The position numbers and the translations under genes are program-made. Source: Actinomycetes bacterium (GTDB lineage Bacteria > Actinomycetota > Humimicrobiia > Humimicrobiales > Humimicrobiaceae). From it: DNA of 64,000 nt. Of this stretch, positions 1 through 64,000 are shown one piece after another. Location of the stretch: NCBI GenBank assembly GCA_022396035.1, contig JAIOXO010000001.1, positions 129,769 to 193,768 on the forward strand. Reading direction: 5' to 3'. Under the pieces are notes generated by a model that saw nothing but the letters and a program-made list of their open reading frames with translations, was not told where the DNA came from and ran no database searches. Within the stretch, counting starts at the first letter, position 1, and each line of letters starts with the position of its first letter.

Positions 1-1530
1 GGGAAGGCAATCCTTGTATATGAACTTAGCCAGTGGGTGGAAGGTATTGATCCTGGTTGCCACAACCTGGGATATGATACAGTAAAATCCTTTAATGATG
101 ATAGGTTTGCAAGGGCTCTGGACAAATTATATCTAGCAGACCAGGCAACCCTTATGACAGAAATTGTGGTTAAAATGATAAAAAAAGTGGGTCTTGCTAT
201 GGGAAAGGTGCACAATGATTCTACTACAGTAAAAACTTACGGAAAAGTTTCAAGAAAAGCCAAGACAGGCCTAAAGATGACCAATGGAAAGAGCAAAGAA
301 TATAGACCTTATCTAAAACAATTGGTATTTAGATTAACTATACCTCAGACGGGGCAGTTCCCATACACTACAAAACATATCCTGGAAACAGAACTGATGA
401 TACCACCCATATAGAAACCTGGAACTACTTAAAAGCTATTATAGGCAGCAGCAATTTTACCTATGTAGCAGACTGCAAGGTAAGCACCCGGAGGCAGCTC
501 TCCTACATAGTTGAAAATGGGGGAAGGGTAATTACTACTATGCCCAATACCTGGAAAGAAGCAAAGGCCTTCAAAGAAGGCCTATGCTCTTCTAAGATAA
601 AAAGGAAGCTAATCTGGAAGAAAAAAATTGCCAGCACTCAGGAATTTGAATACTATAACCTGTTTTTAGGAGAACATACTACCATAGAGAGTGCTTACAA
701 GATCTACTGGTACTTATTCAGAACAAAGAAAAGGCTTGACCACAACTTAAGGGGTAAAAAGATGGGCAATGCAGAAAAGAAACTTTCAGGCCTTTCTGAA
801 TTGAATAAGAGAAAGTTCAGGGAAGAGGAAAATATAAAAGGTGAAATGGACAGGATATTAAAAACACACAAGGTGGAGGATTTTTTAATTGTAGATATCC
901 TAAAGGAGGAAAATGATGGGGAGAGGCAGGCCAGGGCCTAGTTCAAAATATAAAATACATAAAACAACCCACTACTCCCTATTATGGGAGAAAGACAAAG
1001 AAAGGGTGGCCTGCCAGAAAAAGGTTGACGGGATTTTTCCCTTCTTATTACCGATAGCTTAATTGGCCCCAAAGAGGTGCTTACCTCTTATAGATATCAG
1101 CCTAGGCTGGAGAAAAGATTTAACCAGTTTAACAGTGTACATGAGGCCTCTCCTATACTGTTTAAGAGAATTGAAAGGGTTGAAGGGATAATGTTTCTAT
1201 TCTTTGTACCGCTTAAAATCCAGGGGATAATTGAGAGAAAAGTAAGGCTTTACATGAAGGCAAGAAGCATTAACTCCCTGCTTATCTATCCTTAATACCG
1301 AAAATCTTTTTATCCCACCACTTCCAAGTATTTCTATAACTTTGATGGAATATCTTCGTATAAAATCATAAAAGATTGTAAGCTTGTAACAGAGTTTAAG
1401 AATGAGCTCTCCTCCACCCAGAAGATGATACCTGACCTACTGGATATGGATGAGGACAAATATTGGGAGATGGCAGCAAGTGATATGTGGAAAGAATTAA
1501 TTCAGGATTTTTGCGTTTTTAACTTGCCGA
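1..1530 (+). pseudogene. IS1634/IS4-like DDE transposase, 5'-truncated by the window edge and interrupted by a frameshift and stops
   Basis: ORFs 37..414, 540..941 and 1077..1295 are consecutive pieces of one transposase. Frame 1 switches to frame 3 near 365-370 (..YPGNRTDDTTHIETWNYLKAIIGSSNFTYVADCKVSTRRQLSYIVENGGRVITTMPNTWKEAKAF reads across the 415-540 gap in frame 3). A stop follows 941 and the reading frame resumes at 1077. The N-terminal DDRFARALDKLY motif is typical of IS1634-family transposases. Confidence 0.5.
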
Positions 1531-1593
1531 AAGTAAGATATAATATGCATTAAAGTTTTATTTAATTTAAAAATTTTTTTTATTTTAATTTAA

Positions 1594-2400
1594 ATGGATA
1601 ACCAAAAGATAATTGAAGTTAAAAACCTATGCTATAAGTATCTTACCAGCAGAAGATTGGATGGAGGTTTTAGCAGTTACAGGGAAGTTTTAAAAGAAAT
1701 CAATTTTTCTGTCGAAAGGGGAGAAAAATTATCCATAATCGGTCCTAATGGTGCAGGAAAGTCAACTTTAATGCTGAATATTGCCGGTCTTATGGATGGA
1801 AAGTGCCGGTCGGGTGAAATATTTATATATGGCAAGAAATTAAATGAAAAGAATATTTATGATATCAGGGAAAAGATAGGATTTGTATTCCAGGACCCAA
1901 ATGACCAGTTGTTTTCAATAAAAGTTTTTGCTGATGTATCCTTTGGCCTTATAAATTATTTAAATAAAAAGAAAGACAGACGTGCTAAAAACAGGCAGTA
2001 TATAGAGGAAATTGTAAGAATTAGCTTAAGAAAAGTAAATCTGGGGAATATAGAGGATGAGATTCCCCATTTCTTGAGTTTTGGAGAAAAGAAACTTGTT
2101 TCTCTGGCTACAGTGCTATCTTATGATCCCGAAATACTGATTTTAGATGAGCCTTCAAGCAATCTTGACCCCAGAAATAGAGCTAACTTTATAAAGCTAA
2201 TTAAAGAAATGAATAAAACCACAATTATTGCTACCCATGATCTTGATTTGGCTTACGATTTTTCGGATAGGTGCATAATATTAAACCAGGGAGAGGTAGT
2301 ATTTGACGGCGATTCAAAAAAGATTTTAAATGAACGAGATTTTTTAAGGAATAATAGTCTGGATCTACCTTTATGCTTGAGAAAAACCGGCTGTATTTAG
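1594..2400 (+). CDS. ABC transporter ATP-binding protein (ECF/CbiO-type), orphan with no permease adjacent
   Basis: Walker A GPNGAGKST; ABC signature LSFGEKKLVSLA; Walker B ILILDEPSSNLD. An AT-rich promoter-like region lies at 1540-1593. Confidence 0.85.
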   Translation: MDNQKIIEVKNLCYKYLTSRRLDGGFSSYREVLKEINFSVERGEKLSIIGPNGAGKSTLMLNIAGLMDGKCRSGEIFIYGKKLNEKNIYDIREKIGFVFQDPNDQLFSIKVFADVSFGLINYLNKKKDRRAKNRQYIEEIVRISLRKVNLGNIEDEIPHFLSFGEKKLVSLATVLSYDPEILILDEPSSNLDPRNRANFIKLIKEMNKTTIIATHDLDLAYDFSDRCIILNQGEVVFDGDSKKILNERDFLRNNSLDLPLCLRKTGCI

Positions 2401-2506
2401 TGCCAAAATAAAGATTAACAGGTCTAGCCTTCTATTTTAACAATGATGTCACCTGCTGCTGAGGGTTATTTATGTAACTTGTAGTAAATTTTATAAGATA
2501 CATTTT

Positions 2507-3223
2507 TTAATATGCTTGCCCATTTTTAGCTATAAACAGTTTAAAGACGTCACCTAAAGCCAGGTTTTCTTCCCTTACTATTACCATTCCCACTTTCTTA
2601 ATATTTTGCCCCGTGTCCCTGTTTATGTTTATGCCTGTTAAAAGCCTGGTTATGGGATTAAGCAAATCCTGCAGGAAGGAAGCCAGCCTTCCCTTGCTCC
2701 TAACATGTTCAATCATAACTGCTCTTCCTTCCGGTTTTAACACCCTTTGAATTTCTTTAAGCCCTTTTACCGGATGGGGAACAGAGCAGAAAACAGTGCT
2801 GGTAATAACGTAATCAAAACTCTTAGATTCAAAAGCCAGATTTTCTACATCCATTTCGGCTAAAACAATATTCCTTCTGTTTGAGCCAGCAAGTTTTTTG
2901 CGGGCCCTATCAAGCATTCCTGCCGAAAAATCTATGCCTGTAACCTCTGCATCAGGGTGGTAATAATTAATGTTCTTGCCGGTGCCAATTCCCACATCTA
3001 AAATCTTTCCTGTAAGGGCTGAGAAATATTTTTTCCTCAGCCTAGAATAAAATAAATATTCCAGGGGAAATTCTACAAAGTCATAGAATCTTGCATTACG
3101 GTTATATTTTTTTTGTGATTTTAAAGCTTGCTCCACTTCATTCAACCTAAAACCCCTATAGCCATGCCCATTATAAATATGCTTTAACCCCAAGCCCATA
3201 TCCAATAGAGATAAATATTCCAC
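2507..3223 (-). CDS. Class I SAM-dependent methyltransferase
   Basis: Motif I ILDVGIGTGKN; GIDFSAGMLDRARKK; LKPEGRAVMIEH; typical Methyltransf_11/25 layout. Confidence 0.8.
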   Translation of the reverse strand: MEYLSLLDMGLGLKHIYNGHGYRGFRLNEVEQALKSQKKYNRNARFYDFVEFPLEYLFYSRLRKKYFSALTGKILDVGIGTGKNINYYHPDAEVTGIDFSAGMLDRARKKLAGSNRRNIVLAEMDVENLAFESKSFDYVITSTVFCSVPHPVKGLKEIQRVLKPEGRAVMIEHVRSKGRLASFLQDLLNPITRLLTGININRDTGQNIKKVGMVIVREENLALGDVFKLFIAKNGQAY

Positions 3224-3263
3224 GTCTTTAAACGCCTGTCTAATAACTTCCCCGGGCTTGCTT

Positions 3264-4082
3264 TTATTTATTAACCAGTTTATTCATGCTTCCCATACGG
3301 TAGCCATCAATATCCAGGGTTACATAAAGGTAGCCCTGATTCTTAAACTCACGTATTACATCTTCTGTTAAACTTCTATCTAAAAACTTTCCCAGTTCTT
3401 TTGACTGCACTTCTATCCTCGCTATACTGCCATGGTGCCTCACCCTTACTTGGGTAAATCCTTTATCTAACAGGAATGTTTCCAGTTTATCAATAATCCT
3501 TAACAGACGTTCGGTTATTTTGGTCCCGTAAGCTATCCTGCTTGCAAGGCAAGCAGAAGAAGGTCTGTCCCAGCCAGCAAGCCCCGTTTGCCTGGATAAA
3601 ATTCTTATCTCCTGTTTGCTTAGGTGGCAATATTTTAGAGGGCTCCTTACCCCCAATTGCTGGGCAGCCTTAGTGCCAGGCCTGTAATCTGAAATATCGT
3701 CCCAATTCTGCCCGTCCAGAACATTAGATATATTGTATTTCTTAGCTATTTCAATTATCTTCCCAAGCTCCCCGATTTTGCAGTAATAGCACCTTAGACG
3801 GTCATTATTTACAAAATTTGGGCCTTCAAGCCCGCTTTCTACCACCACATGCCTTACATGGTGTTTTTCTACAAATTCTGAGGCCCTATCCATATCCCTC
3901 CGGGGAGAAGAAGGAGATTTTAAGGTAATAGCCAAAACTTTTTTGCCCAAAACATCCGATGCTACTTTTACCAGGAAAGAGCTGTCTACCCCTCCAGAAA
4001 AGGCGACTGCCGCCCTTTCCATGGCTTTAAGCTCTGCTTTTAGCTTTAGAAATTTTTCCTCCGTAGTCTGCCTATCAGGCAC
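3264..4082 (-). CDS. LarE-family PP-loop ATP pyrophosphatase / ATP-dependent sulfur transferase
   Basis: PP-loop AVAFSGGVDSS. A LarE-like PSSACLASR motif contains the candidate sulfur-donor Cys. Additional Cys pair CYYCK. TIGR00268-like architecture. Overlaps or sits tight against neighbouring sulfur genes. Confidence 0.7.
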   Translation of the reverse strand: MPDRQTTEEKFLKLKAELKAMERAAVAFSGGVDSSFLVKVASDVLGKKVLAITLKSPSSPRRDMDRASEFVEKHHVRHVVVESGLEGPNFVNNDRLRCYYCKIGELGKIIEIAKKYNISNVLDGQNWDDISDYRPGTKAAQQLGVRSPLKYCHLSKQEIRILSRQTGLAGWDRPSSACLASRIAYGTKITERLLRIIDKLETFLLDKGFTQVRVRHHGSIARIEVQSKELGKFLDRSLTEDVIREFKNQGYLYVTLDIDGYRMGSMNKLVNK

Positions 4083-4100
4083 TTTTATCCGCCTTCCCTC

Positions 4101-5237
4101 CTATGTTAAAGCCCCCCTTATATCATTCTTTAAGTCTACCTTATTCTCTATTCCCACCGAAAGCCTTACCAGGTTATCATTAATTTGCCTTTCTTTTCTC
4201 TGGGCTGCTGAAAAAGCTGCATGGGTCATCCTGGGAGGATAGCATACCAGGGACTCTACTCCCCCTAAACTTTCTGCCAGCAGGAAAAGCTTAAGTTTTG
4301 ATATAAAGCTTTTTACTTCCTGGTACCCCCCTTTAAGCTCCAGGCTTATCATTGCCCCAAAGCCGCTCATCTGCCTGGAAGCAATATCATAATACCTGCT
4401 TTCAGGCAGCCCAGGATAGTATAATTTTTCTACTTTGGGATGCCTGTTAAGGTAATCTGCCAGGTACAGGGCATTTTTTTCATGCTCCCTCATCCTCACT
4501 GCCAGTGTTTTTATTCCCCTAATTGCCAGCCAGCAATCCCAGGGCCCGGGGATTGCACCAGCCGCATTCTGGTAAAACTTTAAGCGATTATGAATTCCCC
4601 TGTCTGAGGTAACTACTGCGCCTCCTACAATATCGCTATGACCGGATAAGTATTTAGTGGTGCTGTGCACCACTATATCTGCTCCCAAGGCCAATGGCTT
4701 CTGGAAATAAGGGGTGGCAAAGGTATTATCCACTGCCAGCATAATTTTTTTATCCCTGGCCAGGGTAGACAGCTTGCAGAGGTCGACTATCTTTAGCAGG
4801 GGATTAGTAGGAGTCTCCACCCAGATAAGCCTGGTATTTTTTTTCAGAGCTTTTTTAAAGCTTCCCATATCATCTACATTAGCATAGCTGGCCTTAAGAC
4901 CCCAGGGTGCAAAAACTTTTTCTATCAGGCGGTAGGTCCCCCCATATATGTCATCACCCACTACCACATGGTCCCCTGTTGAGAGCAAGCTGAACACGGC
5001 AGCTGTAGCCGCTACGCCCGAAGAGAAAGCAAGTCCATATTTTCCGCCCTCCAGTGAAGCCACCAGTTTTTGCAGTATATCTCTGGTGGGGTTACCGGTC
5101 CGCGAGTATTCATATCCCTTGTGTTTGCCAATTTCTTCCTGCTGGTAAGTAGAAGTCTGGTACACAGGGGTAGTCACCGCCCCTGTCAGAGGGTCAGGCT
5201 GCTGGCTGGAATGTATGGCTTTGGTCTCAAATTTCAT
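4101..5237 (-). CDS. Cys/Met-metabolism PLP enzyme, cystathionine gamma-lyase/gamma-synthase family (MccB/MetB-like)
   Basis: PLP-lysine motif STTKYLSGHSD. Full-length similarity to the Cys_Met_Meta_PP family. Overlaps the upstream CBS gene by 11 nt (translational coupling). Confidence 0.85.
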   Translation of the reverse strand: MKFETKAIHSSQQPDPLTGAVTTPVYQTSTYQQEEIGKHKGYEYSRTGNPTRDILQKLVASLEGGKYGLAFSSGVAATAAVFSLLSTGDHVVVGDDIYGGTYRLIEKVFAPWGLKASYANVDDMGSFKKALKKNTRLIWVETPTNPLLKIVDLCKLSTLARDKKIMLAVDNTFATPYFQKPLALGADIVVHSTTKYLSGHSDIVGGAVVTSDRGIHNRLKFYQNAAGAIPGPWDCWLAIRGIKTLAVRMREHEKNALYLADYLNRHPKVEKLYYPGLPESRYYDIASRQMSGFGAMISLELKGGYQEVKSFISKLKLFLLAESLGGVESLVCYPPRMTHAAFSAAQRKERQINDNLVRLSVGIENKVDLKNDIRGALT

Positions 5238-6597
5238 GGTTTCTCCTGTAAGACCAGTAGTTTATCAAATCAACCCTGGTAATTACCCCCACCGGGTTAT
5301 GGTTGCTGGCAACCACTATGGCAGTGTTGCCGGATAAAAGAATCCTGTAGGCTTCCAGCATATCAACATCCTGTTCCAGCATGGGAAGTGGACTTCCCAT
5401 AACTGAAGAAGCCTTTATATTCTCAAAATCTGTGCCATCATGCAATAACTTCATAACAGAAGCCTCATCCAAGCCTCCTGCCACCTGCTTCCCATCTATA
5501 ACCGGAAGCTGGGATATATTAAACTTTTGCATAAGCTTTACCGCTTTAGCCAGTGTATTCTGCGGGGTAACCGCTATTAATGCAGGAAAATTCCTCTTGT
5601 GGCCCATAACTTCCTTAATCCTGGTTGTTCTTGCCGCTTTACCCTCCCAAAACTCATTTTCCTTCATCCATTGGTCAGAAAAAATCTTTGTTAAATAGTT
5701 CCTTCCTGTATCCGGCAAAAGCACTACTATGTATTTGGGGTTTTTTAACCTACGGGCATAGCTTAAGGCACCTGCAACAGCAGTGCCTGATGACCCCCCT
5801 ACCAGCAAACCTTCTTCCCTGGCAAGGCGGCGAGCGGTATTAAAAGAATTTTTATCGCTAACCCTTACCATATGGTCAACTAATTGCCGGTTAAAGGTTT
5901 TAGGTATAAAATCCTCCCCTATCCCCTCTACCATGTATGACTTGGGGCTGTCACCGGAAAGTATGGAGCCTTCCGGATCCGCGCCTACAATCTCTATATC
6001 CGGATTTTTCTCTTTTAAGTATGCCGATACACCCGAAATAGTTCCCCCTGTACCCATGCCAGCCACGAATATCTCTACCTTTCCGGCAGAATCTTCCCAT
6101 ATTTCCGGCCCGGTAGTAAGATAATGTGCCCGGGGATTATTAGGGTTTTCAAACTGGTGGGGGCGGTATGCTCCCGGAAGCTCTTTGGCTAGCCTTCCTG
6201 CTACCCCGTTATAGCTTTCAGGAGAGTCCGGGGGAACCGAGGTGGGGACAATAACCACCTCTGCCCCATAACTTCTTAGCAGGCTGATTTTATCTCCGCT
6301 CATCTTATCAGGCATTACAAAAATGGTCCTATACCCTTTAATGGCTGCCGCCATAGCCAAGCCAACTCCGGTATTTCCTGCTGTAGCTTCAACAATGGTG
6401 CCTCCCGGCTTAAGGTGCCCATCTTTTTCTGCTGCTTCTATCATCTGCAGCGCTATCCTGTCTTTTACGCTTCCTCCCGGGTTAAGTGACTCAAGCTTTA
6501 CATATATGGTTGATTTTATGTTTTCTGTTATCCGGTTAAGCTTAACCAGGGGAGTTCTGCCGATTGCTTCAAGCACATTATTAAATTCTTTTCTCAT
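5227..6597 (-). CDS. Cystathionine beta-synthase (PALP domain plus C-terminal CBS-domain pair)
   Basis: The N-terminus RTPLVKLNRI..SVKDR and the Gly-rich loop GGTIVEATAGNTG are typical of CysK/CBS-fold enzymes. Two C-terminal CBS domains. Confidence 0.85.
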   Translation of the reverse strand: MRKEFNNVLEAIGRTPLVKLNRITENIKSTIYVKLESLNPGGSVKDRIALQMIEAAEKDGHLKPGGTIVEATAGNTGVGLAMAAAIKGYRTIFVMPDKMSGDKISLLRSYGAEVVIVPTSVPPDSPESYNGVAGRLAKELPGAYRPHQFENPNNPRAHYLTTGPEIWEDSAGKVEIFVAGMGTGGTISGVSAYLKEKNPDIEIVGADPEGSILSGDSPKSYMVEGIGEDFIPKTFNRQLVDHMVRVSDKNSFNTARRLAREEGLLVGGSSGTAVAGALSYARRLKNPKYIVVLLPDTGRNYLTKIFSDQWMKENEFWEGKAARTTRIKEVMGHKRNFPALIAVTPQNTLAKAVKLMQKFNISQLPVIDGKQVAGGLDEASVMKLLHDGTDFENIKASSVMGSPLPMLEQDVDMLEAYRILLSGNTAIVVASNHNPVGVITRVDLINYWSYRRNHEI

Positions 6598-7739
6598 GCC
6601 TCTTCTCCCCGCAGCCTTAAGGCATCATGCAAAAGGCTGTTTCCGTCACACTTGTAACAGTGGTTTTCATCTCCCCGGGGAATGCCAGAACTTTCTACAA
6701 TGTCCGCAGCTTCCAGGATTGTTTCCACAAACCATCTGCCTGCCGGGGGGCGGTGGCCTTCAAATCCTGACCCGGGATTGGGTGACCATACAAAAGGAAC
6801 CACATTAGCCCCCAGGCTGGTAACCGCCCTGACTCCTTCCAAAAATGTTTTTTTGGTCTCAATCCCCATAACAAATACGCCATATACGTTTCCTTCGCCA
6901 AATATTTTAACCGCAGCCCTTATGGACCTTAGAAAATCCTGGTGGCTGGTGCTTCCGGACTTGCCGGGACAGATTGCCTTATACAAAGCCTGGTCCCATA
7001 TTTCCATGGAAAAGCCAATTGACTCTATGCCGGTATCATAATACCTTTTTATTTCGTCCTCTCCCCGCGGTGGAGAGGGAAGTATTGTCCCCGGCACCCG
7101 GTCAAAACCAGTATGTTTTTTAATAGAATTTACAATTGCAGAAACCATCTCAATTTCTTTCTGGTGGCTAAAGCACCCTCCTGTGAGCAGGACATGCTTT
7201 ACCATGCCTTCTGAGAAGGCTTCCCGGGCTACTTCACCTATATCTTTTATATCTTTTTTCTTTAGCACAGCCTTATAAGTCCTAAAAGTTGAATTAAGGT
7301 TGCAAAAAAGGCATTGCTTGCCCTTGGCAAAATGACTGCAATAGTTCTGGTAACAGAAAAAAAGGCAATCCTGGCCGCCAATTTGCCCAATTTTAACCAT
7401 TTTCTGGTTGCTGCCGGTTTTCTTGCTGTAATATTTAGGCCTTAAAATCCATTCCAGCCTGCATATATCTTTTCCCCTGTAGCTAAGCATTAGCCCCTCC
7501 GTTGTTAAATCAGCCTTATACGGGGAGGCGCTGTTTTTTCTAAATTGGACAGTGGTGCCGTCAGGCAGCACAAAATCATCGGGAAGCAGCATCTGGGCAT
7601 GGTCTTCAAAATCCCACCCGAAAAGACCGTGGTTTTGCTCCTTATATATTTCACCCACCCCTTCAAGGGCCTGGGGAGTAGCCTGTATTCCCTCCACCAG
7701 CAACTCCGCCTTAATGTTTAAATACTTATACTTATCCAT
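6594..7739 (-). CDS. Cys-rich Fe-S / radical-SAM-like protein with a non-canonical cysteine motif, function unknown
   Basis: Cluster CLFFCYQNYCSHFAKGKQCLFC (Cx3Cx4Cx9Cx2C) instead of CxxxCxxC. A Gly-rich HVLLTGG resembles a SAM-binding GGE element. Extra C-terminal Cys pair CYKCDG. Embedded between metY and CBS with 4-nt overlaps. Confidence 0.4.
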   Translation of the reverse strand: MDKYKYLNIKAELLVEGIQATPQALEGVGEIYKEQNHGLFGWDFEDHAQMLLPDDFVLPDGTTVQFRKNSASPYKADLTTEGLMLSYRGKDICRLEWILRPKYYSKKTGSNQKMVKIGQIGGQDCLFFCYQNYCSHFAKGKQCLFCNLNSTFRTYKAVLKKKDIKDIGEVAREAFSEGMVKHVLLTGGCFSHQKEIEMVSAIVNSIKKHTGFDRVPGTILPSPPRGEDEIKRYYDTGIESIGFSMEIWDQALYKAICPGKSGSTSHQDFLRSIRAAVKIFGEGNVYGVFVMGIETKKTFLEGVRAVTSLGANVVPFVWSPNPGSGFEGHRPPAGRWFVETILEAADIVESSGIPRGDENHCYKCDGNSLLHDALRLRGEEA

Positions 7740-7765
7740 CTTATATGCCTCCAGGTTAAATTTGG

Positions 7766-9570
<1,805 letters not shown>

Positions 9571-9614
9571 AGTACTTCTTATAACACTACTATTCTTATT
9601 ATTTCAATATGTTT

Positions 9615-9650
9615 AGTAAGGATTATAATAGTTTAAAATACAATGTCAAG
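9615..9650 (-). promoter_or_regulatory. Sigma-A-type promoter for the Rrf2-metY sulfur operon
   Basis: On the minus strand: TTGACA (9649..9644), a 16-17-nt spacer, TATAAT (9627..9622); about 50 nt upstream of the Rrf2 start codon. Confidence 0.45.
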
Positions 9651-9779
9651 AAAAATAGGCAATTCTACCGTCTATGCCCTTTATATTTGGTATATTATGC
9701 CAGTATCAATTAATTTCTTTTTTAGATGCTTGCAGCCACCTGTAGCCGGGTAAGCCTAAAGATTAACTGCAGGTTTTAA

Positions 9780-10365
9780 CCGGCAAGTCTTCTTTCTACA
9801 AATTCATACTCTTTTCGTTACTGGGGGATAAACGGGTGGGTAACCTTAAATGTTTTTCTACCGGTGCCACACGGTGTAGTTGAGAACCTATGTGAAAGGG
9901 AAAATTGAGAGGCCTTACAGGTGGATACAGGACAGGATTGTAAAGACCTGTGCCCGGGAAGGAATAAGTGATATTACAGGTGCCCAGAGAGTTTCTAAAA
10001 AAAGAGATATCAAGGTATAACTACAGGCAGGTCCATTCCACTACCGGCGAGATTCCTTATCTAAGATTTCGAAGAGCACTTGAGGAAAAAGTCTCCCTTT
10101 TCAGGGAATTTTGTCTTATGTCCCCGCGCATAAGTCCACAAAAGATATCTTTGCACTCAGGCTTGACAGGATTATTGGTCCCTACAGAAAGATATCCATA
10201 AATAATCTTGAAATTGCCGTAAACGGCAAGCCTAGGCACTCTGTAAATGGACGTATCTATCCACTTAATACCCAGTTCTCCGAACTGAGGTTCTGGTCGG
10301 ATAAAGAGCTTATCGACGTTAAAAAGATCAAAAATAGTGACCTAAAAGCGGTTCACTTTTAAATC
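9780..10365 (+). pseudogene. ISNCY/IS481-like transposase remnant (C-terminal part only)
   Basis: ORFs 9968..10201 and 10111..10362 in different frames. YNYRQVHSTTGEIPYLRF matches the end of an rve integrase core (YNxxRPHSALG..P..F). No N-terminal part. Neighbouring DNA lacks long ORFs. Confidence 0.45.
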
Positions 10366-10940
10366 ATAAAGTGTTCACTTTTAAAAAATTGCTAACATGC
10401 TTAATTCTTCTATTCTATTTGTGTAAATTAAATATCCCTAAAATATTACTGATAGTATAAACTCAAAAAAAATTTATTGACTTTGAGAAAAATCTAAAAT
10501 CCATGCCATAGTGTATAGAAACAACCACCGCTACCATGGCCTTGAAAATCTTTCCAATATGTTTGGGGAAACTAAGAAAACTCACCTTGCGGAATACCAA
10601 GATTAATCCAGTTGATTACAAAATCCTTTCCAACTACCTTGACCCAATAGACGAGATAGACAAAAAAATAAAGGATATTGACCGTTTAAAAGCATTGTGG
10701 CTTATAAAAGCCAAGATACAGTAGTTTTAAAGCATTTATTATCTTTTGCTTCTAAATATTACCCCCACTTATAATAGAATCCGCAAGACATCTATAAACT
10801 TATTTATATAAGAACTAAATTTATCATTAAATCTTTTCTGGTATATTACTAAAGACACCCTTTAATCGATAATGCAAAAGTAAAAAAATCTCAAACAAGA
10901 GCATAATCCTATTTATTTATCCATATGAACCTTTTATAAA

Positions 10941-11768
10941 TTAATTCTTTTCAACTACCTCTTTGGGATTGCTAAAATAAAATTTTTTAATAAGCAATGA
11001 AACTACCAATATATATATTACATACCCTGCTGTTTCTAATAAAGAAGGGGAAGGATTATATCCAAAAAGTGACCTTAATATTCCACCAAAGATGCTCTCC
11101 TTACTCAAAACATTTCCGATATCGTAAATATTATCTTTTATTACTGGCATAATCCCAGCTTCCTGGAATTCATGTATGGCTGTAGAAAAAAGGCCCGTAG
11201 CAATTAGCATTACTAATATACCAGTAATTTTAAAGAATGCCCCCAGGTTTACTTTCCTTGTAGACAAGAAAAATATTATTGCCAAAATAATTGAGGACAA
11301 AATTCCAGCAGTTCCCCCTAATATAAGTTCAAAAGAATTTACCTGGTAACTGATAGCCCTAAAAAATAAAACAGTCTCTGCCCCTTCTCTGAATACCACA
11401 ATAAAACCTAAGAAAAAAAGGCTAAATATCCTCCCTTTATCTATTGCTTTTCCTACAGATGCTTCAATATTACCTCTAATGCTTTTGGCTTGTTTATTCA
11501 TCCAAAATATCATATAGGTCAATACTACTACTGCTAGCATCATTACTATGCCCTCAAAGACCTCTTCAACCTTTCCTTCAAATCCCCCCAGCAGGACTTG
11601 AAATATATAGGCAAGCCCTATGCTTAAGACAACTGCTAAGACCGCTCCGTAGATTACATGTTTAACATATTTTTTCTCCCCGATTTTTGTCAGATAACTA
11701 ATTATAATTCCTATGACTAAAAAGGCCTCAAGGCCTTCTCTGAACGCTATAAAAAAACTTGATAACAT
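10941..11768 (-). CDS. FTR1/EfeU-family high-affinity iron permease
   Basis: Two REGLE-type motifs (FREGLEAFLV and FREGAETVLF); 7 TM helices; solitary, with no EfeO/EfeB/P19 partner nearby. Confidence 0.85.
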   Translation of the reverse strand: MLSSFFIAFREGLEAFLVIGIIISYLTKIGEKKYVKHVIYGAVLAVVLSIGLAYIFQVLLGGFEGKVEEVFEGIVMMLAVVVLTYMIFWMNKQAKSIRGNIEASVGKAIDKGRIFSLFFLGFIVVFREGAETVLFFRAISYQVNSFELILGGTAGILSSIILAIIFFLSTRKVNLGAFFKITGILVMLIATGLFSTAIHEFQEAGIMPVIKDNIYDIGNVLSKESIFGGILRSLFGYNPSPSLLETAGYVIYILVVSLLIKKFYFSNPKEVVEKN

Positions 11769-12153
11769 TTTTATTTCCTCCTAATTATAAAATTTAGGTT
11801 TGCCTAACTTTATTATAATAAGCCTGCATTGTCAAATATTATTTTGGGAGTGTCATTTAAAAATTATCTATGAAAATATCTGTCAATAACATTTATTAAA
11901 TATAGAGCTTTAAGCGCTATAAAGTTTATATCCGGCAAAAGCTTTATGTACCTACAATTTATTTACCCTAATTCTTTTTGCCAAGTCCATAATACCCCTT
12001 TTCCCCTATTTGTGCTTCTTCTGTTTTTCGACCTTTACCTAAAAAAAGGCGGACTGATTACTTTGTAGCCCTAATACTGTACACTTCCCTGATCTTAATT
12101 TACGCCTTTGATTTTATAAGGACAGGTTATGTTGATATAGCCGCCTCTTTTTT

Positions 12154-12660
12154 ATGTTTTTGACTCTATATTTGATTTTGATTTTTGGCAGGGATATTAC
12201 CCGACCCAAAATTATGCTGATTACCGTCCTGTGTGCCTCGGCGGCAACCCTTACCAAACAGGCGGGTATGATCCTATTGGTATTTGCCCTCATCTTTATC
12301 ACCCGGCATCTTCTGGGCAGGAAAATAAGGGGTAAGCAGCTTTTCAGCAGGTTGGCTATCCTTTATTCGGTTCTCCTGTTTTCACTGCTATGGTATTTGC
12401 AGACAATATTAGAGATAAACTGGGGCCGGGACGTACCCCAAATTGGCTACCTTGCTGCTGATATACACCCGGGCCGCAACCTTCTGGAAAGGTTTGTGTA
12501 TGGCATAACTAACCTAAACGGGGGCATATTCCTCTTTTCAGCCATTATGGTATTGGCAGTACTGGGAATCGCTTACAGGAAATCCAGGATTATTACCATT
12601 ACCTTAAAAAAAGCTGCCGGTCAAAAGGCCTGGGAACCAGGTTCCTTTCCGGGACAATAG
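12154..12660 (+). CDS. Hypothetical polytopic membrane protein, possibly a fragment
   Basis: Hydrophobic ORF with no recognisable catalytic motif. The upstream 380 nt have no coding potential. Weak resemblance to the C-terminal half of a GT39/GT83-like membrane glycosyltransferase. Confidence 0.25.
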   Translation: MFLTLYLILIFGRDITRPKIMLITVLCASAATLTKQAGMILLVFALIFITRHLLGRKIRGKQLFSRLAILYSVLLFSLLWYLQTILEINWGRDVPQIGYLAADIHPGRNLLERFVYGITNLNGGIFLFSAIMVLAVLGIAYRKSRIITITLKKAAGQKAWEPGSFPGQ

Positions 12661-12840
12661 AGATAATTAAAAAGGAAAATATAAATAGGATCAAACTTAC
12701 CGTAAGCCCTGAAATAAGCAAGCCATAAACCTTTACCATAAGCACGGTTTTAAGTCTAAGGGCCTATATAAAAGCGAATACGGGGAGAGAATAGGCAGGT
12801 TTCTTATAAAACTAAAGCTATAGGTTACCTCAAATTTTTC

Positions 12841-13125
12841 TCATTTGTAATCCATGAACCTGTCAAATACCTCTATAAGCTCCTGAATTTTTTTATCTTT
12901 ATCTTCCTCGGATGAAGAAGACAGCGCAGAAGCCACGCAAGTCTTAACATGGTTCCCCAAAACACCATGGCCTACTTTCTTAAGGCCTCCGCATACTGCA
13001 GAGATTTGCAGCAGTATATCAACGCAGTATTTCCTTTCCTCTACCATCCGCTGCAGCCCCCTGACCTGGCCTTCTATTTTCTTTAGCCTGTTAACAGCAT
13101 CTTTCTGTATTTCCTCAGTTAGCAC
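12841..13125 (-). CDS. csoR: CsoR/RcnR-family metal-sensing repressor
   Basis: DUF156 fold; signature Cys/His ligands (C..H..C in CVDILLQISAV..HGVLGNHVKTC); adjacent to copA. Confidence 0.85.
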   Translation of the reverse strand: MLTEEIQKDAVNRLKKIEGQVRGLQRMVEERKYCVDILLQISAVCGGLKKVGHGVLGNHVKTCVASALSSSSEEDKDKKIQELIEVFDRFMDYK

Positions 13126-13422
13126 TTATACCCTCCCACTATTGGTTTTACTCGTAACCGCACTCCTTCAAGCGGTTTAATCCCAGTTTATGCATGACTT
13201 ATCAATTTATAAAAATCCATTGTAAAAACCTGCAATGTCTGCAGTCCTGACATTAAGCAGGGGTTATAATAATATCACAGCATAATCCTCATTAATACCC
13301 AAGCTCCCCTGATGGGTGCATTATCTTCCTTAATAATGCCCGCTGCCTGTTAATCTGACTTTTAGCCCTGGGTAGATATGATATATATTGCCAGAAAACA
13401 GATATAAAGATCGGGCCTTTCC

Positions 13423-15915
13423 TTATGTAGAACCTGCACTATTTTCAGCCTTCTCCTCTGATATATAGGAAGGTTCAATTTTTGCCTTCCTTATGCGGGT
13501 TGAATTAAGCACCACGCTCAAGGAGCTTGTGGCCATAGCCGCAGCCCCAATTATGGGGTGGATTAGCCCCAGAAAGGCAGCGGGGATAGCTATGGCATTA
13601 TAGAACCAGGCCCAGAAATAGTTCTGCCTGATCTTATTAAAAGTGGCATTAGACAGTTTTATTGCAGATATAATGGAACTGAGGTCTCCCCTCACAAGGG
13701 TGATATCTGCTGATTCTATGGCTATATCGGTACCAGCGCCGATGGCTATTCCCACATTGGCCTGTTTTAGGGCCGGAGCATCGTTTATGCCGTCCCCTAC
13801 CATGGCTACATTTTCAAATTCCTCCTGAAGCTTCTTTATTTCATCCACTTTCCCGTCCGGCAGAACCTCGGCCAGATATCTGCTCATGCCCACCTTGCGG
13901 GCAATGGCTTTGGCAGTTCTCTGGTTATCTCCGGTGATCATGACTGTTCTCATTCCCATTTTCTCTATCTCTGCAATAGCCTTTGCCGAGTCTTCTTTAA
14001 GGGTATCGGCTACGGCTATAATACCTGCAAGCTTTCCATCCACCGCCACCAGCATAGCTGTCTTTGCTTCGTCTTCCAGGCCCTCCAGTTCTTTCATATG
14101 TTGTTGGTAAGAGATTTTTTCTGTCTCCATTAATTTGGGGCTCCCTACCAGAACCTTTTTTTGGTCTATGCTGCCGTAAACGCCTTTTCCGGTTACCGAA
14201 GAGAAGTCTCTGACTTCTTTTAAGCCTATATTTCTTTCTTTAGCCTGTTTTACCATAGCCTCGCCCAGAGGATGCTCAGAAGCAGCTTCCACGCTGGCAG
14301 CATAAACAAGGAGATCCCTGTCAATAAAACCATTAAGGGGGATAAGGTCGGTGACCTCTGGTTTTCCTTTGGTTATTGTACCTGTTTTGTCAAAAGCAAT
14401 TACCCTTATATTCTTCATCGTCTGTATGGCTTCGCCTTTCCTGATTAAAATCCCTTTTTCAGCTCCCAAGCCGCTGCCCACCATGATAGCTGTGGGGGTA
14501 GCCAATCCCAGTGCGCAGGGGCAGGAGATAACCAGAACGGCTATGGTAGCCAGTATGGCCAGTGAAAAAACCGGTATAGCAGTAGTGCTCCAGGGAAAAT
14601 TAAAATATTCAACAATAGCTATGTGGAAATCAGGAAAAACCATCCAGGAGACAAAAGCGAGGATGGATACAACAATCACCACCGGCACAAAGTACCCGGT
14701 AACCCGGTCTGCAAATTCCTGGATGGGCACCTTGGATCCCTGGCATTCTTCTACCATTTTAATAACCTGAGCCAGAAAGGTATCCTTGCCCACTTTTGTA
14801 GCCTTTACTTTTAACAAGCCGTGCTTGTTAATAGTGGAGCCAATTACAGCGTCCCCCTTTACTCTTCTCACCGGCAGTGATTCTCCGGTGGCCATGGATT
14901 CGTCTACCGTGCTCTGGCCGTCAATTACCACCCCGTCCGAGGGAATTTTTTCACCAGGACGGACCACCATGACCTGCCCCACCCGCACTTCCTCAACAGG
15001 AACCTCTATTTCTTTTCCTTCCACCATAATGCGCGCATTCTTTGCTTCCAGCTCAAGCAGCTTTTTAATCGCCTGTGAAGCCCTTCCCTTGGCCTTTGCT
15101 TCCAGATACCTTCCTACCAAATGAAGGGTAAGGATAGCAGTAGCCATCTCCACAAAAGAGGTGATTGGAAGCCAGAAAGTCAAAATATTAAGCAGATAGG
15201 GGACCAAAGAGCCCAGGGTTACCAGCGTATCCATATTGGGGCTAAGGTTTTTTATTGACTTAAACGCACCGCGGTGCGTTTCCCAACCGGCAATAAATAT
15301 TACCGGAAAACCAAGGATATATATAATCGGAAAATAATAGGGAATGGCTACCACAAACATATGTATAGCCATCATAATCATGATAGGGCCGGCCAAGGAA
15401 ATTGCAAACCACATCCGCCTTGCAGTATGTGACATCTGCTCCATGGCTTTATCTTTTTCCTCTTCCTTTTTTTCTCCGGTTAATTCATATCCCAGGCCCT
15501 GCACGATTTTTTTAAATTCCACCTGGCTGATAGCCGAGGGGTCGTATTTAACCGTCAGTTTTTCCATAGGAAAATTGACGCTGGCCCGCACAACTCCATC
15601 CCTGCTGTTTAATTCCTTTTCTATTTTCTGGGCACAGCTTGCACAGCTCATGCCTGAAATTTTGAAGGTAACGGTTAATGCCTCTTCCTGGCTTGCCTTT
15701 GCATCATATCCTTCATTCCTTATTACTTCTATCAGCTTTTCCTCATTTACCCTCCGAAAATCATAGCTTATAAAAGCCTTTTCAGCTGCAAAGTTTACCC
15801 GGGCAGACTCGACTCCTTCCGTTTTTGAAAGCGCCTTTTCAATCCGCTGGGCACAGCTGGCACAGCTCATGCCTATTAATGCTAACGCAATCTTTTCATT
15901 CTTTACTTTATTCAT
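13423..15915 (-). CDS. copA: Copper-translocating P1B-type ATPase with two N-terminal HMA domains
   Basis: Two [12 protein letters not shown] motifs; TM CPC motif [11 protein letters not shown]; phosphorylation site DKTGTIT; [10 protein letters not shown] hinge. Confidence 0.95.
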
Positions 15916-16077
15916 ATATCTTAAAGCCCCTCCTGCAAGCTATATAATTATAAGTGGCATTTTTTTAAATACTACAGCATCAAACTTCTTTCGCAAATTA
16001 TCAATTTAACAGGCTAATAAATCATCCAAATAGCTACCAGCCCTTTTGGCCTCTTTAGTCATAAATTGTTAATTACA

Positions 16078-16620
16078 TTATCCATTTTTCCATTTAAACT
16101 GTATAGGTTTTCTCTCATCTATACTCTCAATAGTTAATTTTACCCACTCTACATCCTCTTCCAGAAGCGAATCCCCGCCCTCCAAATTGGGAACCATTAA
16201 TACCCCCATGATATGGGATTCATTACTGTGTTCATGTTCCTGCCACTCGAATCCCTGGCTAACCTTTCTTCCTTTGCTGTCCTCCAGGGTTACTGAATCT
16301 GTTATTTTATAATCACCTACCTTTTCGGTGTATATATCTATCATAACTTGGAAAACCAGATAGTTGTCTCCCATTTCCTGGAATGGGTTTAAAAAAATTA
16401 CCTGAGCCTGTATTCCGTCTTTAACCGGGTCGCCGTTAATTTGGCAAAACTGCAAAAACTGCTCCCGGGATATTGGCTGATTAAGATCCAGCATATTTTC
16501 TTCTACCGCCGGCTGTTCATCGGGAACAAACTCATAATCGCTTGAAACCCGATCCAATCCAAATGCTGCCAGAATTGATAATATAAAAACAACCACGGTA
16601 ATTAAATTAAACCTTTTCAT
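16078..16620 (-). CDS. Secreted hypothetical protein (signal peptide)
   Basis: N-terminal signal sequence MKRFNLITVVVFILSILAAFG; 4-nt overlap with the upstream membrane protein (same operon). Confidence 0.5.
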   Translation of the reverse strand: MKRFNLITVVVFILSILAAFGLDRVSSDYEFVPDEQPAVEENMLDLNQPISREQFLQFCQINGDPVKDGIQAQVIFLNPFQEMGDNYLVFQVMIDIYTEKVGDYKITDSVTLEDSKGRKVSQGFEWQEHEHSNESHIMGVLMVPNLEGGDSLLEEDVEWVKLTIESIDERKPIQFKWKNG

Positions 16621-18932
16621 CTCCCCAGTCTCCAGCCCTTTTCATAAAGAGGCATCAACAAAAACAGCAATAGATAAATAAGTGCCCCTGCTGCCAGAGT
16701 ATAGGTAAAACCTAATTTCATAGAAATTATGACAGCCAATACCGAACCTCCCACCGACATGATACCGTTTACCCCCCATACAAGGGGAACGGCGTTTTCC
16801 TTTTTTGCCTTTTTTAATATCCTGATTCCGTAGGGAAAGGGCATGCCCATAAAAAACCCCAGAGGGAAAAGTATACCCACAGAAGTTAACATCCTTATAT
16901 CATTGGATGAAACAATCCATTTATTCATAAGCCCGGTTAATAGGAAATAAACGGCAGCTGTTAAAAATGGAATAACCAGCAGAGGCAGGTATTTGCCCCT
17001 CCATTGAAATTTTCTCCAGCTCCCTACCAGACTGCCTGTTCCTCCGCCCGCCAGCAAAGCAATCAAGGTAATTATAAAGGAGCGGGTGGGATGCCCCAAC
17101 AGAAGTGAGAACATCTGTATGAGGGGAATCTCGATCAGCATAAATGCTGTGCCCAGTCCAATGAAATAGTATGGTGACCTCTTCATATTGTTCCTTTTGA
17201 AGGCAGGTTTGAAAAACAATGGTGCCAGCAGGGCTGCAGCCAGCAGGCTGACCAAAACCATATCCACTCCCCGGTTAAAATCAAAGAAAAACGGTTTGTT
17301 GTCAGTAGTGGGCACAAAGTTCATATTCTCCTTAAAGTAATAATCTGAGGTGCTTAAATTACCATCGCTAAATCCCTTCAAGATGCTGTCCTCTTTTAAA
17401 TAAGGAAGATGAAGCGGGGAATGCATACGGCTATCTATAATCTCTTGAAGCTGCCCTGTTTCAGGTATGGTAAACGGTGATTTTTTAACCACTACCAGCG
17501 GCATTAAAATATTATCATCATGGCTTTCCCCACTATTTTGACTGACCATCACAATATGGCTGGCAATCTGACTTCTGTCTACTCCAGCCTCTTCCAAGGC
17601 TTCTGCTATAGTCAGGGTCATTTTTCTCAAATCATTAGCATCATGGAGAATAAAAGATATTCTGCCATCATCATCCAAAACTGACCAATAATCCCTGATG
17701 GCTTCTTTTGTATAAATAAAATTCTCAGCTAAGGCATAACCCGTCGTCTCTGCAACCCCAGTCATAACCTGGGCAAGATAGATTATATCGTATTGCTCCC
17801 CGGACTGTTTTACAAAATTTCTTCCATCCTGGATGAATGTATCAACCTCATCCCTTCCATAAATATCTCCATTGTATTGGGCATATCTTTTGACCATATC
17901 CACACTTCCGCCGCTGATTTCAACCGCGTCAATGTCTTTGCTGCCGGCCAGCAATGCCAATACTATATCCTTTCCGCCCCCTGGTCCTATAAGAAGTACC
18001 TTTTCATTCTTCCCCATATCAAACGGCAAATAGTTTAAATCTTCTCTGAGATACTCCATTTTGCTTAAATCTCCGTCAAATCGCAGCATCTGGGAGTTTG
18101 CCCCGCCATCTATGGTAACTACTTTACTTTTATCATCATTAGAGGTATCAATAACATCGGTCCTTGAATAAGCATCCCAGGACCAATCTTCCAGCTTGTG
18201 CTCTAGGTTTGCCATTCTAATCCTTGCCAGTGAAGTCATTGGGCTTGTAAAATATCCCCTGAACCTGCTTTCAAATTGTTCAACTCCGGGCTGGTAGGAC
18301 CCCACCAGCACTAAAACCGCCATAAAAACAATTGATGCTAATCTCAGCTTACTGTTATTTAGCCTCCAGGCTAAAATAAGGGCAGAGATAAGGGCAAATC
18401 CGGAAACAAGCAGTATTGTATTGGCAACACCCAGCTGATTCATAAAAATGACTACACCCAGACTGCCAGCCCCCGCGCCAAAAAGATCGGCGAAGTATAA
18501 CCTGTGGCTATCTTCCGGCATGATTTTAAAAATTGTGGAAATAAAGATTCCCCCTAAAATATAGGGAATAGCAGCCAGAAGGGAATAAAACACAAACAGA
18601 TTCATAAACGGCAGTTTAAATATCAGCGAAAAAATACCTATATATGATGCTGATAACAGTAAAAGCCATCCCGGGAGCCGGCTTATAAGCTGTTTTTCAG
18701 TACTCTTCCTGCCCAATCTATAGACAATCATTCCTCCTATGCCCAAGCCAAATATAGCCATCGAAGTCAGCATAAACACAAAATGGTACCTGAGCATAGG
18801 AGAAAACACCCTGGTAAGGACGACCTGGAAGACAAACATGGATACTGATACTAAAAATAAGCTTACCAGCAATGGCGGCAGGGAAATGCTTCTACTTAGA
18901 TTATCTCTTTTTAATTTATTCTCTTTCATCAA
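16617..18932 (-). CDS. Fused polytopic membrane / spermidine-synthase-like (PABS) protein
   Basis: About 8 N-terminal TM helices. A central methyltransferase-fold GxGxG (VLLIGPGGGKD..DAVEISGGSVDMVKRY) is typical of the spermidine synthase family. C-terminal TM bundle. Confidence 0.7.
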   Translation of the reverse strand: MMKENKLKRDNLSRSISLPPLLVSLFLVSVSMFVFQVVLTRVFSPMLRYHFVFMLTSMAIFGLGIGGMIVYRLGRKSTEKQLISRLPGWLLLLSASYIGIFSLIFKLPFMNLFVFYSLLAAIPYILGGIFISTIFKIMPEDSHRLYFADLFGAGAGSLGVVIFMNQLGVANTILLVSGFALISALILAWRLNNSKLRLASIVFMAVLVLVGSYQPGVEQFESRFRGYFTSPMTSLARIRMANLEHKLEDWSWDAYSRTDVIDTSNDDKSKVVTIDGGANSQMLRFDGDLSKMEYLREDLNYLPFDMGKNEKVLLIGPGGGKDIVLALLAGSKDIDAVEISGGSVDMVKRYAQYNGDIYGRDEVDTFIQDGRNFVKQSGEQYDIIYLAQVMTGVAETTGYALAENFIYTKEAIRDYWSVLDDDGRISFILHDANDLRKMTLTIAEALEEAGVDRSQIASHIVMVSQNSGESHDDNILMPLVVVKKSPFTIPETGQLQEIIDSRMHSPLHLPYLKEDSILKGFSDGNLSTSDYYFKENMNFVPTTDNKPFFFDFNRGVDMVLVSLLAAALLAPLFFKPAFKRNNMKRSPYYFIGLGTAFMLIEIPLIQMFSLLLGHPTRSFIITLIALLAGGGTGSLVGSWRKFQWRGKYLPLLVIPFLTAAVYFLLTGLMNKWIVSSNDIRMLTSVGILFPLGFFMGMPFPYGIRILKKAKKENAVPLVWGVNGIMSVGGSVLAVIISMKLGFTYTLAAGALIYLLLFLLMPLYEKGWRLGR

Positions 18933-19040
18933 TTAAACCTACCCAGACATTTCTGCCTGCTGTCCTATTATTTGTTAAATCATCCCCGCCGGATAAAGAA
19001 GCCAGGGTAAATGCTCCAAGTTTTTTACCGGTTAGCTTTT

Positions 19041-19259
19041 TTAGTGGCATGTTTTACGTTTCCCATCACCTGAATCGGAAAGGTTTTGGATAAAATTCTT
19101 ATCTATCCCCCCGCCTACAAAGCTCTGCGGATTCTCTTTAAAGGTCTGCCTGCAGGCAGCCGAATCAAAATAATAGGTTCTGCCGTTTAATTTATACCGA
19201 TATGGAGTTTTTTTTCCAACCTTCACCTTGCATACCGGATCCTTGGCTCTGCCCCACAT
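19041..19259 (-). CDS. YHS/TRASH-domain metal-binding protein
   Basis: DPVCKVKV..GRTYYFDSAACRQTFKENP matches the YHS consensus (DPVCGM..YYFCS..C...F..NP). Confidence 0.7.
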   Translation of the reverse strand: MWGRAKDPVCKVKVGKKTPYRYKLNGRTYYFDSAACRQTFKENPQSFVGGGIDKNFIQNLSDSGDGKRKTCH

Positions 19260-19394
19260 AATTTCCCCCTTTATGCTTTTTTTTCCTGTTGATTTAAATA
19301 GCTTTGCGGCTTCAGCATTTTCCCTGGATTTCCATAAGGATAAATAATTTCTTTTTAAGCAATTAAATGATGATTCTGCGTAGCAACAACTGTT

Positions 19395-19556
19395 TCATTC
19401 TTTTTTTCCTAAATATTTCTCAGGGAATTTTTCAAACTGAGTCTTGCAGCCTTCTGCACAGAAATAATAAGTTCTACCTTTATATTCTGAAGTTGCCGCT
19501 GCTCCACTTTTGTCAATTTTCATTCCGCAAACCGGATCTATTACTTTTTCTGCCAT
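19395..19556 (-). CDS. YHS/TRASH-domain metal-binding protein (53 aa, absent from the ORF track)
   Basis: Manual translation of the minus strand gives MAEKVIDPVCGMKIDKSGAAATSEYKGRTYYFCAEGCKTQFEKFPEKYLGKKE*, a textbook YHS domain, with RBS and promoter upstream. Confidence 0.65.
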   Translation of the reverse strand: MAEKVIDPVCGMKIDKSGAAATSEYKGRTYYFCAEGCKTQFEKFPEKYLGKKE

Positions 19557-19597
19557 TTTATTCACCTCCCATCATTTAGCTTTAAGTAAAAATACAT

Positions 19598-19650
19598 ATT
19601 ATACCCTTACAGGGTACCTGTATAATACCTTTAATTTTTATGGGTGTCAA
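19598..19650 (-). promoter_or_regulatory. Promoter with overlapping palindromic operator upstream of the YHS/copper operon
   Basis: Minus strand: TTGACA (19650..19645), a 17-nt spacer, TATTAT (19627..19622), then the palindrome TACCCTGTAAGGGTA (19616..19602) and a second TATAAT. A homologous element lies at 25471-25522. Confidence 0.5.
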
Positions 19651-19980
19651 GTGCACCATTGCTTTAAGTATTTTTTAACTGCGGCTTCCAGGCTCAAAGT
19701 CAAAAACAGAGCCCTGTTTAATCCTATTATACGAGAACAATGATTATAAAAGGCATCTCTTAAAAAAATATCTGCATATTCCGGTTAAGCCGGACACCTG
19801 TTCCGGGTTTATAAATTCAGAAGGCCTTGCAGAAAAAATACTATAGCCGGAATTGAAAAGTGAATATAAATTCCTCTGATTTTTTTTATAAGGCAGCCTT
19901 CACTGAAAAACGGCCCGGGGGAAATTAGATAAGCCCATACAATTTAAATCTAATAATTAGAAAGCTAAATCATAAGCTCA

Positions 19981-20778
19981 TTATGTTTCTAATTTTTTTT
20001 CTTCCTTAAATTTCCTTATTACATAGCCGCTAATAAAAAGAGCAGCAGCTAAAGCAATTATATTTATAACATAAACAACCTTTATTGTTCCGATATATGA
20101 ACTATCTATCCTGTATGACTCTATAAAGGTTCTATAAACAGCATATACGCCCAGATACATCGAAAATATCAAACCAGAGGGAATTCTATTTGGTTTATTT
20201 TTATAAAACCTGTGCATTACCAGAAGCAGAAAGAATAAAGAAAAATTTATAACTGACTCATAAAAAAAAGTAGGATGGAAATACTCGTAGCTTGCATAAC
20301 CATAGGGCCTGTGTGCAGGATCAATGTAAATACCCCAGGGGAGGCTGGTTGGCCTTCCAAAAGCTTCCTGATTAAAATAATTGCCCCATCTGCCTATGGC
20401 CTGGCCCAGAATTAAAGCCGGTACCAGGATATCAGCCCATAACCAAAGGTCTAATTTCCTTATTTTAACAAACAGCAAAAGGGCGATAAAGCCGCCCATG
20501 ATAACCCCGTGGATGGCAAGACCGCCGCTTCTGAAACTTAATATAAGGGCCGGATGGTTGATATAATAGGACCAGTTAACTGCAACATGCAGGAGTCTGG
20601 CACCAATTATGGAAAGTATTATTGCAAAGGGTGCAAAATTTAATATTTCCTCTTCTTTTTGGCCTCTGTATTTTGCAAGCAAATAGCTTACCAACAGTCC
20701 GGTTATAAGGGATACGGAAATTAAAATTCCGTACCATCTTACTTCTAATCCTAACACACTAAAAGCAGTAGGATCCAT
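19981..20778 (-). CDS. lgt: Prolipoprotein diacylglyceryl transferase
   Basis: Length and TM topology fit Lgt; conserved N-terminus (LGLEVRWYGILI) and an Lgt signature region (GNYFNQEAFG). Confidence 0.85.
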   Translation of the reverse strand: MDPTAFSVLGLEVRWYGILISVSLITGLLVSYLLAKYRGQKEEEILNFAPFAIILSIIGARLLHVAVNWSYYINHPALILSFRSGGLAIHGVIMGGFIALLLFVKIRKLDLWLWADILVPALILGQAIGRWGNYFNQEAFGRPTSLPWGIYIDPAHRPYGYASYEYFHPTFFYESVINFSLFFLLLVMHRFYKNKPNRIPSGLIFSMYLGVYAVYRTFIESYRIDSSYIGTIKVVYVINIIALAAALFISGYVIRKFKEEKKLET

Positions 20779-20996
20779 TTTAAATATTTCTCCTTATATA
20801 TATTTTTGTACCGTATTTTCTAATTTATCCTCTAACTGATATAAAAATCTATGCTTCTATACCCCTACCTGGTATCTGTATATACTACAGCCATTGCTGC
20901 TGCGTGTCAAGCTCTGTACCGGTTAGCTTATTATTTACATAAACAATCTTCCAATTTAAGGCCACTGCTTTCTTCCTTAAAAGGTTTATATCCTTT

Positions 20997-21683
20997 TTAT
21001 GCTCTAAGGTTTGAAAAAAATACATTCAGTTTAAAAAACACAAATAATTCCAAAGATGTCAGGGCTAAGGATATTACTGAAGGCAATATAAGATATCTGC
21101 TTATTACCCTTCGGGCTTTATTGGCAAACATTGGTATCAAAATTATCATTAGAAGGTTCACAAAATAAAAGGTGAATATTACTGAAAAAGCAGAAAGGTA
21201 GTAATAGAATAGTGATAAGAAACCAAGCCGAAGCAGGGTCATGATTATAAAAAATATCAGTATTAAAAAATAGACTATTAATTTTATTGGACTTTTGAAA
21301 ATTTTTAAGTCATCAGACTTTTGGTAATACTGCCTGTTAAATACCGGAAATATAATAGCTGTAATTGATGACCCTGCTAAAAATCCAGTTATAAACCTTA
21401 TATTATTGCTTGATTCATATATACCCAAATGAGACAGCACCCAATCTATTGCAGTTGATGCAATTAATAGAAAGAAAATTATTAGAACATATACTGACGC
21501 TAATTCATTTTCTTTGCTGAACAAAAAAAACAGTATTATTGCTGAAATCAAAAAGCCAAGGTATATACCTGTAGTTCTTCCACACAATGGCAGATAAATA
21601 CCTCCTATTACCAGGGTTCTGGAAGGTATCTGGTGGCAAACCGAAGAACCAATTTTATTTGCTAAAAAATAGATAAAGACCAT
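20997..21683 (-). CDS. DUF2085-family membrane protein
   Basis: CHQIPSRT..LPLCGRTTGIY motif typical of DUF2085; multiple TM helices. Confidence 0.55.
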   Translation of the reverse strand: MVFIYFLANKIGSSVCHQIPSRTLVIGGIYLPLCGRTTGIYLGFLISAIILFFLFSKENELASVYVLIIFFLLIASTAIDWVLSHLGIYESSNNIRFITGFLAGSSITAIIFPVFNRQYYQKSDDLKIFKSPIKLIVYFLILIFFIIMTLLRLGFLSLFYYYLSAFSVIFTFYFVNLLMIILIPMFANKARRVISRYLILPSVISLALTSLELFVFFKLNVFFSNLRA

Positions 21684-21762
21684 ATTTTTTAAACTGGAAG
21701 TTATGCAGCCATATTAATTTTGTTGCCTGAATCCCTTTAAGGATTTAGGCAACAAAAAAAGC

Positions 21763-22440
21763 TTATAAAAATTTATTCTTTTGCGTGGCTGCGTGGCTGC
21801 CTTTCTTTGGAAACCTAAACATAAATGCTGAAACATTACTCCTGTATTCCACATAGCTTAAACCAAATATCCTTTCCATTTCTTTTTCTTCTCTTTTAGA
21901 CAGAGCTATATAAAAGAAAATAAGGACAGGCCACATCAAAATAGTTATGATTGTAGGCCATTGGATCATGGCTCCAGTAGTTACAAAAAATATGCCTAAG
22001 TACTGGGGATGCCGGATATATCCATAAATACCGTCGGTAACCAGCTGGTTGTCAGCTCTATGGATTTTTCTCCATCCGGCTACTATCACCCAGATTCCCC
22101 CAACCATAACCAGACTCCCCAGCAGGCAGATAAGTGCTCCTGCCCAGTTTGGGAGGCCCAGCAGTGTTCCCCAGAGATGGCCTTTCAAGTGGCTAAAGGG
22201 GTCGTTTATGCCTAATTTATTTATCAGCAATGGTGAAAGAAAATATATGGTTAGCGGAAAACCGTACATCTCTAAAAATAATGCCACTATAAAACCGGTA
22301 AAGACGCCCAGCGATCTCCATTCGTATTTTTTTTTGTTTTTGGGCAGCAAAAAACTAAATATAAAAAAGACAAATATTGAAATATGAATTATAGCCAGGG
22401 GCCAAAGACCGTAATCATAAATTCTGCCCAAACCATCCAT
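21763..22440 (-). CDS. Isoprenylcysteine carboxyl methyltransferase (ICMT/PEMT)-family membrane methyltransferase
   Basis: C-terminal signature GIYGYIRHPQYLG....REE.EM...FG..Y..Y typical of ICMT/PEM family enzymes. Confidence 0.75.
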   Translation of the reverse strand: MDGLGRIYDYGLWPLAIIHISIFVFFIFSFLLPKNKKKYEWRSLGVFTGFIVALFLEMYGFPLTIYFLSPLLINKLGINDPFSHLKGHLWGTLLGLPNWAGALICLLGSLVMVGGIWVIVAGWRKIHRADNQLVTDGIYGYIRHPQYLGIFFVTTGAMIQWPTIITILMWPVLIFFYIALSKREEKEMERIFGLSYVEYRSNVSAFMFRFPKKGSHAATQKNKFL

Positions 22441-22499
22441 CTATGGTCTCCCGCTTCCTTTAAACCTTATAATAACGTGTAATTTCCAGCCAAAGTTAA

Positions 22500-23912
22500 C
22501 TATAAATTCTTTATCTCCGAAAGCAGTTTTTGCAGAGTATCTTTTGCATCCCCGAAAAGCATTCGTGTTTTATCATGATAAAACAAAGAATTCTCAATTG
22601 CTGCATATCCCTTACCCATTCCCCGTTTCATTACAATTATATTCTTAGCTTCCCGGGCATTGATAATGGGCATTCCGTAAATAGGGCTGGAGGGATCATC
22701 TATGGCTGCCGGATTCACCACATCATTGGCGCCTATAATAATTGCAACATCGGTGTTGGGCATATCCGGATTTATCTCATCCATCTCTACTAATTTTTCG
22801 TAAGGTACATCTGCTTCTGCAAGCAGTACGTTCATATGCCCTGGCATCCTTCCGGCAACCGGGTGGATGGCATATTTTACTTCCACTCCCCGTTCGGTAA
22901 GCAACTTATCCAGTTCGCTGCAAACATGCTGTGCCTGGGCAGCAGCCAATCCATAACCGGGAATGATAACCACCTTCTTGCTGTAATTAAGCAATACGGA
23001 GGCATCGCTAAGCGAAATTTCTTTAATGGTTCCCATTTCCTTTTCCCCTGCAGCCGCACCTCCACCACCAAATGCTCCTATAATAACGCTTAACAAAGAG
23101 CGATTCATTGCTTTGCACATCAACAGGGTAAGGATGGTTCCTGCGGCGCCTACAAATATACCGCCCAGTATCATTGCTTGGTTGTCATAAATAAAACCGG
23201 CCATGGCGGCAGCTATTCCCGTAAACGAATTCAATAATGAAATCACTACCGGCATATCGGCGCCGCCGATAGGCATAACGAAAAATACCCCATAAACCAG
23301 AGAGAGTGCAAACAGGGAATAAAGCAATATTTCTGGGGCAACTATTGGACTCTCAGCAACCAGCATAAAAGCAGTAATTCCCACTATAAGTGCCAGCATA
23401 AGCAGATTCACATATTTCATGGCAGGTGATTTCCAATCCTTTATTTTGCCATTTAACTTTCCATAGGCAATCATGCTTCCACTGAATGCTATGCTCCCGA
23501 TAATCAATCCAAGCAGTGTTACCAGCGGCGATGTATTTTTAAGGTTGGAAAACTCCATTAATGCAACCAGTGCTGATGCTCCTCCTCCGGTAGCATTATA
23601 AAAAGATACCATCTGGGGCATGGCGGTCATTTTTACCCTCCGGGCAATAACTGAACCAACCACTGTCCCTACCGAAATAACCGCTATGATAACAATTGTA
23701 TTGGTTAAAGGTATATTGTTTCCGCTATTGTCTCTGTGCAAAATAAGCGTGGTGACGATAGCCAGCAACATTCCTGCTGCAGCCCATAAATTACCCCGTT
23801 TTGCCGATTCGGGTTTGCTTAATAATTTAAGGCCAACCACAAATAATATTGCCGCTACTAGGTAGCTAAAATCAAGAATGGTTTTTCCATATTGTATGGT
23901 ATTTCCAAACAT
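22500..23912 (-). CDS. pntB: NAD(P) transhydrogenase subunit beta
   Basis: N-terminal TM domain plus the C-terminal NADP(H)-binding dIII domain (GYGLAAAQAQ, AGRMPGHMNVLLAEA). Confidence 0.9.
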   Translation of the reverse strand: MFGNTIQYGKTILDFSYLVAAILFVVGLKLLSKPESAKRGNLWAAAGMLLAIVTTLILHRDNSGNNIPLTNTIVIIAVISVGTVVGSVIARRVKMTAMPQMVSFYNATGGGASALVALMEFSNLKNTSPLVTLLGLIIGSIAFSGSMIAYGKLNGKIKDWKSPAMKYVNLLMLALIVGITAFMLVAESPIVAPEILLYSLFALSLVYGVFFVMPIGGADMPVVISLLNSFTGIAAAMAGFIYDNQAMILGGIFVGAAGTILTLLMCKAMNRSLLSVIIGAFGGGGAAAGEKEMGTIKEISLSDASVLLNYSKKVVIIPGYGLAAAQAQHVCSELDKLLTERGVEVKYAIHPVAGRMPGHMNVLLAEADVPYEKLVEMDEINPDMPNTDVAIIIGANDVVNPAAIDDPSSPIYGMPIINAREAKNIIVMKRGMGKGYAAIENSLFYHDKTRMLFGDAKDTLQKLLSEIKNL

Positions 23913-23933
23913 ATCTCTATTACCCGTTCAATG

Positions 23934-24251
23934 TTAACCCTTTTTATTTTTTTTAAACATGTTAAGCATACGGTCGGTAACCACAAATCCTCCGGCAACG
24001 TTTAGCGTGCCAAAAAGTACGGCCATTATTCCCAGCACCAATTCAAGTGAGAATTCGGAAAGATCAGCATGTCCTAAAAGAATGATGCCCCCGATAATAA
24101 TTACCCCGCTAATTGCATTAGCTCCAGACATAAGCGGCGTATGTAGTACAGAGGGTACATTTGAAATTACTTCAATGCCAAGGAATATAGACAATAAAAT
24201 AATAAAAATGGCTTCCCTGTTTTCACTAAAATAGATAAGTACCTGTTCCAT
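23934..24251 (-). CDS. pntAB: NAD(P) transhydrogenase subunit alpha part 2 (membrane)
   Basis: About 100 aa with 3 TM helices, between pntAA and pntB; classical split-alpha arrangement. Confidence 0.85.
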   Translation of the reverse strand: MEQVLIYFSENREAIFIILLSIFLGIEVISNVPSVLHTPLMSGANAISGVIIIGGIILLGHADLSEFSLELVLGIMAVLFGTLNVAGGFVVTDRMLNMFKKNKKG

Positions 24252-24261
24252 AGCTTTAGAT

Positions 24262-25383
24262 TTATATCACTGATTTTACTCGTTCGTTTACAATTTTACC
24301 CTTATGAGTCAGACAAGTTCCCTTTACAATCTCGTCTTCAAAATTAAGCTCAAGATTTCCTTCCTCATCAATAATCAGTTTCAGAAAATTAAGTATATTT
24401 TTCCCGAACATGTTACTTGCAACATTGGGCATGTCTGATGGGTAATTTGATTTACCTATAATCGTAACCTTATTATACTGAATCACTTCGTTATTCTGGG
24501 TAATTTGGCAATTACCTCCCGTAGATGCTGCCAAGTCCACAATAACTGAACCAGCCTTCATATTTTCAACCGTTTCTTTATGTATCAATATGGGTGCTTT
24601 TTTACCAGGAATTTGTGCAGTACAAATGACCACGTCGGCAGCCAAAGAATGCCTGTGTATCAATTCACCCTGCCGTTTTTTAAAGTCCTGCGTCTGGTCA
24701 ACAGCATAACCACCTGTATTCTTACCCACAGTTACACCTTCAACCTCTATAAATCTGCCTCCCAGGCTTTCCACCTCTTCTTTTACCGCCGCCCGTACAT
24801 CAAATACCTCAACCACAGCACCTAATTTTCGCGATATGGCAATAGCCTGCAAGCCTGCTACACCTGCTCCCAGGATTAGCACTTTTGCCGGTTTGATGGT
24901 ACCCACCGCTGACATAAACATCGGAAAAAACCTTGGTAAATGAAAAGCCGCATCAAGGACAGCTTTATAGCCAGCAATGGTAGCCATGGAGGATAGTGTA
25001 TCCATTGCTTGTGCCCGGGTAATCCGGGGTATTAGCTCCATGCTAAAAGAGGTAATTTCATTCTCAGCCAAGCCTGCTACAAGCTCCTTATTGAAAAAAG
25101 GGTTGAGTATTGCCACTATTACTTTCTCCCGGGACAGTAACTTTAACTCACTTTGGCCAAAAGGATTAATCATTATCAACATATCTGATTTTTTGAATAT
25201 TTCTTCTCTGGCTGCGATTGAGGCGCCGGCTTCCCTATACTCAGAATCAGAAACCATCGACCGTTCCCCGGCCCCTTTTTCAACACCCACATTCACCTTT
25301 AGAGCTGTGAGTGCTTTCACCACTTCGGCCATTATAGCTACACGATTTTCATAACCTGGTTCTTTGAGTATGCCTAGCTCCAT
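24262..25383 (-). CDS. pntAA: NAD(P) transhydrogenase subunit alpha part 1 (AlaDH-like dI domain)
   Basis: Rossmann motif VLILGAGVAGLQAIAI; AlaDH/PNT N- and C-domains. Confidence 0.9.
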   Translation of the reverse strand: MELGILKEPGYENRVAIMAEVVKALTALKVNVGVEKGAGERSMVSDSEYREAGASIAAREEIFKKSDMLIMINPFGQSELKLLSREKVIVAILNPFFNKELVAGLAENEITSFSMELIPRITRAQAMDTLSSMATIAGYKAVLDAAFHLPRFFPMFMSAVGTIKPAKVLILGAGVAGLQAIAISRKLGAVVEVFDVRAAVKEEVESLGGRFIEVEGVTVGKNTGGYAVDQTQDFKKRQGELIHRHSLAADVVICTAQIPGKKAPILIHKETVENMKAGSVIVDLAASTGGNCQITQNNEVIQYNKVTIIGKSNYPSDMPNVASNMFGKNILNFLKLIIDEEGNLELNFEDEIVKGTCLTHKGKIVNERVKSVI

Positions 25384-25470
25384 TATATTTCCAATAAGCC
25401 TTGTTTCGATTATTAAACTTCTTAATGTTGTAAAGTCTCCAAAGATATATTGTTTCCTTTTATCATCATT

Positions 25471-25522
25471 ATACCCTTACCCTGTATCTGTACAGGGTAC
25501 ATGTATTGTTTATAAATGTCAA
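25471..25522 (-). promoter_or_regulatory. Palindromic operator (TACCCTGTA-tctg-TACAGGGTA) plus -35 box upstream of pntAAB, homologous to the copper-operon operator
   Basis: Perfect inverted repeat at 25478-25499 with a flanking TATAAT on the minus strand and TTGACA (25522..25517). Aligns with 19598-19650 except for a 13-nt insertion. Confidence 0.35.
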
Positions 25523-25614
25523 GCCCCCGAATTAATTTTGTCATTTAAGTTTTATCTATGAAAAGTGCACACCTCAGGCTATAATCAGACCAAAAACAGA
25601 AAGGTCACAAGATT

Positions 25615-26650
25615 ATGGCGCAGATCCACAAAAGGTTTGGTTATAATGAGGTAAAAGCCCTTCTTGGAAAATACATAAAGAAGGAAGTGGAAAGAAAATA
25701 TATTGAAGAGATTTTGGGCATTAAGAAAAGAAGGTTCTTTGAACTTTTAAAAAGTTACAAGGAGGACCCAGATTCCTTTACCGTAAAGTATAAGAGAAAA
25801 AAACCCACAAGAAGGATTGGCAAAGAAACAGAAGAGGCCATACTGACTGAGCTGAAGATAGAAAAAGACCTCATAGATTTAGATGATAATCCCATAGTAG
25901 ACTATAACTACAGCTATATAAAGGACAGGCTTGAAAGCAAGCACTATACAAAGGCAGCACTGCCCACCATAATTGACAGGGCTAAAAGATATGGATTTTA
26001 CATGAAGAAAAAAAGGAAAGCTGCGCCATGACCGGGAAGTGGTCACAAAGTATGCCGGAGAACTCATACAGCATGACAGCTCCCACCACAAGTGGAGTCC
26101 CTGTTCGGATAAGAAATGGTATCTTATCACCTCCACCGGTGACTGCAGCAGATTCCTTCTCTACTGAAACCTGGTGGAGACCGAGACTTCCTGGGCTCAT
26201 ATATGTGCTATAGAGGATGTGGCCCTAGCTTACGGGCTTGCCTACTCCTATTATTTTGATTGCCACTCCATATTCAGATTTGTCCAGGGCAGGGACTCTT
26301 TCTGGAGAAAGCATTATAAGGTGACAGATGATGTAGACCCCCAGGTAAAAAAGATACTAATAGATCCGGGAGTAAAGGTAAGATATCCACTCCTCTCCAC
26401 AGGCAAAAGGCCGGATAGAGCGGTTGTGGGGGGTTTCTGTAGGACAGACTGTTGGTAGAGTTTAGCCTAAACGGGATAAAAGATATTGATTCTGCCAATC
26501 TGTTTATGGGTAAGTATATTAAAAAATTTAACCAAAGATTTTCTGTGGTTTCCAAGGGGGAACCTGTTTTCAGGAAACTTTCTCAGGCAATAAATATCGA
26601 TTATATACTGTGCTCTAAAACCCCCAGAAACTTGATAACGGTTTGAGCAT
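25615..26650 (+). pseudogene. ISNCY/IS481-like transposase, frameshifted and 3'-truncated
   Basis: Four consecutive ORFs in shifting frames (25615..26031, 26028..26213, 26174..26458, 26452..26646). N-terminal HTH. GELIQHDSSHHKW integrase-core start motif (compare GELVQIDGSxHxW). Lacks the C-terminal YNxxRPH part, which resembles the remnant at 9968-10362. Confidence 0.55.
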
Positions 26651-26892
26651 TTACATTTAAGGGAGAGGCTACTATCAGCTGATATCCGGCCGAAAGCCTG
26701 CTGCCACTATTGCCCGTTTTAAGCTAAAGGTACTTCTAAGCAGCCGGATAGAAATAAAGGCAGAGTATCGGGCAAGGTATACTCTCTTGCCAGGATAGAA
26801 AAACCTAAAGCTAAAGGAGGCTAGAAGGTTAAAAAAGACAGAAGGATTACTCATAAAAAGGTAAAACGTATGGATCCCATAGCTTTGACAGG

Positions 26893-26927
26893 TATTAATA
26901 TGGTGGAGGCGGCGGGAATCGAACCCG
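26893..26927. repeat. Direct repeat (attL-like): duplicated 3' end of ssrA (27 nt of the tmRNA acceptor/T-arm plus 8 nt of downstream flank)
   Basis: tattaatatggtggaggcggcgggaatcgaacccg is 35/35 identical to 32837..32871, which forms the authentic tmRNA 3' end. Confidence 0.7.
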
Positions 26928-27101
26928 AAGGTTACTGCATCTTAATAGCTATTATGCACAGTTATTGGGTATTGCCTTATAGGGCCTTCCCTATATCTGA
27001 CCTGCTAAAGTTTAGAATTCAGGATTTGTTCCAATTTATTTGCTTTTATGGGGTTGTGTTCAGTCCTTGACATTTTCTTGACATCTAAGACCAAAACCTT
27101 G

Positions 27102-28130
27102 TTATTGGGGGTAATAGAGGTCCTGATACCACTGGACCCAATCAGTTGATAACGGGTTATCTACTTCCTTCACTCTTTTTATAAGCTTATCGGATGTAAA
27201 TGCGAAAAATCTATCGCTGTGGTCTATTAGCTTCTCATATTTTGATATGGTTGGCTCTAGTGATTTGTTGTCAGGATGATAAACAACTGAAAAATATACC
27301 TTTTTATATGGCCATTGAGATGGGCTGGAAGATTCAATACTTGTAGCAAGGAGCTGATTGCGCCATAACTGGTTCATACCCCCCTTAAAGGGGCATTGGT
27401 CATATTTACTGATCAGGTCAGCCTTAAATGGAGATACCTCTCCCAGAGTAATGTTCCAATAGCTGTAGTTACACTTGCTATGATAATAGCAGCGATTAGG
27501 ATCCTTAAGTATTGAACTTGCAGGATAGCATTTATGGCATGGCAAACATCCTTTGGCTTTATATCCCCCACAGGTGGTAAATTCTTTTTCAGTCAATTTA
27601 TGTTCGATTAACCACAGGTTAAGATTGCCCTCATAATCATAATAGGCAATCGCTATATCTGCATCAGTACCGCTTGCCTTATTGTGATCACGTAGCATAT
27701 TATCCGGCTCATCCCAAAACTCGATTCTAAATCCACTGTCAAGAAAGCCAGTTGCGATCTGTTTGAGATCTTCTTTAACACAGCTTAAAACCTTATCAGC
27801 AGTGTTGGGATCTTCCAATATTGGTAAAAATAAGTTGGCGCATGCGGCTTGAGAGCTTGCCATGTTAGCCCCTAAAAACTTATGACTCTTAAAATGTAAT
27901 TTCTGCTGATGGGATAAGAAGTGTTTCTTTACACTCGGGTATAACGGATACAATTGGCCCCTTAACTTGTCAGGGATAAACAAGTCGTAATAAATACCTC
28001 TATATAAACCTGGGTCCTTGCATATATTGGCCCATTTCCAGTCAATTAAATGAGTATATATCTTAAGCTGAAAGTCTGTAAGCACACTAGGAAGCCGGTA
28101 TTCTTTTCCGTTTATTTTATAAATCTTCAT
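27102..28130 (-). CDS. PD-(D/E)xK-like nuclease-fold protein with a C-terminal Cys-rich zinc ribbon, uncharacterised
   Basis: Candidate catalytic core D..(DADIAIAYY)..LWLIEHK (D / E-x-K). CxxC-rich segment CGGYKAKGCLPCHKCY...CYYHSKC. No signal peptide. 22-nt gap to the upstream EEP gene (operon). Confidence 0.4.
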   Translation of the reverse strand: MKIYKINGKEYRLPSVLTDFQLKIYTHLIDWKWANICKDPGLYRGIYYDLFIPDKLRGQLYPLYPSVKKHFLSHQQKLHFKSHKFLGANMASSQAACANLFLPILEDPNTADKVLSCVKEDLKQIATGFLDSGFRIEFWDEPDNMLRDHNKASGTDADIAIAYYDYEGNLNLWLIEHKLTEKEFTTCGGYKAKGCLPCHKCYPASSILKDPNRCYYHSKCNYSYWNITLGEVSPFKADLISKYDQCPFKGGMNQLWRNQLLATSIESSSPSQWPYKKVYFSVVYHPDNKSLEPTISKYEKLIDHSDRFFAFTSDKLIKRVKEVDNPLSTDWVQWYQDLYYPQ

Positions 28131-28151
28131 AATCTTTTAGCTTAAGACTAT

Positions 28152-28883
28152 CTAAAAATCCATTTCAATTAATACTATATTGTGATCGCTAAATCTTCTG
28201 ACCTCTTCATTGTCTAGGATCTCATATTTTAAAAACATGCCCTTAAGGGAATTGCTCATAAAAAAGTAGTCATTTTGCCAGGTTTTTTTACTTTTTGCAT
28301 GACGAAGTTTTTGCACATAATCTTTGTTATCAGATAACTTGTAAACATCACTTAATCCAAAATCCTTGATTCTATCAAAAAGAATCTGGTGAGACCTGTT
28401 ACCCTGAATATCATCGAGCTGTGTGCTTGCATTTAGGTCACCGCCCATTACAATCTTTCTATTCCCTCCGATGTGCCCATTAAACAGACCGGTTAGGTCT
28501 GATATTATCCGATGAAGGTTTGTAATGGAATACCCTTTGCAAGGGCCATTGGATTCCATAAGGCCATACAGGGATATAAAGGTTATCATATGGCCACCTA
28601 TTTTTATATTTCCAATTACAAAGGCTCCCCTAAATTGTGTATCTAGTTCCTCTTGGACTAACTTGTACTTTGGACTGTAAATGCCTGAACCCCAATTGCG
28701 GCTTTGGCCAATCATTTCCCAAACAAGGTTAGCCTCCTGGTTTTTTATTTCCTTGGTTGGGCTTGCTTCCTGGAAAAGATAGATATCCGCTTTTACACCA
28801 TTTAAGAAGTAATCCCATGCTTGGCCCTGCAAGGATTGGTGTTTCCAGTAATCCATATTCCAGGTTGTAATTCTTATAATCAT
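28152..28883 (-). CDS. Endonuclease/exonuclease/phosphatase (EEP, DNase I-like) family protein, cytoplasmic
   Basis: All EEP catalytic motifs present: ITTWN (Asn), YLFQE (Glu), GGDLN (Asp/Asn), SDHN (Asp-His). No signal peptide. Confidence 0.8.
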   Translation of the reverse strand: MIIRITTWNMDYWKHQSLQGQAWDYFLNGVKADIYLFQEASPTKEIKNQEANLVWEMIGQSRNWGSGIYSPKYKLVQEELDTQFRGAFVIGNIKIGGHMITFISLYGLMESNGPCKGYSITNLHRIISDLTGLFNGHIGGNRKIVMGGDLNASTQLDDIQGNRSHQILFDRIKDFGLSDVYKLSDNKDYVQKLRHAKSKKTWQNDYFFMSNSLKGMFLKYEILDNEEVRRFSDHNIVLIEMDF

Positions 28884-28988
28884 ATTTACCCTATTAGTTT
28901 CTAATAGCTCTAGCCCTAAAGGGCTGCCTTCTAATAGTTAAGTTTGATTATAATAAAATATGTGTTTGTTATCTATCACCAAATTTAT

Positions 28989-29057
28989 GCACTTCTTCTT
29001 CCAAATATGGGAAGAGATGCGGTAAAGCAATTGGAGGGGATACTGGCAAAAATTTAT
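28989..29057. repeat. Conserved palindromic element, copy 1 (GCAC TTCTTCTTCC-aaatatg-GGAAGAGATGC...)
   Basis: About 70 nt, homologous to 31001-31075; central perfect inverted repeat TCTTCC-N8-GGAAGA. Confidence 0.5.
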
Positions 29058-29490
29058 TTCATATATACTTAAAGTAAAAAAGGGTTATCTAAAAATCCCT
29101 GTTTTTGCTCGTTAATTAGCTCCTATTCAACCTTTATTTCACCATTAAAAAAAATAACTGTAATGCTGCTTTTACTCTATTGTCAGCTATTGCCTAAATT
29201 ATGAAATGCTAAAAATTACTGTCGGCCCGTTTTATATAGCAAAAACCCAAGAAATATTTCTCGGGAAGCTATCTTCTTATTCTTTATTGTTCGATACTAT
29301 TCTTTGCCCATGGAATAGGACAAGCTTCGAACCTATTTGGTGGGAAAACAATCAATAAAATTCACCTATCTTATTCAATCTCTGCACCTGCAATTTCTAT
29401 TACGGTGAGAGACTGGACAGCCTCGAACTTATTCAATTAAAATTTATCTTTCTTACGCATCAAACCAACCTTCAGTACATACACCAGCTT

Positions 29491-29540
29491 TTTTTATTTG
29501 AAATAAAAGGAAGACCGCCTATTAAGCGATCTTCCCTTGT
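29491..29540 (-). terminator. Rho-independent terminator after the secreted-protein gene
   Basis: Minus-strand hairpin GGAAGATCGC..GGCGGTCTTCC followed by TTTTATTT, immediately 3' of the stop at 29550. Confidence 0.5.
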
Positions 29541-29549
29541 GATTAGTCG

Positions 29550-30548
29550 TTATTGTCTAATCATATTCCACTCTGCAGGTTCTCCATCTTCGCCCCTGTA
29601 CTCTCCATCATTACCATGTCTACTTATGCCACTAGCTGTATCACAATCAACCATGATGCCCTCATATTCTGCGAAGTAACCATCATCAACGTAACCTTCT
29701 CTGTTGTAATGCATTTCGATTATATCTCCCACGACAGTGCCTTCGATATTGCCCCAGATAATGTTTTCATCTGGGTGCCACCTTTTACCAGTAAACGTCC
29801 CATCTGCTTGCTGCTCATCTATGACTATTAAACTGGTACTCCTAGTTCCTACTGTCTGAGACCAAGTGCCAATTATGTCATGGCTGAGCTGGAACTCACT
29901 TGATAGGGCGCTAGTGCCTGTCCAATTTCTAATTTCAGAGTCTTTGACCCAAATCCTGAGCTGATATGTTCCAACTGTTTCATAAGACAACCCCTCAAAT
30001 ATGACTTCACCATTAGCATCTGTGAACTCAGAACCTGGGAAATCTTTTTCTCTTATTAAACTTGCCTTCATTTCAAGGCCTTCAACAGGATTGCCGTGAA
30101 CGTCTTTCACTATAGCAGTTGGATAGTTACCTTCAAGGTCTTTAATCTCTTGGCACACAAAACCGTCTGCAATATCTACCACATATTCTATAGACAGACC
30201 TGTTGGAATACCCGCTCCTAACCCTACCAGATAGTTGTATACTGCCTGATAATAAGCCTCTTCGTCACACTTTTCTATAAAGGTTTCTCCGTCCCAATCA
30301 CCATACCAATTATAGGCCGGGAACGCAGCCTTGTTAGTCATTGTCTGGGCAACATCTCTAATGTAGTTGCCTCCATCACGACCCGATCCATATCGAGCAT
30401 CTACCCCTGCTTCTTCTAATAGTTGACCTGCTATATCGGGTGCCGCAAGACACTCATCAGTATTATTTTCTTCTCCCAGTAATACAGCCGGAAAACTGAA
30501 CATAACCACCAGCGATATCACCAGTATTGCAATTATTAGCTTTTTCAC
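29550..30548 (-). CDS. Secreted acidic hypothetical protein (Sec signal peptide)
   Basis: MKKLIIAILVISLVVMFSFPAVLLG signal; no recognisable catalytic motif; preceded by a paralogous structured leader. Confidence 0.55.
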   Translation of the reverse strand: MKKLIIAILVISLVVMFSFPAVLLGEENNTDECLAAPDIAGQLLEEAGVDARYGSGRDGGNYIRDVAQTMTNKAAFPAYNWYGDWDGETFIEKCDEEAYYQAVYNYLVGLGAGIPTGLSIEYVVDIADGFVCQEIKDLEGNYPTAIVKDVHGNPVEGLEMKASLIREKDFPGSEFTDANGEVIFEGLSYETVGTYQLRIWVKDSEIRNWTGTSALSSEFQLSHDIIGTWSQTVGTRSTSLIVIDEQQADGTFTGKRWHPDENIIWGNIEGTVVGDIIEMHYNREGYVDDGYFAEYEGIMVDCDTASGISRHGNDGEYRGEDGEPAEWNMIRQ

Positions 30549-30635
30549 GATTTCCCCCTCTTATATGTTTTATAATTTGTTAAACTGGTTTAAGAATAAA
30601 ACAGCCCCTCTCTCTAAACATTGTATTTTTCTTAG

Positions 30636-30740
30636 AAATAAAAAACCGACCAAACTTAAATCAATTTAGTCGGTTACGCTACTCACTCCACTTCCCTAAG
30701 CGTCCATCTTTGGGTAAGCTTCAGTGTACCTAAATTATTA
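30636..30740 (-). promoter_or_regulatory. Structured 5' leader element, copy 1 (conserved stem-loop, alternative pairing, intrinsic terminator); candidate riboswitch/attenuator
   Basis: Paralogous to 32128-32232. Minus strand reads GAAGCTTACCCAAAGATGGACGCTTAGGGAAG..AGTAGCGTAACCGAC-loop-GTCGGTTTTTTATTT. The terminator hairpin sits about 90 nt upstream of the start codon. ACGCT in the first loop can pair with AGCGT abutting the terminator 5' arm. Confidence 0.45.
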
Positions 30741-31000
30741 TATATGTATTAAATTATTATAATGTTTCAATGTAATATAATTATATTTTAATGTCAATTA
30801 ATAATTTGTTTATTTCGTGACCAATTAACTTTGCTAAACTACTTCTTATTAAACCCTTGCCGTTTTCAGCACTCAACCTACGATTGGCGCTAAAAGGTAA
30901 TGGTCCCTTAGAATTGTCTGACGGTTATATAGTGGAGGCGACAGAAATCGCATTTCTTAAGAATCAGATATTCAAAACCCAACATTGCACATTATATATG

Positions 31001-31075
31001 CATAGCTTCTTCCTAATATAGGAAGAGATGCTGCGTAAAACCATTTGAAGATATGCTGGCAAGGGGATCTTTATA
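31001..31075. repeat. Conserved palindromic element, copy 2 (GCATAGCTTCTTCC-taatata-GGAAGAGATGC...)
   Basis: Homologous to 28989-29057; central inverted repeat TCTTCCTA-TAT-TAGGAAGA; located 60 nt 3' of the LPXTG gene stop. Confidence 0.5.
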
Positions 31076-31080
31076 AACAA

Positions 31081-31114
31081 ATAAGCGGGCACCTATTTTT
31101 AGATGCCCGCTTAT
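31081..31114 (-). terminator. Rho-independent terminator after the LPXTG-protein gene
   Basis: Perfect hairpin ATAAGCGGGCA..TGCCCGCTTAT followed by a T-rich tract on the minus strand. Confidence 0.45.
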
Positions 31115-31134
31115 CTAGACCCGTATTAATAATT

Positions 31135-32088
31135 TTAAGGAGTATTCCTTCTTAGCTTATTTGCTGCAACCATGAGGCCGCCGCCGGCAACAAGCATTCC
31201 CAGTCCCATAAAGACATATACCCAATCAAATCCGGTATAGGGTAGTTCTTCGGTAACACCTAATACTTCTACAGTTTCTTCGGTTATTCCTGCTGTTTCC
31301 ACTACTTCTTCCCCGGAGACTGTAACTTCTTCAACTTTCCCCATAATTCCAAAGTCTACATAAATAGAGTGATCTGCAGAGACATTTTCAAATGTGTATG
31401 TTTCTACTGCTCCTATGTATGCTCCATCAACCGAAACATCGGAAATCTCATAATTTTCATCCCTGGGTGTTATTGTATAGGTCTGGTTTTCACCCTCTGT
31501 TACTGCTAGCTCACCAAGGGGGGTTATAGTTCCACCATTACCAGTTGAAGAAGTTATAACATATGTAGCAAGAGGCAGCACTTCAACTGCCAGAGATGAA
31601 ACCGGTGTACTTTTTTTGGGCTCTTCATTTTGTTTTTCAGTTACAGTAATAGTAGATGTGGATTCATCACTTCCATTCCCATCTCCATCTGGTGTGAAAT
31701 AATTGTAAGTAACTGTAGCCTTATTTATCAACTCTCCAATGTCATCTTCTGTAACAACATATTCGTAATTAATGGTGTAAGGAAAATCATCTTTAAATAG
31801 GGTACCGATATCTCCTTTTTCACCTAAATCTACGAGGCTATCCACCACCTTAACATTCCGGAATTCTTCTCCAAGTCCTGACAAATCAAGTTGTTGCGCA
31901 TTGGCAACATATCCATCTACTCCCTCTTCTGGATTTGGAGGTGAACTTTGATAACTTAAGACTATAGTATGGGTTACAGTATCTCCCGGGTTGGCTTCAG
32001 TCTTGTCAGCAGATTTGCTTATAGATACGCAACCGGACATAAATACCACTAATCCAATTAGTGTAGCGATAGTTAAAAACTTTTTCAT
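31135..32088 (-). CDS. Cell-surface protein with lipoprotein-type signal peptide and C-terminal LPXTG (LPYTG) sortase anchor
   Basis: Probable true start at the MKKFLTIATLIGLVVFMSGC lipobox; the ORF track starts 10 codons earlier at 32118. C-terminal LPYTG plus a hydrophobic stretch plus KLRRNTP. Acidic repeat-rich body. Confidence 0.7.
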   Translation of the reverse strand: MKKFLTIATLIGLVVFMSGCVSISKSADKTEANPGDTVTHTIVLSYQSSPPNPEEGVDGYVANAQQLDLSGLGEEFRNVKVVDSLVDLGEKGDIGTLFKDDFPYTINYEYVVTEDDIGELINKATVTYNYFTPDGDGNGSDESTSTITVTEKQNEEPKKSTPVSSLAVEVLPLATYVITSSTGNGGTITPLGELAVTEGENQTYTITPRDENYEISDVSVDGAYIGAVETYTFENVSADHSIYVDFGIMGKVEEVTVSGEEVVETAGITEETVEVLGVTEELPYTGFDWVYVFMGLGMLVAGGGLMVAANKLRRNTP

Positions 32089-32127
32089 TACTTGTCTTTC
32101 TTTGTAGTAATTTATCAAAACTCTAAT

Positions 32128-32232
32128 TAAAAAATAAAAAACCGACTAATTAAATTTAGTCGGTTACGCTACTTGCTCTGCTTTTCCCAAGCGTCCAGAT
32201 TCGAGAAAAGCTTCAAAGCATCTAAATCTTAT
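32128..32232 (-). promoter_or_regulatory. Structured 5' leader element, copy 2 (paralogue of 30636-30740)
   Basis: Same architecture: stem GCTTTTC..GAAAAGC (a compensatory change relative to copy 1's CTT(A)CCC/GGGAAG), conserved TGGACGCTT loop, AGTAGCGTAACCGAC, and terminator ACCGACTAAAT..ATTTAGTCGGT plus T7. Confidence 0.45.
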
Positions 32233-32836
32233 ACATATATCAACTTTTTATAAAAAAAGAAGTTTAGTTTAATTATATTTTAAAGTCAAGCAGGTTTTCC
32301 AGACAGGTAATAAGAATCAAGAAAAGGGTGAAAAGGATTGGTCCCGAGGCAGTAATTGGTGGCAACAGGAAAAGGAAGCCAACAAATGCAATAGAAGATA
32401 TGCTAAAGGGTCTGGTAGTAAAACTTAAGAAAGGACTATCTCCTACCATACTGGAATGCGCCTTGGTGGGGTGCTGGCTCTGTCCTTGGATTTGGTATTC
32501 TTAAAGGTTAAAACTATTGCAGTAAAAAGGTAACATACCTTAAAAGATGGAAATCCCATTCTAAAAAAGCCCAAATTCTTGCAAGAACTAGCTTCCCACT
32601 CTTTAGGCAGTCCGCCTCTTAATAATCAACCCTTAGATCTTTTAAGTATATAAATGACTTTGGGCATTTTTTGTGCTGAAGATTGAATTTGCCAAGCCAA
32701 ATCCTTGAAATTTTGGAACATGCATTCTCTGAGCTTGAATCCAAAAGGGGTTACTTCTCAGCACATCCTTGTCATTTTCAGCACCCAGCCCACAAGGGTT
32801 GATGCTAAAATACATGGATCTCATGAGTTTAGCAGT

Positions 32837-32871
32837 TATTAATATGGTGGAGGCGGCGGGAATCGAACCCG
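32837..32871. repeat. Direct repeat (attR-like) overlapping the genuine 3' end of ssrA
   Basis: Identical 35-mer to 26893..26927. Confidence 0.7.
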
Positions 32872-33197
32872 CGTCCGAAGATATTGCCACTTAAACTTCT
32901 ACAAGCTTATCCCTTATTTTAATTTCGCTGTCATGTCTGGTAAGGGCACCATCCATAAAAGCTATCCCGCATAAATTTCCCCTGCTATACCTGCGGACAA
33001 GGTATAACCGGGTATCCTGCTAAACGTCGCCTATCGAAAAGCACAGGAAACCTCCCGTAGACGAGCAACGTTAAACTACGCCGCTAAAGCTAACTGTGAA
33101 TCGTCAGCATTTATGTTTAGTTTCAGCTTTTTACGAGTTCTGATACTCGGCTTGCCATCCAAGCTCAACCTATCCCCGTCGAATCCAATTCGCCCCC
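32845..33197 (-). ncRNA. ssrA: tmRNA (transfer-messenger RNA)
   Basis: 5' end GGGGGCGAAUUGGAUUCGACGGGGA and 3' end UUCGGACGCGGGUUCGAUUCCCGCCGCCUCCACCA closely match E. coli tmRNA termini. Acceptor stem has the G3:U70 Ala identity pair. Internal tag reading frame GCT GAC GAT TCA CAG TTA GCT TTA GCG GCG TAG gives ADDSQLALAA* (33108..33076). Located immediately downstream of smpB. Confidence 0.9.
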
Positions 33198-33228
33198 ATA
33201 TATGGAGCAGAATCATAATACAACAAAT

Positions 33229-33711
33229 TCATCTATATTTCAAAGCTCTTTTAATTTCCCTCTGCATCTCTTTTTCCTGTATATCCCGTCTTTTATCCCT
33301 CTTCTGCTTACCTTTGGCCAAAGCAAGTTTAACCTTTACCTTATTATCCCTAAAATAAACCTCCAGAGGCACCACGGTAAGGCTCTTATCGGTTAATTTT
33401 GAAGCCAGCCTGTCAATCTCTTTTCGGTGCATCAGCAGTTTTCGGGTCCTAACCGGATCTATCTCCTCAATCCTGGCCTTATCATAGGGAGATATGTGTA
33501 CATTATACAGCAGCAGCTCCCCATTCCTTATCCGGGCATAACTGTCTTTTAAATTAAGCTTATGCGCCCGGATAGATTTAACTTCGCTGCCCCTGAGCAC
33601 AATACCTGCCTCGTAGCTGTCCAGTATAAAAAAATCCCTTAAAGCCTTTTTGTTCCTGGCTGCTGTTACCCTATTTTCATCACTTTTATTCTGCTTAGCC
33701 ATTGTTCTCAT
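33229..33711 (-). CDS. smpB: SsrA-binding protein
   Basis: Full-length SmpB with a basic C-terminal tail (KGKQKRDKRRDIQEKE); upstream of ssrA on the same strand. Confidence 0.9.
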   Translation of the reverse strand: MRTMAKQNKSDENRVTAARNKKALRDFFILDSYEAGIVLRGSEVKSIRAHKLNLKDSYARIRNGELLLYNVHISPYDKARIEEIDPVRTRKLLMHRKEIDRLASKLTDKSLTVVPLEVYFRDNKVKVKLALAKGKQKRDKRRDIQEKEMQREIKRALKYR

Positions 33712-34948
33712 CCATCATTGAATTTAAAACTTCCTTGGCCCGGTTAAGCTGGGTATCCTCTTCTGCTTCCAGATCCAGCTCCACTTTTACATCAGGCTCT
33801 ATACCCACTTCATTTATGGATTCTCCCGAAGGCAAAAGATAGTTGGCAGTAGTAAACTTAAGCCCGCCACCATTGGAAAGTTCCTGTATGGTCTGTACCG
33901 TTCCCTTGCCAAAGGTGGTCTCGCCTACCAGAGTTGCCCTTCCGGTTTCCTTGAGCGCTCCTGCTACCAGTTCTGAAGCACTGGCTGAAAATTCATTCAC
34001 TAAAATCACCAGGGGAATATCTGTATACACTCCTTCTTTAGCCTTGTAGGTGCTGGTCCTCTCCTGATCCTCTGTTCTTCCCTTAACTATTACTATAGTT
34101 CCTTCATCCATAAAAAGATCACATACCGCTACGGCATCGTCCAAAATGCCTCCCAGATTATTACGCAAATCCAGTATTATGCCTTCCGCACCTTCATCTT
34201 TTAGCTTCTTTATCTGCTGCTGCAGTTTTTCTGCCCCCATATCCTGGAAACCAATATACTGTACATAACCAATATTGCCATCTATTAACTCTGAAAATAC
34301 ATTGGGCACATAAAACTTCTGCCTGGTTATATCCACCTCAAAACTTTCTTTTTCCGAAGGCCGGTAGATGGTTAAGTTGACATCAGTCCCCTCTTCGCCC
34401 TTGATCTTAGTAACCACTTTCTCCAGCGACAGCCCCAGGGTAGGCTCATCTTCCACCCGGGATATAATGTCACCCTCTTTTAAACCATTGTTAGAAGCAG
34501 GGGTATCCTCTATAACCGTTACTATTACTACCCTTTCCTGTTCATCCTGGGTGACTATTACCCCGATGCCGCTCATGGTTCCCTGGTAGGATTCTATTAT
34601 CTCCTGATATTCTTCCTGGGTAAAATATTCTGCATACTTATCATCCAGACCCTCCAGCATACCTTCTATAGCATTCTGTAGTAACTGCTGTTTGGACTGC
34701 TGATAGATTGAACTGCTTACTATAAGATCTATGGCTTCTTCCAGAGGCTCCAGGCTAAACTCCTGTTCCTGGTTTCTATTAGCCTGGTTTCCTATGCCCA
34801 GAAGGCTGGTGGTACTGTTGCCGTTGGAAAGTTGTTTTATGGAAGAAAAATTTATCCCCAGCCAAAAACCGGTAGAAAGTACGAATATAATTGCAATAAC
34901 TATTGCAATAATTTTTATGATTAATCTTTTCAGCATAAAAAATACCAC
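33695..34948 (-). CDS. S41-family C-terminal processing peptidase (CtpA/CtpB-like)
   Basis: PDZ domain plus S41 catalytic region (GASASELVAGAL..TFGKGTVQT); N-terminal TM anchor. Confidence 0.85.
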   Translation of the reverse strand: MVFFMLKRLIIKIIAIVIAIIFVLSTGFWLGINFSSIKQLSNGNSTTSLLGIGNQANRNQEQEFSLEPLEEAIDLIVSSSIYQQSKQQLLQNAIEGMLEGLDDKYAEYFTQEEYQEIIESYQGTMSGIGVIVTQDEQERVVIVTVIEDTPASNNGLKEGDIISRVEDEPTLGLSLEKVVTKIKGEEGTDVNLTIYRPSEKESFEVDITRQKFYVPNVFSELIDGNIGYVQYIGFQDMGAEKLQQQIKKLKDEGAEGIILDLRNNLGGILDDAVAVCDLFMDEGTIVIVKGRTEDQERTSTYKAKEGVYTDIPLVILVNEFSASASELVAGALKETGRATLVGETTFGKGTVQTIQELSNGGGLKFTTANYLLPSGESINEVGIEPDVKVELDLEAEEDTQLNRAKEVLNSMMDENNG

Positions 34949-35013
34949 CTAAAATGAAAGCTTTACTAATAAATTATATGCTTTTAGGGTAAAAAGCAAT
35001 ATCTGCTAAATTG

Positions 35014-36186
35014 TTACAAATAGCCCATGGGGTTCTGGGCATTTCCATTAATCCTGACCTCGAAATGAAGGTGGGGACCTGTGGACCAGCCGGTGGAACC
35101 CACAAAACCAATAACCTGTCCCCTCTGTACCATCTGGCCGTTGGAAACATTAAACCCGGACATATGTGCATACCAGGTAGCGTAGCCGCCTCCATGGTAG
35201 ATCATTATGGAATTACCGTAACCGCCAAAATAACCTGCCTGCACCACCTGGCCTCCGTCAGCTGCAATTATGGGTGTACCATAGGGAGCTGCTAAATCCA
35301 GTCCTGAATGAAATCTCCTGGTCCCGAATATGGGGTGTACTCGGTAACCAAAACCAGAGCTTATCCTTCCCGCTACCGGCCAGGCAAACTTGCCTCCGGG
35401 GGCGCTTCCATAGCGGTAGCTTTCCAGAATTCGTTTAACCTCTGATTCCTTAGCCGCCAGCTGCTTTTCCATCTGGATGAGAGCGTTCTTGTTAGCCGTA
35501 GTCTGGGATAGCAGTGAGTTTTTTTCATTATATATGCCTTCTACCTCTGCTTTTTTGGCTTCAGCCTGTACCACCAGGGATTCGACTTTTTCTTTGCTTT
35601 CCCTCTGCTTTTCCCTCAGGTCCAATATGGACTTCTTTACACTTAAGGTGGCCTGTTTTTCATCCTTGATGGCAGTTATAATTTCAGTATCCTGCTCGGC
35701 AAGGTTGTTCATCAGCTTGATACGGGAGACAAACTCCAGGAAGCTTTCCGCTTTTAGCAGAATTTCTAAAACATTAATATTGCGGTTTTTGTAAATGGAG
35801 GCAACCCGGTCATTTAAAATCTGGATCTTGGAATCCAGTTCCAGTTCTATATCTTTAAGCTCCTGTTCCTTCAGGACCAGCTCGATGGTGGTTTTATCAA
35901 TCTCCGCCTTGGCCTCCACCAGTTTATTGTTGAGGTCATTTAAGTCTGACAGAGCTCCCAGCAGCTGTTCTTCCACTACTGCTACCTGCTGAATGTATTC
36001 CTGCTCCTGCTTCTTTACTTCCTGTATTTTTTCCTGGGTTTCTTCTCTCTCTTCCTTGATTTGCTCCAGTTCCTCTTCCAGGGTCTGGGCATGAAGCATA
36101 GAAGGATTATAGCCGGATATAAAAGAAGCGGTGGCTACTATAATTGCTACAATTATGGCTATAATGTTTTTGCTACAATTTTGCAT
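35014..36186 (-). CDS. M23-family metallopeptidase with an N-terminal coiled coil (EnvC-like, partner of FtsEX)
   Basis: Long coiled-coil region; C-terminal LytM domain (HSGLDLAAPYGTPI..GSTGWSTGPHLHFEV). Confidence 0.8.
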   Translation of the reverse strand: MQNCSKNIIAIIVAIIVATASFISGYNPSMLHAQTLEEELEQIKEEREETQEKIQEVKKQEQEYIQQVAVVEEQLLGALSDLNDLNNKLVEAKAEIDKTTIELVLKEQELKDIELELDSKIQILNDRVASIYKNRNINVLEILLKAESFLEFVSRIKLMNNLAEQDTEIITAIKDEKQATLSVKKSILDLREKQRESKEKVESLVVQAEAKKAEVEGIYNEKNSLLSQTTANKNALIQMEKQLAAKESEVKRILESYRYGSAPGGKFAWPVAGRISSGFGYRVHPIFGTRRFHSGLDLAAPYGTPIIAADGGQVVQAGYFGGYGNSIMIYHGGGYATWYAHMSGFNVSNGQMVQRGQVIGFVGSTGWSTGPHLHFEVRINGNAQNPMGYL

Positions 36187-36241
36187 AAGTTAAAATAATA
36201 TGTTTTCCTTATTCTACCATACCTTTTTATAATGTTAAGTC

Positions 36242-37150
36242 CTAAACTTTCAGGTAACGTCTCAGGGCCAGGGCACTGCTTATCAGTCCCACCAGCACCC
36301 CCAGGCCTATCAGCAGCAGATAAATATATATGACAGTATCATTGCTGCCTACAATAGCCAGATCCTTAATCCTCATGGTATCCACTATGGCCCTTTCCCC
36401 CTTTATAAGCAGGAAATTACCCAGAAAATAAAGGATAACTACCGCCAGTATACTGCCCAGAAAGCCCTCAAAAAAGCCCTCAAAAAGGAAGGGTATACGT
36501 ACAAACCAGTTGGAAGCTCCCACCAGCTTCATGACTTCAACTTCCTTTCTCCTGGCATGTATGGACAGCCGGATAGTATTGTATATAAGCACAATAGTGG
36601 CCAGAAGCAGCACAATTATTATCAGCAAAGCAATAGTGCCCACAATGGCTATTACTGAAAACAGTTTATTTACATAGTTCTGGCCATATATAACATCATT
36701 TACCCCTTCAATAAAGCCGCCGTCCTGGTTAATAAACCGCAGGGCCACCTGGTCCACCTTTTCCGGATCATTAAGGGTTAGCTCAAAAGATGCGGGCAGG
36801 GGATTGCCCTGAATTTCCTTAAGTATATCGCTGCCCTCATTTTTTTCCCTGAACTGCTCCAGGGCCTGGTCTTTGGATATGAACCTCACATCCTTTATCT
36901 CTTCCCAGCCCTCAATCTCCTGTTCCAGATAGGTCTGCAATTCATCGGAGACATTATCTTCAAGGTAAACTGCAATTTCAACCTGGCCTTTTATGGAATT
37001 GAGTATGCCCAGCACATCATAAACTATCACTGAAAACAGCCCGACCATAAACAGGGTTATGGCTACAGTGGTGATAGCGGTAAAAGCCATCAAAAAATTT
37101 CTCTTAAAATTGGAAAAGGTCTCTCCGAAATAATACTTGGCCCTGGTCAT
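36242..37150 (-). CDS. ftsX: Cell-division ABC transporter permease
   Basis: 4-TM FtsX topology with a large extracellular loop; overlaps the ftsE stop. Confidence 0.85.
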   Translation of the reverse strand: MTRAKYYFGETFSNFKRNFLMAFTAITTVAITLFMVGLFSVIVYDVLGILNSIKGQVEIAVYLEDNVSDELQTYLEQEIEGWEEIKDVRFISKDQALEQFREKNEGSDILKEIQGNPLPASFELTLNDPEKVDQVALRFINQDGGFIEGVNDVIYGQNYVNKLFSVIAIVGTIALLIIIVLLLATIVLIYNTIRLSIHARRKEVEVMKLVGASNWFVRIPFLFEGFFEGFLGSILAVVILYFLGNFLLIKGERAIVDTMRIKDLAIVGSNDTVIYIYLLLIGLGVLVGLISSALALRRYLKV

Positions 37151-37854
37151 TATTCTCCGTAAACCCCTCTCTTCTGGTCCCTTATTATCTCTCCGTTCTC
37201 CAGCTCTACCACTCTTCTGCGCATTGAATTTACCACACTCTTGTCGTGGGTGGCCATGACCACGGTAGTGCCGATTAAGCTTATCCTGGAAAGGAGCTTC
37301 ATAATACCGTCACTGGTGGTCGGATCCAGGTTTCCGGTAGGCTCATCTGCCAGCAATACGGGAGGGCGGTTTACAAAAGCCCTGGCTATGGATACCCTCT
37401 GCTGCTCCCCTCCCGAAAGCTGATGGGGAAAGGAACTCATCTTCTGGTACAATCCTACCAGCTTAAGTACCTGGGGAACCTGGATTTTGATTACATAGGT
37501 AGGCTTGCCTATTACATCCAGGGCAAAAGCTACATTTTCAAACACGGTTTTATTGGGCAAAAGCTTAAAATCCTGGAAGACACAGCCCATGTTTCTCCTG
37601 AGCTGGGGTACGCGGGAAGATTTCAGTTTACAAATATTTCGCCCTGCTATAAGGATAGAACCACTGGATACATCGTATTCCTTTATAAGCAGCTTAATAA
37701 ATGTAGATTTTCCCGAACCGCTGGGGCCCACCAGGAAGATAAATTCACCCTTCTTAACCATAACATTTATATTTTTTAGAGCGATGGTATTATCATCATA
37801 AATCTTGGTAACATTCTTAAATTCAATCATATTCATGGTCATGTTAGAAAGCAA
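37150..37854 (-). CDS. ftsE: Cell-division ABC transporter ATP-binding protein
   Basis: Walker [10 protein letters not shown], signature [14 protein letters not shown], Walker [12 protein letters not shown]. Confidence 0.9.
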
Positions 37855-37875
37855 AAATTTTTTATTAGATAGAGT

Positions 37876-38980
37876 TTAACCTCTGGTTAACATTTTTTCA
37901 AGATAACCCCTTATAAATTCATCTATATCTCCATCCAGCACCGATTGTACATCCCCTATCTCCACTCCCGTACGGTGATCTTTAATAAGCTGGTAGGGCT
38001 GGAGGGTATAGCTTCTTATCTGATTACCCCAGGCAATATCTTTTTTCTCTCCCCTTACCCTATCCATCTTTTCCTGCTTTTTTTGCATCTCCAGTTCGTA
38101 AAGCTTGGATTTAAGAATCTGCATAGCAGTCTGCCGGTTAAGCATCTGGGAACGTTCATCCTGGCAGCTGACTACAATTCCGCTAGGCTGATGGGTTATC
38201 CTGACTGCTGAATCGGTAACATTTACATGCTGCCCTCCGGCTCCGCTGGACCGGAAGGTATCAATTTTTAAGTCTTCTTTGTTTATGTTTATGTCCACCT
38301 CCTGCTCAAACAGAGGGGTAACTTCCACCGAAGCAAAGGAGGTATGCCTCCTCTTAGAAGAATCAAAGGGGGAAATCCTTACCAAACGGTGTATGCCTTT
38401 TTCCCCTTTGAGCAGCCCGTAAGCATAATCGCCCTTCACGGTCAGGGTAGCATTCTTGATACCGGCCTCATCTCCCGGTGACAGGTCAACCATGCGGTAA
38501 TTTAGTTTCCTCTTTTCCATCCACCTTGTATACATCCTCAGCAGCATCTCGGCCCAATCCTGGGATTCAGTTCCTCCGGCACCGGGATGTATGTTAAGCA
38601 CTGCGGGGTAAGCATCATAGGGTCCGGAAAGTATAGCCTGCTCTTCAATACCATCGGTCGCTTTTTTCAGCTGGCTTAAATTTTCTTTTAACTCTGATTC
38701 AAGTTTGGCATCCGGGCCTGCCTCCAGAAGCTGCAGCCCCAGTTCCGTATCTTCGGCCAGCTGCCCGGCCTGCTCATACCTGTCAATTAAGTCTTTGATG
38801 CTGTTTATGTCCTGTAAAATCTTCTGGGCCCGGTCTTTGTTTTCCCAGAAATCTGATTTTAGTGACTGTTTCTGCAGCCGGTCCAGCTGGCTTTTTTTCT
38901 TATCTATTTCAAAGACAATCCTTTAAGAATGAGAGCTTTTCCTTTATTTCTTTAAGTTTATCGGGATAATCTTGTATCAT
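37876..38980 (-). CDS. prfB: Peptide chain release factor 2, with programmed +1 ribosomal frameshift
   Basis: The frame-0 ORF MIQDYPDKLKEIKEKLSFLKDCL (38980..38912) ends at CTT TGA (38914..38909), preceded by a SD-like AAAGGA. The +1 frame continues EIDKKKSQL....HPGAGGTESQDW... through the GGQ and SPF regions to 37876. The ORF track reports only the post-shift part (37876..38601). Confidence 0.9.
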
Positions 38981-38982
38981 GG

Positions 38983-41502
38983 TTACCTTCCGCAACACTT
39001 TTTATATTTTTTACCGCTTCCACAGGGACAGGGGTCATTTCTGCCCACCTTTTCCTTGCTCCCGGCCGGCTCCCTGGAAGGAGGCCGGGAAGCCTGGGCC
39101 GGTCCGCTGGCAGTAATATTTTCCAGGGGATTCCTTTTAGGCTCCTGTTTTTTAGCCACCACCCTGGCATTAAACAACAGCTTTACCGTATCCGACCTGA
39201 TTTCCGATATAAGTTCCTTAAACAGGCCAAAGGCTTCGTGCTTGTATTCTACCAGAGGATCTCTCTGGCCGATAGCCCTCAGGCCAATTCCTTCCTTCAG
39301 GTAGTCCATTTCCAACAGATGTTCTCTCCAGCGGTTATCTATTACATCCAGCATTATAAACTTCTCCAGATTTCTGGTAACTTCCGGCCCCAGCTCCTGT
39401 TCCCTCTGCTGGTAAGCATTAAGCGCCTTCTGCTTTAGCAGCTGGGCCAGCTGGTCAACCTTCATGTTTTCCTTTACAGCGTCTGGCTCCACCAGACTCT
39501 GTCCAAAGATAGGGTCGGCAGCTGAAGCCAGCCCTGCCAGGTCCCAGTTTTCGGGATAATCATTTTTATTTATATGGACTTTTACCAGCTCACCAACTAC
39601 CTCTTCAATCAGGGAGACGGCATTCTGTTTGAGATCCTGTTCTAAAAGTATCTTCTCCCTGCGGCCGTAGATTACCTCCCTCTGCTTGTTCATAACGTCA
39701 TCATACTCTAAGACATGCTTCCTTATTTCAAAATTACGGGATTCCACCTGTCTCTGCGCATTCTCCACCGCCCTGTTTATCATAGGGTGCTGTATGGGCA
39801 TATCATCAGGGAAATTGAACCTTTCCATAATTGCACCGATACGGTCCGAACCAAACAGCCGCAACAGCTCATCCTCTGTAGAGAGGTAAAACTGGCTGGA
39901 GCCTGGATCTCCCTGTCTGCCGCTTCTTCCCCGCAGCTGATTGTCTATTCTCCTGCTCTCATGGCGTTCGGTACCCAGTACATGCAAACCTCCCCGGTCT
40001 GTCACCCCCGGGCTCAGAACAATGTCAGTACCTCTTCCGGCCATATTGGTAGCGATAGTAACTGTACCCTTTTGTCCGGCATCTGCTACTACCTGGGCTT
40101 CCTTTTCATGCTGCTTGGCATTAAGCACACTGTGGGGGATACCCAGCCGTTTAAGCATACCGGAAAGCTTCTCCGATTTTTCAATAGAGATGGTGCCTAC
40201 CAGTACCGGCTGGCCTTTCTGGTACCGGCTGGCAATATCATTGACCACATTCTCAAACTTTAACTGTTCGCTCTGATATATAAGGTCGGGAAGCTCATCC
40301 CTTTTTAGAGGCTTGTTGGTAGGTATAACCACCGTTTCCAAACCGTATATATGCCTGAACTCTGCTGCTTCGGTAATGGCAGTACCGGTCATTCCGGCCA
40401 GGGTGTCATACATACGGAAATAATTCTGTATGGTTATGGTAGCCAGGGTCTGGTTTTCGTCCCGTATGGCCACTTTCTCCTTGGCCTCTATGGCCTGGTG
40501 CAGGCCCTCTGAATATCTCCTGCCGGGCATAAGCCTGCCCGTAAACTCATCCACTATCATTACTTCGCCGTCTTTTACTATATAATCCACATCTTTTTTA
40601 AACAGGTAACTGGCTTTAAGGGACTGGTTAAGCGCATGGACCAGCAGGTAGTTGGAAGGATCATAAAGATTGTCAATCCCGGTTATATTCTCTACCTTTT
40701 CTACCCCCTCTTCGGTTATGGCAGCATTTCTGGCCTTCTCATCTATCTCAAAATCTACCCCTTCTTCCAGCATGGGGACTATACGGGAAAACTGTTTATA
40801 CAGCTTGGTTGTACCGGTAGCCACCCCCGATATTATAAGGGGGGTTCTGGCTTCGTCAATCAATATACTGTCCACCTCATCTATAATGGCATACTGGTGC
40901 TCTTTCTGGACCATCCGGTCCCTGCTTATTACCATATTGTCCCTGAGGTAATCAAAGCCAAATTCATTATTGGTGCCATAGACCACGTCCGCATCATACT
41001 GCTGCTTCTTTTCTGCCGTATCCATTCCATGCTGCAGAAGCCCCACTTTCAGGCCCAGAAAATCATAAATCTTACCCATCCACTGGCTGTCCCTTTTGGC
41101 CAGGTAATCATTGACAGTAACCAGATGGGTACACCTGCCGCCAATGGCATTAAGGTATATTGGCAGTGTGGCCACCAGGGTCTTCCCTTCACCGGTTTTC
41201 ATCTCGGCAATCTTTCCTTCATACAATACCGCACCGCCCATTATCTGTACATCAAAGTGCCTCATGCCCAGAGTCCTTTTGGCTACTTCCCTTACCACTG
41301 CAAATGCTTCCGCCATTAGCTCATCCAGGCTCTGGCCCTCAGAGTGCCTCTGTTTAAACCGGGCAGTCTTGGTTGCCAGCGCACTATCATCCAGCTTCTT
41401 GAGTTCATCCTCATAACCGGCAACCTGCTCCACCAGCTGCTCATAGACTTTTAGTTTTTTACCCTCGCCAAATTTTAATATATTTGTAATTTTCTCAAAC
41501 AT
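38983..41502 (-). CDS. secA: Preprotein translocase ATPase
   Basis: 839 aa; DEAD motor motifs; C-terminal zinc-binding tail [14 protein letters not shown]. Confidence 0.95.
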
Positions 41503-41516
41503 AATTTTTCACCAGA

Positions 41517-42056
41517 TTATTCAGTAGTAGGCTCAATAAGCCCGTAATTGGAATCTTTCCTGCGGTAAACCACTGCCGTATCATTGGTTTCCGAATTTAT
41601 AAATACAAAAAAGTCATGTCCCAGAAGCTCCATCTGCATTACTGCCTCTTCCGGAGCAATGGGTTTTAACATAAAGGTTTTGGTTTTGACTATCTGTTTC
41701 TTTAATTTCTCCACCGCATTATTTTCATTGCTGTCTGCCGGAGATTTCCTGCTCCTTTGAATCCTCTTGTTCTTAAACTTCTTGGCCTGCCTTTCCAGCT
41801 TGTCACTTACCTTGTCTATGGCAGAAAAAACATCCGTCCCCGAATCTTCGGCCCTGATAACTGCTCCTGCAGTAAACACGGTAACTTCAGCCCGGTTGTT
41901 TTCATTTATGCTGGGATTCTTCTCAAAAATTAATTTTAGCTCTACTTCCATCGCTTTATCCAAAAATTTATCTACCCTCGCCTTTATCTTTTTGTCCGCA
42001 TACTCTTTTATCTTGTCATCCAGATCGATGTCTATGCCCCTGACTCTAAATTCCAT
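41517..42056 (-). CDS. hpf: Ribosome hibernation-promoting factor (long form)
   Basis: N-terminal RaiA/YfiA domain plus a C-terminal dimerisation domain; conserved hpf-secA-prfB synteny of Firmicutes. Confidence 0.85.
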   Translation of the reverse strand: MEFRVRGIDIDLDDKIKEYADKKIKARVDKFLDKAMEVELKLIFEKNPSINENNRAEVTVFTAGAVIRAEDSGTDVFSAIDKVSDKLERQAKKFKNKRIQRSRKSPADSNENNAVEKLKKQIVKTKTFMLKPIAPEEAVMQMELLGHDFFVFINSETNDTAVVYRRKDSNYGLIEPTTE

Positions 42057-42070
42057 TTTTCCCTCCTTGG

Positions 42071-42283
42071 TTAATTGTTTTTAAGGCAAACCTCAACCGC
42101 TATGGAGCCCCTGTGGTCATGGTCCAGTTTAAAAACCACCTTCTGGCCCCGGCTAAGGCTTTTAAAGCCGGTACCGCTTATGCCGCTATAGTGGACAAAA
42201 ATATTATCCACATCCCCTGACTTTATAAAGCCAAACCCCTTTTCGGGGCTGAACCATTTTACTATACCCTGTTCCTGATTCAT
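42071..42283 (-). CDS. Cold-shock protein (CspA family)
   Basis: GIVKWFSPEKGFGFI RNP1 motif plus VFVHY RNP2. Confidence 0.9.
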   Translation of the reverse strand: MNQEQGIVKWFSPEKGFGFIKSGDVDNIFVHYSGISGTGFKSLSRGQKVVFKLDHDHRGSIAVEVCLKNN

Positions 42284-42963
42284 ATATGCTGCTCTCCCCT
42301 GGCTACAGTTAAAAGATACACCTTTTCTGCCCCCGCCTGTTTAGCCAGCCAGGCAATATGGTTTAAGGTGCTTCCAGTAGTAAAAACATCATCTATCAGC
42401 AGCAGGTTGCGGCCCCAGTATTTCAGGCAATTTATAACTTTGTAGCTGCCTGCCGGATTATATTTTCTTGAATAGCTGTCCAGCTTCTTCTGCTCCTGGT
42501 TTTCCTTAATTTTCATCAAGTTGTTAGCATAAGGTATTTTCAACTTGCTTTCAAGGTGTTTGCATATCCTGTGAATATGGCTTCCCGGGGCCCCGTCTAA
42601 TACCTCTATATTCTCCCCCATATAATGCTTCAGGTAACAGTCTTGAAGCCAGGAAGCCAGAAGGTCTGACAACTGATACAGGCGCAGCTGTTTGTAGCGG
42701 TAGATAATGGTTTTTATACCTGCCCGGTAAAAGGCAAAACTCCTGCACCGCCAGTAATACAGGGACTGACGGGAACAGAAACTGCAACCTGATCGTGAAC
42801 CTGGTTTCCCACAACGTTCACATATTCCGGTGCCGATAACTTCTATCTGCCGTCTGCATTTATCACACAAGCTGTCGGTAGTTATCCTTCCACATAGACA
42901 ACAGGCAGGAGCCAGGAACATATCTTTAAATGCCTGGCCTAAATTTAGATGACTTAAATTCAC
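42280..42963 (-). CDS. comFC: ComF-family protein (ComFC-like phosphoribosyltransferase with N-terminal zinc finger)
   Basis: N-terminal double CxxC; C-terminal PRTase motif LLIDDVFTTGSTL. Confidence 0.75.
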   Translation of the reverse strand: MNLSHLNLGQAFKDMFLAPACCLCGRITTDSLCDKCRRQIEVIGTGICERCGKPGSRSGCSFCSRQSLYYWRCRSFAFYRAGIKTIIYRYKQLRLYQLSDLLASWLQDCYLKHYMGENIEVLDGAPGSHIHRICKHLESKLKIPYANNLMKIKENQEQKKLDSYSRKYNPAGSYKVINCLKYWGRNLLLIDDVFTTGSTLNHIAWLAKQAGAEKVYLLTVARGEQHI

Positions 42964-42970
42964 CGGATAG

Positions 42971-44113
42971 TTATTTTTCCTGCTGTTTTTTATTATTCAG
43001 CTTATCGATATCTATAACCTCATTTGACATTATCTTTACGCTGGGATGAATTATTATCCCATTTTCTATAACGCTTTTTGAACCGATTACCGCTTTCTCC
43101 AAAACCGATACTTTGTCCTTTATCTTGGCATCATAGCCAATGATGGCACCGATCAGCGAAGAATCCTTGCCGATATAACCGCTGCCCCATTTTATTCCCC
43201 TGTACAGTACTGCCCTCTGGTCCACTACCGTACTGTCTCCCAGTATAATGGGGCCGAACAGCTTGGCTTCTTTTTTTATGGTACAGTTATTGCCGATACA
43301 GACCGGGGGTATAATTATTACATCTTCTTCTATCTTGCAGTTCTTGCCTATCCATACCCCTTCTTTTATCTGTTTGCCGGATATTTTTACTTTTACCTTG
43401 CCTTCCAGGGCATCAAAATTTCCCTGCTGGTATTCATCCAGGCTGCCCACATCATTCCAGTACTGGGAATGGGTATAACCATAGTAGGGAATATCTTTGT
43501 CCAGCAGGTCGGGAAAAAGGTTCTTGCCAAAATCATAAAACTGCCCTGCAGGCATGTGCTCAAATATCTCCGGTTCAAATAAATATATGCCGCTATTGGC
43601 CAGATCCGATTTGGCTTCCCCACTTAAAGGCTTTTCCTGAAAACCGTAAATCCTTTTATCATCATCCAAAAGTACTACCCCGTACTGGGAAGTATCTTCC
43701 ACCCTGGTCAGTAGCATGGTGCAGATTCCGCCTTTCTGCTGGTGAAATTGGTTTGCCGCTCCCAGATCTATATCGGTAAGAGCATCGCCGCTTATAACCA
43801 GAAAGGGCTGGCCTTCAAAAAAATCCTCCACATTCTTAACCCCTCCGGCAGTACCCAGCAGTTCTTCTTCATAGGAATACACCAGGTTTACGCCCCACCG
43901 GGAGCCGTCCCCGAAATGATCTTTTATGGCTTCCGGATACCAGTGCAGGTTGCATACTATATCCTTGTAGCCGTGACCGGCCAGCAGGTCAATAATATGT
44001 TCCATTACCGGCTTATTTACAATAGGAGCCATGGGCTTGGATATCAAATCTGTCAGGGGCCTTAGCCTGGTGCCCAGGCCTGCCGCCAGTACCATTGCTT
44101 TTTTAGTTTTCAT
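42971..44113 (-). CDS. Sugar-phosphate nucleotidyltransferase with C-terminal left-handed beta-helix
   Basis: N-terminal LAAGLGTRLRPLT NTP-transferase motif; hexapeptide repeats at the C-terminus. Confidence 0.75.
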   Translation of the reverse strand: MKTKKAMVLAAGLGTRLRPLTDLISKPMAPIVNKPVMEHIIDLLAGHGYKDIVCNLHWYPEAIKDHFGDGSRWGVNLVYSYEEELLGTAGGVKNVEDFFEGQPFLVISGDALTDIDLGAANQFHQQKGGICTMLLTRVEDTSQYGVVLLDDDKRIYGFQEKPLSGEAKSDLANSGIYLFEPEIFEHMPAGQFYDFGKNLFPDLLDKDIPYYGYTHSQYWNDVGSLDEYQQGNFDALEGKVKVKISGKQIKEGVWIGKNCKIEEDVIIIPPVCIGNNCTIKKEAKLFGPIILGDSTVVDQRAVLYRGIKWGSGYIGKDSSLIGAIIGYDAKIKDKVSVLEKAVIGSKSVIENGIIIHPSVKIMSNEVIDIDKLNNKKQQEK

Positions 44114-44115
44114 CT

Positions 44116-45180
44116 CTACACCAACTCCTGTTCCAATTTTGCAATATTTTCCACATAGGGGGGATAAATGGTCCCTTTTTCGGTGATTATCCCGGTTATA
44201 TCTTTGCTGCTGGTAACATCAAAAGAAGGATTTTCAACCGGTATATAATCAGGTATTATCCTGGTTCCCATTACCTCTCTGACCTCCCGGCCATCCCTCT
44301 GTTCAATAGGTATCTGGTCTCCGCTGTGCATGTCAAAGTCAATAGTGGAAACCGGAGCTGCTATAAAAAAAGGTATACGGTAATGCCGGGCCAGGACTGA
44401 AAGCCCCAGGGTCCCAATCTTGTTGGCGCTGTCTCCGTTTTTAGCCACCCTGTCTGCGCCTACCACCACTACATTTACTTCTTTTCTGGACATGAAAAAG
44501 GCAGCCATATTATCGGTTATAACTGTACAGGGTATGCCCTCCTGATAAAGCTCCCAGGAAGTAAGCCTGGCCCCCTGGAGATAAGGCCTGGTTTCATCCA
44601 CCAGCACCCTTTCTATCCTGTGGTTCTCATGCAGGCTCCGGATTACCCCCAGGGCAGTTCCATACCCTGCGGTAGCCAGCGCCCCTGCATTGCAGTGGGT
44701 GAGTACCGAAAGCTTATTTTTAGCCAGACCCCTTATGGCAATCAAACCATTTCTGCCAATGGCTTTGTTTGTTTCTATATCTTCCTGCTCTATTTTTTTA
44801 GCCTCCGTCTCCAGCACCTGCTTTATATGGTCAATGCTTTCCCCTATATTTTTATCCAACAGTTTTTCCATCCTGGACAGGGCCCAGAAAAGGTTCACCG
44901 CCGTAGGCCTGGATTTGGACAGCAGGTGCACTCCTTTCCTTACCAGAGATAAAAATTCATCCTTGCTGTCTCCGGTATACTGGTTTGCCGCCAGGGTTAC
45001 CCCGTAGGCAGCAGCTACCCCGATAGCCGGAGCGCCCCTTACCACCATATCCCTGATGGCCCGGGCAGTACTGCCAGCGTCCCTGCATATTAAATATTCT
45101 TCCCTGAAGGGAAGTTTTCTCTGATCAATCAGCTCCAGTGAGGTGCCCTTCCATTTAAGGGTTAGGTTCCTATCTCCCAT
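44116..45180 (-). CDS. mtnA: S-methyl-5-thioribose-1-phosphate isomerase (eIF-2B alpha/beta/delta family)
   Basis: Family-typical N-terminus ([28 protein letters not shown]) and length. Confidence 0.8.
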
Positions 45181-46442
45181 GAATTTAAATACTCCTCCTG
45201 CTCCGGGGTTAATTTATCAATGGTAACTCCCATGGTCTGGAGTTTTATCTTTGCAATTCTTTCATCTATAGCTTGGGGTACCGGATATACTTTCTTCTCC
45301 AGGGTATCTGCCTGCCCGTATATATACTCGGCGCTTAAGGCCTGGTTGGCAAAACTCATATCCATAACGCTGGCAGGATGTCCTTCCGCTGCTCCCAGAT
45401 TTACCAGCCTGCCCTGGGCCAGAAGATAAATTCTTCTGCCGTCTTTCATTTTGTATTCAGTGACAAAAGGCCTTACCTCCCTGTTGGAAACACTGTTCTG
45501 CTTTAAATAATTTATATCAATCTCTGCATCAAAATGTCCTGAATTGGCAACTATGGTCCGGTCTTTGCAGCTCTTGAGCACAGGCTCACCGATAACATTT
45601 TTATTTCCGGTAACCGATAAAAATATATCTCCCACTTTAGCTGCCTCGGTATTGGTCATAACCTCAAACCCGTCCATCTTTGCTTCCAGGGCCTTCAGGG
45701 GGTCAATTTCCAGCACCACTACCGATGCTCCCATTCCCCTGGCTCTCATGGCTACGCCTCTGCCGCACCATCCATAGCCCACTACCACAAATTTCTTTCC
45801 GGCAATAAGGACATTGGTAGCCCGGAGTATGCCGTCTATGGTGCTCTGACCGGTACCATAGCGGTTATCAAAAAAGTGTTTGGTTTTGGCATCATTAACC
45901 GCTACTATGGGATAACCCAGTACTTTTTTTGCTTCCATGCTCTTTAACCTTATAACCCCGGTAGTGGTTTCCTCGGTTCCGCCCAGCATATTGTCCAGAA
46001 GCTCCTTCCTGCTGCTGTGCAGACAGGAAACTACATCCGCCCCGTCATCCATGGAAATCCTGGGTTTGGTGTCCAGAACACTGTTTATATGCTGGTAATA
46101 GGTATCATTATCTTCACCTTTAATAGCAAATACTGATATGCCGTAATCCTTTACCAGGGAAGCAGCCACATCATCCTGGGTGCTTAAGGGGTTGGAGGCG
46201 CACAGGGAAACCTTCGCTCCCCCTTCCTTTAAGGTAATCATTAAATTGGCGGTTTCGCTGGTAACATGCAGGCATGCCCCCAGGATCAGGCCCTTAAGGA
46301 TTTTGCTTTTGGAAAACTCATCCCTTATCCCTGCCAGCACCGGCATATCCTGCCCGGCCCATTCAATCTTGTTTTTGCCCTCGGCAGCCAGGCTTAAATC
46401 TTTTACGTCATACTCCATTTTAATCCTTTCTAAATTAATCAA
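45162..46442 (-). CDS. ahcY: Adenosylhomocysteinase
   Basis: NAD-binding GYGWCGRG (GxGxxG-type); full-length SAHH similarity. Confidence 0.9.
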
Positions 46443-47508
46443 GCTTGGAAAGCTCTGCTTTCAGTTTCTCAATTTTTTCCACAGGGGTGGGGTCTACTCC
46501 ATGGTAGAGCGCCAGATATACACTGGTTATATCTCCGGTGTACAGGGTTGACAGCGCCCGGGCAAACCTGCTTTTACCCTTTACCGGAACCTCTATCACC
46601 TTCCCCAGATTATCCTCAATCAGCTTTCTGGTGGCCTCTATGCGGGCCTCGATCCTCTTATTGCCCTGCTGCTGGGTGAAGATTATCAATACAAAATTTT
46701 TTGTTACCGGTGCCAGCCTGTCCCAGCCCACGGTTTCATTATGGTTAAGCTCCGGAAACTGTGCCCAGAAACAGGGGGTCTTGGCATTTTCATTTATCTC
46801 GCATTTCCACCGGTAGGCAATAGGCCCAAGATACCCTTCCTGGCCGTATACCACCGGCAGCCGGTCTCCTATCATCACTGCCAGTTGCTTGGCGTAATTT
46901 TTTTCATAGGGGTTGTTGCGGTTAAATTGCCGGCCCAGCTGTTTAACCATATCCAGGCCTTCCTGTATATCCCCGGCATCAGTATCAATTAAGCCCAGCC
47001 TGCCCAGGGCCATATAAGCGGGCATAAACAGATATCCAAAAGCTCCCCGGGGCTGGTAGCCGGAGGGCAGGCTTATAAGGGAGACATCATCATAATCCGC
47101 CGCCAGCTGTTTCAGCTTTCCTCCTGAGGTTATAAACAGCATGGCTGCCCCGATGCCGGCTGCCTGCTTTACACAGGAAATAGTCTCTTCGGTATTTCCG
47201 GAATAACTGGAAGCTACCACCAGCCAGTCCTTGGTAACATAGGCGGGCAGATTATAGCCTTTTACCGCTACCAGATTCACCCCGGCGCTGTGGGCAGCCA
47301 GGGAAGCAATTATGTCCCCGCTGATGCCGGAGCCTCCCATCCCCACAAACACCAGGCCTGAATATTTCTTGCCGGCAATCTGGCTTAAATCAGCTGCTTC
47401 AGCAATTTTTTGGCCTTCCAGCAATTGGTTATAAAAATTTTCCTCAACCTCAAGCATCCCCTGGGGGTCCAGTTGCTCAATTTTATTTATATCATCCAAT
47501 GTATTCAA
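46435..47508 (-). CDS. Bifunctional phosphoglucose/phosphomannose isomerase (SIS-domain, archaeal-type PGI/PMI)
   Basis: Two SIS domains; [10 protein letters not shown] motif; length about 357 aa. Confidence 0.75.
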
Positions 47509-47544
47509 ATTAATAACACCTGCCTTTATTTATACTACAAACTT

Positions 47545-48996
47545 TTACCCTAATATTCCATCAATAACTTTTTTACCTGTCTTCAGCAGCCCTTTCAGTT
47601 TTTGGGCACTGCTGCTTTCTGCATACAGCCTTACCACTGCCTCGGTGCCTGAAGGCCTTATCATCAGCCAGCTGCCGTCCCCGGTTATATATTTGTAGCC
47701 GTCAATGGTCACCACCTTGTCTATCTGCAGTGATTCTATGGGTGCCGGCACCCTTTTATCCAGAAGCTGGGACAGCCTGCTCTTCTGATCCCTGGTTACT
47801 TCCATATCTATCCGGTCATAAACAAAATAGCCAAACCGCTCATAGATATCATCAAGTATCCGGCTGATGGATTTTTGTTTCAAGCTGGCTATCTCCACCA
47901 GCTTAAGGCCCATAAGCATGCCGTCTCTTTCCGGTATGTTTCCATAGCACCACAGCCCGCCGCTTTCTTCTCCTCCCATAATTACATTGCCTTCCATTAT
48001 CTTCTGGCCAATGTATTTAAATCCTATGGGGGTGGTTACCAGCTCCAGGCCGTAATGGTCACATATGCGGTCAATTATGGAGGAAGTAGAGACAGTTTTC
48101 ACTACCCTGCCTTCAAGCTTGCGGTCACCGGCTAGATGGTCAAGCACTACCGCAAAGATATGGTGGCTGCTGATATAGCTTCCATCTCCGGCTAAAGCGC
48201 CTATGCGGTCAGCATCCCCGTCAAGGCATATGGCCATATCCAGGTTATGGCTGGCCAGATACTGCCGGGCCTGATTAAGGTTTTCGCCAATAGGTTCGGG
48301 AGCCAGTCCGCCAAAGGAAGGGTTTATTTCCGAATGTATCTCTGCAACCTCACTTTTTACCAGGCTGCTTACAATATCGCGGTAAATCTTCTGTCCTGCC
48401 CCGTACATGGGGTCTATAAGCAACCCAAAATTATATTTCTTTATAACCTCGGTGTCCACCAGGCCCAGTATATGGTCCCGGTAGCCAGAGATAAAGTCTT
48501 CACTGGTGATATTCTGCTCCGGGTTAGCGCTGTCCCGGGCCAGGCAGCGATAAAAAAGGCCGTCAGCTATGCCCCGGTTTACCCTCTTTTCGATTTTTTC
48601 TATGATATCCATGGTAGCGGAACCGCCATAAGGGCCCTTCACCTTGTACCCGTTATACATATAGGGATTATGGCTGGCAGTTATCATGATTCCCAGGTCC
48701 GCGCCGCGGTCCACCACTGCATGGGAAAGCACCGGGGTAGGGACAGCAGTCTCCGATATCATGGTCTTAACCTGGTTGGCCCCGAATACATCACCGGCAA
48801 TATGGGCAAACCGGTCCGATAAGAACCTGGTATCATAGCCAATAACTATCTTGCGCCGGTCGCTATCAATATTTGCTTTATGCTCCAGGTATTCGCATAC
48901 TCCCTGGGTTACCACTTTTACATTTTCAAAGGTAAACTGGTCAGCTATTACATCTCTCCACCCATCAGTGCCGAACTGGATGCTTTTTTCATTCAT
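47545..48996 (-). CDS. Phosphoglucomutase/phosphomannomutase (alpha-D-phosphohexomutase)
   Basis: Active-site Ser loop TASHNPYMYNGYK; metal-binding DGDADR loop. Confidence 0.85.
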   Translation of the reverse strand: MNEKSIQFGTDGWRDVIADQFTFENVKVVTQGVCEYLEHKANIDSDRRKIVIGYDTRFLSDRFAHIAGDVFGANQVKTMISETAVPTPVLSHAVVDRGADLGIMITASHNPYMYNGYKVKGPYGGSATMDIIEKIEKRVNRGIADGLFYRCLARDSANPEQNITSEDFISGYRDHILGLVDTEVIKKYNFGLLIDPMYGAGQKIYRDIVSSLVKSEVAEIHSEINPSFGGLAPEPIGENLNQARQYLASHNLDMAICLDGDADRIGALAGDGSYISSHHIFAVVLDHLAGDRKLEGRVVKTVSTSSIIDRICDHYGLELVTTPIGFKYIGQKIMEGNVIMGGEESGGLWCYGNIPERDGMLMGLKLVEIASLKQKSISRILDDIYERFGYFVYDRIDMEVTRDQKSRLSQLLDKRVPAPIESLQIDKVVTIDGYKYITGDGSWLMIRPSGTEAVVRLYAESSSAQKLKGLLKTGKKVIDGILG

Positions 48997-49007
48997 GTTA
49001 ATACTTT

Positions 49008-49979
49008 CTATACTAGTTTTTTTAACCTATTATAATCATACTCTACCATTATTTTAACCAGCTGCTCAAAATCTACCTCCGGCTTCCAGCCCAGAACCTC
49101 CCTGGCTTTTGAAGAGTCGCCCACCAGGAGATCAACCTCGGCCGGACGCAAAAACCGGGGGTCAACTTTTACATATTTTTCCCAGTCCAGGTCAAGACAG
49201 CTGAAGGCAGCCTCCACCCATTCTTTTACCGTATGGGTGTGGTCGGTGGATACCACATAGTCAGAAGGACTGTCCTGCTGCAGCATCATCCACATGGCCT
49301 GCACATAATCTCGGGCATAACCCCAGTCTCTCTTGGAATCCAGGTTGCCCAGGTAAAGGGCATCGGACAGCCCTAACTTTATCCTGGCCACCCCATCGGT
49401 TACCTTCTTGGTTACAAATTCAAGCCCCCTGCGGGGTGATTCATGGTTAAACAGGATTCCGCAGCAGGCAAACAGGTCATAGCTTTCCCGGTAATTAACG
49501 GTTATATAATGACCGTAAGCTTTGGCCACCCCATAAGGGCTCCGGGGGTAAAAAGGAGTATCCTCATTCTGGGGTACCTCCCTGACCTTGCCAAACATCT
49601 CTGAACTGGATGCCTGGTAATACTTTATATCCTTACCCATATTTTTTAATCCTTCCAGCATCCTGGTAACCCCCAGCCCGGTAAATTCTCCGGTAAGCAC
49701 CGGCTGTTTCCAGGAGGTGGGAACAAAAGACATAGCTGCCAGGTTGTAGATTTCATCAGGATCAGATTCTTTTATGGCATTAACAATAGAAAGCTGGTCC
49801 AAAAGGTCTGCCTGCACAAATTTTATCTTATGCTTAATATGTTCAATCCTGTACAGGTTTTCTACCGAAGACCTCCTTATCATCCCATAAACTTCGTATC
49901 CCTTGTCCAATAGAAGTTCTGCCAGATAAGAACCGTCCTGGCCGGTTATGCCGGTAATCAATGCTCTCAATTTGTTCAC
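49008..49979 (-). CDS. gmd: GDP-mannose 4,6-dehydratase
   Basis: [20 protein letters not shown]-terminus and catalytic YxxxK; typical Gmd length. Confidence 0.9.
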
Positions 49980-50003
49980 CTCTCGCTTTTAGTTTTAAAT
50001 CAA

Positions 50004-51119
50004 TTAGAATTGTATTTGGCCTGATTGTATCCTGGAATTTATACAGATCTTTATTCCATTTTTAAGTACATTGTTTTTAGCAATTACACTGTTGTCCCCG
50101 ATTAAAGAAATGCCTTCCACCCTGACATTTTCATTTATTTTTACATTTTTGGATAATATGGAATTCTTTATTACTGAATCCTTGCCCACCCTGCAGTTGT
50201 TAAATAATATGCTGCCGGAAATTTCTGCCCCTGCGCTTATATAGCAGTTATCCCCTATAACCGTGAGGGGAAGAATTCTGGCTCCCGGCTCAATTATGGT
50301 GCCATGGCCGATTACCACTGGCCCGGAAGCAAAATTGGAATCATCGTACTTGGCCTTGTCGGCAATATAGATACCGGGTTTCTTCCGGGGATAGGGAAAA
50401 TCAAAATCAATCTTCTGGTCCAGAATGTCATGATGGGCGGCCAGATATTTTTCCGGAGTTCCCACGTCCAGCCAGTAGGTCTCGGAACGGAAGCCGTAAA
50501 TATTGTATCCTTCAGCCAGGGCCTTGGGAAACAGGCCTCGCTCAAAGGAATAATTGACTCCTTCCGGAACCATATCCATTACCCGGGGCTCTATGATATA
50601 GGTGCCGGCATTGATAAGGTCGGTGGTTATTTCTTCCTCACTGGGTTTTTCCAGAAACTCTGTAACCCTTCCGTCTTTGTCAATAGGTACCAGCCCATAG
50701 GCGGAAGGATCCTCTACCGGAGTAAGGGAGATGGTTATATCTGACTTCTTCTGCTCATGGTAACCTATCATATCTGTAAGGTTCAGGGAGGTAAGAATGT
50801 CTCCGTTAAACACCATAAATCTTTCTCCTCCCAGATATTTTTCTACATTCTTTACCGCGCCGCAGGTTCCCAGCGGGCTGTCTTCTACTACATAGGTTAT
50901 ATTTACTCCCAGCCTGGAACCGTCGCCAAAATAATTCTTGAACACAGAGGGCAGGTAACCGGTGGAAAAAATGATATCTTTTATACCATGGGATTTAAGC
51001 CTGTCTATAAAGTTGTGCATAAAGGGTCGGTTTACCAATGGAAGCATGGGTTTGGGGTTCAGGTAAGTAATCGGTCTCAGCCTGGTTCCCTTACCTCCTA
51101 CCAGTATTACTGCTTTCAC
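50004..51119 (-). CDS. NDP-sugar pyrophosphorylase (mannose-1-phosphate guanylyltransferase-like) with LbH C-terminus
   Basis: LVGGKGTRLRPIT motif; hexapeptide-repeat C-terminus; adjacent to gmd. Confidence 0.75.
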   Translation of the reverse strand: MKAVILVGGKGTRLRPITYLNPKPMLPLVNRPFMHNFIDRLKSHGIKDIIFSTGYLPSVFKNYFGDGSRLGVNITYVVEDSPLGTCGAVKNVEKYLGGERFMVFNGDILTSLNLTDMIGYHEQKKSDITISLTPVEDPSAYGLVPIDKDGRVTEFLEKPSEEEITTDLINAGTYIIEPRVMDMVPEGVNYSFERGLFPKALAEGYNIYGFRSETYWLDVGTPEKYLAAHHDILDQKIDFDFPYPRKKPGIYIADKAKYDDSNFASGPVVIGHGTIIEPGARILPLTVIGDNCYISAGAEISGSILFNNCRVGKDSVIKNSILSKNVKINENVRVEGISLIGDNSVIAKNNVLKNGIKICINSRIQSGQIQF

Positions 51120-51121
51120 TT

Positions 51122-52075
51122 TTAGCTCCTCTCCTCTTTTTTTACTTTATCTCTCCACCAGTTCAGGGTATCTGCAAGCGATTGTTCAAGCCGGTAGCCG
51201 GGCTGCCAGCCGGTATCAGCCTTAAGCCTGCTGTTGTCCCCATATATAGAGGGTATATCTATGGGCCTGAATTTTTTTTCATCTATCTTTACCTCAATAC
51301 GGTCACTGGCAGTACTCAGCCCTATAAGTGTTCCCAGTATATCCGCTATTTTTATCTTCTTGCCGCTGCATACATTGTATGCCTGGCCATTTTTCCCTTT
51401 TTCCAGGATCGAAATGTAAGCGGCCACCACATCCCTGACATCCAGAAAATCACGGTATGCCTCCAGATTACCCACCTTTATTACCGGATCGGTTCTGCCC
51501 TGCTCTATTCCGGCTATCTGCCGGGCAAAGTCACTGCATACAAATCTGTCCGACTGGCCGGGGCCCATATGGTTAAAAGAACGGGTAACCAGTACATTTA
51601 GCCGGTAAGCCTTGCTGTAGGTAAGAGCAAAAAAATCAAGGGCTGCCTTGCTTATGGCATAGGGATTCTGGGGAAAGATAGGAAACTTTTCATCTATGGC
51701 CTGCTGCTGGTCCGGTTCCCCGTACTCCTCTGCGGTACATACCGCCAGCACCCGGCAGCCGGGTCTATGCCTTTTGACCGAATTGAGCAGGTTTACACCC
51801 CCGAACACATTGGTGCTGAAAGTATCTATGGGGTTTTCCCAGGAATGGGATACCGATGCCTGGGCAGCCAGATGGTAGATCCGGTCCGGCTTAAACTCTT
51901 CTATCAGGCCGTCCACTTTATCTCCGCTGGTCAGGTCAATATCTCTGGACTGAATCCGGGAATCTATATTGTCTGGATTTATATCTATTCCTAAAATCTT
52001 GTGATTTTGTTCTAGCAGCAGCCCGGCCAGATGCCTGCCCACAAAACCCGCTGCCCCGGTTATTATTATATTCAA
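51122..52075 (-). CDS. NAD-dependent epimerase/dehydratase (SDR); likely GDP-4-keto-6-deoxy-D-mannose reductase (Rmd-like) or fucose synthase-like
   Basis: TGAAGFVG Rossmann motif; YxxxK; next to gmd. Confidence 0.6.
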   Translation of the reverse strand: MNIIITGAAGFVGRHLAGLLLEQNHKILGIDINPDNIDSRIQSRDIDLTSGDKVDGLIEEFKPDRIYHLAAQASVSHSWENPIDTFSTNVFGGVNLLNSVKRHRPGCRVLAVCTAEEYGEPDQQQAIDEKFPIFPQNPYAISKAALDFFALTYSKAYRLNVLVTRSFNHMGPGQSDRFVCSDFARQIAGIEQGRTDPVIKVGNLEAYRDFLDVRDVVAAYISILEKGKNGQAYNVCSGKKIKIADILGTLIGLSTASDRIEVKIDEKKFRPIDIPSIYGDNSRLKADTGWQPGYRLEQSLADTLNWWRDKVKKEERS

Positions 52076-52153
52076 AAGTAAATACTCCTAAATCTGTAGC
52101 CTGAAAAATATATAAACCATTTTAATATAAAAAGCAAACTATACAAACTAAAA

Positions 52154-53041
52154 TTAAACACCGGATGATTTTGTAAATATTTTTTTAAAAAAAGTAAACA
52201 AAAACCTGAGTACCAGAACCATCAGAAGAAGGGGGAGAAAAATTACCCTCCAGTTATTCCGATGATGCTTTAAGTAGAAATAGAATACGCTTTTCTGCAT
52301 CCTGAAAGATGCCCTTATATCCCTGCCCCGGCTGCTGCCCCCCACATGGTGAAGAACCTGGCTGTAAGGATAATAGTAAACCTTCCATCCCTTTTTCCAC
52401 ATACGGTAGCACAGGTCCAGATCTTCTACATACATAAAATACTTTTCATCCAGCAGCCCCACCTGGTCTAAGGCCTGCCTGCGGATAGCCATGCAGGACC
52501 CTGACACCCAGTCCACAGTCAACGGTCTGCTTTTATCCATTCCTTCCAGCTTATAGCCTCTGGTAAAAGGGTTATTGGGATAAACCGCTACCAGCAGACT
52601 GTGCAAAGCGGCATTGAACATGGAGGGAAACCTGCGGCAGGAGGGCTGCAGGGTGCCATCGCTGTTTATGATTTTTGGCCCGGCTATAGCTGCTTCCTCC
52701 TGGCTTTCCAAAAAATCAATCAAACCTTTCACAGCACCGGGGTAAACCTGGCAGTCGCTGTTTATAAGGATTATATAATCTGAATCAAATGCTTTAACAA
52801 CCTTGTTGTTGGCAGCAGCAAAACCTATATTTTCAGTACCGGCTATCAGCTCTACCCACCGGTAGCGGCTGCTTATATATTCTGCAGTGCCATCGCTGGA
52901 AGCATTGTCCACCACCACCGTCCTGCAGCTGAATCCAGGCGGGTTTTCTTTTATTGATTGCAGTAAATCTAGCACATAGTTAAGGCTGTTGTAACTGACT
53001 ATGCTTATCAGCAGTTTAGTTTTTTCTTTGTTTTCTGGCAA
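52154..53041 (-). CDS. Family-2 glycosyltransferase
   Basis: GT-A fold motifs (VVVDNASSDGT, DxD region ILINSDC). Confidence 0.8.
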   Translation of the reverse strand: MPENKEKTKLLISIVSYNSLNYVLDLLQSIKENPPGFSCRTVVVDNASSDGTAEYISSRYRWVELIAGTENIGFAAANNKVVKAFDSDYIILINSDCQVYPGAVKGLIDFLESQEEAAIAGPKIINSDGTLQPSCRRFPSMFNAALHSLLVAVYPNNPFTRGYKLEGMDKSRPLTVDWVSGSCMAIRRQALDQVGLLDEKYFMYVEDLDLCYRMWKKGWKVYYYPYSQVLHHVGGSSRGRDIRASFRMQKSVFYFYLKHHRNNWRVIFLPLLLMVLVLRFLFTFFKKIFTKSSGV

Positions 53042-53097
53042 TAGTGCAATAATCTTTTTTACTGTATTTTAATATATTTAGGCCGCTACCGCCATAA

Positions 53098-53685
53098 TCA
53101 ACTTGGAGCCAGAAGCAAACCAATGCTTTCCTTTGCCAGTTTGGCCCAGTCGGTGCTGTGGGGATCAAGCATTCCCTGTACCATAAACCCTATGGTAAGG
53201 GAAAAAAGGGTCTTGGAACAGTCCTCTACGTTTACTTTTCTTATAGATCCCTGCTTTATTCCCTGTTCTACCACGTAACTAAAAAAAGATGTGAACTTCT
53301 CATGGGTCCTCCGGCTTATGGAGTTAAGCTGGGGATCGCTTAACCCTTTAACATAAAGCTCTAAGAACAGGTTAAGCTGGCCCTTCACTTTGGTAAAGGC
53401 CGGTTTCATGGATTCAGGCAGGCTCATAAGCAGCTCCAAAAAGTTGACCTGGCCTTCTTCTATGGGGCCTATCTGCCGGGCCACTTCCTCTATCCATTTA
53501 TCCATCAGTATAAGCATAAGCTGCTGTTTGCTTTTAAAATGGTGGTAGAAAGCGCCCTTGCTTATACCCGCCTGGCTGCATATGTCCTCAACCCCGCTTT
53601 CATTAAATCCCTTGTCTGAAAATACCTCTGCTGCAGCGCTTATGATGCTGCTCCGGGTATCTATCCTTCTCTGTTCCTGGGTCAT
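53098..53685 (-). CDS. TetR/AcrR-family transcriptional regulator
   Basis: N-terminal HTH (GFNESGVEDICSQAGISKGAFYHHFKSKQQL). Confidence 0.85.
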   Translation of the reverse strand: MTQEQRRIDTRSSIISAAAEVFSDKGFNESGVEDICSQAGISKGAFYHHFKSKQQLMLILMDKWIEEVARQIGPIEEGQVNFLELLMSLPESMKPAFTKVKGQLNLFLELYVKGLSDPQLNSISRRTHEKFTSFFSYVVEQGIKQGSIRKVNVEDCSKTLFSLTIGFMVQGMLDPHSTDWAKLAKESIGLLLAPS

Positions 53686-54575
53686 GGTACCGTCCTGGCT
53701 ACATAATTGCTAAGTTCGCTGCCTTTCAGCAGCTTAATTTTATCCCTTACCTTTTCCCGGTAAGAAGATACGTAATATACGGCAGGGCCGCTTCCGGCAA
53801 GGTGCAGGGGGGTTATGCCCAGCGATTTGAGTTTATCCATCCAGTAGCCAAACTTCTCAAACTCCCGCTCATATACCAGCTCAAACACATTGAACAGGCC
53901 GGCCTGGAAATTATTGCCCGACTGCCTGGTAATCTTGCCCAGAAGTTTATTGCTGTATTCTCCTCCGGTGTAATGGCCGGAATTTATATAGGAATAGAGC
54001 CTGGCTGTTTTATTGGGCATACTCAATGGCAGCAGTATTACTGCCATCCACTTGGTGTCCACCGCCTCCAGTTTCTCTACCTTTTCTCCCCTTCCCTTAA
54101 CCATACAGGTGCCCCCGTATATAAAGTAGGGGACATCCGACCCTATTTTAGCTCCCAGCCCCAGCAGTTCCTCCAGGGTGAGCCCCAGTTTCCATAACTG
54201 GTTCAGGCCCCTCAGGGTTGCAGCAGCATCGCTGGAGCCCCCTCCCAGACCAGCAGCTGAAGGTATGTTCTTTCTAAGCTGTATCAATGCTCCTCCGGGG
54301 TAACCTGTTTCCTGCTTGAGCAGCAGTGCTGCCCGGTATACCAGGTTATCAAATAAATAATTGTTATTATCCTCCCCGAAAAGCATATCTTTTTCAGGGA
54401 GGCCTGAATATTCGGGTACCACCTGAATCCAGTCATTTTCCCAGAAAGTCAAAACATCACATATATCAATAGTCTGCATTACCGATTCAATATCATGATA
54501 GCCGTCATTCCTTTTACCTATAATTTCCAGGGTCAGGTTTACCTTTGCCGGAGCTATTTCACATATCATACCCAT
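53682..54575 (-). CDS. ispE: 4-diphosphocytidyl-2-C-methyl-D-erythritol kinase (GHMP kinase)
   Basis: PAKVNLTLEIIGKRNDGYHDIESVMQTIDICD aligns with the E. coli IspE N-terminus; GHMP motif PSAAGLGGGSSDAAA. Confidence 0.7.
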   Translation of the reverse strand: MGMICEIAPAKVNLTLEIIGKRNDGYHDIESVMQTIDICDVLTFWENDWIQVVPEYSGLPEKDMLFGEDNNNYLFDNLVYRAALLLKQETGYPGGALIQLRKNIPSAAGLGGGSSDAAATLRGLNQLWKLGLTLEELLGLGAKIGSDVPYFIYGGTCMVKGRGEKVEKLEAVDTKWMAVILLPLSMPNKTARLYSYINSGHYTGGEYSNKLLGKITRQSGNNFQAGLFNVFELVYEREFEKFGYWMDKLKSLGITPLHLAGSGPAVYYVSSYREKVRDKIKLLKGSELSNYVARTVP

Positions 54576-54578
54576 AAC

Positions 54579-55055
54579 CTACAACCTTATAATCCTTTCC
54601 GCTTCTTCTTCATCCACTTCGGTATCCACACATCCATCCTTGGTAAGGGGCATGGTGACTATCACCGGCAGCTTCCTTATCTTATACTGGCTGAGGGTAT
54701 CTGCTACCGCGCATACCCCTTCCTCCAGTTCCTTGTAGCAGGCAATGGCTACTATCCCCTTGGGCTTTTTTTTCTTTATATACTTTAAGGCCATGGACCC
54801 TCCCGGGGCAATGCATACCCCTTTATAGCCCAGCTCTTGGGCTAGTATCCTTAATCTTCCAATAGTGCACCGGTTGGGGCAGTCATCCCTGCATTCCAGT
54901 CCCTGTTTTCCCACCCTGGCCCCGCATAGCTGGGAGGGCCTCAAACAATGGGATATAAGCAGCACCCTGTCCCGGGGACTGATAGCGGCCAGGTTTTCTT
55001 CCTTATGGCTTCTGCCGGTTTTCATATCTTGTTTTTCCATATTATCCGCCCCCAT
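54579..55055 (-). CDS. Uncharacterised cysteine-rich protein (DUF116-like)
   Basis: Multiple conserved Cys (CLRPSQLCG, ECRDDCPNRC, IACYKELEEGVC); no defined catalytic motif. Confidence 0.35.
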   Translation of the reverse strand: MGADNMEKQDMKTGRSHKEENLAAISPRDRVLLISHCLRPSQLCGARVGKQGLECRDDCPNRCTIGRLRILAQELGYKGVCIAPGGSMALKYIKKKKPKGIVAIACYKELEEGVCAVADTLSQYKIRKLPVIVTMPLTKDGCVDTEVDEEEAERIIRL

Positions 55056-57004
55056 TACTTATTATTTTTTAATTTCCTGTACTCTGCCAGAGCCATAAGA
55101 GGAAAATAATCTTTATAGAGCTCATATTTTAAATAGAAAGCCCGGGGGAAACCTCCTCCGGTATAATATTTTTCACTCCAGCTGCCATCCTCATTCTGGG
55201 AAGATATAAGGTAATCTATACCCCTGTCCACCTGGCTGCATAAGCCCCTGGAGGCCATAAGGCCCAGCAGGGCCCAGGCAGTCTGGGAAGCAGTGCTCTT
55301 GCCCAGGGGCTGGTAACATCCGGCTTCATAAGACTGACAGCTTTCACCCCAGCCGCCGTCATCATTCTGTATCATGATAAACCAGTCGACAGCTTTTGCA
55401 ATATTTTTGGTTATGCTGCTGGTGTTATCCAGACCCAGAGCAGCAGTTGCCTGAAGCACCTTGCTGGAACCGTAAATATAATTTACGCCCCACCGGCCAT
55501 ACCAGCTTCCGTCTGGTTCCTGGGATCTCTTTAAATATCTTAAGGCCCGGGCTATGGGGCCGATTTCGCCGGTATAGCCCAGCCTGGCCAACACCCAGAG
55601 CACATGGGCAGTTATATCCGGACTGCCAAAATCAAGGGGGGTAATAAAATCGGCAAAAGGAATATCTCTCAAGATCCTCTTATTGTTGTCCCGGTCAAAA
55701 GCAGCCCAGCTCCCGTCCTTGTTCTGCATGTCCAGCACCCAGTCAATACCGCGGCTGACAGCCTGCTGTTTGTAGTCCGGATCTTTTCCAGACAGGCTTA
55801 AAGCCATGCTGACTATAGCGGTGTCGTCTATATCCGGGTAATACTTGTTTTCAAATTCAAAAGACCAGCAGCCAGGGCTGGTACGGGGATTATTCACCTT
55901 CCAGTCCCCTTCCTCGGTAACCTGCTTGGCCAACAGCCATTCTTCCGCCTTTAAAATCTGGGGGGCATCAGCATCTATGCCAGAATCCCTTAGACCAATA
56001 ACCGCCCAGGCGGTATCCCATACCGGCGAGGTGGCCGGCTGCAGTACAATATGCCTGGACCCCTCGGCAATAAAGTCATCCAGGCCCTTCAATCCTTTGG
56101 CCATAACCGGATGGCTGCTGCTGTATCCCTGTATGTTTAAAGCTATCAGTGAAAACAGCCACGGAAGCATTATTCCTCCCCAGCTGCCGTCATTCTCCTG
56201 GCGCTCTATAATCCATTTTTCCACCTTTTTTATGGCCGGCTGGCGGCCTATCTTGAATTTCTTGGGCAGCCGGTCCCATACTTTAAAGGCCCGGTTAAAC
56301 AACAAGAATAAATTACCCAGTGAATAAAGATGGGGACTGCTGTATGAATCAGGATTCTTAATCTTGTTCTTATCCCGGTACAGCTCAAAAACGGTCTGGC
56401 CTGGGGAAAGGCGGTGCACCGGTTTCTTGGCTATTATTATGGAAAAAGCCATAATGGTAGACCTGGTCCAGCTGGCAAAATCATATATATTTATGGGAAA
56501 CCACCGGGGAAGGTAAATTATCTCCGGGGGTATCTCCGGTATGGCCTTCCAGCTGTACTGGCCAAAAAGCGCCAGAATTATTTTGGTATAGGTGTTGGCG
56601 GCCTCTATGCCTCCCTGGTCCAGTATGAACTTCCTGGCCCTGGACATCTGTCCGTTATCCGGCTCCAGGCCCAAAAATTTAAGCCCGAAATAAGTCTGTA
56701 TGGTAACATCCAGGCTTCCCTTTCCCCCATAGAACATGCTCCAGGAACCGTCGCTGTTCTGATGATCTAAAAGATAGGCCAGAGCCTTCTTTTCCTTGCC
56801 CAGATTCTCTATTCCTAAAAACCTTATCAGAGGTATAAAACCGCTTACCACTGAAACGTCTGCCTCCAGCAGACCTATCCAGTATCCTTCCTCATCCTGG
56901 CGGGACAACAGGTAGCCCTGGGACCTCTCTATATGGTCTGATATCTTCTCGGTATCAAGGCCTAACATAGCCCTCCTCCTTAAACCAGTTAATGGATTTA
57001 ACAA
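55055..57004 (-). CDS. shc: Squalene-hopene cyclase
   Basis: Repeated QxxxGxW motifs; catalytic DxDD region (DIDDTAIV); 649 aa. Confidence 0.9.
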   Translation of the reverse strand: MLNPLTGLRRRAMLGLDTEKISDHIERSQGYLLSRQDEEGYWIGLLEADVSVVSGFIPLIRFLGIENLGKEKKALAYLLDHQNSDGSWSMFYGGKGSLDVTIQTYFGLKFLGLEPDNGQMSRARKFILDQGGIEAANTYTKIILALFGQYSWKAIPEIPPEIIYLPRWFPINIYDFASWTRSTIMAFSIIIAKKPVHRLSPGQTVFELYRDKNKIKNPDSYSSPHLYSLGNLFLLFNRAFKVWDRLPKKFKIGRQPAIKKVEKWIIERQENDGSWGGIMLPWLFSLIALNIQGYSSSHPVMAKGLKGLDDFIAEGSRHIVLQPATSPVWDTAWAVIGLRDSGIDADAPQILKAEEWLLAKQVTEEGDWKVNNPRTSPGCWSFEFENKYYPDIDDTAIVSMALSLSGKDPDYKQQAVSRGIDWVLDMQNKDGSWAAFDRDNNKRILRDIPFADFITPLDFGSPDITAHVLWVLARLGYTGEIGPIARALRYLKRSQEPDGSWYGRWGVNYIYGSSKVLQATAALGLDNTSSITKNIAKAVDWFIMIQNDDGGWGESCQSYEAGCYQPLGKSTASQTAWALLGLMASRGLCSQVDRGIDYLISSQNEDGSWSEKYYTGGGFPRAFYLKYELYKDYFPLMALAEYRKLKNNK

Positions 57005-57947
57005 AAGCCTGTTGCACCGGGCCCGGTTTCAGCCCCAGCTCTTCCCTGGCTTTACTGCAATCAAAGAACCTCTTTTTGGCAGCAGTTTTTACCGCAGCCA
57101 GAGGAATCTTTGGATGCCTTTTCAATATTTTGCCGCTTATAAACTGATCGGCACATGCCGCACCCATAGCCACCCAGAAAGGTATCTGGGTCTTTGGCGG
57201 CTTCCTGCCGGAAATAGCAGCCACTGTTTCCAGGATCTGTTTTAGGGTCATATTCTCATTTCCCAGTATATAACTCTGGCCGTACTTCCCCTGGTGGTAG
57301 GCCAGTACATGCCCGTAAGCCACATCCTCCACATCAATAACATTAAGACCGGTATTGACATAGGCGGGCATGCCCCCGTTTAAGAAATCAAGCACAATCT
57401 TACCGGTGGGGGTAGGCTTGATATCCCTGGCGCCTATGGGGGCAGTAGGGTTTACAATCACAATAGGCCAGCCCTGCTGGCATAATTTGGCCACTTCCAT
57501 CTCCGCCAGGACCTTGGATCTTTTGTAATGGCTGTACACATCCTGGGGCCGGTTAAGCCTGCCCTCTACTCCCAGGGACATATTTTTGTCTATGGCAATA
57601 GTAGACTCGCTGCTGGTATAAACAATTTTTTTAACCCCCGCCTGCAGGGCTGCTTCCATAATATTTTTAGTACCTTCCACATTAACCTGGTAGGGAAGCC
57701 TTGCATCCCTGCACCAGAAACTGTAGGAGGCGGCCACATGAAACAGCGCATCGCAGCCTTTAACCGCCTGAGCCAGAGACTGTTTATGGGTAAGGTCGCC
57801 ATAACACAATTCAACCTCAAGGTTCTCCAAATTACGCTGGCTGCTCTGCTGCCTGACCAGCACCCTTACCTCAAATCCCTCCTGTATCAGTTTTTCTGCC
57901 ACATGGCTGCCTATAAAACCGGTAGCCCCGGTAACCAGCGCCTTCAT
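56955..57947 (-). CDS. hpnA: Hopanoid-associated NAD-dependent sugar epimerase (HpnA-like)
   Basis: MKALVTGATGFIGSHV Rossmann start. The upstream extension of the track ORF to 58082 overlaps hpnH and is probably not translated. Confidence 0.7.
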   Translation of the reverse strand: MKALVTGATGFIGSHVAEKLIQEGFEVRVLVRQQSSQRNLENLEVELCYGDLTHKQSLAQAVKGCDALFHVAASYSFWCRDARLPYQVNVEGTKNIMEAALQAGVKKIVYTSSESTIAIDKNMSLGVEGRLNRPQDVYSHYKRSKVLAEMEVAKLCQQGWPIVIVNPTAPIGARDIKPTPTGKIVLDFLNGGMPAYVNTGLNVIDVEDVAYGHVLAYHQGKYGQSYILGNENMTLKQILETVAAISGRKPPKTQIPFWVAMGAACADQFISGKILKRHPKIPLAAVKTAAKKRFFDCSKAREELGLKPGPVQQAFVKSINWFKEEGYVRP

Positions 57948-57948
57948 A

Positions 57949-58953
57949 TTATTTTCTCCCGGTAAAATTCCATTTTGCCAGTTTGAGCATATCCGAAAAA
58001 TTCTTCTTGCCCAGAATGGAGCTGGCCTCATAACCGCTGTGCACCATACAGTGCTCGCATCGGGGATCCCTGCCTCTGCCATACCTGTCCCAGGGGGTTT
58101 GTTCTATAAGCTGGCGGTAACTGGGATAATGTTTGTCGGTTATAAGGTAGCAGGGACTCTTCCAGCCCCGGGGATTAACCGTGGGGTTAGCCCAGGGTAC
58201 ACAGTCCAGCTCCCTTTTGCCCTGGAGAAAATCCCAGTAGATGGGGGTATTGTATAATCTTATGGAATCAAGATTGCTGTATATGGCCTTAAACAGCCGG
58301 TAAGTTTTTTCCCGGGGTAAAAATATATCATCCTCCACTTCCTTATAACTGAAAGCGGGGGAAACCATTATCCCGTCTGTGCCTATTTCTTTCAGCTGCC
58401 TGAACAGACCGGTTATCTCTTCTATATTGCTCTGGTTGTACACGGTGGTATTGGTCCTTACCGCAAACCCCTGCTTCTTGGCCTTTTTTATGGCTGCTAC
58501 CGCCGTGTCAAAAACATTTATATTTCCCGCCATGTGGTTATGGGTCTGCTTGAGCCCGTCCAGATGTATTACCAGGCTCAACCCTGGATGGGGCTTTATT
58601 TCATCCAAAAAACCCTCCATCAGCAGTCCATTGCTGCACAGATACACGAAGTACCCTTCATCCAGCAAGCCTTCTACTATCTGTTTTATCTGTGGATGCA
58701 GCAGAGGCTCTCCCCCGGTTACCGATACAATAGGAGCGCCAGCCTGCCGGGCCGCATCCAGGCATTGTTCTGTATCCATGGTCTGGTCAAATATATCTTT
58801 GTACTCTTTAATCCTTCCGCAGCCCTTGCATTTTAAGTTACACTTAAACAATGGCTCCAGCATAAGCACAAAGGGAAATTTCTGGTTGCCCCGGGCCAGA
58901 TTTCTTCTTATATGTGAAACCAGCCGCATGGATAATCTGGCTGAATAAATCAA
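57949..58953 (-). CDS. hpnH: Hopanoid biosynthesis radical SAM protein (adenosylhopane synthase, HpnH-like)
   Basis: Canonical CNLKCKGC (CxxxCxxC); SPASM-like C-terminus; located between shc/hpnA and idi. Confidence 0.8.
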   Translation of the reverse strand: MIYSARLSMRLVSHIRRNLARGNQKFPFVLMLEPLFKCNLKCKGCGRIKEYKDIFDQTMDTEQCLDAARQAGAPIVSVTGGEPLLHPQIKQIVEGLLDEGYFVYLCSNGLLMEGFLDEIKPHPGLSLVIHLDGLKQTHNHMAGNINVFDTAVAAIKKAKKQGFAVRTNTTVYNQSNIEEITGLFRQLKEIGTDGIMVSPAFSYKEVEDDIFLPREKTYRLFKAIYSNLDSIRLYNTPIYWDFLQGKRELDCVPWANPTVNPRGWKSPCYLITDKHYPSYRQLIEQTPWDRYGRGRDPRCEHCMVHSGYEASSILGKKNFSDMLKLAKWNFTGRK

Positions 58954-59984
58954 CTGGGAACCTCCTTGATCAGGTACTTAGTATTTTTAAGGCTCCAAAT
59001 ATCGGCTGCGCCTATGCCAAACATGGCAATCCTCAAGCCCATTTCTATCTCATGTATAAAGTTCAGGGCGCAATCTACTGAATCATTTACAGCCCTTAAC
59101 AGCGGCAGTCCTATACCCGCCACATCTGCACCCAGGGCAATGCATTTGGCCGCTTCCAGGCCATTCCTTATGCCTCCGGAGGCTATAAGGGGGATACTTT
59201 TTGAAGCCGTCCTCACTCTGATGATGGAATCGGCGGTGGGTATGCCCCAGCGGCTAAACTGTGAGGCTATCTTTTTCAAGACTTCATCCCTGCTTCTTAT
59301 TTTTTCTATTTTTACCCAGGAGGTGCCGCCGCTTCCTCCAACATCTATAGCGGCAACCCCGGCCTCTATCAGTTTTCCGGCCGCGGTTTCATCCATGCCA
59401 AATCCCACTTCCCGGACTATTACCGGAAAGTCGGCCTGTCGGCAAATCTGTCCAATCTTTTCTGCCAGCCGGCTAAAATCATGGTTGCCCTCATTCTGGA
59501 AAGCCTCCTGCATGCCATTTAAGTGCAGGCACAAACCGTCTGCTGCTATCATTTCCACTGCCTGTCGGCACTGGTCTATCCCATAGCCGTAGTTCAGCTG
59601 TACCGCTCCCAAATTGGCCAGCAGCAGAATATCCGGGGCCAGGTCCCTGACCTGGTAGGTCTCTGCCGGCATACCGTCCTCGATAGCTGTCCTCTGGGAA
59701 CCAACCCCCATAACTATGCCCGCCTTCTGGGCTACCCGGGCCAGGTTACGGTTTATCTCCCTGCTTTTCTCTATTCCCCCTACCAGGGGGGATATCATCA
59801 GCGGCAGTTTTAGTTTTCTGCCCAGAAAACTGGTACTGGCATCAATAGAGGCCAGATCAACCTGGGGCAGGGCCTGGTGGATAAACCGGTAACCGGATAA
59901 CCCATTGCTTCCCTGCCTGAGATTGTATTTGCTTCCCAGACTTATATTAAGATGCTCCAGTTTCCTGTCGCTGTTTGAAACCAT
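58950..59984 (-). CDS. fni: Type-2 (FMN-dependent) isopentenyl-diphosphate delta-isomerase
   Basis: TIM-barrel IDI-2 with the glycine-rich VGGSGGTSW signature. Confidence 0.85.
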   Translation of the reverse strand: MVSNSDRKLEHLNISLGSKYNLRQGSNGLSGYRFIHQALPQVDLASIDASTSFLGRKLKLPLMISPLVGGIEKSREINRNLARVAQKAGIVMGVGSQRTAIEDGMPAETYQVRDLAPDILLLANLGAVQLNYGYGIDQCRQAVEMIAADGLCLHLNGMQEAFQNEGNHDFSRLAEKIGQICRQADFPVIVREVGFGMDETAAGKLIEAGVAAIDVGGSGGTSWVKIEKIRSRDEVLKKIASQFSRWGIPTADSIIRVRTASKSIPLIASGGIRNGLEAAKCIALGADVAGIGLPLLRAVNDSVDCALNFIHEIEMGLRIAMFGIGAADIWSLKNTKYLIKEVPS

Positions 59985-59985
59985 T

Positions 59986-61011
59986 TTAAAATTCTCTTTT
60001 TACCAAAAACTCTGAAATCTCCAGATAATCTTTTTTAGTGTCTCCGGCCAGGGGTATCTCCTCCAATGCCTGCTGGGACTTAAGATAATAGTAATCGGCC
60101 TGCTCCTGGCAGTACTGCCTGGCTCCTGCCTGTTCCAGATAGGAAAGTATAATCTGTTTATCTTTGGTTGAAATCTCATCCTGGTTATAAATATCGGTTA
60201 AACTCTTGCTTATTTTGGGTCCGGCATTTTCCATAAGATAGACCACAGGCATTGACTTTTTTTTCTTGAGTATATCGCTTCCGCTGCTTTTGCCGGTCTT
60301 TTTATCATTTCCCCAGATGCCCAGTATGTCGTCTTTTATCTGAAAGGCCAGGCCCAGATTTTTACCCAGCATGCCAAAGGCTTCAAGCTTTTCTCCCCGG
60401 GTATGCAGGCAGGCCCCCATCATCAGGCTGGCTTCAATTAAAGCAGCAGTCTTCTTTTCAATCATGTCCAGGTAGTCATCCAGGCTTATGGTTTTTTTCT
60501 GCTCAAAACTTATATCCAGATACTGGCCTTCAATCATTTTCAGGCATGCCCGGTCCATAATGGATGCAGCCTTCATCTGGCGCTGGCAGCTTATATGGTA
60601 ATTATTTAATTTGTGGACTGCCAGGCTGGCTACCATCCTCATAGCCGAGCCCGCATTTATGGCCTGGGGTTTTCCCCAGATACTCCATACTGTAGGCTTG
60701 TGCCTGCGCATTAAATCATTATCCTGGATGTCATCATGCACCAGGGAAAAATTATGTATGTATTCTATGGCTTCTGCCAGGGGCAGGGCAGGCTTAAAAT
60801 CCGAGCTTAAGCTTTCACTGGCCAGCAGGCACAGGGTAGCCCGGAGATACTTTCCTCCACTGGCTTCAATCTCTCTGCCCTCGCTGTCTACCCATCCCAT
60901 ATGGTATCTCAGCATGTCATAGAAAGGAAGCTGCCTGGGTTTAAGGCTGCTCTTAAGCTGCTCTTCTATATAGGGCTTGTAACGGTTAAAAATCCGGGGC
61001 AATTTATCCAT
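59986..61011 (-). CDS. Polyprenyl diphosphate synthase (FPP/GGPP synthase family)
   Basis: First DDxxD (LVHDDIQDND) and second DDxxD (FQIKDDILG) motifs. Confidence 0.85.
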   Translation of the reverse strand: MDKLPRIFNRYKPYIEEQLKSSLKPRQLPFYDMLRYHMGWVDSEGREIEASGGKYLRATLCLLASESLSSDFKPALPLAEAIEYIHNFSLVHDDIQDNDLMRRHKPTVWSIWGKPQAINAGSAMRMVASLAVHKLNNYHISCQRQMKAASIMDRACLKMIEGQYLDISFEQKKTISLDDYLDMIEKKTAALIEASLMMGACLHTRGEKLEAFGMLGKNLGLAFQIKDDILGIWGNDKKTGKSSGSDILKKKKSMPVVYLMENAGPKISKSLTDIYNQDEISTKDKQIILSYLEQAGARQYCQEQADYYYLKSQQALEEIPLAGDTKKDYLEISEFLVKREF

Positions 61012-62320
61012 AGGTCTGTTCTTGCATTTTCCTTAATTTATAAAGCGGGGTATGCTCATCAATATTTACCATTTTTGAGGTAATGGGCTGTCCCTTGGCT
61101 ACGTCCACAGTAAGCTCTGCACCCTCCACCATTCCCAGAGGTATCAGATCCTGGCTCCTGGCCCTGTGGTATTCCTCTATGAGCCCGTAAACGGTATAAC
61201 CGCCTATGCTGTCAATAAACTCCCCTTTGGCCAGGTCCTTTTTGGCCACAGTTATCACCTGTGAACGGGGTGCACCCAGGGGGGTTATAGTTGGCTGCTG
61301 GTAAAAATAGGCCAGGGCTGCAGATAAGGGAACCTCCATGCTGGCCAGATGATAGGGCCGGTACAGAAGATAATTGGGCCCGTCGCCAAACAACAGGTAT
61401 TTAAGTTCATCTTTAAGTACCTGGTTGGTGGTGGTATATACCAGAAATACTCCCGGGGCCACATCCCCTATAGCAAAATCCACTGCCGGAACCCGGTTAA
61501 GTATTCCTCCCTGCTGCCGGGAAGCAAAAATTTTGGTCAGCTGGTCCACATTGGCCTGGGGGCCATGCATGCCCCTCACATCGGGCAGTATCCCGGTAGC
61601 ATTGGAAAAACAGGCCATCTCCTCCATGGATTTGGTACCGTCCACAAACGAGGTCATCATCCTGGGGTTGGCACCTTTCATTTTGCTGTAATCGGCCAGG
61701 GTAGTGGGATTGGCGCTGCGGTCCAGCGGATTGTTTTTACCCTTGCCTGCTGCCACCACTGTAAAACCCAGGGCGGTAGCAAAATCATAAAGTTCTTTTA
61801 AGGCTCCCGGCTCATCTCCGGCGCCGATAGTGTAAACCAAGCCTTTTTTGTTGGCCAGTTTCTTAATCATGGGCCCCACGGTTACGTCCGCTTCCACATT
61901 AAGGCTTACCATGTGTTTTTTGTTTTCTATGGCAGCCATGCTTATAGCTGCTCCTGCTTCGGGGCTCCCGGTAGCATCCATAACTATATCCACCTGGTCC
62001 AGCGAGGTCAGAAGCTCCAGGCTGTCAGTAAACACCATCCGGTTTTCTTTTGCTGCCAGTTCGGCCTGCGCTTTCATTTTATCCGGGGCCATACTGCCAG
62101 CACTTATTACTTCTGATTTGCCCTCGATCAGGTCATGCTGGCCCAGCCTCCGGGATATGGATTCTGCATGGCGGTTAGCTACCGCTACCACTTTCATCCC
62201 CTGCACATCTTTTATCTGGGAGAGCAGGCTTATGCCCATCTGGCCAATACCGGCCAGAGCTATATTTATGGACCGGCCCTGTTGCGCTAATTGGTTTAAT
62301 CTAGTGTTTATGCCCAGCAT
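61004..62320 (-). CDS. NAD(P)-binding oxidoreductase with C-terminal SAF domain (COG4091-like, homoserine-dehydrogenase-like fold)
   Basis: N-terminal Rossmann ALAGIGQMG; C-terminal SAF-like beta-clip (KGQPITSKMVNI). Confidence 0.5.
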   Translation of the reverse strand: MLGINTRLNQLAQQGRSINIALAGIGQMGISLLSQIKDVQGMKVVAVANRHAESISRRLGQHDLIEGKSEVISAGSMAPDKMKAQAELAAKENRMVFTDSLELLTSLDQVDIVMDATGSPEAGAAISMAAIENKKHMVSLNVEADVTVGPMIKKLANKKGLVYTIGAGDEPGALKELYDFATALGFTVVAAGKGKNNPLDRSANPTTLADYSKMKGANPRMMTSFVDGTKSMEEMACFSNATGILPDVRGMHGPQANVDQLTKIFASRQQGGILNRVPAVDFAIGDVAPGVFLVYTTTNQVLKDELKYLLFGDGPNYLLYRPYHLASMEVPLSAALAYFYQQPTITPLGAPRSQVITVAKKDLAKGEFIDSIGGYTVYGLIEEYHRARSQDLIPLGMVEGAELTVDVAKGQPITSKMVNIDEHTPLYKLRKMQEQTYG

Positions 62321-62463
62321 TAACTACCGCCTTAAAATAAGTCAAAAGATAATTAAATACAATCTTAAGGTATGTATTAAAATAAAGCAAGAATTAAAAT
62401 GGTAAAAAATTATCCCAGCTGACTGGCAACTGGAATAATTTTTTTACTTTTACTTAGAAGAAA

Positions 62464-62673
62464 TTAGTTGCCTTTTTCTCTCTCGGCAGCCTCAATCATT
62501 TTCTTGGCAATTCTAAGTTCAGTCTTTCTTCTTATGTCTTCAGTGTAAACTCTAAGTTCTGCCACCAATTTGTTGTATCTTGTAATATATATGGTATCCC
62601 CCAAGTTTTCCGTAAGGTACTTGGTTAAGTTTACCCGAAGCTCATTGGTGTCTATTCTTTTTATGTCACTCAT
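62464..62673 (-). CDS. Small Phd/YefM-like antitoxin-fold protein, orphan
   Basis: NELRVNLTKYL..DTIYITRYNKLVAELRV follows the Phd/YefM beta-alpha-beta pattern. No adjacent toxin ORF. Confidence 0.3.
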   Translation of the reverse strand: MSDIKRIDTNELRVNLTKYLTENLGDTIYITRYNKLVAELRVYTEDIRRKTELRIAKKMIEAAEREKGN

Positions 62674-62834
62674 TAGTTCACCCCCAAAAAGCTTTTATAT
62701 TCTGTATTTTTCTAATTACTTTAATAACTAAATTATAAAGAAATAACCAGAACTTATCATATCATAATATATGATTAATATCTATAATAAAATTATAAAA
62801 TTTCTAATATTGTTTTTGTTAATAAATTCGGTAT

Positions 62835-63839
62835 TCAGATCCTCCGTCTTATAGCCAGACCATAAAAATATCCGCACAGTTTAGCCAAGTCTATATAGGC
62901 AAGAAGAAAAGGTAATAACATTATGGCTGCTGCCTTTTTACAGCACCGCCGGCCCTCAAATACATAGCCAACCCTAAAGAAAGCAGGCCGGGAGTAAACC
63001 AGCAATAACAGGGCCAGGGGAAGCAAAAACCACCAGCTTACCGTAAATATAAGGGTCAGGAAGGCTAGAAATACCGCTGCCGACCCTATCCTTAACCCAT
63101 GGCGGTAAGTATACATCCTCCCCAGGGCATCCCCCTTGGCATAGCGGAAAAACTGTTTAAATATGGAAGACAGGCTGGTTCTCATCAGCCAGCGGACCAC
63201 TGCCCGGGGCACAAATTTTATCCGGTAGCCCTGGTTTTTTAAAAAAAAGTTAAACTTCATGTCTTCCCCGAAATCCAGATTCTGGGGGTATCCGCCCACC
63301 CGCTCCCAGGCTGATTTATAGAAACATACATTACGGGAGGAGGGCATAAACCGGTCTTCTTTTACCTGGTGCGGCAGCACTACCACTGCTGAGGCCAGGC
63401 ACCTTTCCAGGAAACTGTTGGCCAGTGCTGCACTATAGCCGCCAGCTACAGTATCGGGCCCGGCATTTGAGGCCAGGGTACCCAGCCAGTCCCGGTCCAG
63501 GATGCAGCCGGCATCACTTACGCATATAACCTCTGACCTGGCAGCTTTAATAGCAATATTTCTTCCCCGGGATATTCCAGCTTCCTCCTGGATGATATTA
63601 ACCCTTACCGGCAGCGAAAAATCCCTAAAGCAGGATTTGATAATCTTAACCGTGCCGTCGGTAGAACCCCCGTCTACTATTACTATCTCTGCCGGCAGTA
63701 CCGACTGGCCGGCCAGGCTCTCCAGAAAGGGTCGGATGGTATCCGCTTCATTGTATACGGTAGCTATGAATGCTGTATTTTTTCTTATAGCCTTATTATT
63801 TATATCCATGGTTAAAATAATATTTAATTGCCCGGCCAA
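62835..63839 (-). CDS. Family-2 glycosyltransferase with C-terminal membrane segment
   Basis: IVIVDGGSTDGT and the DxD region (CVSDAGC); hydrophobic C-terminus. Confidence 0.8.
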   Translation of the reverse strand: MAGQLNIILTMDINNKAIRKNTAFIATVYNEADTIRPFLESLAGQSVLPAEIVIVDGGSTDGTVKIIKSCFRDFSLPVRVNIIQEEAGISRGRNIAIKAARSEVICVSDAGCILDRDWLGTLASNAGPDTVAGGYSAALANSFLERCLASAVVVLPHQVKEDRFMPSSRNVCFYKSAWERVGGYPQNLDFGEDMKFNFFLKNQGYRIKFVPRAVVRWLMRTSLSSIFKQFFRYAKGDALGRMYTYRHGLRIGSAAVFLAFLTLIFTVSWWFLLPLALLLLVYSRPAFFRVGYVFEGRRCCKKAAAIMLLPFLLAYIDLAKLCGYFYGLAIRRRI

Positions 63840-64000
63840 ACTGGGCAGCTGTTTGCGGTTTGCCGGTTAAAAAAGATAAAAATACGCGGTTCAGCATTCC
63901 CAGAAAGTACAGGCAGCTTACTGCCCTGCTGTAAGGCCGGCCGTAATTTTTGGTAAAATATATAACCCTGGATTTCCATACCTGGGACAGCCTTAAGGCC
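63814..64000 (-). CDS. 3' end of an unidentified CDS running off the window edge (partial)
   Basis: Open minus-strand frame ..GLKAVPGMEIQGYIFYQKLRPALQQGSKLPVLSGNAEPRIFIFFNRQTANSCPVWPGN* ending at TAA 63816..63814; overlaps the GT2 start by 26 nt. Confidence 0.2.

Follow-up and report, generated by a model that had tools for sequence, protein, structure and literature searches.

A probable composite island without an integrase, carrying surface-protein genes behind c-di-GMP-II riboswitches, at the 3' end of ssrA in an uncultured Actinomycetota lineage

In the 64-kb stretch of DNA that we analyzed (64,000 nucleotides, hereafter the window), the tmRNA gene ssrA is followed on its 3' side by 5,909 bp (26928-32836) lying between two perfect 35-bp direct repeats. 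The features of the locus are as follows, with L152 denoting the locus of the closest relative found and L004 and L005 those of more distant ones.

25615-26646, plus strand: decayed, frameshifted ISNCY-family transposase gene (NCBIfam NF033594), just outside the island
26862-26927, minus strand: distal att copy (attR), a perfect 35-bp core (26893-26927) with 31 nt of trailer-like sequence (26862-26892)
26928-27101, no strand: inner arm from the nuclease gene to the distal att core, partly kept in L152
27102-28130, minus strand: PD-(D/E)XK nuclease, Pfam REase-ARP / PDDEXK_13 family, 342 aa (Pfam, 74 bits)
28152-28883, minus strand: endonuclease/exonuclease/phosphatase (EEP) family protein, 243 aa (Pfam PF03372; NCBI name)
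28884-29549, no strand: non-coding gap, of which the last ~100 nt alone (28884-28982, EEP promoter region) are common to L152
29550-30548, minus strand: secreted Ig-like-domain protein, 332 aa, with signal peptide (weak Big_1 match; NCBI MCG9478732.1)
30644-30797, minus strand: second leader, with promoter-like site (30797-30769), c-di-GMP-II aptamer (30740-30659) and terminator (30675-30644)
30838-30956, minus strand: internal decayed att relic, a degenerate tmRNA 3' end (core equivalent 30922-30956) with ~85 nt of trailer
31135-32088, minus strand: surface protein, 317 aa from ATG (gene caller), with lipobox-like signal peptide and C-terminal sorting signal
32140-32289, minus strand: surface-protein leader, with promoter-like site (32289-32261), c-di-GMP-II aptamer (32232-32149) and terminator (32165-32140)
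32300-32738, no strand: genome-specific non-coding spacer, no L152 homologue, no protein-domain signal
32739-32836, minus strand: ssrA trailer, kept in L152, with ~60 nt kept in L004 and L005 (profile 133.8 bits)
32837-32871, minus strand: proximal att core (attL), perfect 35-bp direct repeat, made of the final 27 nt of ssrA and 8 nt of flank
32845-33197, minus strand: ssrA (tmRNA gene), intact, tag peptide ADDSQLALAA (ARAGORN; Rfam RF00023)
33229-33711, minus strand: smpB, first gene of the conserved smpB-ctpA-M23-ftsX-ftsE-prfB-secA block

The window has two copies of the 35-mer TATTAATATGGTGGAGGCGGCGGGAATCGAACCCG, and only two, at 26893-26927 and 32837-32871, as originally predicted. No further copy was recovered when up to three mismatches were allowed, and none in 100 shuffles. 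The ssrA gene scored 207.7 bits against RF00023 (gathering score 47) over the full length, 1-374, and is 92% identical to the L152 tmRNA. Its placement by ARAGORN and Rfam makes the right-hand 35-mer the final 27 nt of ssrA together with the next 8 nt downstream, confirming the original prediction that this copy is the true tmRNA 3' end. The copy spans the T-stem, T-loop, acceptor and CCA, and in the alignment the block of identity begins within the 5' strand of the T-stem. At the distal copy, 21 of the 31 positions of 26862-26892 agree with the ssrA trailer in register (trailer-profile match, E=1.3e-19). The trailer itself yielded no convincing conserved fold; beside the functional ssrA its sequence looks native, as it is kept in L004 and L005, both of which lack a second copy.

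A further degenerate copy of the tmRNA end at 30838-30956 had been overlooked. It is 65% identical over 66 nt to the tmRNA end and trailer, a match reached by none of 1000 shuffles, its own trailer is homologous to the proximal ssrA trailer, and an independent profile built without it recovered it at E=1.2e-11. The presence of this third, decayed att relic indicates that the island is composite; the single element originally proposed thus gives way to a mosaic, and in the sister lineage the cassettes are arranged differently. The far stronger decay of the relic (65% identity) than of the distal att copy (100%) is the opposite of the pattern expected from simple serial accretion within this genome, and it requires either a transfer of the whole composite in one piece or an internal copy derived from an element arm that was never perfect.

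The DNA between the repeats has a GC content of 38.0%, compared to 43.5% for the window, and in the composition profiles no other stretch of that length in the window was as low in GC or deviated as much in tetranucleotide usage. The claim that it is AT-richer than its flanks held on the right (44.8-46.1% GC) but hardly on the left, where 20000-26892 has 39.5% GC, just 1.5 points above the island. That the left flank is nearly island-like in GC counts against the explanation we favor below. The decayed ISNCY-like transposase reported at the left edge was recovered as three collinear fragments on NF033594 (profile positions 4-73, 167-209 and 252-313 of 368), with no clear terminal inverted repeats. 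The spacer at 32300-32738 gave nothing in a six-frame Pfam scan at E<=10 and no alignment to L152, and a Logan unitig ends at ~29410, inside the gap at 28884-29549.

The gene content agreed with the original prediction, namely two nucleases and two secreted proteins. The EEP protein matched PF03372 (19.1 bits) and TIGR00633 xth weakly, and its gene is preceded by a promoter-like site, TAGATA-17-TATAAT, at 28975-28947. The PD-(D/E)XK nuclease has 1053 homologues in several phyla and no PADLOC match. The surface protein has a lipobox-like FMSGC in its signal peptide, and at its C-terminus LPYTG is followed by a hydrophobic stretch and KLRRNTP; this sorting signal scored 12.4 bits against LPXTG_anchor, under the cut-off of 15.9. 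Lipobox and sorting motifs are both kept in the L152 homologue (74% amino acid identity). The other protein, named 'Ig-like domain-containing protein' by NCBI, shows no similarity to it, and its gene is missing from the 21-kb L152 locus. We identified the 'unusual leaders' of the original prediction as c-di-GMP-II riboswitches (RF01786; gathering score 53.5) with aptamers of 73.8 bits in the first leader and 54.3 bits in the second. The two leaders are about 73-75% identical, and the L152 leader is 90.6% identical to the first (67.2 bits). In the terminator and promoter scan, the first intrinsic terminator shared its 5' half with the end of the aptamer on the 3' side. Both riboswitches are predicted to switch their genes ON at high c-di-GMP, as the 3' strand of the aptamer doubles as the 5' half of the terminator.

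As originally reported, no recombinase was found, either as a domain in the island ORFs or as an integrase remnant by six-frame Pfam and tblastn with eight integrases. The spacer beside attL, where an integrase had been suggested to be sought, gave no match by the same two methods. Recombinase domains were likewise missing from the window's other scanned ORFs (>=150 aa) and from the Logan- and L152-annotated ones. The 27-nt tmRNA end is present on 61 IMG/VR contigs, with about 28 occurrences lacking a tmRNA gene, and the ORF nearest to such a lone core was a tyrosine integrase with an arm-binding domain in 8 of 10 checked. The ssrA trailer of this lineage is absent from all 61 viral contigs, and neither these contigs nor the tblastn search yielded a candidate helper integrase.

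Comparison with relatives supported the proposed site-specific integration into ssrA. L152, from an independent JGI assembly (287-kb contig), shares the secA...smpB-ssrA synteny, with 78.8% nucleotide identity over the 9 kb from secA to ssrA, and carries a perfect 36-bp repeat of its own, GGGTTCGATTCCCGCCGCCTCCACCATATCAATAAC, which encloses the EEP and nuclease genes alone (2,258 bp). Both repeat copies carry a genome-own variant, TATTAATA in the window and TATCAATA in L152. The L152 riboswitch and surface gene lie outside its repeat, so that the order of cassettes differs from that in the window. Synonymous divergence (dS) between the two was 0.22 for the EEP gene (92.1% nucleotide identity), 0.30 for the PD-(D/E)XK nuclease gene (91.1%) and 0.45 for the surface-protein gene, compared to 1.10-2.70 in seven flanking housekeeping genes. 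This 4- to 10-fold lower divergence of the cargo indicates that the cassettes moved horizontally. Cassette homology of L152, L148 and L155 to the window ends at 26889-26893, the outer core edge. The more distant L001, L002, L004 and L005 have a single copy of the site with unrelated genes downstream and keep ftsX-M23-ctpA-smpB-ssrA. The comparison provided the single-copy site but no same-species empty site or circular junction; the organism was present in one Logan sample only, and the 35-mer was missing from the JGI metagenomes and IMG/VR. An IS21 element was also observed in the L152 locus.

Taken together, we consider it probable that 26928-32836 is a composite island that arose by site-specific recombination at the ssrA 3' end, with accreted parts and an integrase supplied in trans. 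The recombination core would extend from the T-arm through the CCA to 8 nt beyond it. Of its two perfect copies, the proximal one would complete the functional tmRNA gene and serve as attL, and the displaced copy would be attR. At least two accreted parts would be separated by the decayed relic, the one a sortase-type surface-protein cassette under a c-di-GMP-II riboswitch, the other a second riboswitch-controlled gene for the secreted Ig-like protein, followed by a cassette of the EEP and PD-(D/E)XK nuclease genes that runs up to and includes the distal att copy. Both the integration and later moves, if there were any, would depend on an ssrA-specific integrase from another element, most likely of the tyrosine type; this, like the order of events in the assembly of the island, is what we infer. 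With such an integrase the island would be equivalent to a cis-mobilizable element (CIME) in a tandem array. Counting against this explanation, neither a same-species empty site or circular junction nor a candidate helper integrase was recovered, the internal relic is more decayed than the distal copy, and the native-looking trailer means that an incoming element must have brought a homologous trailer.

According to the original prediction the island appears to be a stranded remnant. In such a reading, a once-autonomous ssrA-integrating element (such as a prophage or integrative mobilizable element) lost its integrase and most other genes by deletion, and the rest is fixed and immobile, its perfect repeats being simply young. 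We think this rather unlikely. It would account for ~440 nt and ~560 nt of otherwise unexplained non-coding island DNA, the former at the usual position of an integrase gene beside attL, and it draws on the IS activity nearby (the ISNCY remnant here, IS21 in L152) and on the failure to find a helper integrase; yet the spacers have no protein-domain or integrase similarity, and no integrase pseudogene was recovered. Moreover, the att-bounded element of L152 is just 2.26 kb, also with perfect repeats and no integrase, requiring the same loss in both lineages or a spread of cassettes after the loss. The low cassette dS reflects exchange between lineages after host divergence, and the unlike cassette order likewise speaks against a remnant. 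Perfect repeats around recently exchanged cassettes in both lineages fit mobilization in trans at least as well.

Entry without any site-specific recombinase, by RecA-dependent Campbell-type recombination of circular DNA through the ssrA 3' end and trailer (about 70-130 nt of homology) or by local duplication with gene conversion, appears improbable. The absence of an integrase, the homology that continues from the 35-bp core into the trailer, and the T/C variant common to both copies in each genome, as gene conversion would yield, are all in its favor. However, the perfect block is the classic T-loop-to-3'-end att region of tyrosine integrases on many viral contigs, the distal copy is just ~68% identical over 31 nt outside the 35 bp, making it a poor RecA substrate, and in both lineages the cassettes end sharply at the edge of the core. 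Simple duplication is further disfavored because the two surface proteins are unrelated. We see very little chance that a contig misjoined at the shared 35-mer placed the island falsely beside ssrA. The window does come from a metagenome-assembled genome, and unitigs of the same Logan sample end exactly at both cores and so cannot confirm which flank joins which; but the repeat is shorter than reads and typical final assembly k-mers, the ssrA-core-cassette-core arrangement recurs in the independent 287-kb JGI contig of the sister lineage, and in a third sample one unitig covers the same cassette from core to core.

The composite island that we favor belongs to an already well-known kind, the accessory-gene island at the tmRNA 3' end, here as a patchwork of horizontally exchanged cassettes. 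The new points are the decayed third att relic with the composite structure, the two leaders as c-di-GMP-II riboswitches each with a terminator, the sortase sorting signal on one cargo protein, and the unlike cassette order of the two lineages. ICESt1-type CIMEs of Streptococcus thermophilus, for which Pavlovic and colleagues reportedly described tandem accretion in 2004, are said to be att-flanked, to lack integration and transfer genes, to lie in tandem with att relics between them, and to move only by the integrase of a related element. The island resembles them in its att-flanked tandem parts without integration genes and the relic between. It differs in its target (ssrA, not fda), in its very small parts (~2 kb promoter-to-terminator cassettes), and in that no related autonomous element or integrase of one was found here.

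In Dehalococcoides, several tandem ssrA genomic islands (ssrA-GIs) follow one another downstream of the only tmRNA gene, with ssrA itself or a direct repeat of its 3' end delimiting each of them, and 15 without an integration module were proposed to be CIMEs moved by accretion (McMurdie et al. 2011, PMC3146451). The insertion point in the T-loop region, low GC, broken synteny, stacked parts and integrase-less members are shared with the present island, in an uncultured low-GC Actinomycetota lineage rather than Dehalococcoides, whereas the repeats differ in length (20 bp there, 35-36 bp here). The helper there is the serine recombinase DsiB from neighboring islands, with no integrase seen in this window, and the cargo is reductive dehalogenases rather than riboswitch-gated surface proteins and a nuclease pair (PMC3146451). 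In the Islander/TIGER definition of tDNA islands (PMC4383910), islands split a target gene and restore it with island sequence, and here too a regenerated gene and a displaced 3' fragment mark the ends; the Islander definition relies on a tyrosine integrase within the island, so the approach would miss this one. In Clostridioides difficile, the sortase-anchored adhesins CD2831 and CD3246 are under a c-di-GMP-II riboswitch, with expression up at high c-di-GMP (Peltier et al. 2015, PMC4591827). The present locus likewise has a type II riboswitch ahead of a gene whose surface protein bears an LPXTG-like sorting signal, with neither a ZmpI-type protease nor a type I riboswitch nearby; c-di-GMP control is predicted here, and the units of riboswitch and gene belong to the mobile cargo at ssrA, in a metagenome-assembled genome labelled Actinomycetia.

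An exact search of the window for the 35-mer returned two copies only, at 26893-26927 and 32837-32871 and in the same orientation, as the original prediction had stated. A search for additional att copies, proposed at that stage as a check, gave no further match to the 35-mer with up to three mismatches in the window, and shuffled sequence never yielded two matches. ARAGORN and Rfam placed a full-length ssrA at 32845-33197 on the minus strand (207.7 bits; tag ADDSQLALAA). The right-hand repeat consists of the final 27 nt of that gene, from the 5' strand of the T-stem to the CCA, together with 8 nt of flank, confirming that this copy is the real 3' end of the tmRNA gene. The target gene is intact, with its 3' end regenerated at this boundary, and a displaced ssrA 3' fragment lies as a direct repeat at the far boundary (26893-26927). 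The repeated block is the canonical att region of tmRNA genes, which runs from the T-loop to the 3' end. In the window and in L152, a contig from a sister lineage and the closest relative found, the two repeat copies of each genome carry that genome's own variant, TATTAATA or TATCAATA, respectively.

A profile for att copies was built from four functional ssrA ends and no other sequence, those of the window, L152 and two more distant relatives, L004 and L005. It detected the distal copy at E=1.3e-19 and, at E=1.2e-11, an internal relic that was not itself in the profile; there was no other match anywhere in the window. The relic is not a chance match. A larger island with more att copies further left was rejected, since none were found in the window. 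The organization between the repeats, in which all genes lie on the minus strand, is listed below.

Features between the repeats, read from ssrA outward
Trailer, about 100 nt, first after ssrA
Spacer, about 440 nt after the trailer, without detectable coding potential
Promoter-like site, between the spacer and the first riboswitch
32232-32149, minus strand, c-di-GMP-II riboswitch 1 (73.8 bits; gathering score 53.5)
32165-32140, minus strand, intrinsic terminator 1, its 5' half common to the aptamer 3' strand
Minus strand, surface protein of 317 aa with a lipobox-like signal peptide and a C-terminal LPYTG, hydrophobic stretch and KLRRNTP
Strong terminator, after the surface-protein gene and before the internal relic
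30956-30838, minus strand, internal relic: decayed tmRNA 3' end and trailer
Second promoter, followed by 30740-30659, minus strand, riboswitch 2 (54.3 bits)
30675-30644, minus strand, intrinsic terminator 2, after riboswitch 2
Minus strand, secreted Ig-like protein of 332 aa
Non-coding gap of about 660 nt, between the Ig-like and EEP genes
Minus strand, EEP-family nuclease of 243 aa
Minus strand, PD-(D/E)XK nuclease of the Pfam REase-ARP family, 342 aa
Inner arm, 174 nt, between the nuclease gene and the distal repeat

The predicted cargo of a nuclease pair and two surface proteins was recovered in full (EEP, REase-ARP, and the 317-aa and 332-aa proteins). The suggestion that the island is AT-richer than its flanks holds strongly on one side only. 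The 5,909 bp between the repeats have a GC content of 38.0%, compared to 43.5% for the whole window and 44.8-46.1% for the right flank, but the left flank stands at 39.5%. By tetranucleotide usage, the stretch between the repeats is the most deviant of its length in the window. The trailer, some 60-100 nt just 3' of the functional tmRNA gene, is conserved across genus-level relatives (window 32739-32836; L152 8938-9030; L004/L005 10838-10900), also where a genome has no second att copy. Its role might lie in 3' processing or termination, as a signal that an arriving element would have to replace. A conserved fold in the trailer was unconvincing, with RNAalifold giving only -3.5 kcal/mol.

In support of the proposal that the island lacks a recombinase, none of the four island proteins contains a recombinase domain, and eight tyrosine integrases of viral contigs with the same core, used as tblastn queries, gave nothing at E<0.01 across the whole window. 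A six-frame Pfam scan of the attL-adjacent spacer, a search for integrase remnants that had been recommended, gave no match at a threshold as loose as E<=10. On the plus strand at 32650-32840, a suspected remnant of a tyrosine-recombinase C-terminal motif found no support in the Pfam scan or tblastn and was dropped. The sole mobility-related gene in the window is a frameshifted ISNCY transposase just outside the distal repeat, where a decayed copy had been expected; it matches NF033594 in three collinear frameshifted fragments (18.4, 12.9 and 44.3 bits against a cut-off of 250) and is a pseudogene remnant outside the island. The window's other open reading frames with a length of 150 aa or more encode metabolic, envelope, metal-homeostasis or hopanoid functions. 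No integrase gene lies inside the island, in which it departs from the tRNA/tmRNA-gene genomic islands that it otherwise resembles. It is flanked by att copies, encodes neither integration nor transfer functions and contains an att relic (30838-30956) separating the accreted parts, all features of a cis-mobilizable element in a tandem array. An origin from a phage or plasmid was rejected, since blastn of the island found no match among 50,697 phage records or in a plasmid collection, and the island holds no phage domains.

The more distant relatives, GTDB representatives of uncultured Actinomycetota (L001-L009), have SmpB proteins 65-74% identical to that of the window and retain the gene order ftsX-M23-ctpA-smpB-ssrA. 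Four of them (L001, L002, L004 and L005) carry one copy of the site with unrelated genes downstream. The contigs of L007, L008 and L009 stop before the tmRNA gene or 50-160 nt past it, which hints at assembly ending at a variable or repeated site and at ssrA being a hotspot across the lineage. L152, a 287-kb JGI contig, is 78.8% identical to the window over a 9-kb stretch that begins at secA and takes in ssrA and 82 nt of trailer. The EEP and nuclease genes follow the trailer immediately (89.2% identity to window 28982-26889), and this nuclease cassette closes with a tmRNA 3'-end copy of its own, forming a perfect 36-bp direct repeat around only 2,258 bp. The riboswitch and surface-protein cassette is also present in L152, at 82.5% identity, but outside the repeat, about 0.3 kb beyond it if an intervening IS21 insertion is left out of the count. 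The 21-kb L152 locus has no Ig-like protein cassette. Content and order at this site differ between the window and L152, and other genes occupy it in the four single-copy relatives. Homology between the window and the L152-type cassette breaks off no more than 4 bases from the core's outer edge. Other samples contributed two short contigs of the L152 lineage, L148 (98.7% identity) and L155 (99.2%), of which L155 is a unitig spanning exactly core to core. The IS21-family element (IstA/IstB) occupies L152 11311-13871, between the distal att copy and the surface cassette; it is absent from L148, which marks IS activity at the hotspot as recent. After the surface gene, L152 encodes a solute-binding protein, a hybrid histidine kinase and a PAS-GGDEF-EAL response regulator (15868-21026). 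A c-di-GMP turnover module thus adjoins a leader predicted to sense c-di-GMP; none of these genes has a homologue in the window.

We compared synonymous divergence (dS, Nei-Gojobori) between the window and L152. The housekeeping genes secA, prfB, ftsE, ftsX, M23, ctpA and smpB gave dS values of 1.10-2.70, as against 0.22 for the EEP gene, 0.30 for the PD-(D/E)XK nuclease and 0.45 for the surface protein. Amino-acid identities are similar in the two groups, and the gap in dS therefore reflects time since common ancestry and not constraint. Judging from these values, the common ancestor of the cassettes is much more recent than that of their hosts. The low dS of the cassettes, their differing order, the sharp boundary at the core and the genome-specific repeat variants together show that the region was assembled from mobile units at the ssrA site, as opposed to being a vertically inherited block. 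The original interpretation of an integrase-less island at an intact ssrA was essentially right; added to it here are the composite makeup of the island, the identification of the leaders as riboswitches, the comparison with a sister lineage and the evidence for recent exchange.

The leaders of the two surface-protein genes, described at first as unusual, can be specified by covariance model as c-di-GMP-II riboswitches (RF01786), the only two in the window and predicted to bind c-di-GMP. Both aptamers cover model positions 1-84, although riboswitch 2 barely clears the threshold (54.3 against 53.5 bits); the L152 orthologue scored 67.2 bits. In each leader the 5' half of the terminator overlaps the 3' end of the aptamer, coupling the expression platform to the aptamer. 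Both are most likely ON switches that would pass transcription at high c-di-GMP, as the terminator competes with the aptamer closing helix and by analogy with Clostridioides difficile, in which a type II riboswitch raises transcription of the sortase substrate CD2831 and another lies upstream of CD3246 (PMC4591827). The C-terminus of the 317-aa protein reads LPYTG, GFDWVYVFMGLGMLVAGGGLMVAA and NKLRRNTP, a putative sortase sorting signal that is kept in L152, and scored 12.4 against NCBIfam LPXTG_anchor, under the cut-off of 15.9. The two surface proteins were considered as paralogues, but BLASTP found no similarity and only their leaders are related. The MAG in which these riboswitches sit is assigned to Actinomycetota.

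REase-ARP nucleases are widespread across phyla. Their homologues elsewhere lie in defence islands or behind UvrD-type helicases, without an EEP partner or att copies. An intrinsic tie of the nuclease to ssrA or EEP was rejected, as homologues of 65-69% identity lack both an att-like copy and an adjacent EEP gene. PADLOC matched none of the four island proteins and no methyltransferase is encoded in the island, on which grounds a known defence or restriction-modification system was rejected. A defence or addiction role for the nuclease pair is plausible. A literature search on 'REase-ARP' found nothing.

The identical 27-mer occurs on 61 IMG/VR contigs, about 28 of them with a stand-alone copy and no tmRNA gene; in 8 of 10 stand-alone cases checked, the nearest open reading frame encodes a tyrosine integrase that has an arm-type DNA-binding domain. 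Because the block corresponds to the canonical att region and its viral counterpart lies beside tyrosine integrases, the repeats were probably made by integrase-mediated site-specific recombination at ssrA. Neither lineage's island encodes an integrase, suggesting that the enzyme would be supplied in trans. A helper would be marked by a stand-alone copy of GGTTCGATTCCCGCCGCCTCCACCA beside a recombinase; no helper integrase was found in the 64-kb window or among IMG/VR contigs with the core. The cassettes may have been stacked by tandem accretion, which fits the internal relic and the differing cassette orders. The Dehalococcoides islands reported by McMurdie et al. are similar in lying in tandem at ssrA; 15 of these islands lack an integration module and were proposed to be cis-mobilizable elements (PMC3146451). 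The kind of structure found here is therefore already known, and nothing is overturned.

A simple serial history fits poorly in two respects: the internal relic is far more decayed than the distal copy, and the proximal trailer has a native appearance, since L004 and L005 also conserve it. One possibility is that the relic decayed first and the composite then moved as a single unit; the other is that incoming elements brought imperfect arms resembling ssrA, along with a homologous trailer. A bolder reading, which we consider unlikely, is that the ssrA 3' end serves as an integron-style collecting site in this low-GC Actinomycetota lineage, where very small, self-contained promoter-to-terminator cassettes of about 1.2-2.3 kb would be captured, reshuffled and passed between lineages by an unseen ssrA-specific integrase encoded elsewhere, with at least one cassette ending in its own tmRNA-3'-end mimic. 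If so, L152 would hold, in its 2.26-kb two-nuclease element, one of the smallest integrative elements without an integrase so far described, and adhesin genes gated by c-di-GMP riboswitches would be routinely traded cargo.

We attempted to find other copies of the site in public data. The 35-mer had no match in IMG/VR or in JGI metagenome contigs, and a relaxed pattern returned only three unrelated phage-type tmRNAs. Four more distant relatives carry a single copy of the site, but no same-species empty site or circular junction was recovered from IMG/VR, JGI metagenomes or Logan. Exact-protein look-ups had no record of SmpB or the TTG-start version of the surface protein, and the remaining look-ups returned only short Logan unitigs from a single sample, the one Logan sample in which the organism is present. 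The unitigs stop at both cores, as expected for k=31. Those of SRR12088348 also end at about 29410 and 25590, where the window has no repeat; these breaks might reflect variants in the population whose cassettes join differently, or an allele that lacks the ISNCY remnant.

These results document active gene gain at ssrA in an uncultured lineage of actinobacteria about which little is known and provide an example of an island class overlooked by integrase-anchored finders. The exact att core of 35-36 bp could serve genetic tools or island-mapping software. Two predicted c-di-GMP-switched surface proteins travel as mobile cassettes with a nuclease pair, and attachment-related, possibly defence, traits would therefore be exchanged horizontally at ssrA.

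The window comes from an NCBI MAG labelled Actinomycetia bacterium (locus tags K9H14_). Elsewhere in it, a metal-homeostasis cluster at 13423-19600 encodes an HMA-domain P-type ATPase, two small YHS-domain proteins and a large spermine-synthase-like membrane protein; a 41-nt internal repeat (15615/15834) falls within the ATPase gene. A hopanoid/isoprenoid cluster at 55055-62320, hosted by this MAG of about 43% GC, encodes a squalene-hopene cyclase, a DUF3463 radical-SAM protein, a polyprenyl synthetase and a DRL-type oxidoreductase.

Follow-up and report, generated by a model that had tools for sequence, protein, structure and literature searches.

A nuclease gene pair in an islet at the ssrA gene

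The stretch of DNA analysed here, subsequently called the window, comprises 64,000 nucleotides of contig JAIOXO010000001.1 from a Humimicrobiaceae bacterium (assembly GCA_022396035.1). It carries a pair of nuclease genes, the first encoding a protein of the EEP superfamily and the second a PD-(D/E)xK protein of the REase-ARP family (Table 1). A preliminary description of this DNA, which was made from the sequence alone, had given the coordinates of both open reading frames exactly, and its placement of the two genes on one strand, in close succession, was likewise confirmed. The genes are predicted to be co-transcribed, considering the 21-nt gap between them, the presence of one promoter-like site in front of the pair and a terminator-like hairpin that closes the preceding gene. 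The promoter call reflects 10 of 12 matches to the sigma-70 consensus and is a consensus match only.

Table 1. Features of the EEP/REase-ARP locus. Positions are those of the window.
Feature	Position	Strand	Remarks
EEP-superfamily nuclease gene	28152..28883	-	243 aa; first gene of the pair
REase-ARP PD-(D/E)xK nuclease gene	27102..28130	-	342 aa; second gene of the pair
Inter-gene spacer	28131..28151	-	21 nt; read from the sequence
Best sigma-70-like promoter match, TAGATA-17-TATAAT	28947..28975	-	~64 nt upstream of the EEP start
Conserved 2.1-kb module (promoter region, EEP, REase, 3' region, distal repeat)	26889..28982	-	blastn against L165
Distal 35-nt direct repeat of the ssrA 3' end, islet boundary	26893..26927	-	alignment
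Proximal repeat copy, over the 3' end of the tmRNA gene	32837..32871	-	
tmRNA (ssrA) gene	32845-33197		

The pair resides in an islet that is integrated at ssrA, as the preliminary description had proposed when it assigned the genes to an ssrA hotspot. The distal boundary is formed by an exact 35-nt repeat of the tmRNA 3' end, and the 25-mer core of this repeat occurs exactly twice in the window, where 0 copies are expected. No integrase- or recombinase-like gene was present among the open reading frames between positions 26893 and 32844. Just outside the islet (25615-26646), there are only fragments of open reading frames, which lack any Pfam match. A methyltransferase had been reported as missing, and indeed the islet contains no such open reading frame and thus not the cognate methylase of a classical restriction-modification (R-M) system. 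Similarity to HsdM, HsdS or HsdR was not detectable anywhere in the window.

Two related loci provide information on the mobility of the module. In L165, a locus of a related genome, the islet between ssrA and the repeat measures ~2.3 kb and contains no genes other than those for EEP and the REase; the repeat is the one known from the window and follows directly after the REase gene. As the module is the sole content of this islet, the two genes travel together, which supports the earlier treatment of the pair as one unit. The gene coordinates in L165 (10001-10729 for EEP, 10751-11776 for the REase) imply the same 21-nt spacing. In blastn, the module matched positions 9902-11992 of L165 with 89% identity over 2095 bp, while the smpB-ssrA flanks of the two loci share only 81% nucleotide identity. 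Homology between the two modules starts at position 28982 of the window, i.e. at the promoter-like match. A third copy of the module is located in L166.

Folds and active sites of the two nucleases

The EEP protein possesses the catalytic residues of its superfamily in the proper order (N9, E39, D149/N151, D205, D233/H234). Alignment with 25 homologues revealed that E39, D149, N151, D205, D233 and H234 are invariant, and N9 is conserved in every homologue that is not truncated at its N-terminus. When analysed as a single sequence, the protein scored 19.1 bits with the Pfam model PF03372, which is under the gathering cut-off of 24.5 bits. Therefore, its membership in the EEP superfamily rests on a profile-to-PDB search, the motifs and the fold. 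The family profile matched ExoA (5cfe) with an E value of 1.6e-7 and the LINE-1 endonuclease with 1e-5. The AlphaFold2 model (pLDDT 86.5) exhibits the four-layer α/β sandwich, and structural comparison by Foldseek, which had been put forward as a check, retrieved the LINE-1 endonuclease, TDP2 and ExoIII/APE1 as top matches (E values of 1e-14 to 1e-11, probability 1.00, TM-scores of ~0.65-0.72), even though the sequence identity to solved structures is only 15-19%. The full catalytic motif set claimed previously was thereby corroborated by conservation as well as by fold. Inspection by eye detected no signal-like sequence at the N-terminus, in agreement with the absence of a secretion signal noted earlier. 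Judged from sequence and model, the protein is predicted to be a catalytically intact stand-alone phosphodiesterase of the type represented by ExoIII/APE1, the LINE-1 endonuclease and TDP2.

The second protein matched the Pfam family REase-ARP (PF22558) with 74 bits at a cut-off of 27 bits, its residues 71-339 covering positions 47-269 of the 270-position model. Both the PD-(D/E)xK catalytic motif, with D158, E176 and K178 as predicted active-site residues, and the restriction-endonuclease fold are present. Hence, the PD-(D/E)xK core assigned beforehand was correct, but the protein is not an unrecognised one, as it belongs to REase-ARP and has homologues that are named PGN_0703 family. One of these (P0048; 62% identity over 93% of the length) bears the NCBI name 'PGN_0703 family putative restriction endonuclease', which is an annotation only. 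The window protein itself found no match among the NCBIfam models at E≤1. With these assignments, the view that the locus encodes two cytoplasmic nucleases of the EEP and PD-(D/E)xK folds is supported.

REase-ARP entered the literature in 2022 as a rapidly evolving family whose members were predicted to act as effectors in virus-host conflict systems; the family owes its definition to an association with ARG and rhodanese-phosphatase genes (Iyer et al., PMC9503650). We also considered whether 'ARP' denotes an AP-endonuclease-related protein, which would have made the EEP-REase pairing an already catalogued one. This reading is wrong, as the acronym refers to ARG and Rhodanese-Phosphatase (PMC9503650).

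The dense CxxC/CxxH zinc ribbon ascribed to the REase did not withstand comparison with its homologues. C195 and C198 are peculiar to the window protein and no feature of the family, and the cysteines that are conserved (C187, C201, C214 and C246, plus C97) are scattered. The first four are separated by 13, 12 and 31 residues and do not form CxxC pairs. They might constitute a metal site, albeit not a canonical zinc ribbon.

Association of EEP with REase-ARP proteins and genomic neighbourhoods

The preliminary description had made its case for a two-gene system dependent on conserved co-occurrence of the genes in other genomes. In this respect the outcome was largely adverse: this EEP was present at 0 of the 84 loci of window-REase relatives and, reciprocally, the window REase subfamily at 0 of 80 EEP loci. 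Co-occurrence with this subfamily is therefore nil outside the immediate lineage. However, part of the pairing idea is rescued by recurrence with a second REase-ARP subfamily, designated RE292, which follows EEP in intact form at seven loci and as remnants at five more. Among the 66 EEP loci having at least 300 nt of downstream sequence, six have EEP followed, after 16-61 nt, by a co-oriented gene for a REase-ARP member of 292 aa and five carry the remnants; in L149, one gene lies between EEP and the RE292 member. The EEPs paired with RE292 belong to a different clade from the window EEP. Neither BLAST nor hhalign detected similarity between RE292 and the subfamily of the window REase (RE342), so that the Pfam profile is the sole link between them. 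Members of the EEP family thus directly precede two REase-ARP subfamilies that cannot be aligned with each other, and in view of the second pairing the EEP/REase-ARP link is recurrent but facultative.

Each of the two REase-ARP subfamilies comprises more than 1,000 clusters at 90% identity (1053 and 1732), as compared to 109 clusters for the EEP family. It follows that most REase-ARP proteins have no EEP partner, and more than 150 loci encode such a protein without any EEP. Fusions of EEP and REase were not found among the best 150 EEP representatives, and the phage and plasmid reference collections contained no homologue of either protein. In IMG/VR, two loci have EEP homologues and two have REase homologues, but never together. 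Co-occurrence in most carriers, which would characterize an obligate two-gene system, was not observed. Some RE292 genes are preceded by a gene for a 245-aa protein, which was examined as a potential unrecognised EEP and turned out not to be one.

The genes also decay individually. RE292 deletions affect the REase gene while EEP stays, and of the two genes it is the one for the REase that disappears more frequently. Conversely, L119 has a TGA codon at the invariant W23 of EEP, while its REase is intact. Preferential loss of the REase gene would be expected of a toxic gene, and together with the tight arrangement of the pair and the lack of a methylase it would suit a toxin-immunity or addiction module with EEP as the component that counteracts or mends the damage caused by the REase. 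We regard this explanation as very unlikely in light of the many REase-ARP loci devoid of EEP, the combination of genes in L119 and the catalytically intact EEP, which would be an unusual antitoxin.

Both families live among typical defence genes, as had been anticipated. The neighbours of EEP include GmrSD, KAP NTPase, HNH, AbiTii, AAA_15/21, HsdR, Cas8b, SLFN-AlbA2 and ARG. The closest relatives of the REase (57-66% identity, Anaerolineae) are solitary genes adjoining dnaN. Of the 47 more distant ones, 23 are embedded in type I R-M operons, and those with 43-54% identity sit between hsdS and hsdR, the start of the REase gene often overlapping the hsdS stop and hsdR following 19-51 nt downstream. 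A comparable position is held by the anticodon nuclease PrrC in the EcoprrI type I R-M locus (order hsdM-hsdS-prrC-hsdR). Further neighbours of REase relatives are ARG, GmrSD_N, Fic, NucS_C and YhcG. When searched against PADLOC-DB v2, the REase had no match, EEP only a spurious one to Cas2 (E 0.024) and related proteins none, consistent with the earlier remark that the pairing was not recognised among named defence systems. A conserved element of ~100 nt is present after the EEP gene; it raised the possibility that the arrays around EEP, which are hypervariable and confined to one strand, might be integron cassettes.

These neighbourhoods argue against a housekeeping DNA-repair pair consisting of an Xth-type AP endonuclease and a repair nuclease. 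EEP reached only 17.4 bits with the Xth equivalog model TIGR00633, for which the cut-off is 99.05 bits, and the repeat-bounded islet, the patchy distribution, the hypervariable defence islands and the readiness with which both genes decay are likewise difficult to reconcile with such a role, which we therefore consider highly improbable.

A more serious alternative, although on balance an unlikely one, is that two independent stand-alone nuclease genes of solo defence or selfish type were captured side by side and share a transcript, with neither needing the other. In the vast majority of cases, either family occurs in the absence of the other: the REase is encoded alone in Anaerolineae or within type I R-M operons, while EEP precedes many unrelated genes, even among copies that are ~90% identical, and has also been inserted within an RND efflux operon. 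Independent decay of the genes fits this picture as well. Such a capture does not readily account for the fact that order, strand and close spacing are shared by two EEP clades whose REase partners belong to subfamilies that cannot be aligned, nor for the islet in L165, which contains the pair alone within a conserved module that begins at the promoter-like region upstream of EEP.

ARG genes are directly adjacent to EEP in L098 and L113 and are located downstream of it in L163, and ARG also neighbours one relative of RE342. In three loci, RE292 is encoded close to DarT-Macro, and in L169/L170 it adjoins ARPP-1. Moreover, TDP2-like EEPs remove adducts from DNA ends, and TDP2 is among the fold matches of the window EEP. 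The pair could accordingly be read as a reduced relative of ARG-centred anti-ADP-ribosylation systems, in which EEP would stand in for the phosphatase by processing nucleic acid that carries ADP-ribose or other adducts, and REase-ARP would be the back-up effector. The definition of REase-ARP through ARG and rhodanese-phosphatase genes and the interchangeability of phosphatases in those systems (PMC9503650) are in line with this reading. We nevertheless judge it improbable, because ARG adjacency is confined to 3 of 80 EEP loci, an EEP component is not listed by Iyer et al. 2022 (PMC9503650) and the islet of the window is devoid of ARG, Macro, Nudix and WYL genes. The set of ARG, phosphatase and Nudix/WYL regulator that marks an ARG-centred system is absent from the islet and from the flanking open reading frames.

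Proposed function and comparison with known systems

Taken together, we favour the interpretation, at a probability of roughly 50%, that the pair represents a small nuclease cassette that is co-transcribed, horizontally mobile and of defence or conflict type, a function that we only infer. The EEP-REase partnership is facultative and a variant of REase-ARP conflict modules, and the sequences make the pair a plausible defence module. In such a cassette, the REase-ARP protein would be the primary effector, which nicks or cleaves target DNA. Since there is no methylase, self and non-self would have to be told apart by other means: the nuclease might require DNA that is modified or damaged, or its activation might be regulated. 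A requirement for modification is just one of the conceivable solutions by which self DNA could be spared. EEP would serve as an optional helper that acts on the ends made by the REase, either through 3'-5' resection from nicks or through removal of blocking adducts, and would thereby render the damage irreparable or enlarge it. Each of the proteins would evidently be able to work, or at least to persist, alone.

A more far-reaching and rather doubtful proposal is that EEP/REase-ARP is a two-enzyme anti-phage system, as yet unnamed. The REase would nick modified, damaged or ADP-ribosylated DNA, and the TDP2/ExoIII-like EEP would turn nicks or adducts into lethal gaps. REase-ARP may in this case be a plug-in effector that is held latent by HsdS/type I complexes (the PrrC slot), by ARG-phosphatase modules or by EEP.

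At present, the pair adds to the many uncharacterised candidates from defence islands. If functional, it would offer an experimental handle on REase-ARP, a large family that has only ever been predicted as immune effector, and this in a minimal version of just two genes, which lends itself to cloning. Moreover, a stand-alone bacterial EEP nuclease would be assigned a role in defence for the first time. We found no functional study of REase-ARP (PF22558) or of the PGN_0703 family in the literature. As members of the window-REase subfamily occupy the PrrC slot in type I R-M operons, a DNA nuclease that is held as back-up behind restriction may be envisaged.

PrrC combines an ABC-ATPase with an ACNase and targets tRNA. 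Relatives of the window REase fill the same slot between hsdS and hsdR, which is a positional analogy only, whereas the REase has a PD-(D/E)xK fold, its target is presumably DNA and type I genes are missing from the surroundings of the window copy. Type IV and solitary REases of the Mrr and MspJI class differ from the window REase in that no modified-base reader domain (SRA, YTH or similar) is recognisable in the latter. The EEP protein shares the fold, the full catalytic set, the single-domain architecture and the approximate size with ExoIII/APE1, the LINE-1 endonuclease and TDP2, but occurs in mobile defence-type contexts rather than in conserved repair loci. With the REase-ARP proteins of ARG systems, the window REase has in common the PD-(D/E)xK core, the role of a variable add-on in defence-type neighbourhoods and fast evolution, which is illustrated by the two subfamilies joined only through the family profile. 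In contrast to ARG and rhodanese-phosphatase systems, the islet of the window lacks ARG, rhodanese-phosphatase, a Nudix/WYL regulator and a chaperone, and the partner of its REase is an EEP nuclease, which is unmentioned in Iyer et al. 2022 (Viruses 14:1977, PMC9503650). Concerning EEP in anti-phage defence, the only mention that we found in the literature relates to ARMADA, where type II YprA helicases carry EEP and Vsr (PD-(D/E)xK) domains (bioRxiv 2025.09.15.676423, PMC12458937). As in the window, EEP and PD-(D/E)xK are joined there in a defence context. However, these extra domains of ARMADA are fused to the helicase and predicted to be inactive (PMC12458937), whereas the pair described here includes no helicase and consists of two separate small proteins with intact active sites.

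Active sites of the two nucleases

Both ORFs of the pair were found on the minus strand, exactly where the preliminary description had placed them. The catalytic motifs claimed for the EEP protein are present as well: an alignment of 25 homologues keeps N9, E39, D149/N151, D205 and D233/H234, and the modelled fold agrees. The family profile matches B. subtilis ExoA (5cfe, E 1.6e-7) and also the LINE-1 endonuclease, while Foldseek matched an AlphaFold2 model (pLDDT 86.5) with probability 1.00 to LINE-1 EN, TDP2, ExoIII/Mth0212 and APE1. On the grounds of catalytic residues, family profile and modelled structure, and despite a Pfam Exo_endo_phos score of 19.1 bits (cut-off 24.5), the protein belongs, with its active site intact, to the DNA-acting branch of the EEP superfamily. 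An Xth orthologue was ruled out (equivalog model 17.4 bits, cut-off 99). The family is small, with 109 clusters at 90% identity; its 112 representatives at 50% identity (E≤1e-30) are single-domain in every case.

The downstream protein matches Pfam PF22558 ("REase-ARP") with 74 bits and PF20796 with 59.5 bits, and thus falls in a family that is already described, with a predicted function, rather than in an unrecognised system as had been suggested. One homologue is named "PGN_0703 family putative restriction endonuclease" by NCBI. The active site is intact, GTDxD...LW(L/M)IEHK being invariant among homologues. The dense CxxC/CxxH zinc ribbon once proposed is no feature of the family: C195 and C198 are peculiar to the window sequence. 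Conserved cysteines (C187, C201, C214, C246, plus C97) may form a metal site.

The ssrA islet and its mobility

An island at ssrA had been proposed, and its distal boundary is indeed marked by an exact duplicate of the tmRNA 3' end; the pair therefore sits at the distal end of an ssrA islet of ~5.95 kb. The 25-nt repeat core occurs twice in the window, with no occurrence expected. The islet contains no integrase and, in keeping with the methyltransferase reported missing, no methylase or hsd gene was found anywhere in the window. Signals for co-transcription of the pair are listed in the table. The other islet genes encode two secreted or surface proteins, each preceded by a c-di-GMP-II riboswitch. 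One (31135..32118) ends in LPYTG and a hydrophobic tail; the other (29550..30548) begins with a signal-like sequence and matches Big_1 weakly. Just beyond the distal repeat, adjoining pntAB, several short plus-strand ORFs whose frame shifts from one to the next (25615-26646; 138, 61, 94 and 64 aa; no Pfam match) look like a decayed mobile-element gene.

Features of the pair and its islet (window positions)
Feature	Position or size	Strand	Details
EEP nuclease gene, first of pair	28152..28883	-	ORF, 243 aa
Spacer between EEP and REase genes	21 nt	-	sequence
REase gene, second of pair	27102..28130	-	ORF, 342 aa; PF22558 match
Best promoter-like site, TAGATA-17-TATAAT	28975-28947	-	~64 nt upstream of EEP start
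Terminator-like hairpin	29265-29246		closes gene preceding EEP
c-di-GMP-II riboswitch (RF01786)	30659-30740	-	54.3 bits; just upstream of 29550..30548
c-di-GMP-II riboswitch (RF01786)	32149-32232	-	73.8 bits; just upstream of 31135..32118
tmRNA gene	32845-33197	-	smpB upstream
Distal direct repeat of tmRNA 3' end	26893-26927		35 nt, exact copy

On a 287-kb metagenomic contig (locus L165) both genes directly follow smpB-ssrA at 89% protein identity. There the ssrA repeat returns immediately after the REase gene, so that the ~2.3-kb islet holds only EEP and REase. Window and L165 share 89% nucleotide identity over 2095 bp, a stretch that reaches from the promoter-like site (28982) as far as the distal repeat, whereas their smpB-ssrA flanks are only 81% identical. 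A third copy of the pair is present in locus L166. EEP and REase are thus one mobile unit. A homologue of an islet surface-protein gene (window 31067-32299; L165 12143-16017; 82.5% nucleotide identity) lies in L165 past the second ssrA repeat and past an IS21 element, so the two genomes differ by a rearrangement of the islet contents.

Genomic partners of the two families

Co-occurrence of the two genes, which the preliminary description had named as a check, was examined at 80 genome loci with REase relatives (43-66% identical), plus 4 from neighbourhood look-ups, and at 80 metagenome loci with EEP relatives (46-65% identical). No EEP lay within 8 kb of a REase relative (0/84), and no window-type REase was detected at the EEP loci (0/80; in 46 the downstream sequence reaches 1.1 kb or more). 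The pair is facultative, and this specific combination is confined to one lineage. Among REase relatives 43-54% identical, the gene is part of a type I R-M operon of the order hsdM-hsdS-REase-hsdR in 23 of the 47 loci that extend far enough upstream (among L034-L084, e.g. L039 8001-9002 and L044 8001-9020). The hsdS stop and the REase start frequently overlap there, with hsdR beginning 19-51 nt after the REase. Relatives 57-66% identical are solitary (0/21 in R-M operons), 11 of them beside dnaN in Anaerolineae. Further neighbours of the REase relatives are ARG, GmrSD_N, NucS_C, YhcG, Fic, RadC and AAA_5.

EEP neighbourhoods are of the defence type; immediate neighbours are, besides REase-ARP, KAP NTPases, HNH proteins, an FRG-domain protein, GmrSD, AbiTii, SNase, a DUF6508-ARG fusion, another ARG, AAA_15/AAA_21 ATPases, HsdR, Cas8b and a SLFN/AlbA_2 domain protein. 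EEP copies ~90% identical have differing neighbours, all on one strand. EEP adjoins ARG in L098 and L113, and ARG genes lie downstream of it in L163, as would suit a reduced ARG-type system with EEP in place of the phosphatase, a possible reading though one of low probability. At L179-L181 (6001-6732) an EEP 58% identical to the window's lies within an RND efflux operon, between membrane-fusion and ACR_tran genes with gaps of ~45 nt, and looks like an inserted selfish gene. In same-strand hypervariable arrays (L097, L103, L108, L114, L118, L121, L144, L149), a palindrome-rich element, TCTTAAC...AAGTTARRG, is conserved ~100 nt past the EEP stop, whatever gene comes next; a role as an attC-like site or as a terminator is possible. 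PADLOC had no match for either family, the reference phage and plasmid collections contained neither, and IMG/VR held two loci for each, never together.

At seven EEP loci a 292-aa protein matching PF22558 (E 4e-14) is encoded downstream, without BLAST or hhalign similarity to the window REase. Its gene directly follows EEP on the same strand in six of them, 16-61 nt away; the seventh, L149, has an HNH gene in between. Five more EEP loci retain only the spacer and first codons, or a 46-aa stub, which brings the loci with this gene, present or former, to 12 of the 66 EEP loci that extend 300 nt or more downstream. In these remnant loci (L102, L105, L107, L112, L120) it was deleted or truncated repeatedly, just past the EEP stop; in L159 (568-1448) it is split by a frameshift. 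The EEPs concerned fall in another clade than the window's. One small EEP family thus stands upstream of two very different REase-ARP members, which, judged without a formal null, is hard to ascribe to chance; at family level the pairing is recurrent but facultative.

The 292-aa subfamily numbers 1732 clusters. Otherwise its gene is preceded by an unknown 245-aa protein (tested and not an EEP), an Amidohydro_2 enzyme, or nothing; ARPP-1 comes next in one context, and DarT-Macro is often nearby. DarT-Macro (DarTG) pairs lie a few kb away in L167 (6229-7943), L175 (1253-2962) and L177 (715-2424). In L169 (1529-2482), and likewise L170, the gene is directly upstream of ARPP-1, behind which come genes for a PLD-SNF2 helicase and for an MmeI-like methylase. 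In L119 (3307-3309) the EEP has TGA at the invariant W23 codon beside an intact REase-ARP. The gene could be a pseudogene, the TGA could be an error of sequencing, or it could be decoded as Trp. Strict dependence is disfavoured because of this locus and the mostly different contexts of the 292-aa subfamily. The main rival is two independent solo nuclease genes merely sharing a transcript, a possible though less probable reading.

Proposed action and known systems

Our preferred scheme, with a probability of about 0.5, is that REase-ARP acts as the effector, nicking or cutting DNA, and that EEP would process the resulting ends, by ExoIII-like resection from nicks or TDP2/APE1-like removal of blocking groups. 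Because a methylase is absent, REase-ARP would have to depend on a foreign-DNA feature or stay inactive until triggered. That the genes serve housekeeping repair is very unlikely, and equally so that one encodes a toxin and the other its immunity protein. Taken together, the observation behind the two-nuclease defence or toxin system first proposed is real and well placed, but was overstated with regard to the REase family, which is already described, the zinc ribbon, which the family does not share, and a pairing found in one lineage. The pair is a tidy, clonable candidate, which without a phenotype would not surprise a specialist.

In EcoprrI, PrrC occupies the slot between hsdS and hsdR. 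The same slot is taken by the window REase's relatives of 43-54% identity, and by analogy they may be back-up nucleases kept latent under the guard of the R-M complex. A literature search found no mention of PF22558 or PF20796 and no experiment. "ARP" denotes ARG and Rhodanese-Phosphatase, systems predicted to counter viral ADP-ribosylation (Iyer et al. 2022, PMC9503650). The EEP partner is absent from that paper but present here, and the pair is best filed as a variant of the REase-ARP conflict module with an EEP nuclease partner, on a minimal ssrA islet.

Follow-up and report, generated by a model that had tools for sequence, protein, structure and literature searches.

The closest described counterparts of the leaders analysed here are found in Clostridioides difficile 630, where Cdi-2-3 and Cdi-2-1 precede the genes for the sortase substrates CD2831 and CD3246, and Cdi-2-4 precedes pilA1 (PMC6200980; PMC11477304). 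The class II cyclic-di-GMP (c-di-GMP) riboswitches of this organism are uniformly ON switches, two of which control sortase substrates, and they act in vivo at the level of transcription on cell-wall-anchored surface proteins or adhesion structures, so that high c-di-GMP leads to production of a surface adhesin (PMC6200980; PMC11477304). The aptamer from Clostridium acetobutylicum (PDB 3Q3Z, Smith et al. 2011) adopts a kinked pseudoknot fold that includes a kink-turn (PMC7288161), a feature of class II riboswitches described in PMC4316175, and the same fold is predicted here. The c-di-GMP-II-GAG and c-di-GMP-II-GCG variants (RF03169 and RF03170; clan CL00127) share both overall fold and clan with the elements reported below. 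The fold of c-di-GMP-I (GEMM) riboswitches is unrelated, although the Bc2 representative, located upstream of a Bacillus thuringiensis gene for a collagen adhesion protein, shares the ligand and the logic of adhesin control (PMC4933901).

We analysed a 64 kb stretch of DNA (the window) from an uncultured bacterium, in which a sequence-only reading had noted paralogous leaders with built-in terminators ahead of two surface-protein genes and had proposed them as a novel riboswitch or attenuator. Both leaders belong, as ordinary representatives, to the already described class II c-di-GMP riboswitch family, which also includes Cdi-2-3, Cdi-2-1 and Cdi-2-4, and they do not represent a new RNA class. 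In contrast to the C. difficile elements, their closest relatives are found in uncultured MAGs labelled Actinomycetota, and ON switching is predicted here from sequence. The regulated proteins are unrelated to the C. difficile targets, one being a small InlB-B-repeat/DUF11-like protein with an LPYTG signal and the other a secreted protein, and the group I ribozyme through which Cdi-2-1 acts is absent. A PPEP-1/ZmpI-type counter-regulated protease, a feature of C. difficile, was not seen in the window.

Family assignment and gene arrangement

Rfam analysis of the 64 kb window revealed matches to RF01786 in both leaders, with riboswitch B scoring 73.8 bits (E 9.7e-15) and riboswitch A 54.3 bits (E 3.1e-09), in each case over model positions 1-84 of 84. 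With such E-values for the whole 64 kb window the matches lie far beyond chance. The gathering score of the family is 53.5 bits, a threshold that element A clears by only 0.8 bits. Since both elements are full-length matches above this threshold, the claim of novelty is not supported. On the basis of family membership the expected ligand is c-di-GMP, one of the ligands suggested in the sequence-only reading. The comparison made at that time with c-di-GMP-I concerned the wrong class and the shared GGACGC is coincidental; no match to c-di-GMP-I (RF01051) or to another riboswitch was found in the region 30400..32400 even at E up to 10. The search itself works, as the RF01051 model picks up a true GEMM element in a different locus (L011). 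Sub-threshold Rfam matches in the region (L20_leader, MIR2119, snoU49 and others) were dismissed as chance matches to terminator-like or AT-rich sequence, the spurious L20_leader match being to the same hairpin as the terminator that follows gene B.

Canonical RF01786 is also the best-scoring member of the clan for both window elements. The GAG variant consensus has G at the position of canonical A69 (…GGCGAGACCG versus …GUGCAACCG), a variant-defining position that we deduced by comparing Rfam consensus lines, PMC5737381 being silent on these variants. Membership of either the GAG variant (consensus …GCGAGACCG) or the GCG variant (GCG at that position) was rejected, since both window elements read …GCGUAACCG and retain A69.

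Each of the two genes very probably forms its own transcription unit, consisting of a promoter, a c-di-GMP-II riboswitch, an intrinsic terminator and an open reading frame, with the riboswitch predicted to act as an ON switch that responds to c-di-GMP. Both elements are situated on the coding strand between a predicted promoter, from which transcription would start, and the open reading frame, and are followed by a terminator (Table 1). The terminator after gene B separates unit B from unit A. The alignment of leaders A and B begins at the -35 box and continues to the end of the terminator, and promoter B has conserved counterparts in paralog A and, as TTGACT...TATACT, in the L123 ortholog.

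Table 1. Features of the two riboswitch-gene units (positions in the window)
Feature	Description	Position	Strand	Basis
Predicted sigma-70-type promoter, unit B	TTGACT, 17 nt spacer, TAAACT	32261..32289	-	Consensus scan
Riboswitch B aptamer	c-di-GMP-II class: P1, P2 with kink-turn, P3, pseudoknot, AACCGAC core	32149..32232	-	RF01786
Intrinsic terminator, leader B	10-bp stem AACCGACUAA/UUAGUCGGUU and U-tract	32130..32165	-	Terminator scan, folding
Gene B	317 aa; lipoprotein-type N-terminal signal (…FMSGC), C-terminal sortase sorting signal	31135..32088	-	Translation
Intrinsic terminator after gene B	AAGCGGGCAUCU…AGGUGCCCGCUU and U-rich tail	31073..31112	-	Read from sequence
Predicted promoter, unit A	TTGACA, 17 nt spacer, TACATT; paralogous to promoter B	30769..30797	-	Consensus scan
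Riboswitch A aptamer	c-di-GMP-II class: borderline score, bulged P3, G at A13-equivalent	30659..30740	-	RF01786
Intrinsic terminator, leader A	13-bp stem and U-tract	30634..30675	-	Terminator scan, folding
Gene A	332 aa; N-terminal signal peptide, GTG start, predicted secreted	29550..30548	-	Translation

The sequence features on which the earlier proposal was built are real and all lie on the minus strand, namely the loop UGGACGCUU and the core AGUAGCGUAACCGAC, each common to both leaders, together with the terminators and the compensatory stems. Its limits were drawn too narrowly: the 5' stem-loop exists and corresponds to helix P3, but the element reaches ~25 nt further in the 5' direction, and P1 and the P2 kink-turn had been missed. 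The spacing of about 95 nt ahead of the start codon that had been given for both genes is approximately right for element A, in which ~90 nt separate the end of the U-tract from the GTG codon at 30548, but not for element B, in which the corresponding distance to the ATG codon at 32088 is ~45 nt.

The sorting signal of gene B comprises EELPYTG, a hydrophobic segment and KLRR, and its product shows weak LPXTG_anchor and DUF11-repeat matches. Homologs of this protein contain InlB-B-repeat, DUF11 and DUF7507 domains and possess the same EELPYTG tail. An ortholog with 73% amino acid identity in an independent Actinomycetota MAG is preceded by the same promoter, riboswitch (71.3 bits) and terminator, and has an EAL-domain gene nearby; two more LPYTG homologs have an upstream element (65.8 bits and 42.1 bits). 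Gene A has a strong Shine-Dalgarno sequence (GAGGGGG), and its product lacks an anchor motif, the sole family match being a weak one to Big_1 (E 7e-4, below the cutoff). The existence of riboswitches with a built-in intrinsic terminator ahead of genes for surface or secreted proteins, as first described, is supported, and it is possible that these proteins have an adhesive role. Genes encoding GGDEF, EAL, HD-GYP or sortase proteins were not found in the 64 kb window, so that we infer the capacity of this organism for c-di-GMP signalling only from the related MAG. Units A and B are both located on an island of ~5.9 kb whose boundaries are marked by a repeated tmRNA 3' end; no integrase remnants were found in the ORF-poor parts of this island.

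Aptamer architecture and conservation among relatives

In the window elements P1 is formed by AUUUAG/CUAAAU, and the 8-bp P1 is intact in element A. In both elements the pseudoknot joins ACGCU in the P3 loop (positions 39-43) to AGCGU in the 3' tail (positions 63-67), and thus has the form ACGC/GCGU as opposed to the family consensus GCAC/GUGC, two pairs being changed on both sides. The kink-turn between P2 and P3 of element B consists of a UUU bulge followed by G19 and A20 opposite G55 and A56, and element A has an ACU bulge with the same GA/GA pairs.

The presumed correspondence of residues to those of 3Q3Z was drawn from a secondary source and the crystallised sequence. The ligand contacts listed for that structure are A13, U37, G39, A61, C68, A69, A70, C71, C72, G73 and A74 (PMC7288161). 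Element B retains all of these except C68, which is replaced by U and compensated by a change of its partner G40 to A. The same C68 to U and G40 to A replacements distinguish element A from 3Q3Z, together with a change of A13 to G. Both window elements keep U37, G39, A61 and A69-A74, and in both the kink-turn has its G-A/A-G pairs. Next to the pocket, the pseudoknot thus has an A-U pair where the consensus has G-C, and this pair involves a position (C68) that is among the listed contacts. A full-text literature search for the core strings (GCGUAACCGAC and similar) found no experimentally validated class II riboswitch with an ACGC/GCGU pseudoknot.

A search model built from the two window elements and nine Rfam-confirmed relatives retrieved 104 elements from 100 sources among public genomes, demonstrating that the element is widely conserved beyond this duplication, a point on which the sequence-only reading had made its proposal depend. 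The class II structure is paired in 84.6% of cells in this set, compared with 58.9% in shuffles, none of 500 shuffles attaining the observed value, and pairing falls to 30-42% when the partners are slid. Pairing reaches 93% in P2 and 95% in P3, and changes on both sides are observed for all three P2 pairs, all eight P3 pairs and the inner pairs of P1, while in the 11-bp P1 of the model the outer half is paired in no more than ~50% of relatives. The alignment was fitted to the model, and the search pattern fixed most core positions and four pseudoknot pairs, the latter being uninformative in this set; the fifth pseudoknot pair, the only one left unfixed, is U-A in some sequences but has become C-G in 23. 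The tandem-pair positions of the kink-turn are G/A in 92-104 of the 104 relatives.

The two paralogs in the window likewise differ from each other by compensatory changes, with G-C replaced by A-U in P2 and U-A by C-G in P3, where the stems are GCUUUUCU/GGAAAAGC in B and GCUU(A)CCC/GGGAAGU in A. Half of the relatives (52/104) have the same arrangement of a core-overlapping GNCGG terminator with a T-run, and signal-peptide-like N-termini were recognised, by a crude heuristic, in 59 of 88 distinct downstream proteins. Some relatives recovered by the pattern search score best with the GAG model (L011 and L092).

Predicted switching and competing explanations

The terminator scan identified AACCGACTAAATTTAATTAGTCGGTT with TTTTATTTTT in leader B (32165..32140) and AACCGACTAAATTGATTTAAGTTTGGTCGGTT with TTTTATTTCT in leader A (30675..30644). 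In leader B the 5' arm of the terminator is composed of the aptamer core and the 4 nt with which the P1 3' strand begins, and in leader A it extends over the AACCGAC core and all of the P1 3' strand that is paired. Because the core and the P1 3' strand double as the terminator arm, a ligand-bound aptamer excludes the terminator, and from this mutually exclusive folding a transcriptional ON switch is predicted. The terminator fold is calculated at -30.4 kcal/mol in leader B, versus -17.6 kcal/mol for the best structure that contains P1 (a gap of ~13 kcal/mol), and at -29.9 versus -8.7 kcal/mol in leader A (a gap of ~21 kcal/mol).

According to the mechanism that we propose, the aptamer would be assembled from P1, P2 with its kink-turn, P3 and the pseudoknot in which ACGCU of the P3 loop pairs with AGCGU of the 3' tail, with the c-di-GMP pocket formed by the conserved A61 and U68-A69-A70-C71-C72-G73-A74. 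Without ligand the far more stable terminator hairpin would fold, and transcription would halt ahead of the open reading frame. Binding of c-di-GMP during transcription would lock the core and P1 in the aptamer, such that the terminator could not nucleate and RNA polymerase would read through. High c-di-GMP would then induce the sortase-anchored (LPYTG) surface protein and the secreted protein. Most likely these are two genes for secreted or cell-wall-anchored proteins that are turned on at high c-di-GMP.

This picture may apply less well to element A, which could be a decaying or retuned copy with much weaker or no useful binding of c-di-GMP, serving mostly as a constitutive attenuator and leaving B as the only working switch. 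Its score lies close to the gathering threshold, G occupies the position of A13, a ligand contact, P3 contains a bulged A and P2 a U-G pair, and the terminator of leader A is longer (13 bp) with the larger gap to the aptamer fold (~21 kcal/mol). Nevertheless, the remaining contact nucleotides, the kink-turn, the pseudoknot and the 8-bp P1 are all intact. The G at A13 occurs in 21 of the 104 relatives and hence is a recurrent natural state, and the compensatory nature of the P2 and P3 differences between A and B indicates ongoing selection for the fold. On balance we consider such decay or retuning of element A unlikely.

It is highly improbable that, by virtue of the pocket-adjacent pair A40-U68 in place of G40-C68, the fold senses not c-di-GMP but some other ligand, for instance pGpG or a second cyclic dinucleotide. 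Position 68 does belong to the ligand-contact list, the Rfam clan has separate variant families defined by changes that adjoin it (RF03169), and in GEMM-I single-nucleotide changes switch specificity to cGAMP. Against this, A40-U68 is a compensated Watson-Crick swap within the pseudoknot helix, A69 and A70, which separate the GAG and GCG variants, are unchanged, and for both window elements the variant models score lower than the canonical one. The gene context, with surface and secreted proteins and the EAL neighbour of the ortholog, is moreover a classic one for c-di-GMP. There is a similarly slim chance that the A40-U68 subtype, and especially element A with its G at A13, is shifted from c-di-GMP in ligand specificity or affinity, perhaps in favour of another dinucleotide, cyclic or linear. 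In that case an uncultured lineage labelled Actinomycetota would possess, in the pair on the tmRNA-integrated island, a signalling cassette with two thresholds that is horizontally mobile.

Even less probable is OFF switching by the leaders, or control of translation, in place of transcriptional ON switching. Output mechanisms do vary within the class, as one C. difficile class II aptamer acts via a ribozyme and translation initiation (PMC11477304). Here, in contrast, the terminator 5' arm is itself aptamer sequence, a geometry that yields an ON switch, each ribosome-binding site is found 30-90 nt past the U-tract and is unpaired with the aptamer sequence, and Rfam gave no ribozyme match.

The original suggestion of an undescribed riboswitch or protein-dependent attenuator, in which an ACGCU/AGCGU antiterminator competes with a terminator inside a conserved leader, is effectively refuted and retains next to no likelihood: the complementarity exists, but it matches, position for position, the class-defining pseudoknot of a curated and structurally solved family, a pairing that forms in the ligand-bound aptamer, both elements are full-length, above-threshold members of that family, and AGCGU (positions 63-67) lies outside the terminator arm (positions 68-77), so that this pairing alone cannot exclude the terminator.

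Reading of the raw sequence did spot a real riboswitch, yet a standard Rfam/Infernal scan names it immediately. With the leaders taken as class II c-di-GMP ON switches, riboswitch-gene cassettes are found at a tmRNA integration hotspot, and the locus provides a further case of c-di-GMP-II control over sortase substrates outside Clostridioides. The main value of the result lies in correct annotation, in that two hypothetical proteins of an uncultured bacterium, surface or secreted, gain a regulator and a likely signal, c-di-GMP.

Two members of the c-di-GMP-II riboswitch class

The sequence-only reading had described the leaders of the two surface-protein genes, A and B, as carrying a candidate novel riboswitch or attenuator, and had suggested a search against Rfam. 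Scanning of the whole window at the gathering threshold gave three matches: tmRNA and, each covering the full length of the model, two hits to the c-di-GMP-II riboswitch aptamer RF01786, both above its gathering score of 53.5. This class was described in 2010 and its structure was solved in 2011. Judged from their sequences, both elements are standard members that are detectable by routine Rfam annotation; the earlier reading was right to infer a terminator-bearing riboswitch that controls surface proteins, and wrong in its claim of novelty. A permissive Rfam scan (E up to 10) of positions 30400..32400 detected no other riboswitch family, including c-di-GMP-I, with which the earlier reading had noted only a shared GGACGC.

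Features of the riboswitch units and the repeat-bounded segment (window positions)
Feature	Position	Strand	Detail
REase-ARP/PD-(D/E)XK nuclease gene	27102..28130		within repeat-bounded segment
EEP-like gene	28152..28883		within repeat-bounded segment
Gene A	29550..30548	minus	leader 5' of gene
Terminator stem, leader A	30675..30644	minus	terminator scan; followed by TTTTATTT
Riboswitch A aptamer, RF01786	30659..30740	minus	54.3 bits, E 3.1e-09, full-length
Terminator after gene B	31073..31112	minus	belongs to unit B
Gene B	31135..32088	minus	leader 5' of gene
Terminator stem, leader B	32165..32140	minus	terminator scan; followed by TTTTATTT
Riboswitch B aptamer, RF01786	32149..32232	minus	73.8 bits, E 9.7e-15, full-length
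tmRNA	32845..33197	minus	Rfam, gathering threshold

The motifs and hairpins originally noticed are present in both leaders, since the terminator scan and the alignment of the leaders agree with them: UGGACGCUU and AGUAGCGUAACCGAC (minus strand, window sequence) are common to A and B, as is the hairpin ACCGAC…GUCGGU followed by a U-run, and the leaders can be aligned from the TTGAC -35 box to the terminator. The proposed spacing of about 95 nt to the start codon holds for A only, the gap in B being about 45 nt, and the element reaches about 25 nt farther 5' than was described. Its 5' stem-loop corresponds to helix P3 (GCUUUUCU/GGAAAAGC in B, GCUU(A)CCC/GGGAAGU in A), 5' of which are found P1 (AUAAGAUUUAG paired with CUAAAUUUAAU) and P2 (UGC/GCA in B, UAC/GUG in A). 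A kink-turn, made of a 3-nt bulge followed by tandem G-A/A-G pairs, occurs in both elements. The ACGCU/AGCGU pairing, previously interpreted as an antiterminator, does not overlap the terminator arm and is instead the defining pseudoknot of the c-di-GMP-II fold, in which the P3 loop pairs with the 3' tail. The family consensus for this pseudoknot is GCAC/GUGC, from which the window elements differ on both sides at two pairs.

Conservation, covariation and the ligand pocket

At least 120 loci in species-representative genomes match a pattern based on the loop and core; among the matches listed these are mostly from Clostridia, Chloroflexota, Actinomycetota-labelled MAGs and Patescibacteria. The closest relatives among the BLASTN matches listed are Actinomycetota-labelled MAGs, and Rfam confirms these as c-di-GMP-II. 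A covariance model trained on both window elements together with nine relatives confirmed by Rfam identified 104 elements in 100 sources among the matches listed and 31 further elements in the remaining loci; it found no third copy in the window. In the 104-sequence alignment, which was fitted to the model and has the core and four pseudoknot pairs fixed by the search pattern, 84.6% of cells pair in the class II structure with the pseudoknot counted, compared with 58.9% in the shuffle control (0 of 500 shuffles were as high as observed) and 30-42% when the 3' partners were slid. Changes on both sides are seen at every pair of P2 (paired in 93% of cells) and P3 (95%). The single pseudoknot pair left free by the search pattern alternates between U-A and C-G, and only some 50% of the sequences pair in outer P1. 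Several related loci (L076 6714..7094, L048 364..737, L015, L075, L006, L069 and others) place two or three c-di-GMP-II aptamers 5' of one gene, over a few hundred nt, which could represent tandem riboswitches or small intervening ORFs.

The Clostridium acetobutylicum structure 3Q3Z has c-di-GMP contacts at A13, A14, U37, G39, U60, A61 and C68-A74 (reviewed in PMC7288161). Element B retains A13, U37, G39, A61 and A69-A74. C68 is replaced by U in both window elements and its pseudoknot partner G by A, and this pocket-adjacent A-U pair may alter affinity. A14 and U60 form the first P2 pair, which is freely variable across the family. The A13 position is G in element A, as in 21 of the 104 relatives, and element A may be less than fully functional. 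Comparison of consensus lines indicates that the variant motifs c-di-GMP-II-GAG and -GCG, which belong to the same Rfam clan, carry G in place of the canonical A69. This residue is kept in both window elements, which are therefore canonical at that position. Two related loci (L011 2001..2087 and L092 4440..4525) have the GCGUAACCG core as in the window and keep A69, yet score best with the c-di-GMP-II-GAG model, and hence Rfam assignment among clan members is unreliable for the variant-defining nucleotide.

Expression platform

The terminator 5' arm extends over A68-A77 in B and A68-U80 in A, and is composed of the conserved AACCGAC pocket sequence and the P1 3' strand. In nearest-neighbour folding of the full leaders the minimum-free-energy structure contains the terminator, and even the most favourable fold with the aptamer helices is less stable by about 13 kcal/mol in B and about 21 kcal/mol in A. 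This preference argues that the terminator hairpin would form without ligand, with termination as the predicted default. The ligand-bound aptamer, folded co-transcriptionally, would sequester the terminator 5' arm and allow read-through, which would make each element an ON switch. Of the 104 relatives, 52 share this layout, with the core followed by a short loop, GNCGG and a T-run. Class II riboswitches have been described as transcriptional ON switches, and in Clostridioides difficile a rise in c-di-GMP increases the downstream transcript for all four of them (PMC6200980; PMC11477304). The direction predicted for the window elements agrees with these experiments; for the window elements themselves, ligand binding, direction of regulation and transcription starts are inferred.

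Genomic setting and regulated genes

Upstream, the window encodes secA, prfB, ftsE, ftsX, an M23 peptidase gene, ctpA, smpB and ssrA, and downstream pntAB, lgt and metal-transport genes. Release factor 2 is encoded by prfB (37876..~38980, minus) over two frames that are split near ~38914; the split sits at a CTT TGA motif and represents the programmed +1 frameshift classically known from prfB, so that a pseudogene was rejected.

A 35-nt sequence (CGGGTTCGATTCCCGCCGCCTCCACCATATTAATA, 32837..32871), made up of the tmRNA gene's 3' end and 8 nt flanking it, has an exact copy downstream at 26893..26927 (minus), with partial similarity for about 40 nt more. These repeats bound a segment of about 5.9 kb, containing both riboswitch units and the nuclease and EEP-like genes, that resembles an island integrated at ssrA; a search of the segment for an integrase or integrase remnant found none. 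The only other assembly with gene B is a 3.4 kb contig (Logan SRR12088348), 100% identical to window 29411..32866, which ends exactly inside the tmRNA-end repeat; this end point is consistent with a break in the assembly at that repeat or with sample heterogeneity in island presence. The locus of the gene B ortholog (L123, JAQVDY010000033.1) has, 5' of the gene B cassette, an att-like sequence that matches the tmRNA end (97% over 39 nt) and is joined to sequence like window 26889..27096, the other island junction (L123 1..209). Just 3' of the ortholog are genes for a hybrid histidine kinase, a PAS response regulator and an EAL-domain protein (2269..7096). From this junction and neighbour arrangement, relatives differ in the order of cassettes at the hotspot. 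The 64-kb window itself has no gene for a GGDEF or EAL protein or a sortase.

Because gene B is followed by a terminator of its own and leader A has a separate promoter, the two units are independent. The gene A product (332 aa) has a signal peptide and a sole, sub-threshold family match to Big_1. The gene B product (317 aa) has a lipoprotein-type signal (…FMSGC), weak matches to LPXTG_anchor and DUF11, and a C-terminus in which EELPYTG is followed by a hydrophobic segment and KLRR, the whole being a sortase sorting signal; its homologs contain InlB-B-repeat, DUF11 and DUF7507 domains. The ortholog, 73% identical and from an Actinomycetota MAG (GCA_028698215.1), has the same predicted promoter, a riboswitch that scores 71.3 bits and a terminator identical to that of B, and two remoter LPYTG homologs have upstream elements at 65.8 bits and 42.1 bits, the latter below threshold. 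The ortholog aptamer (L123 516..599) maintains its score with C for the kink-turn A (GUGCAGC versus UUGAAGC) and A for G62 (AAAUAGCG).

LAXTG signals are typical of Actinobacteria class E sortases. Downstream of a riboswitch (3..87) in Actinobacteria bacterium ADurb.Bin346 (L052), a 786-aa protein has LAFTG at its C-terminus, followed by a hydrophobic segment and RRRRK, and is by these features a second riboswitch-controlled sortase substrate in the group. The case of gene B is closely parallel to that of two sortase substrates of C. difficile, CD2831 and CD3246, whose expression class II riboswitches control (PMC11477304).
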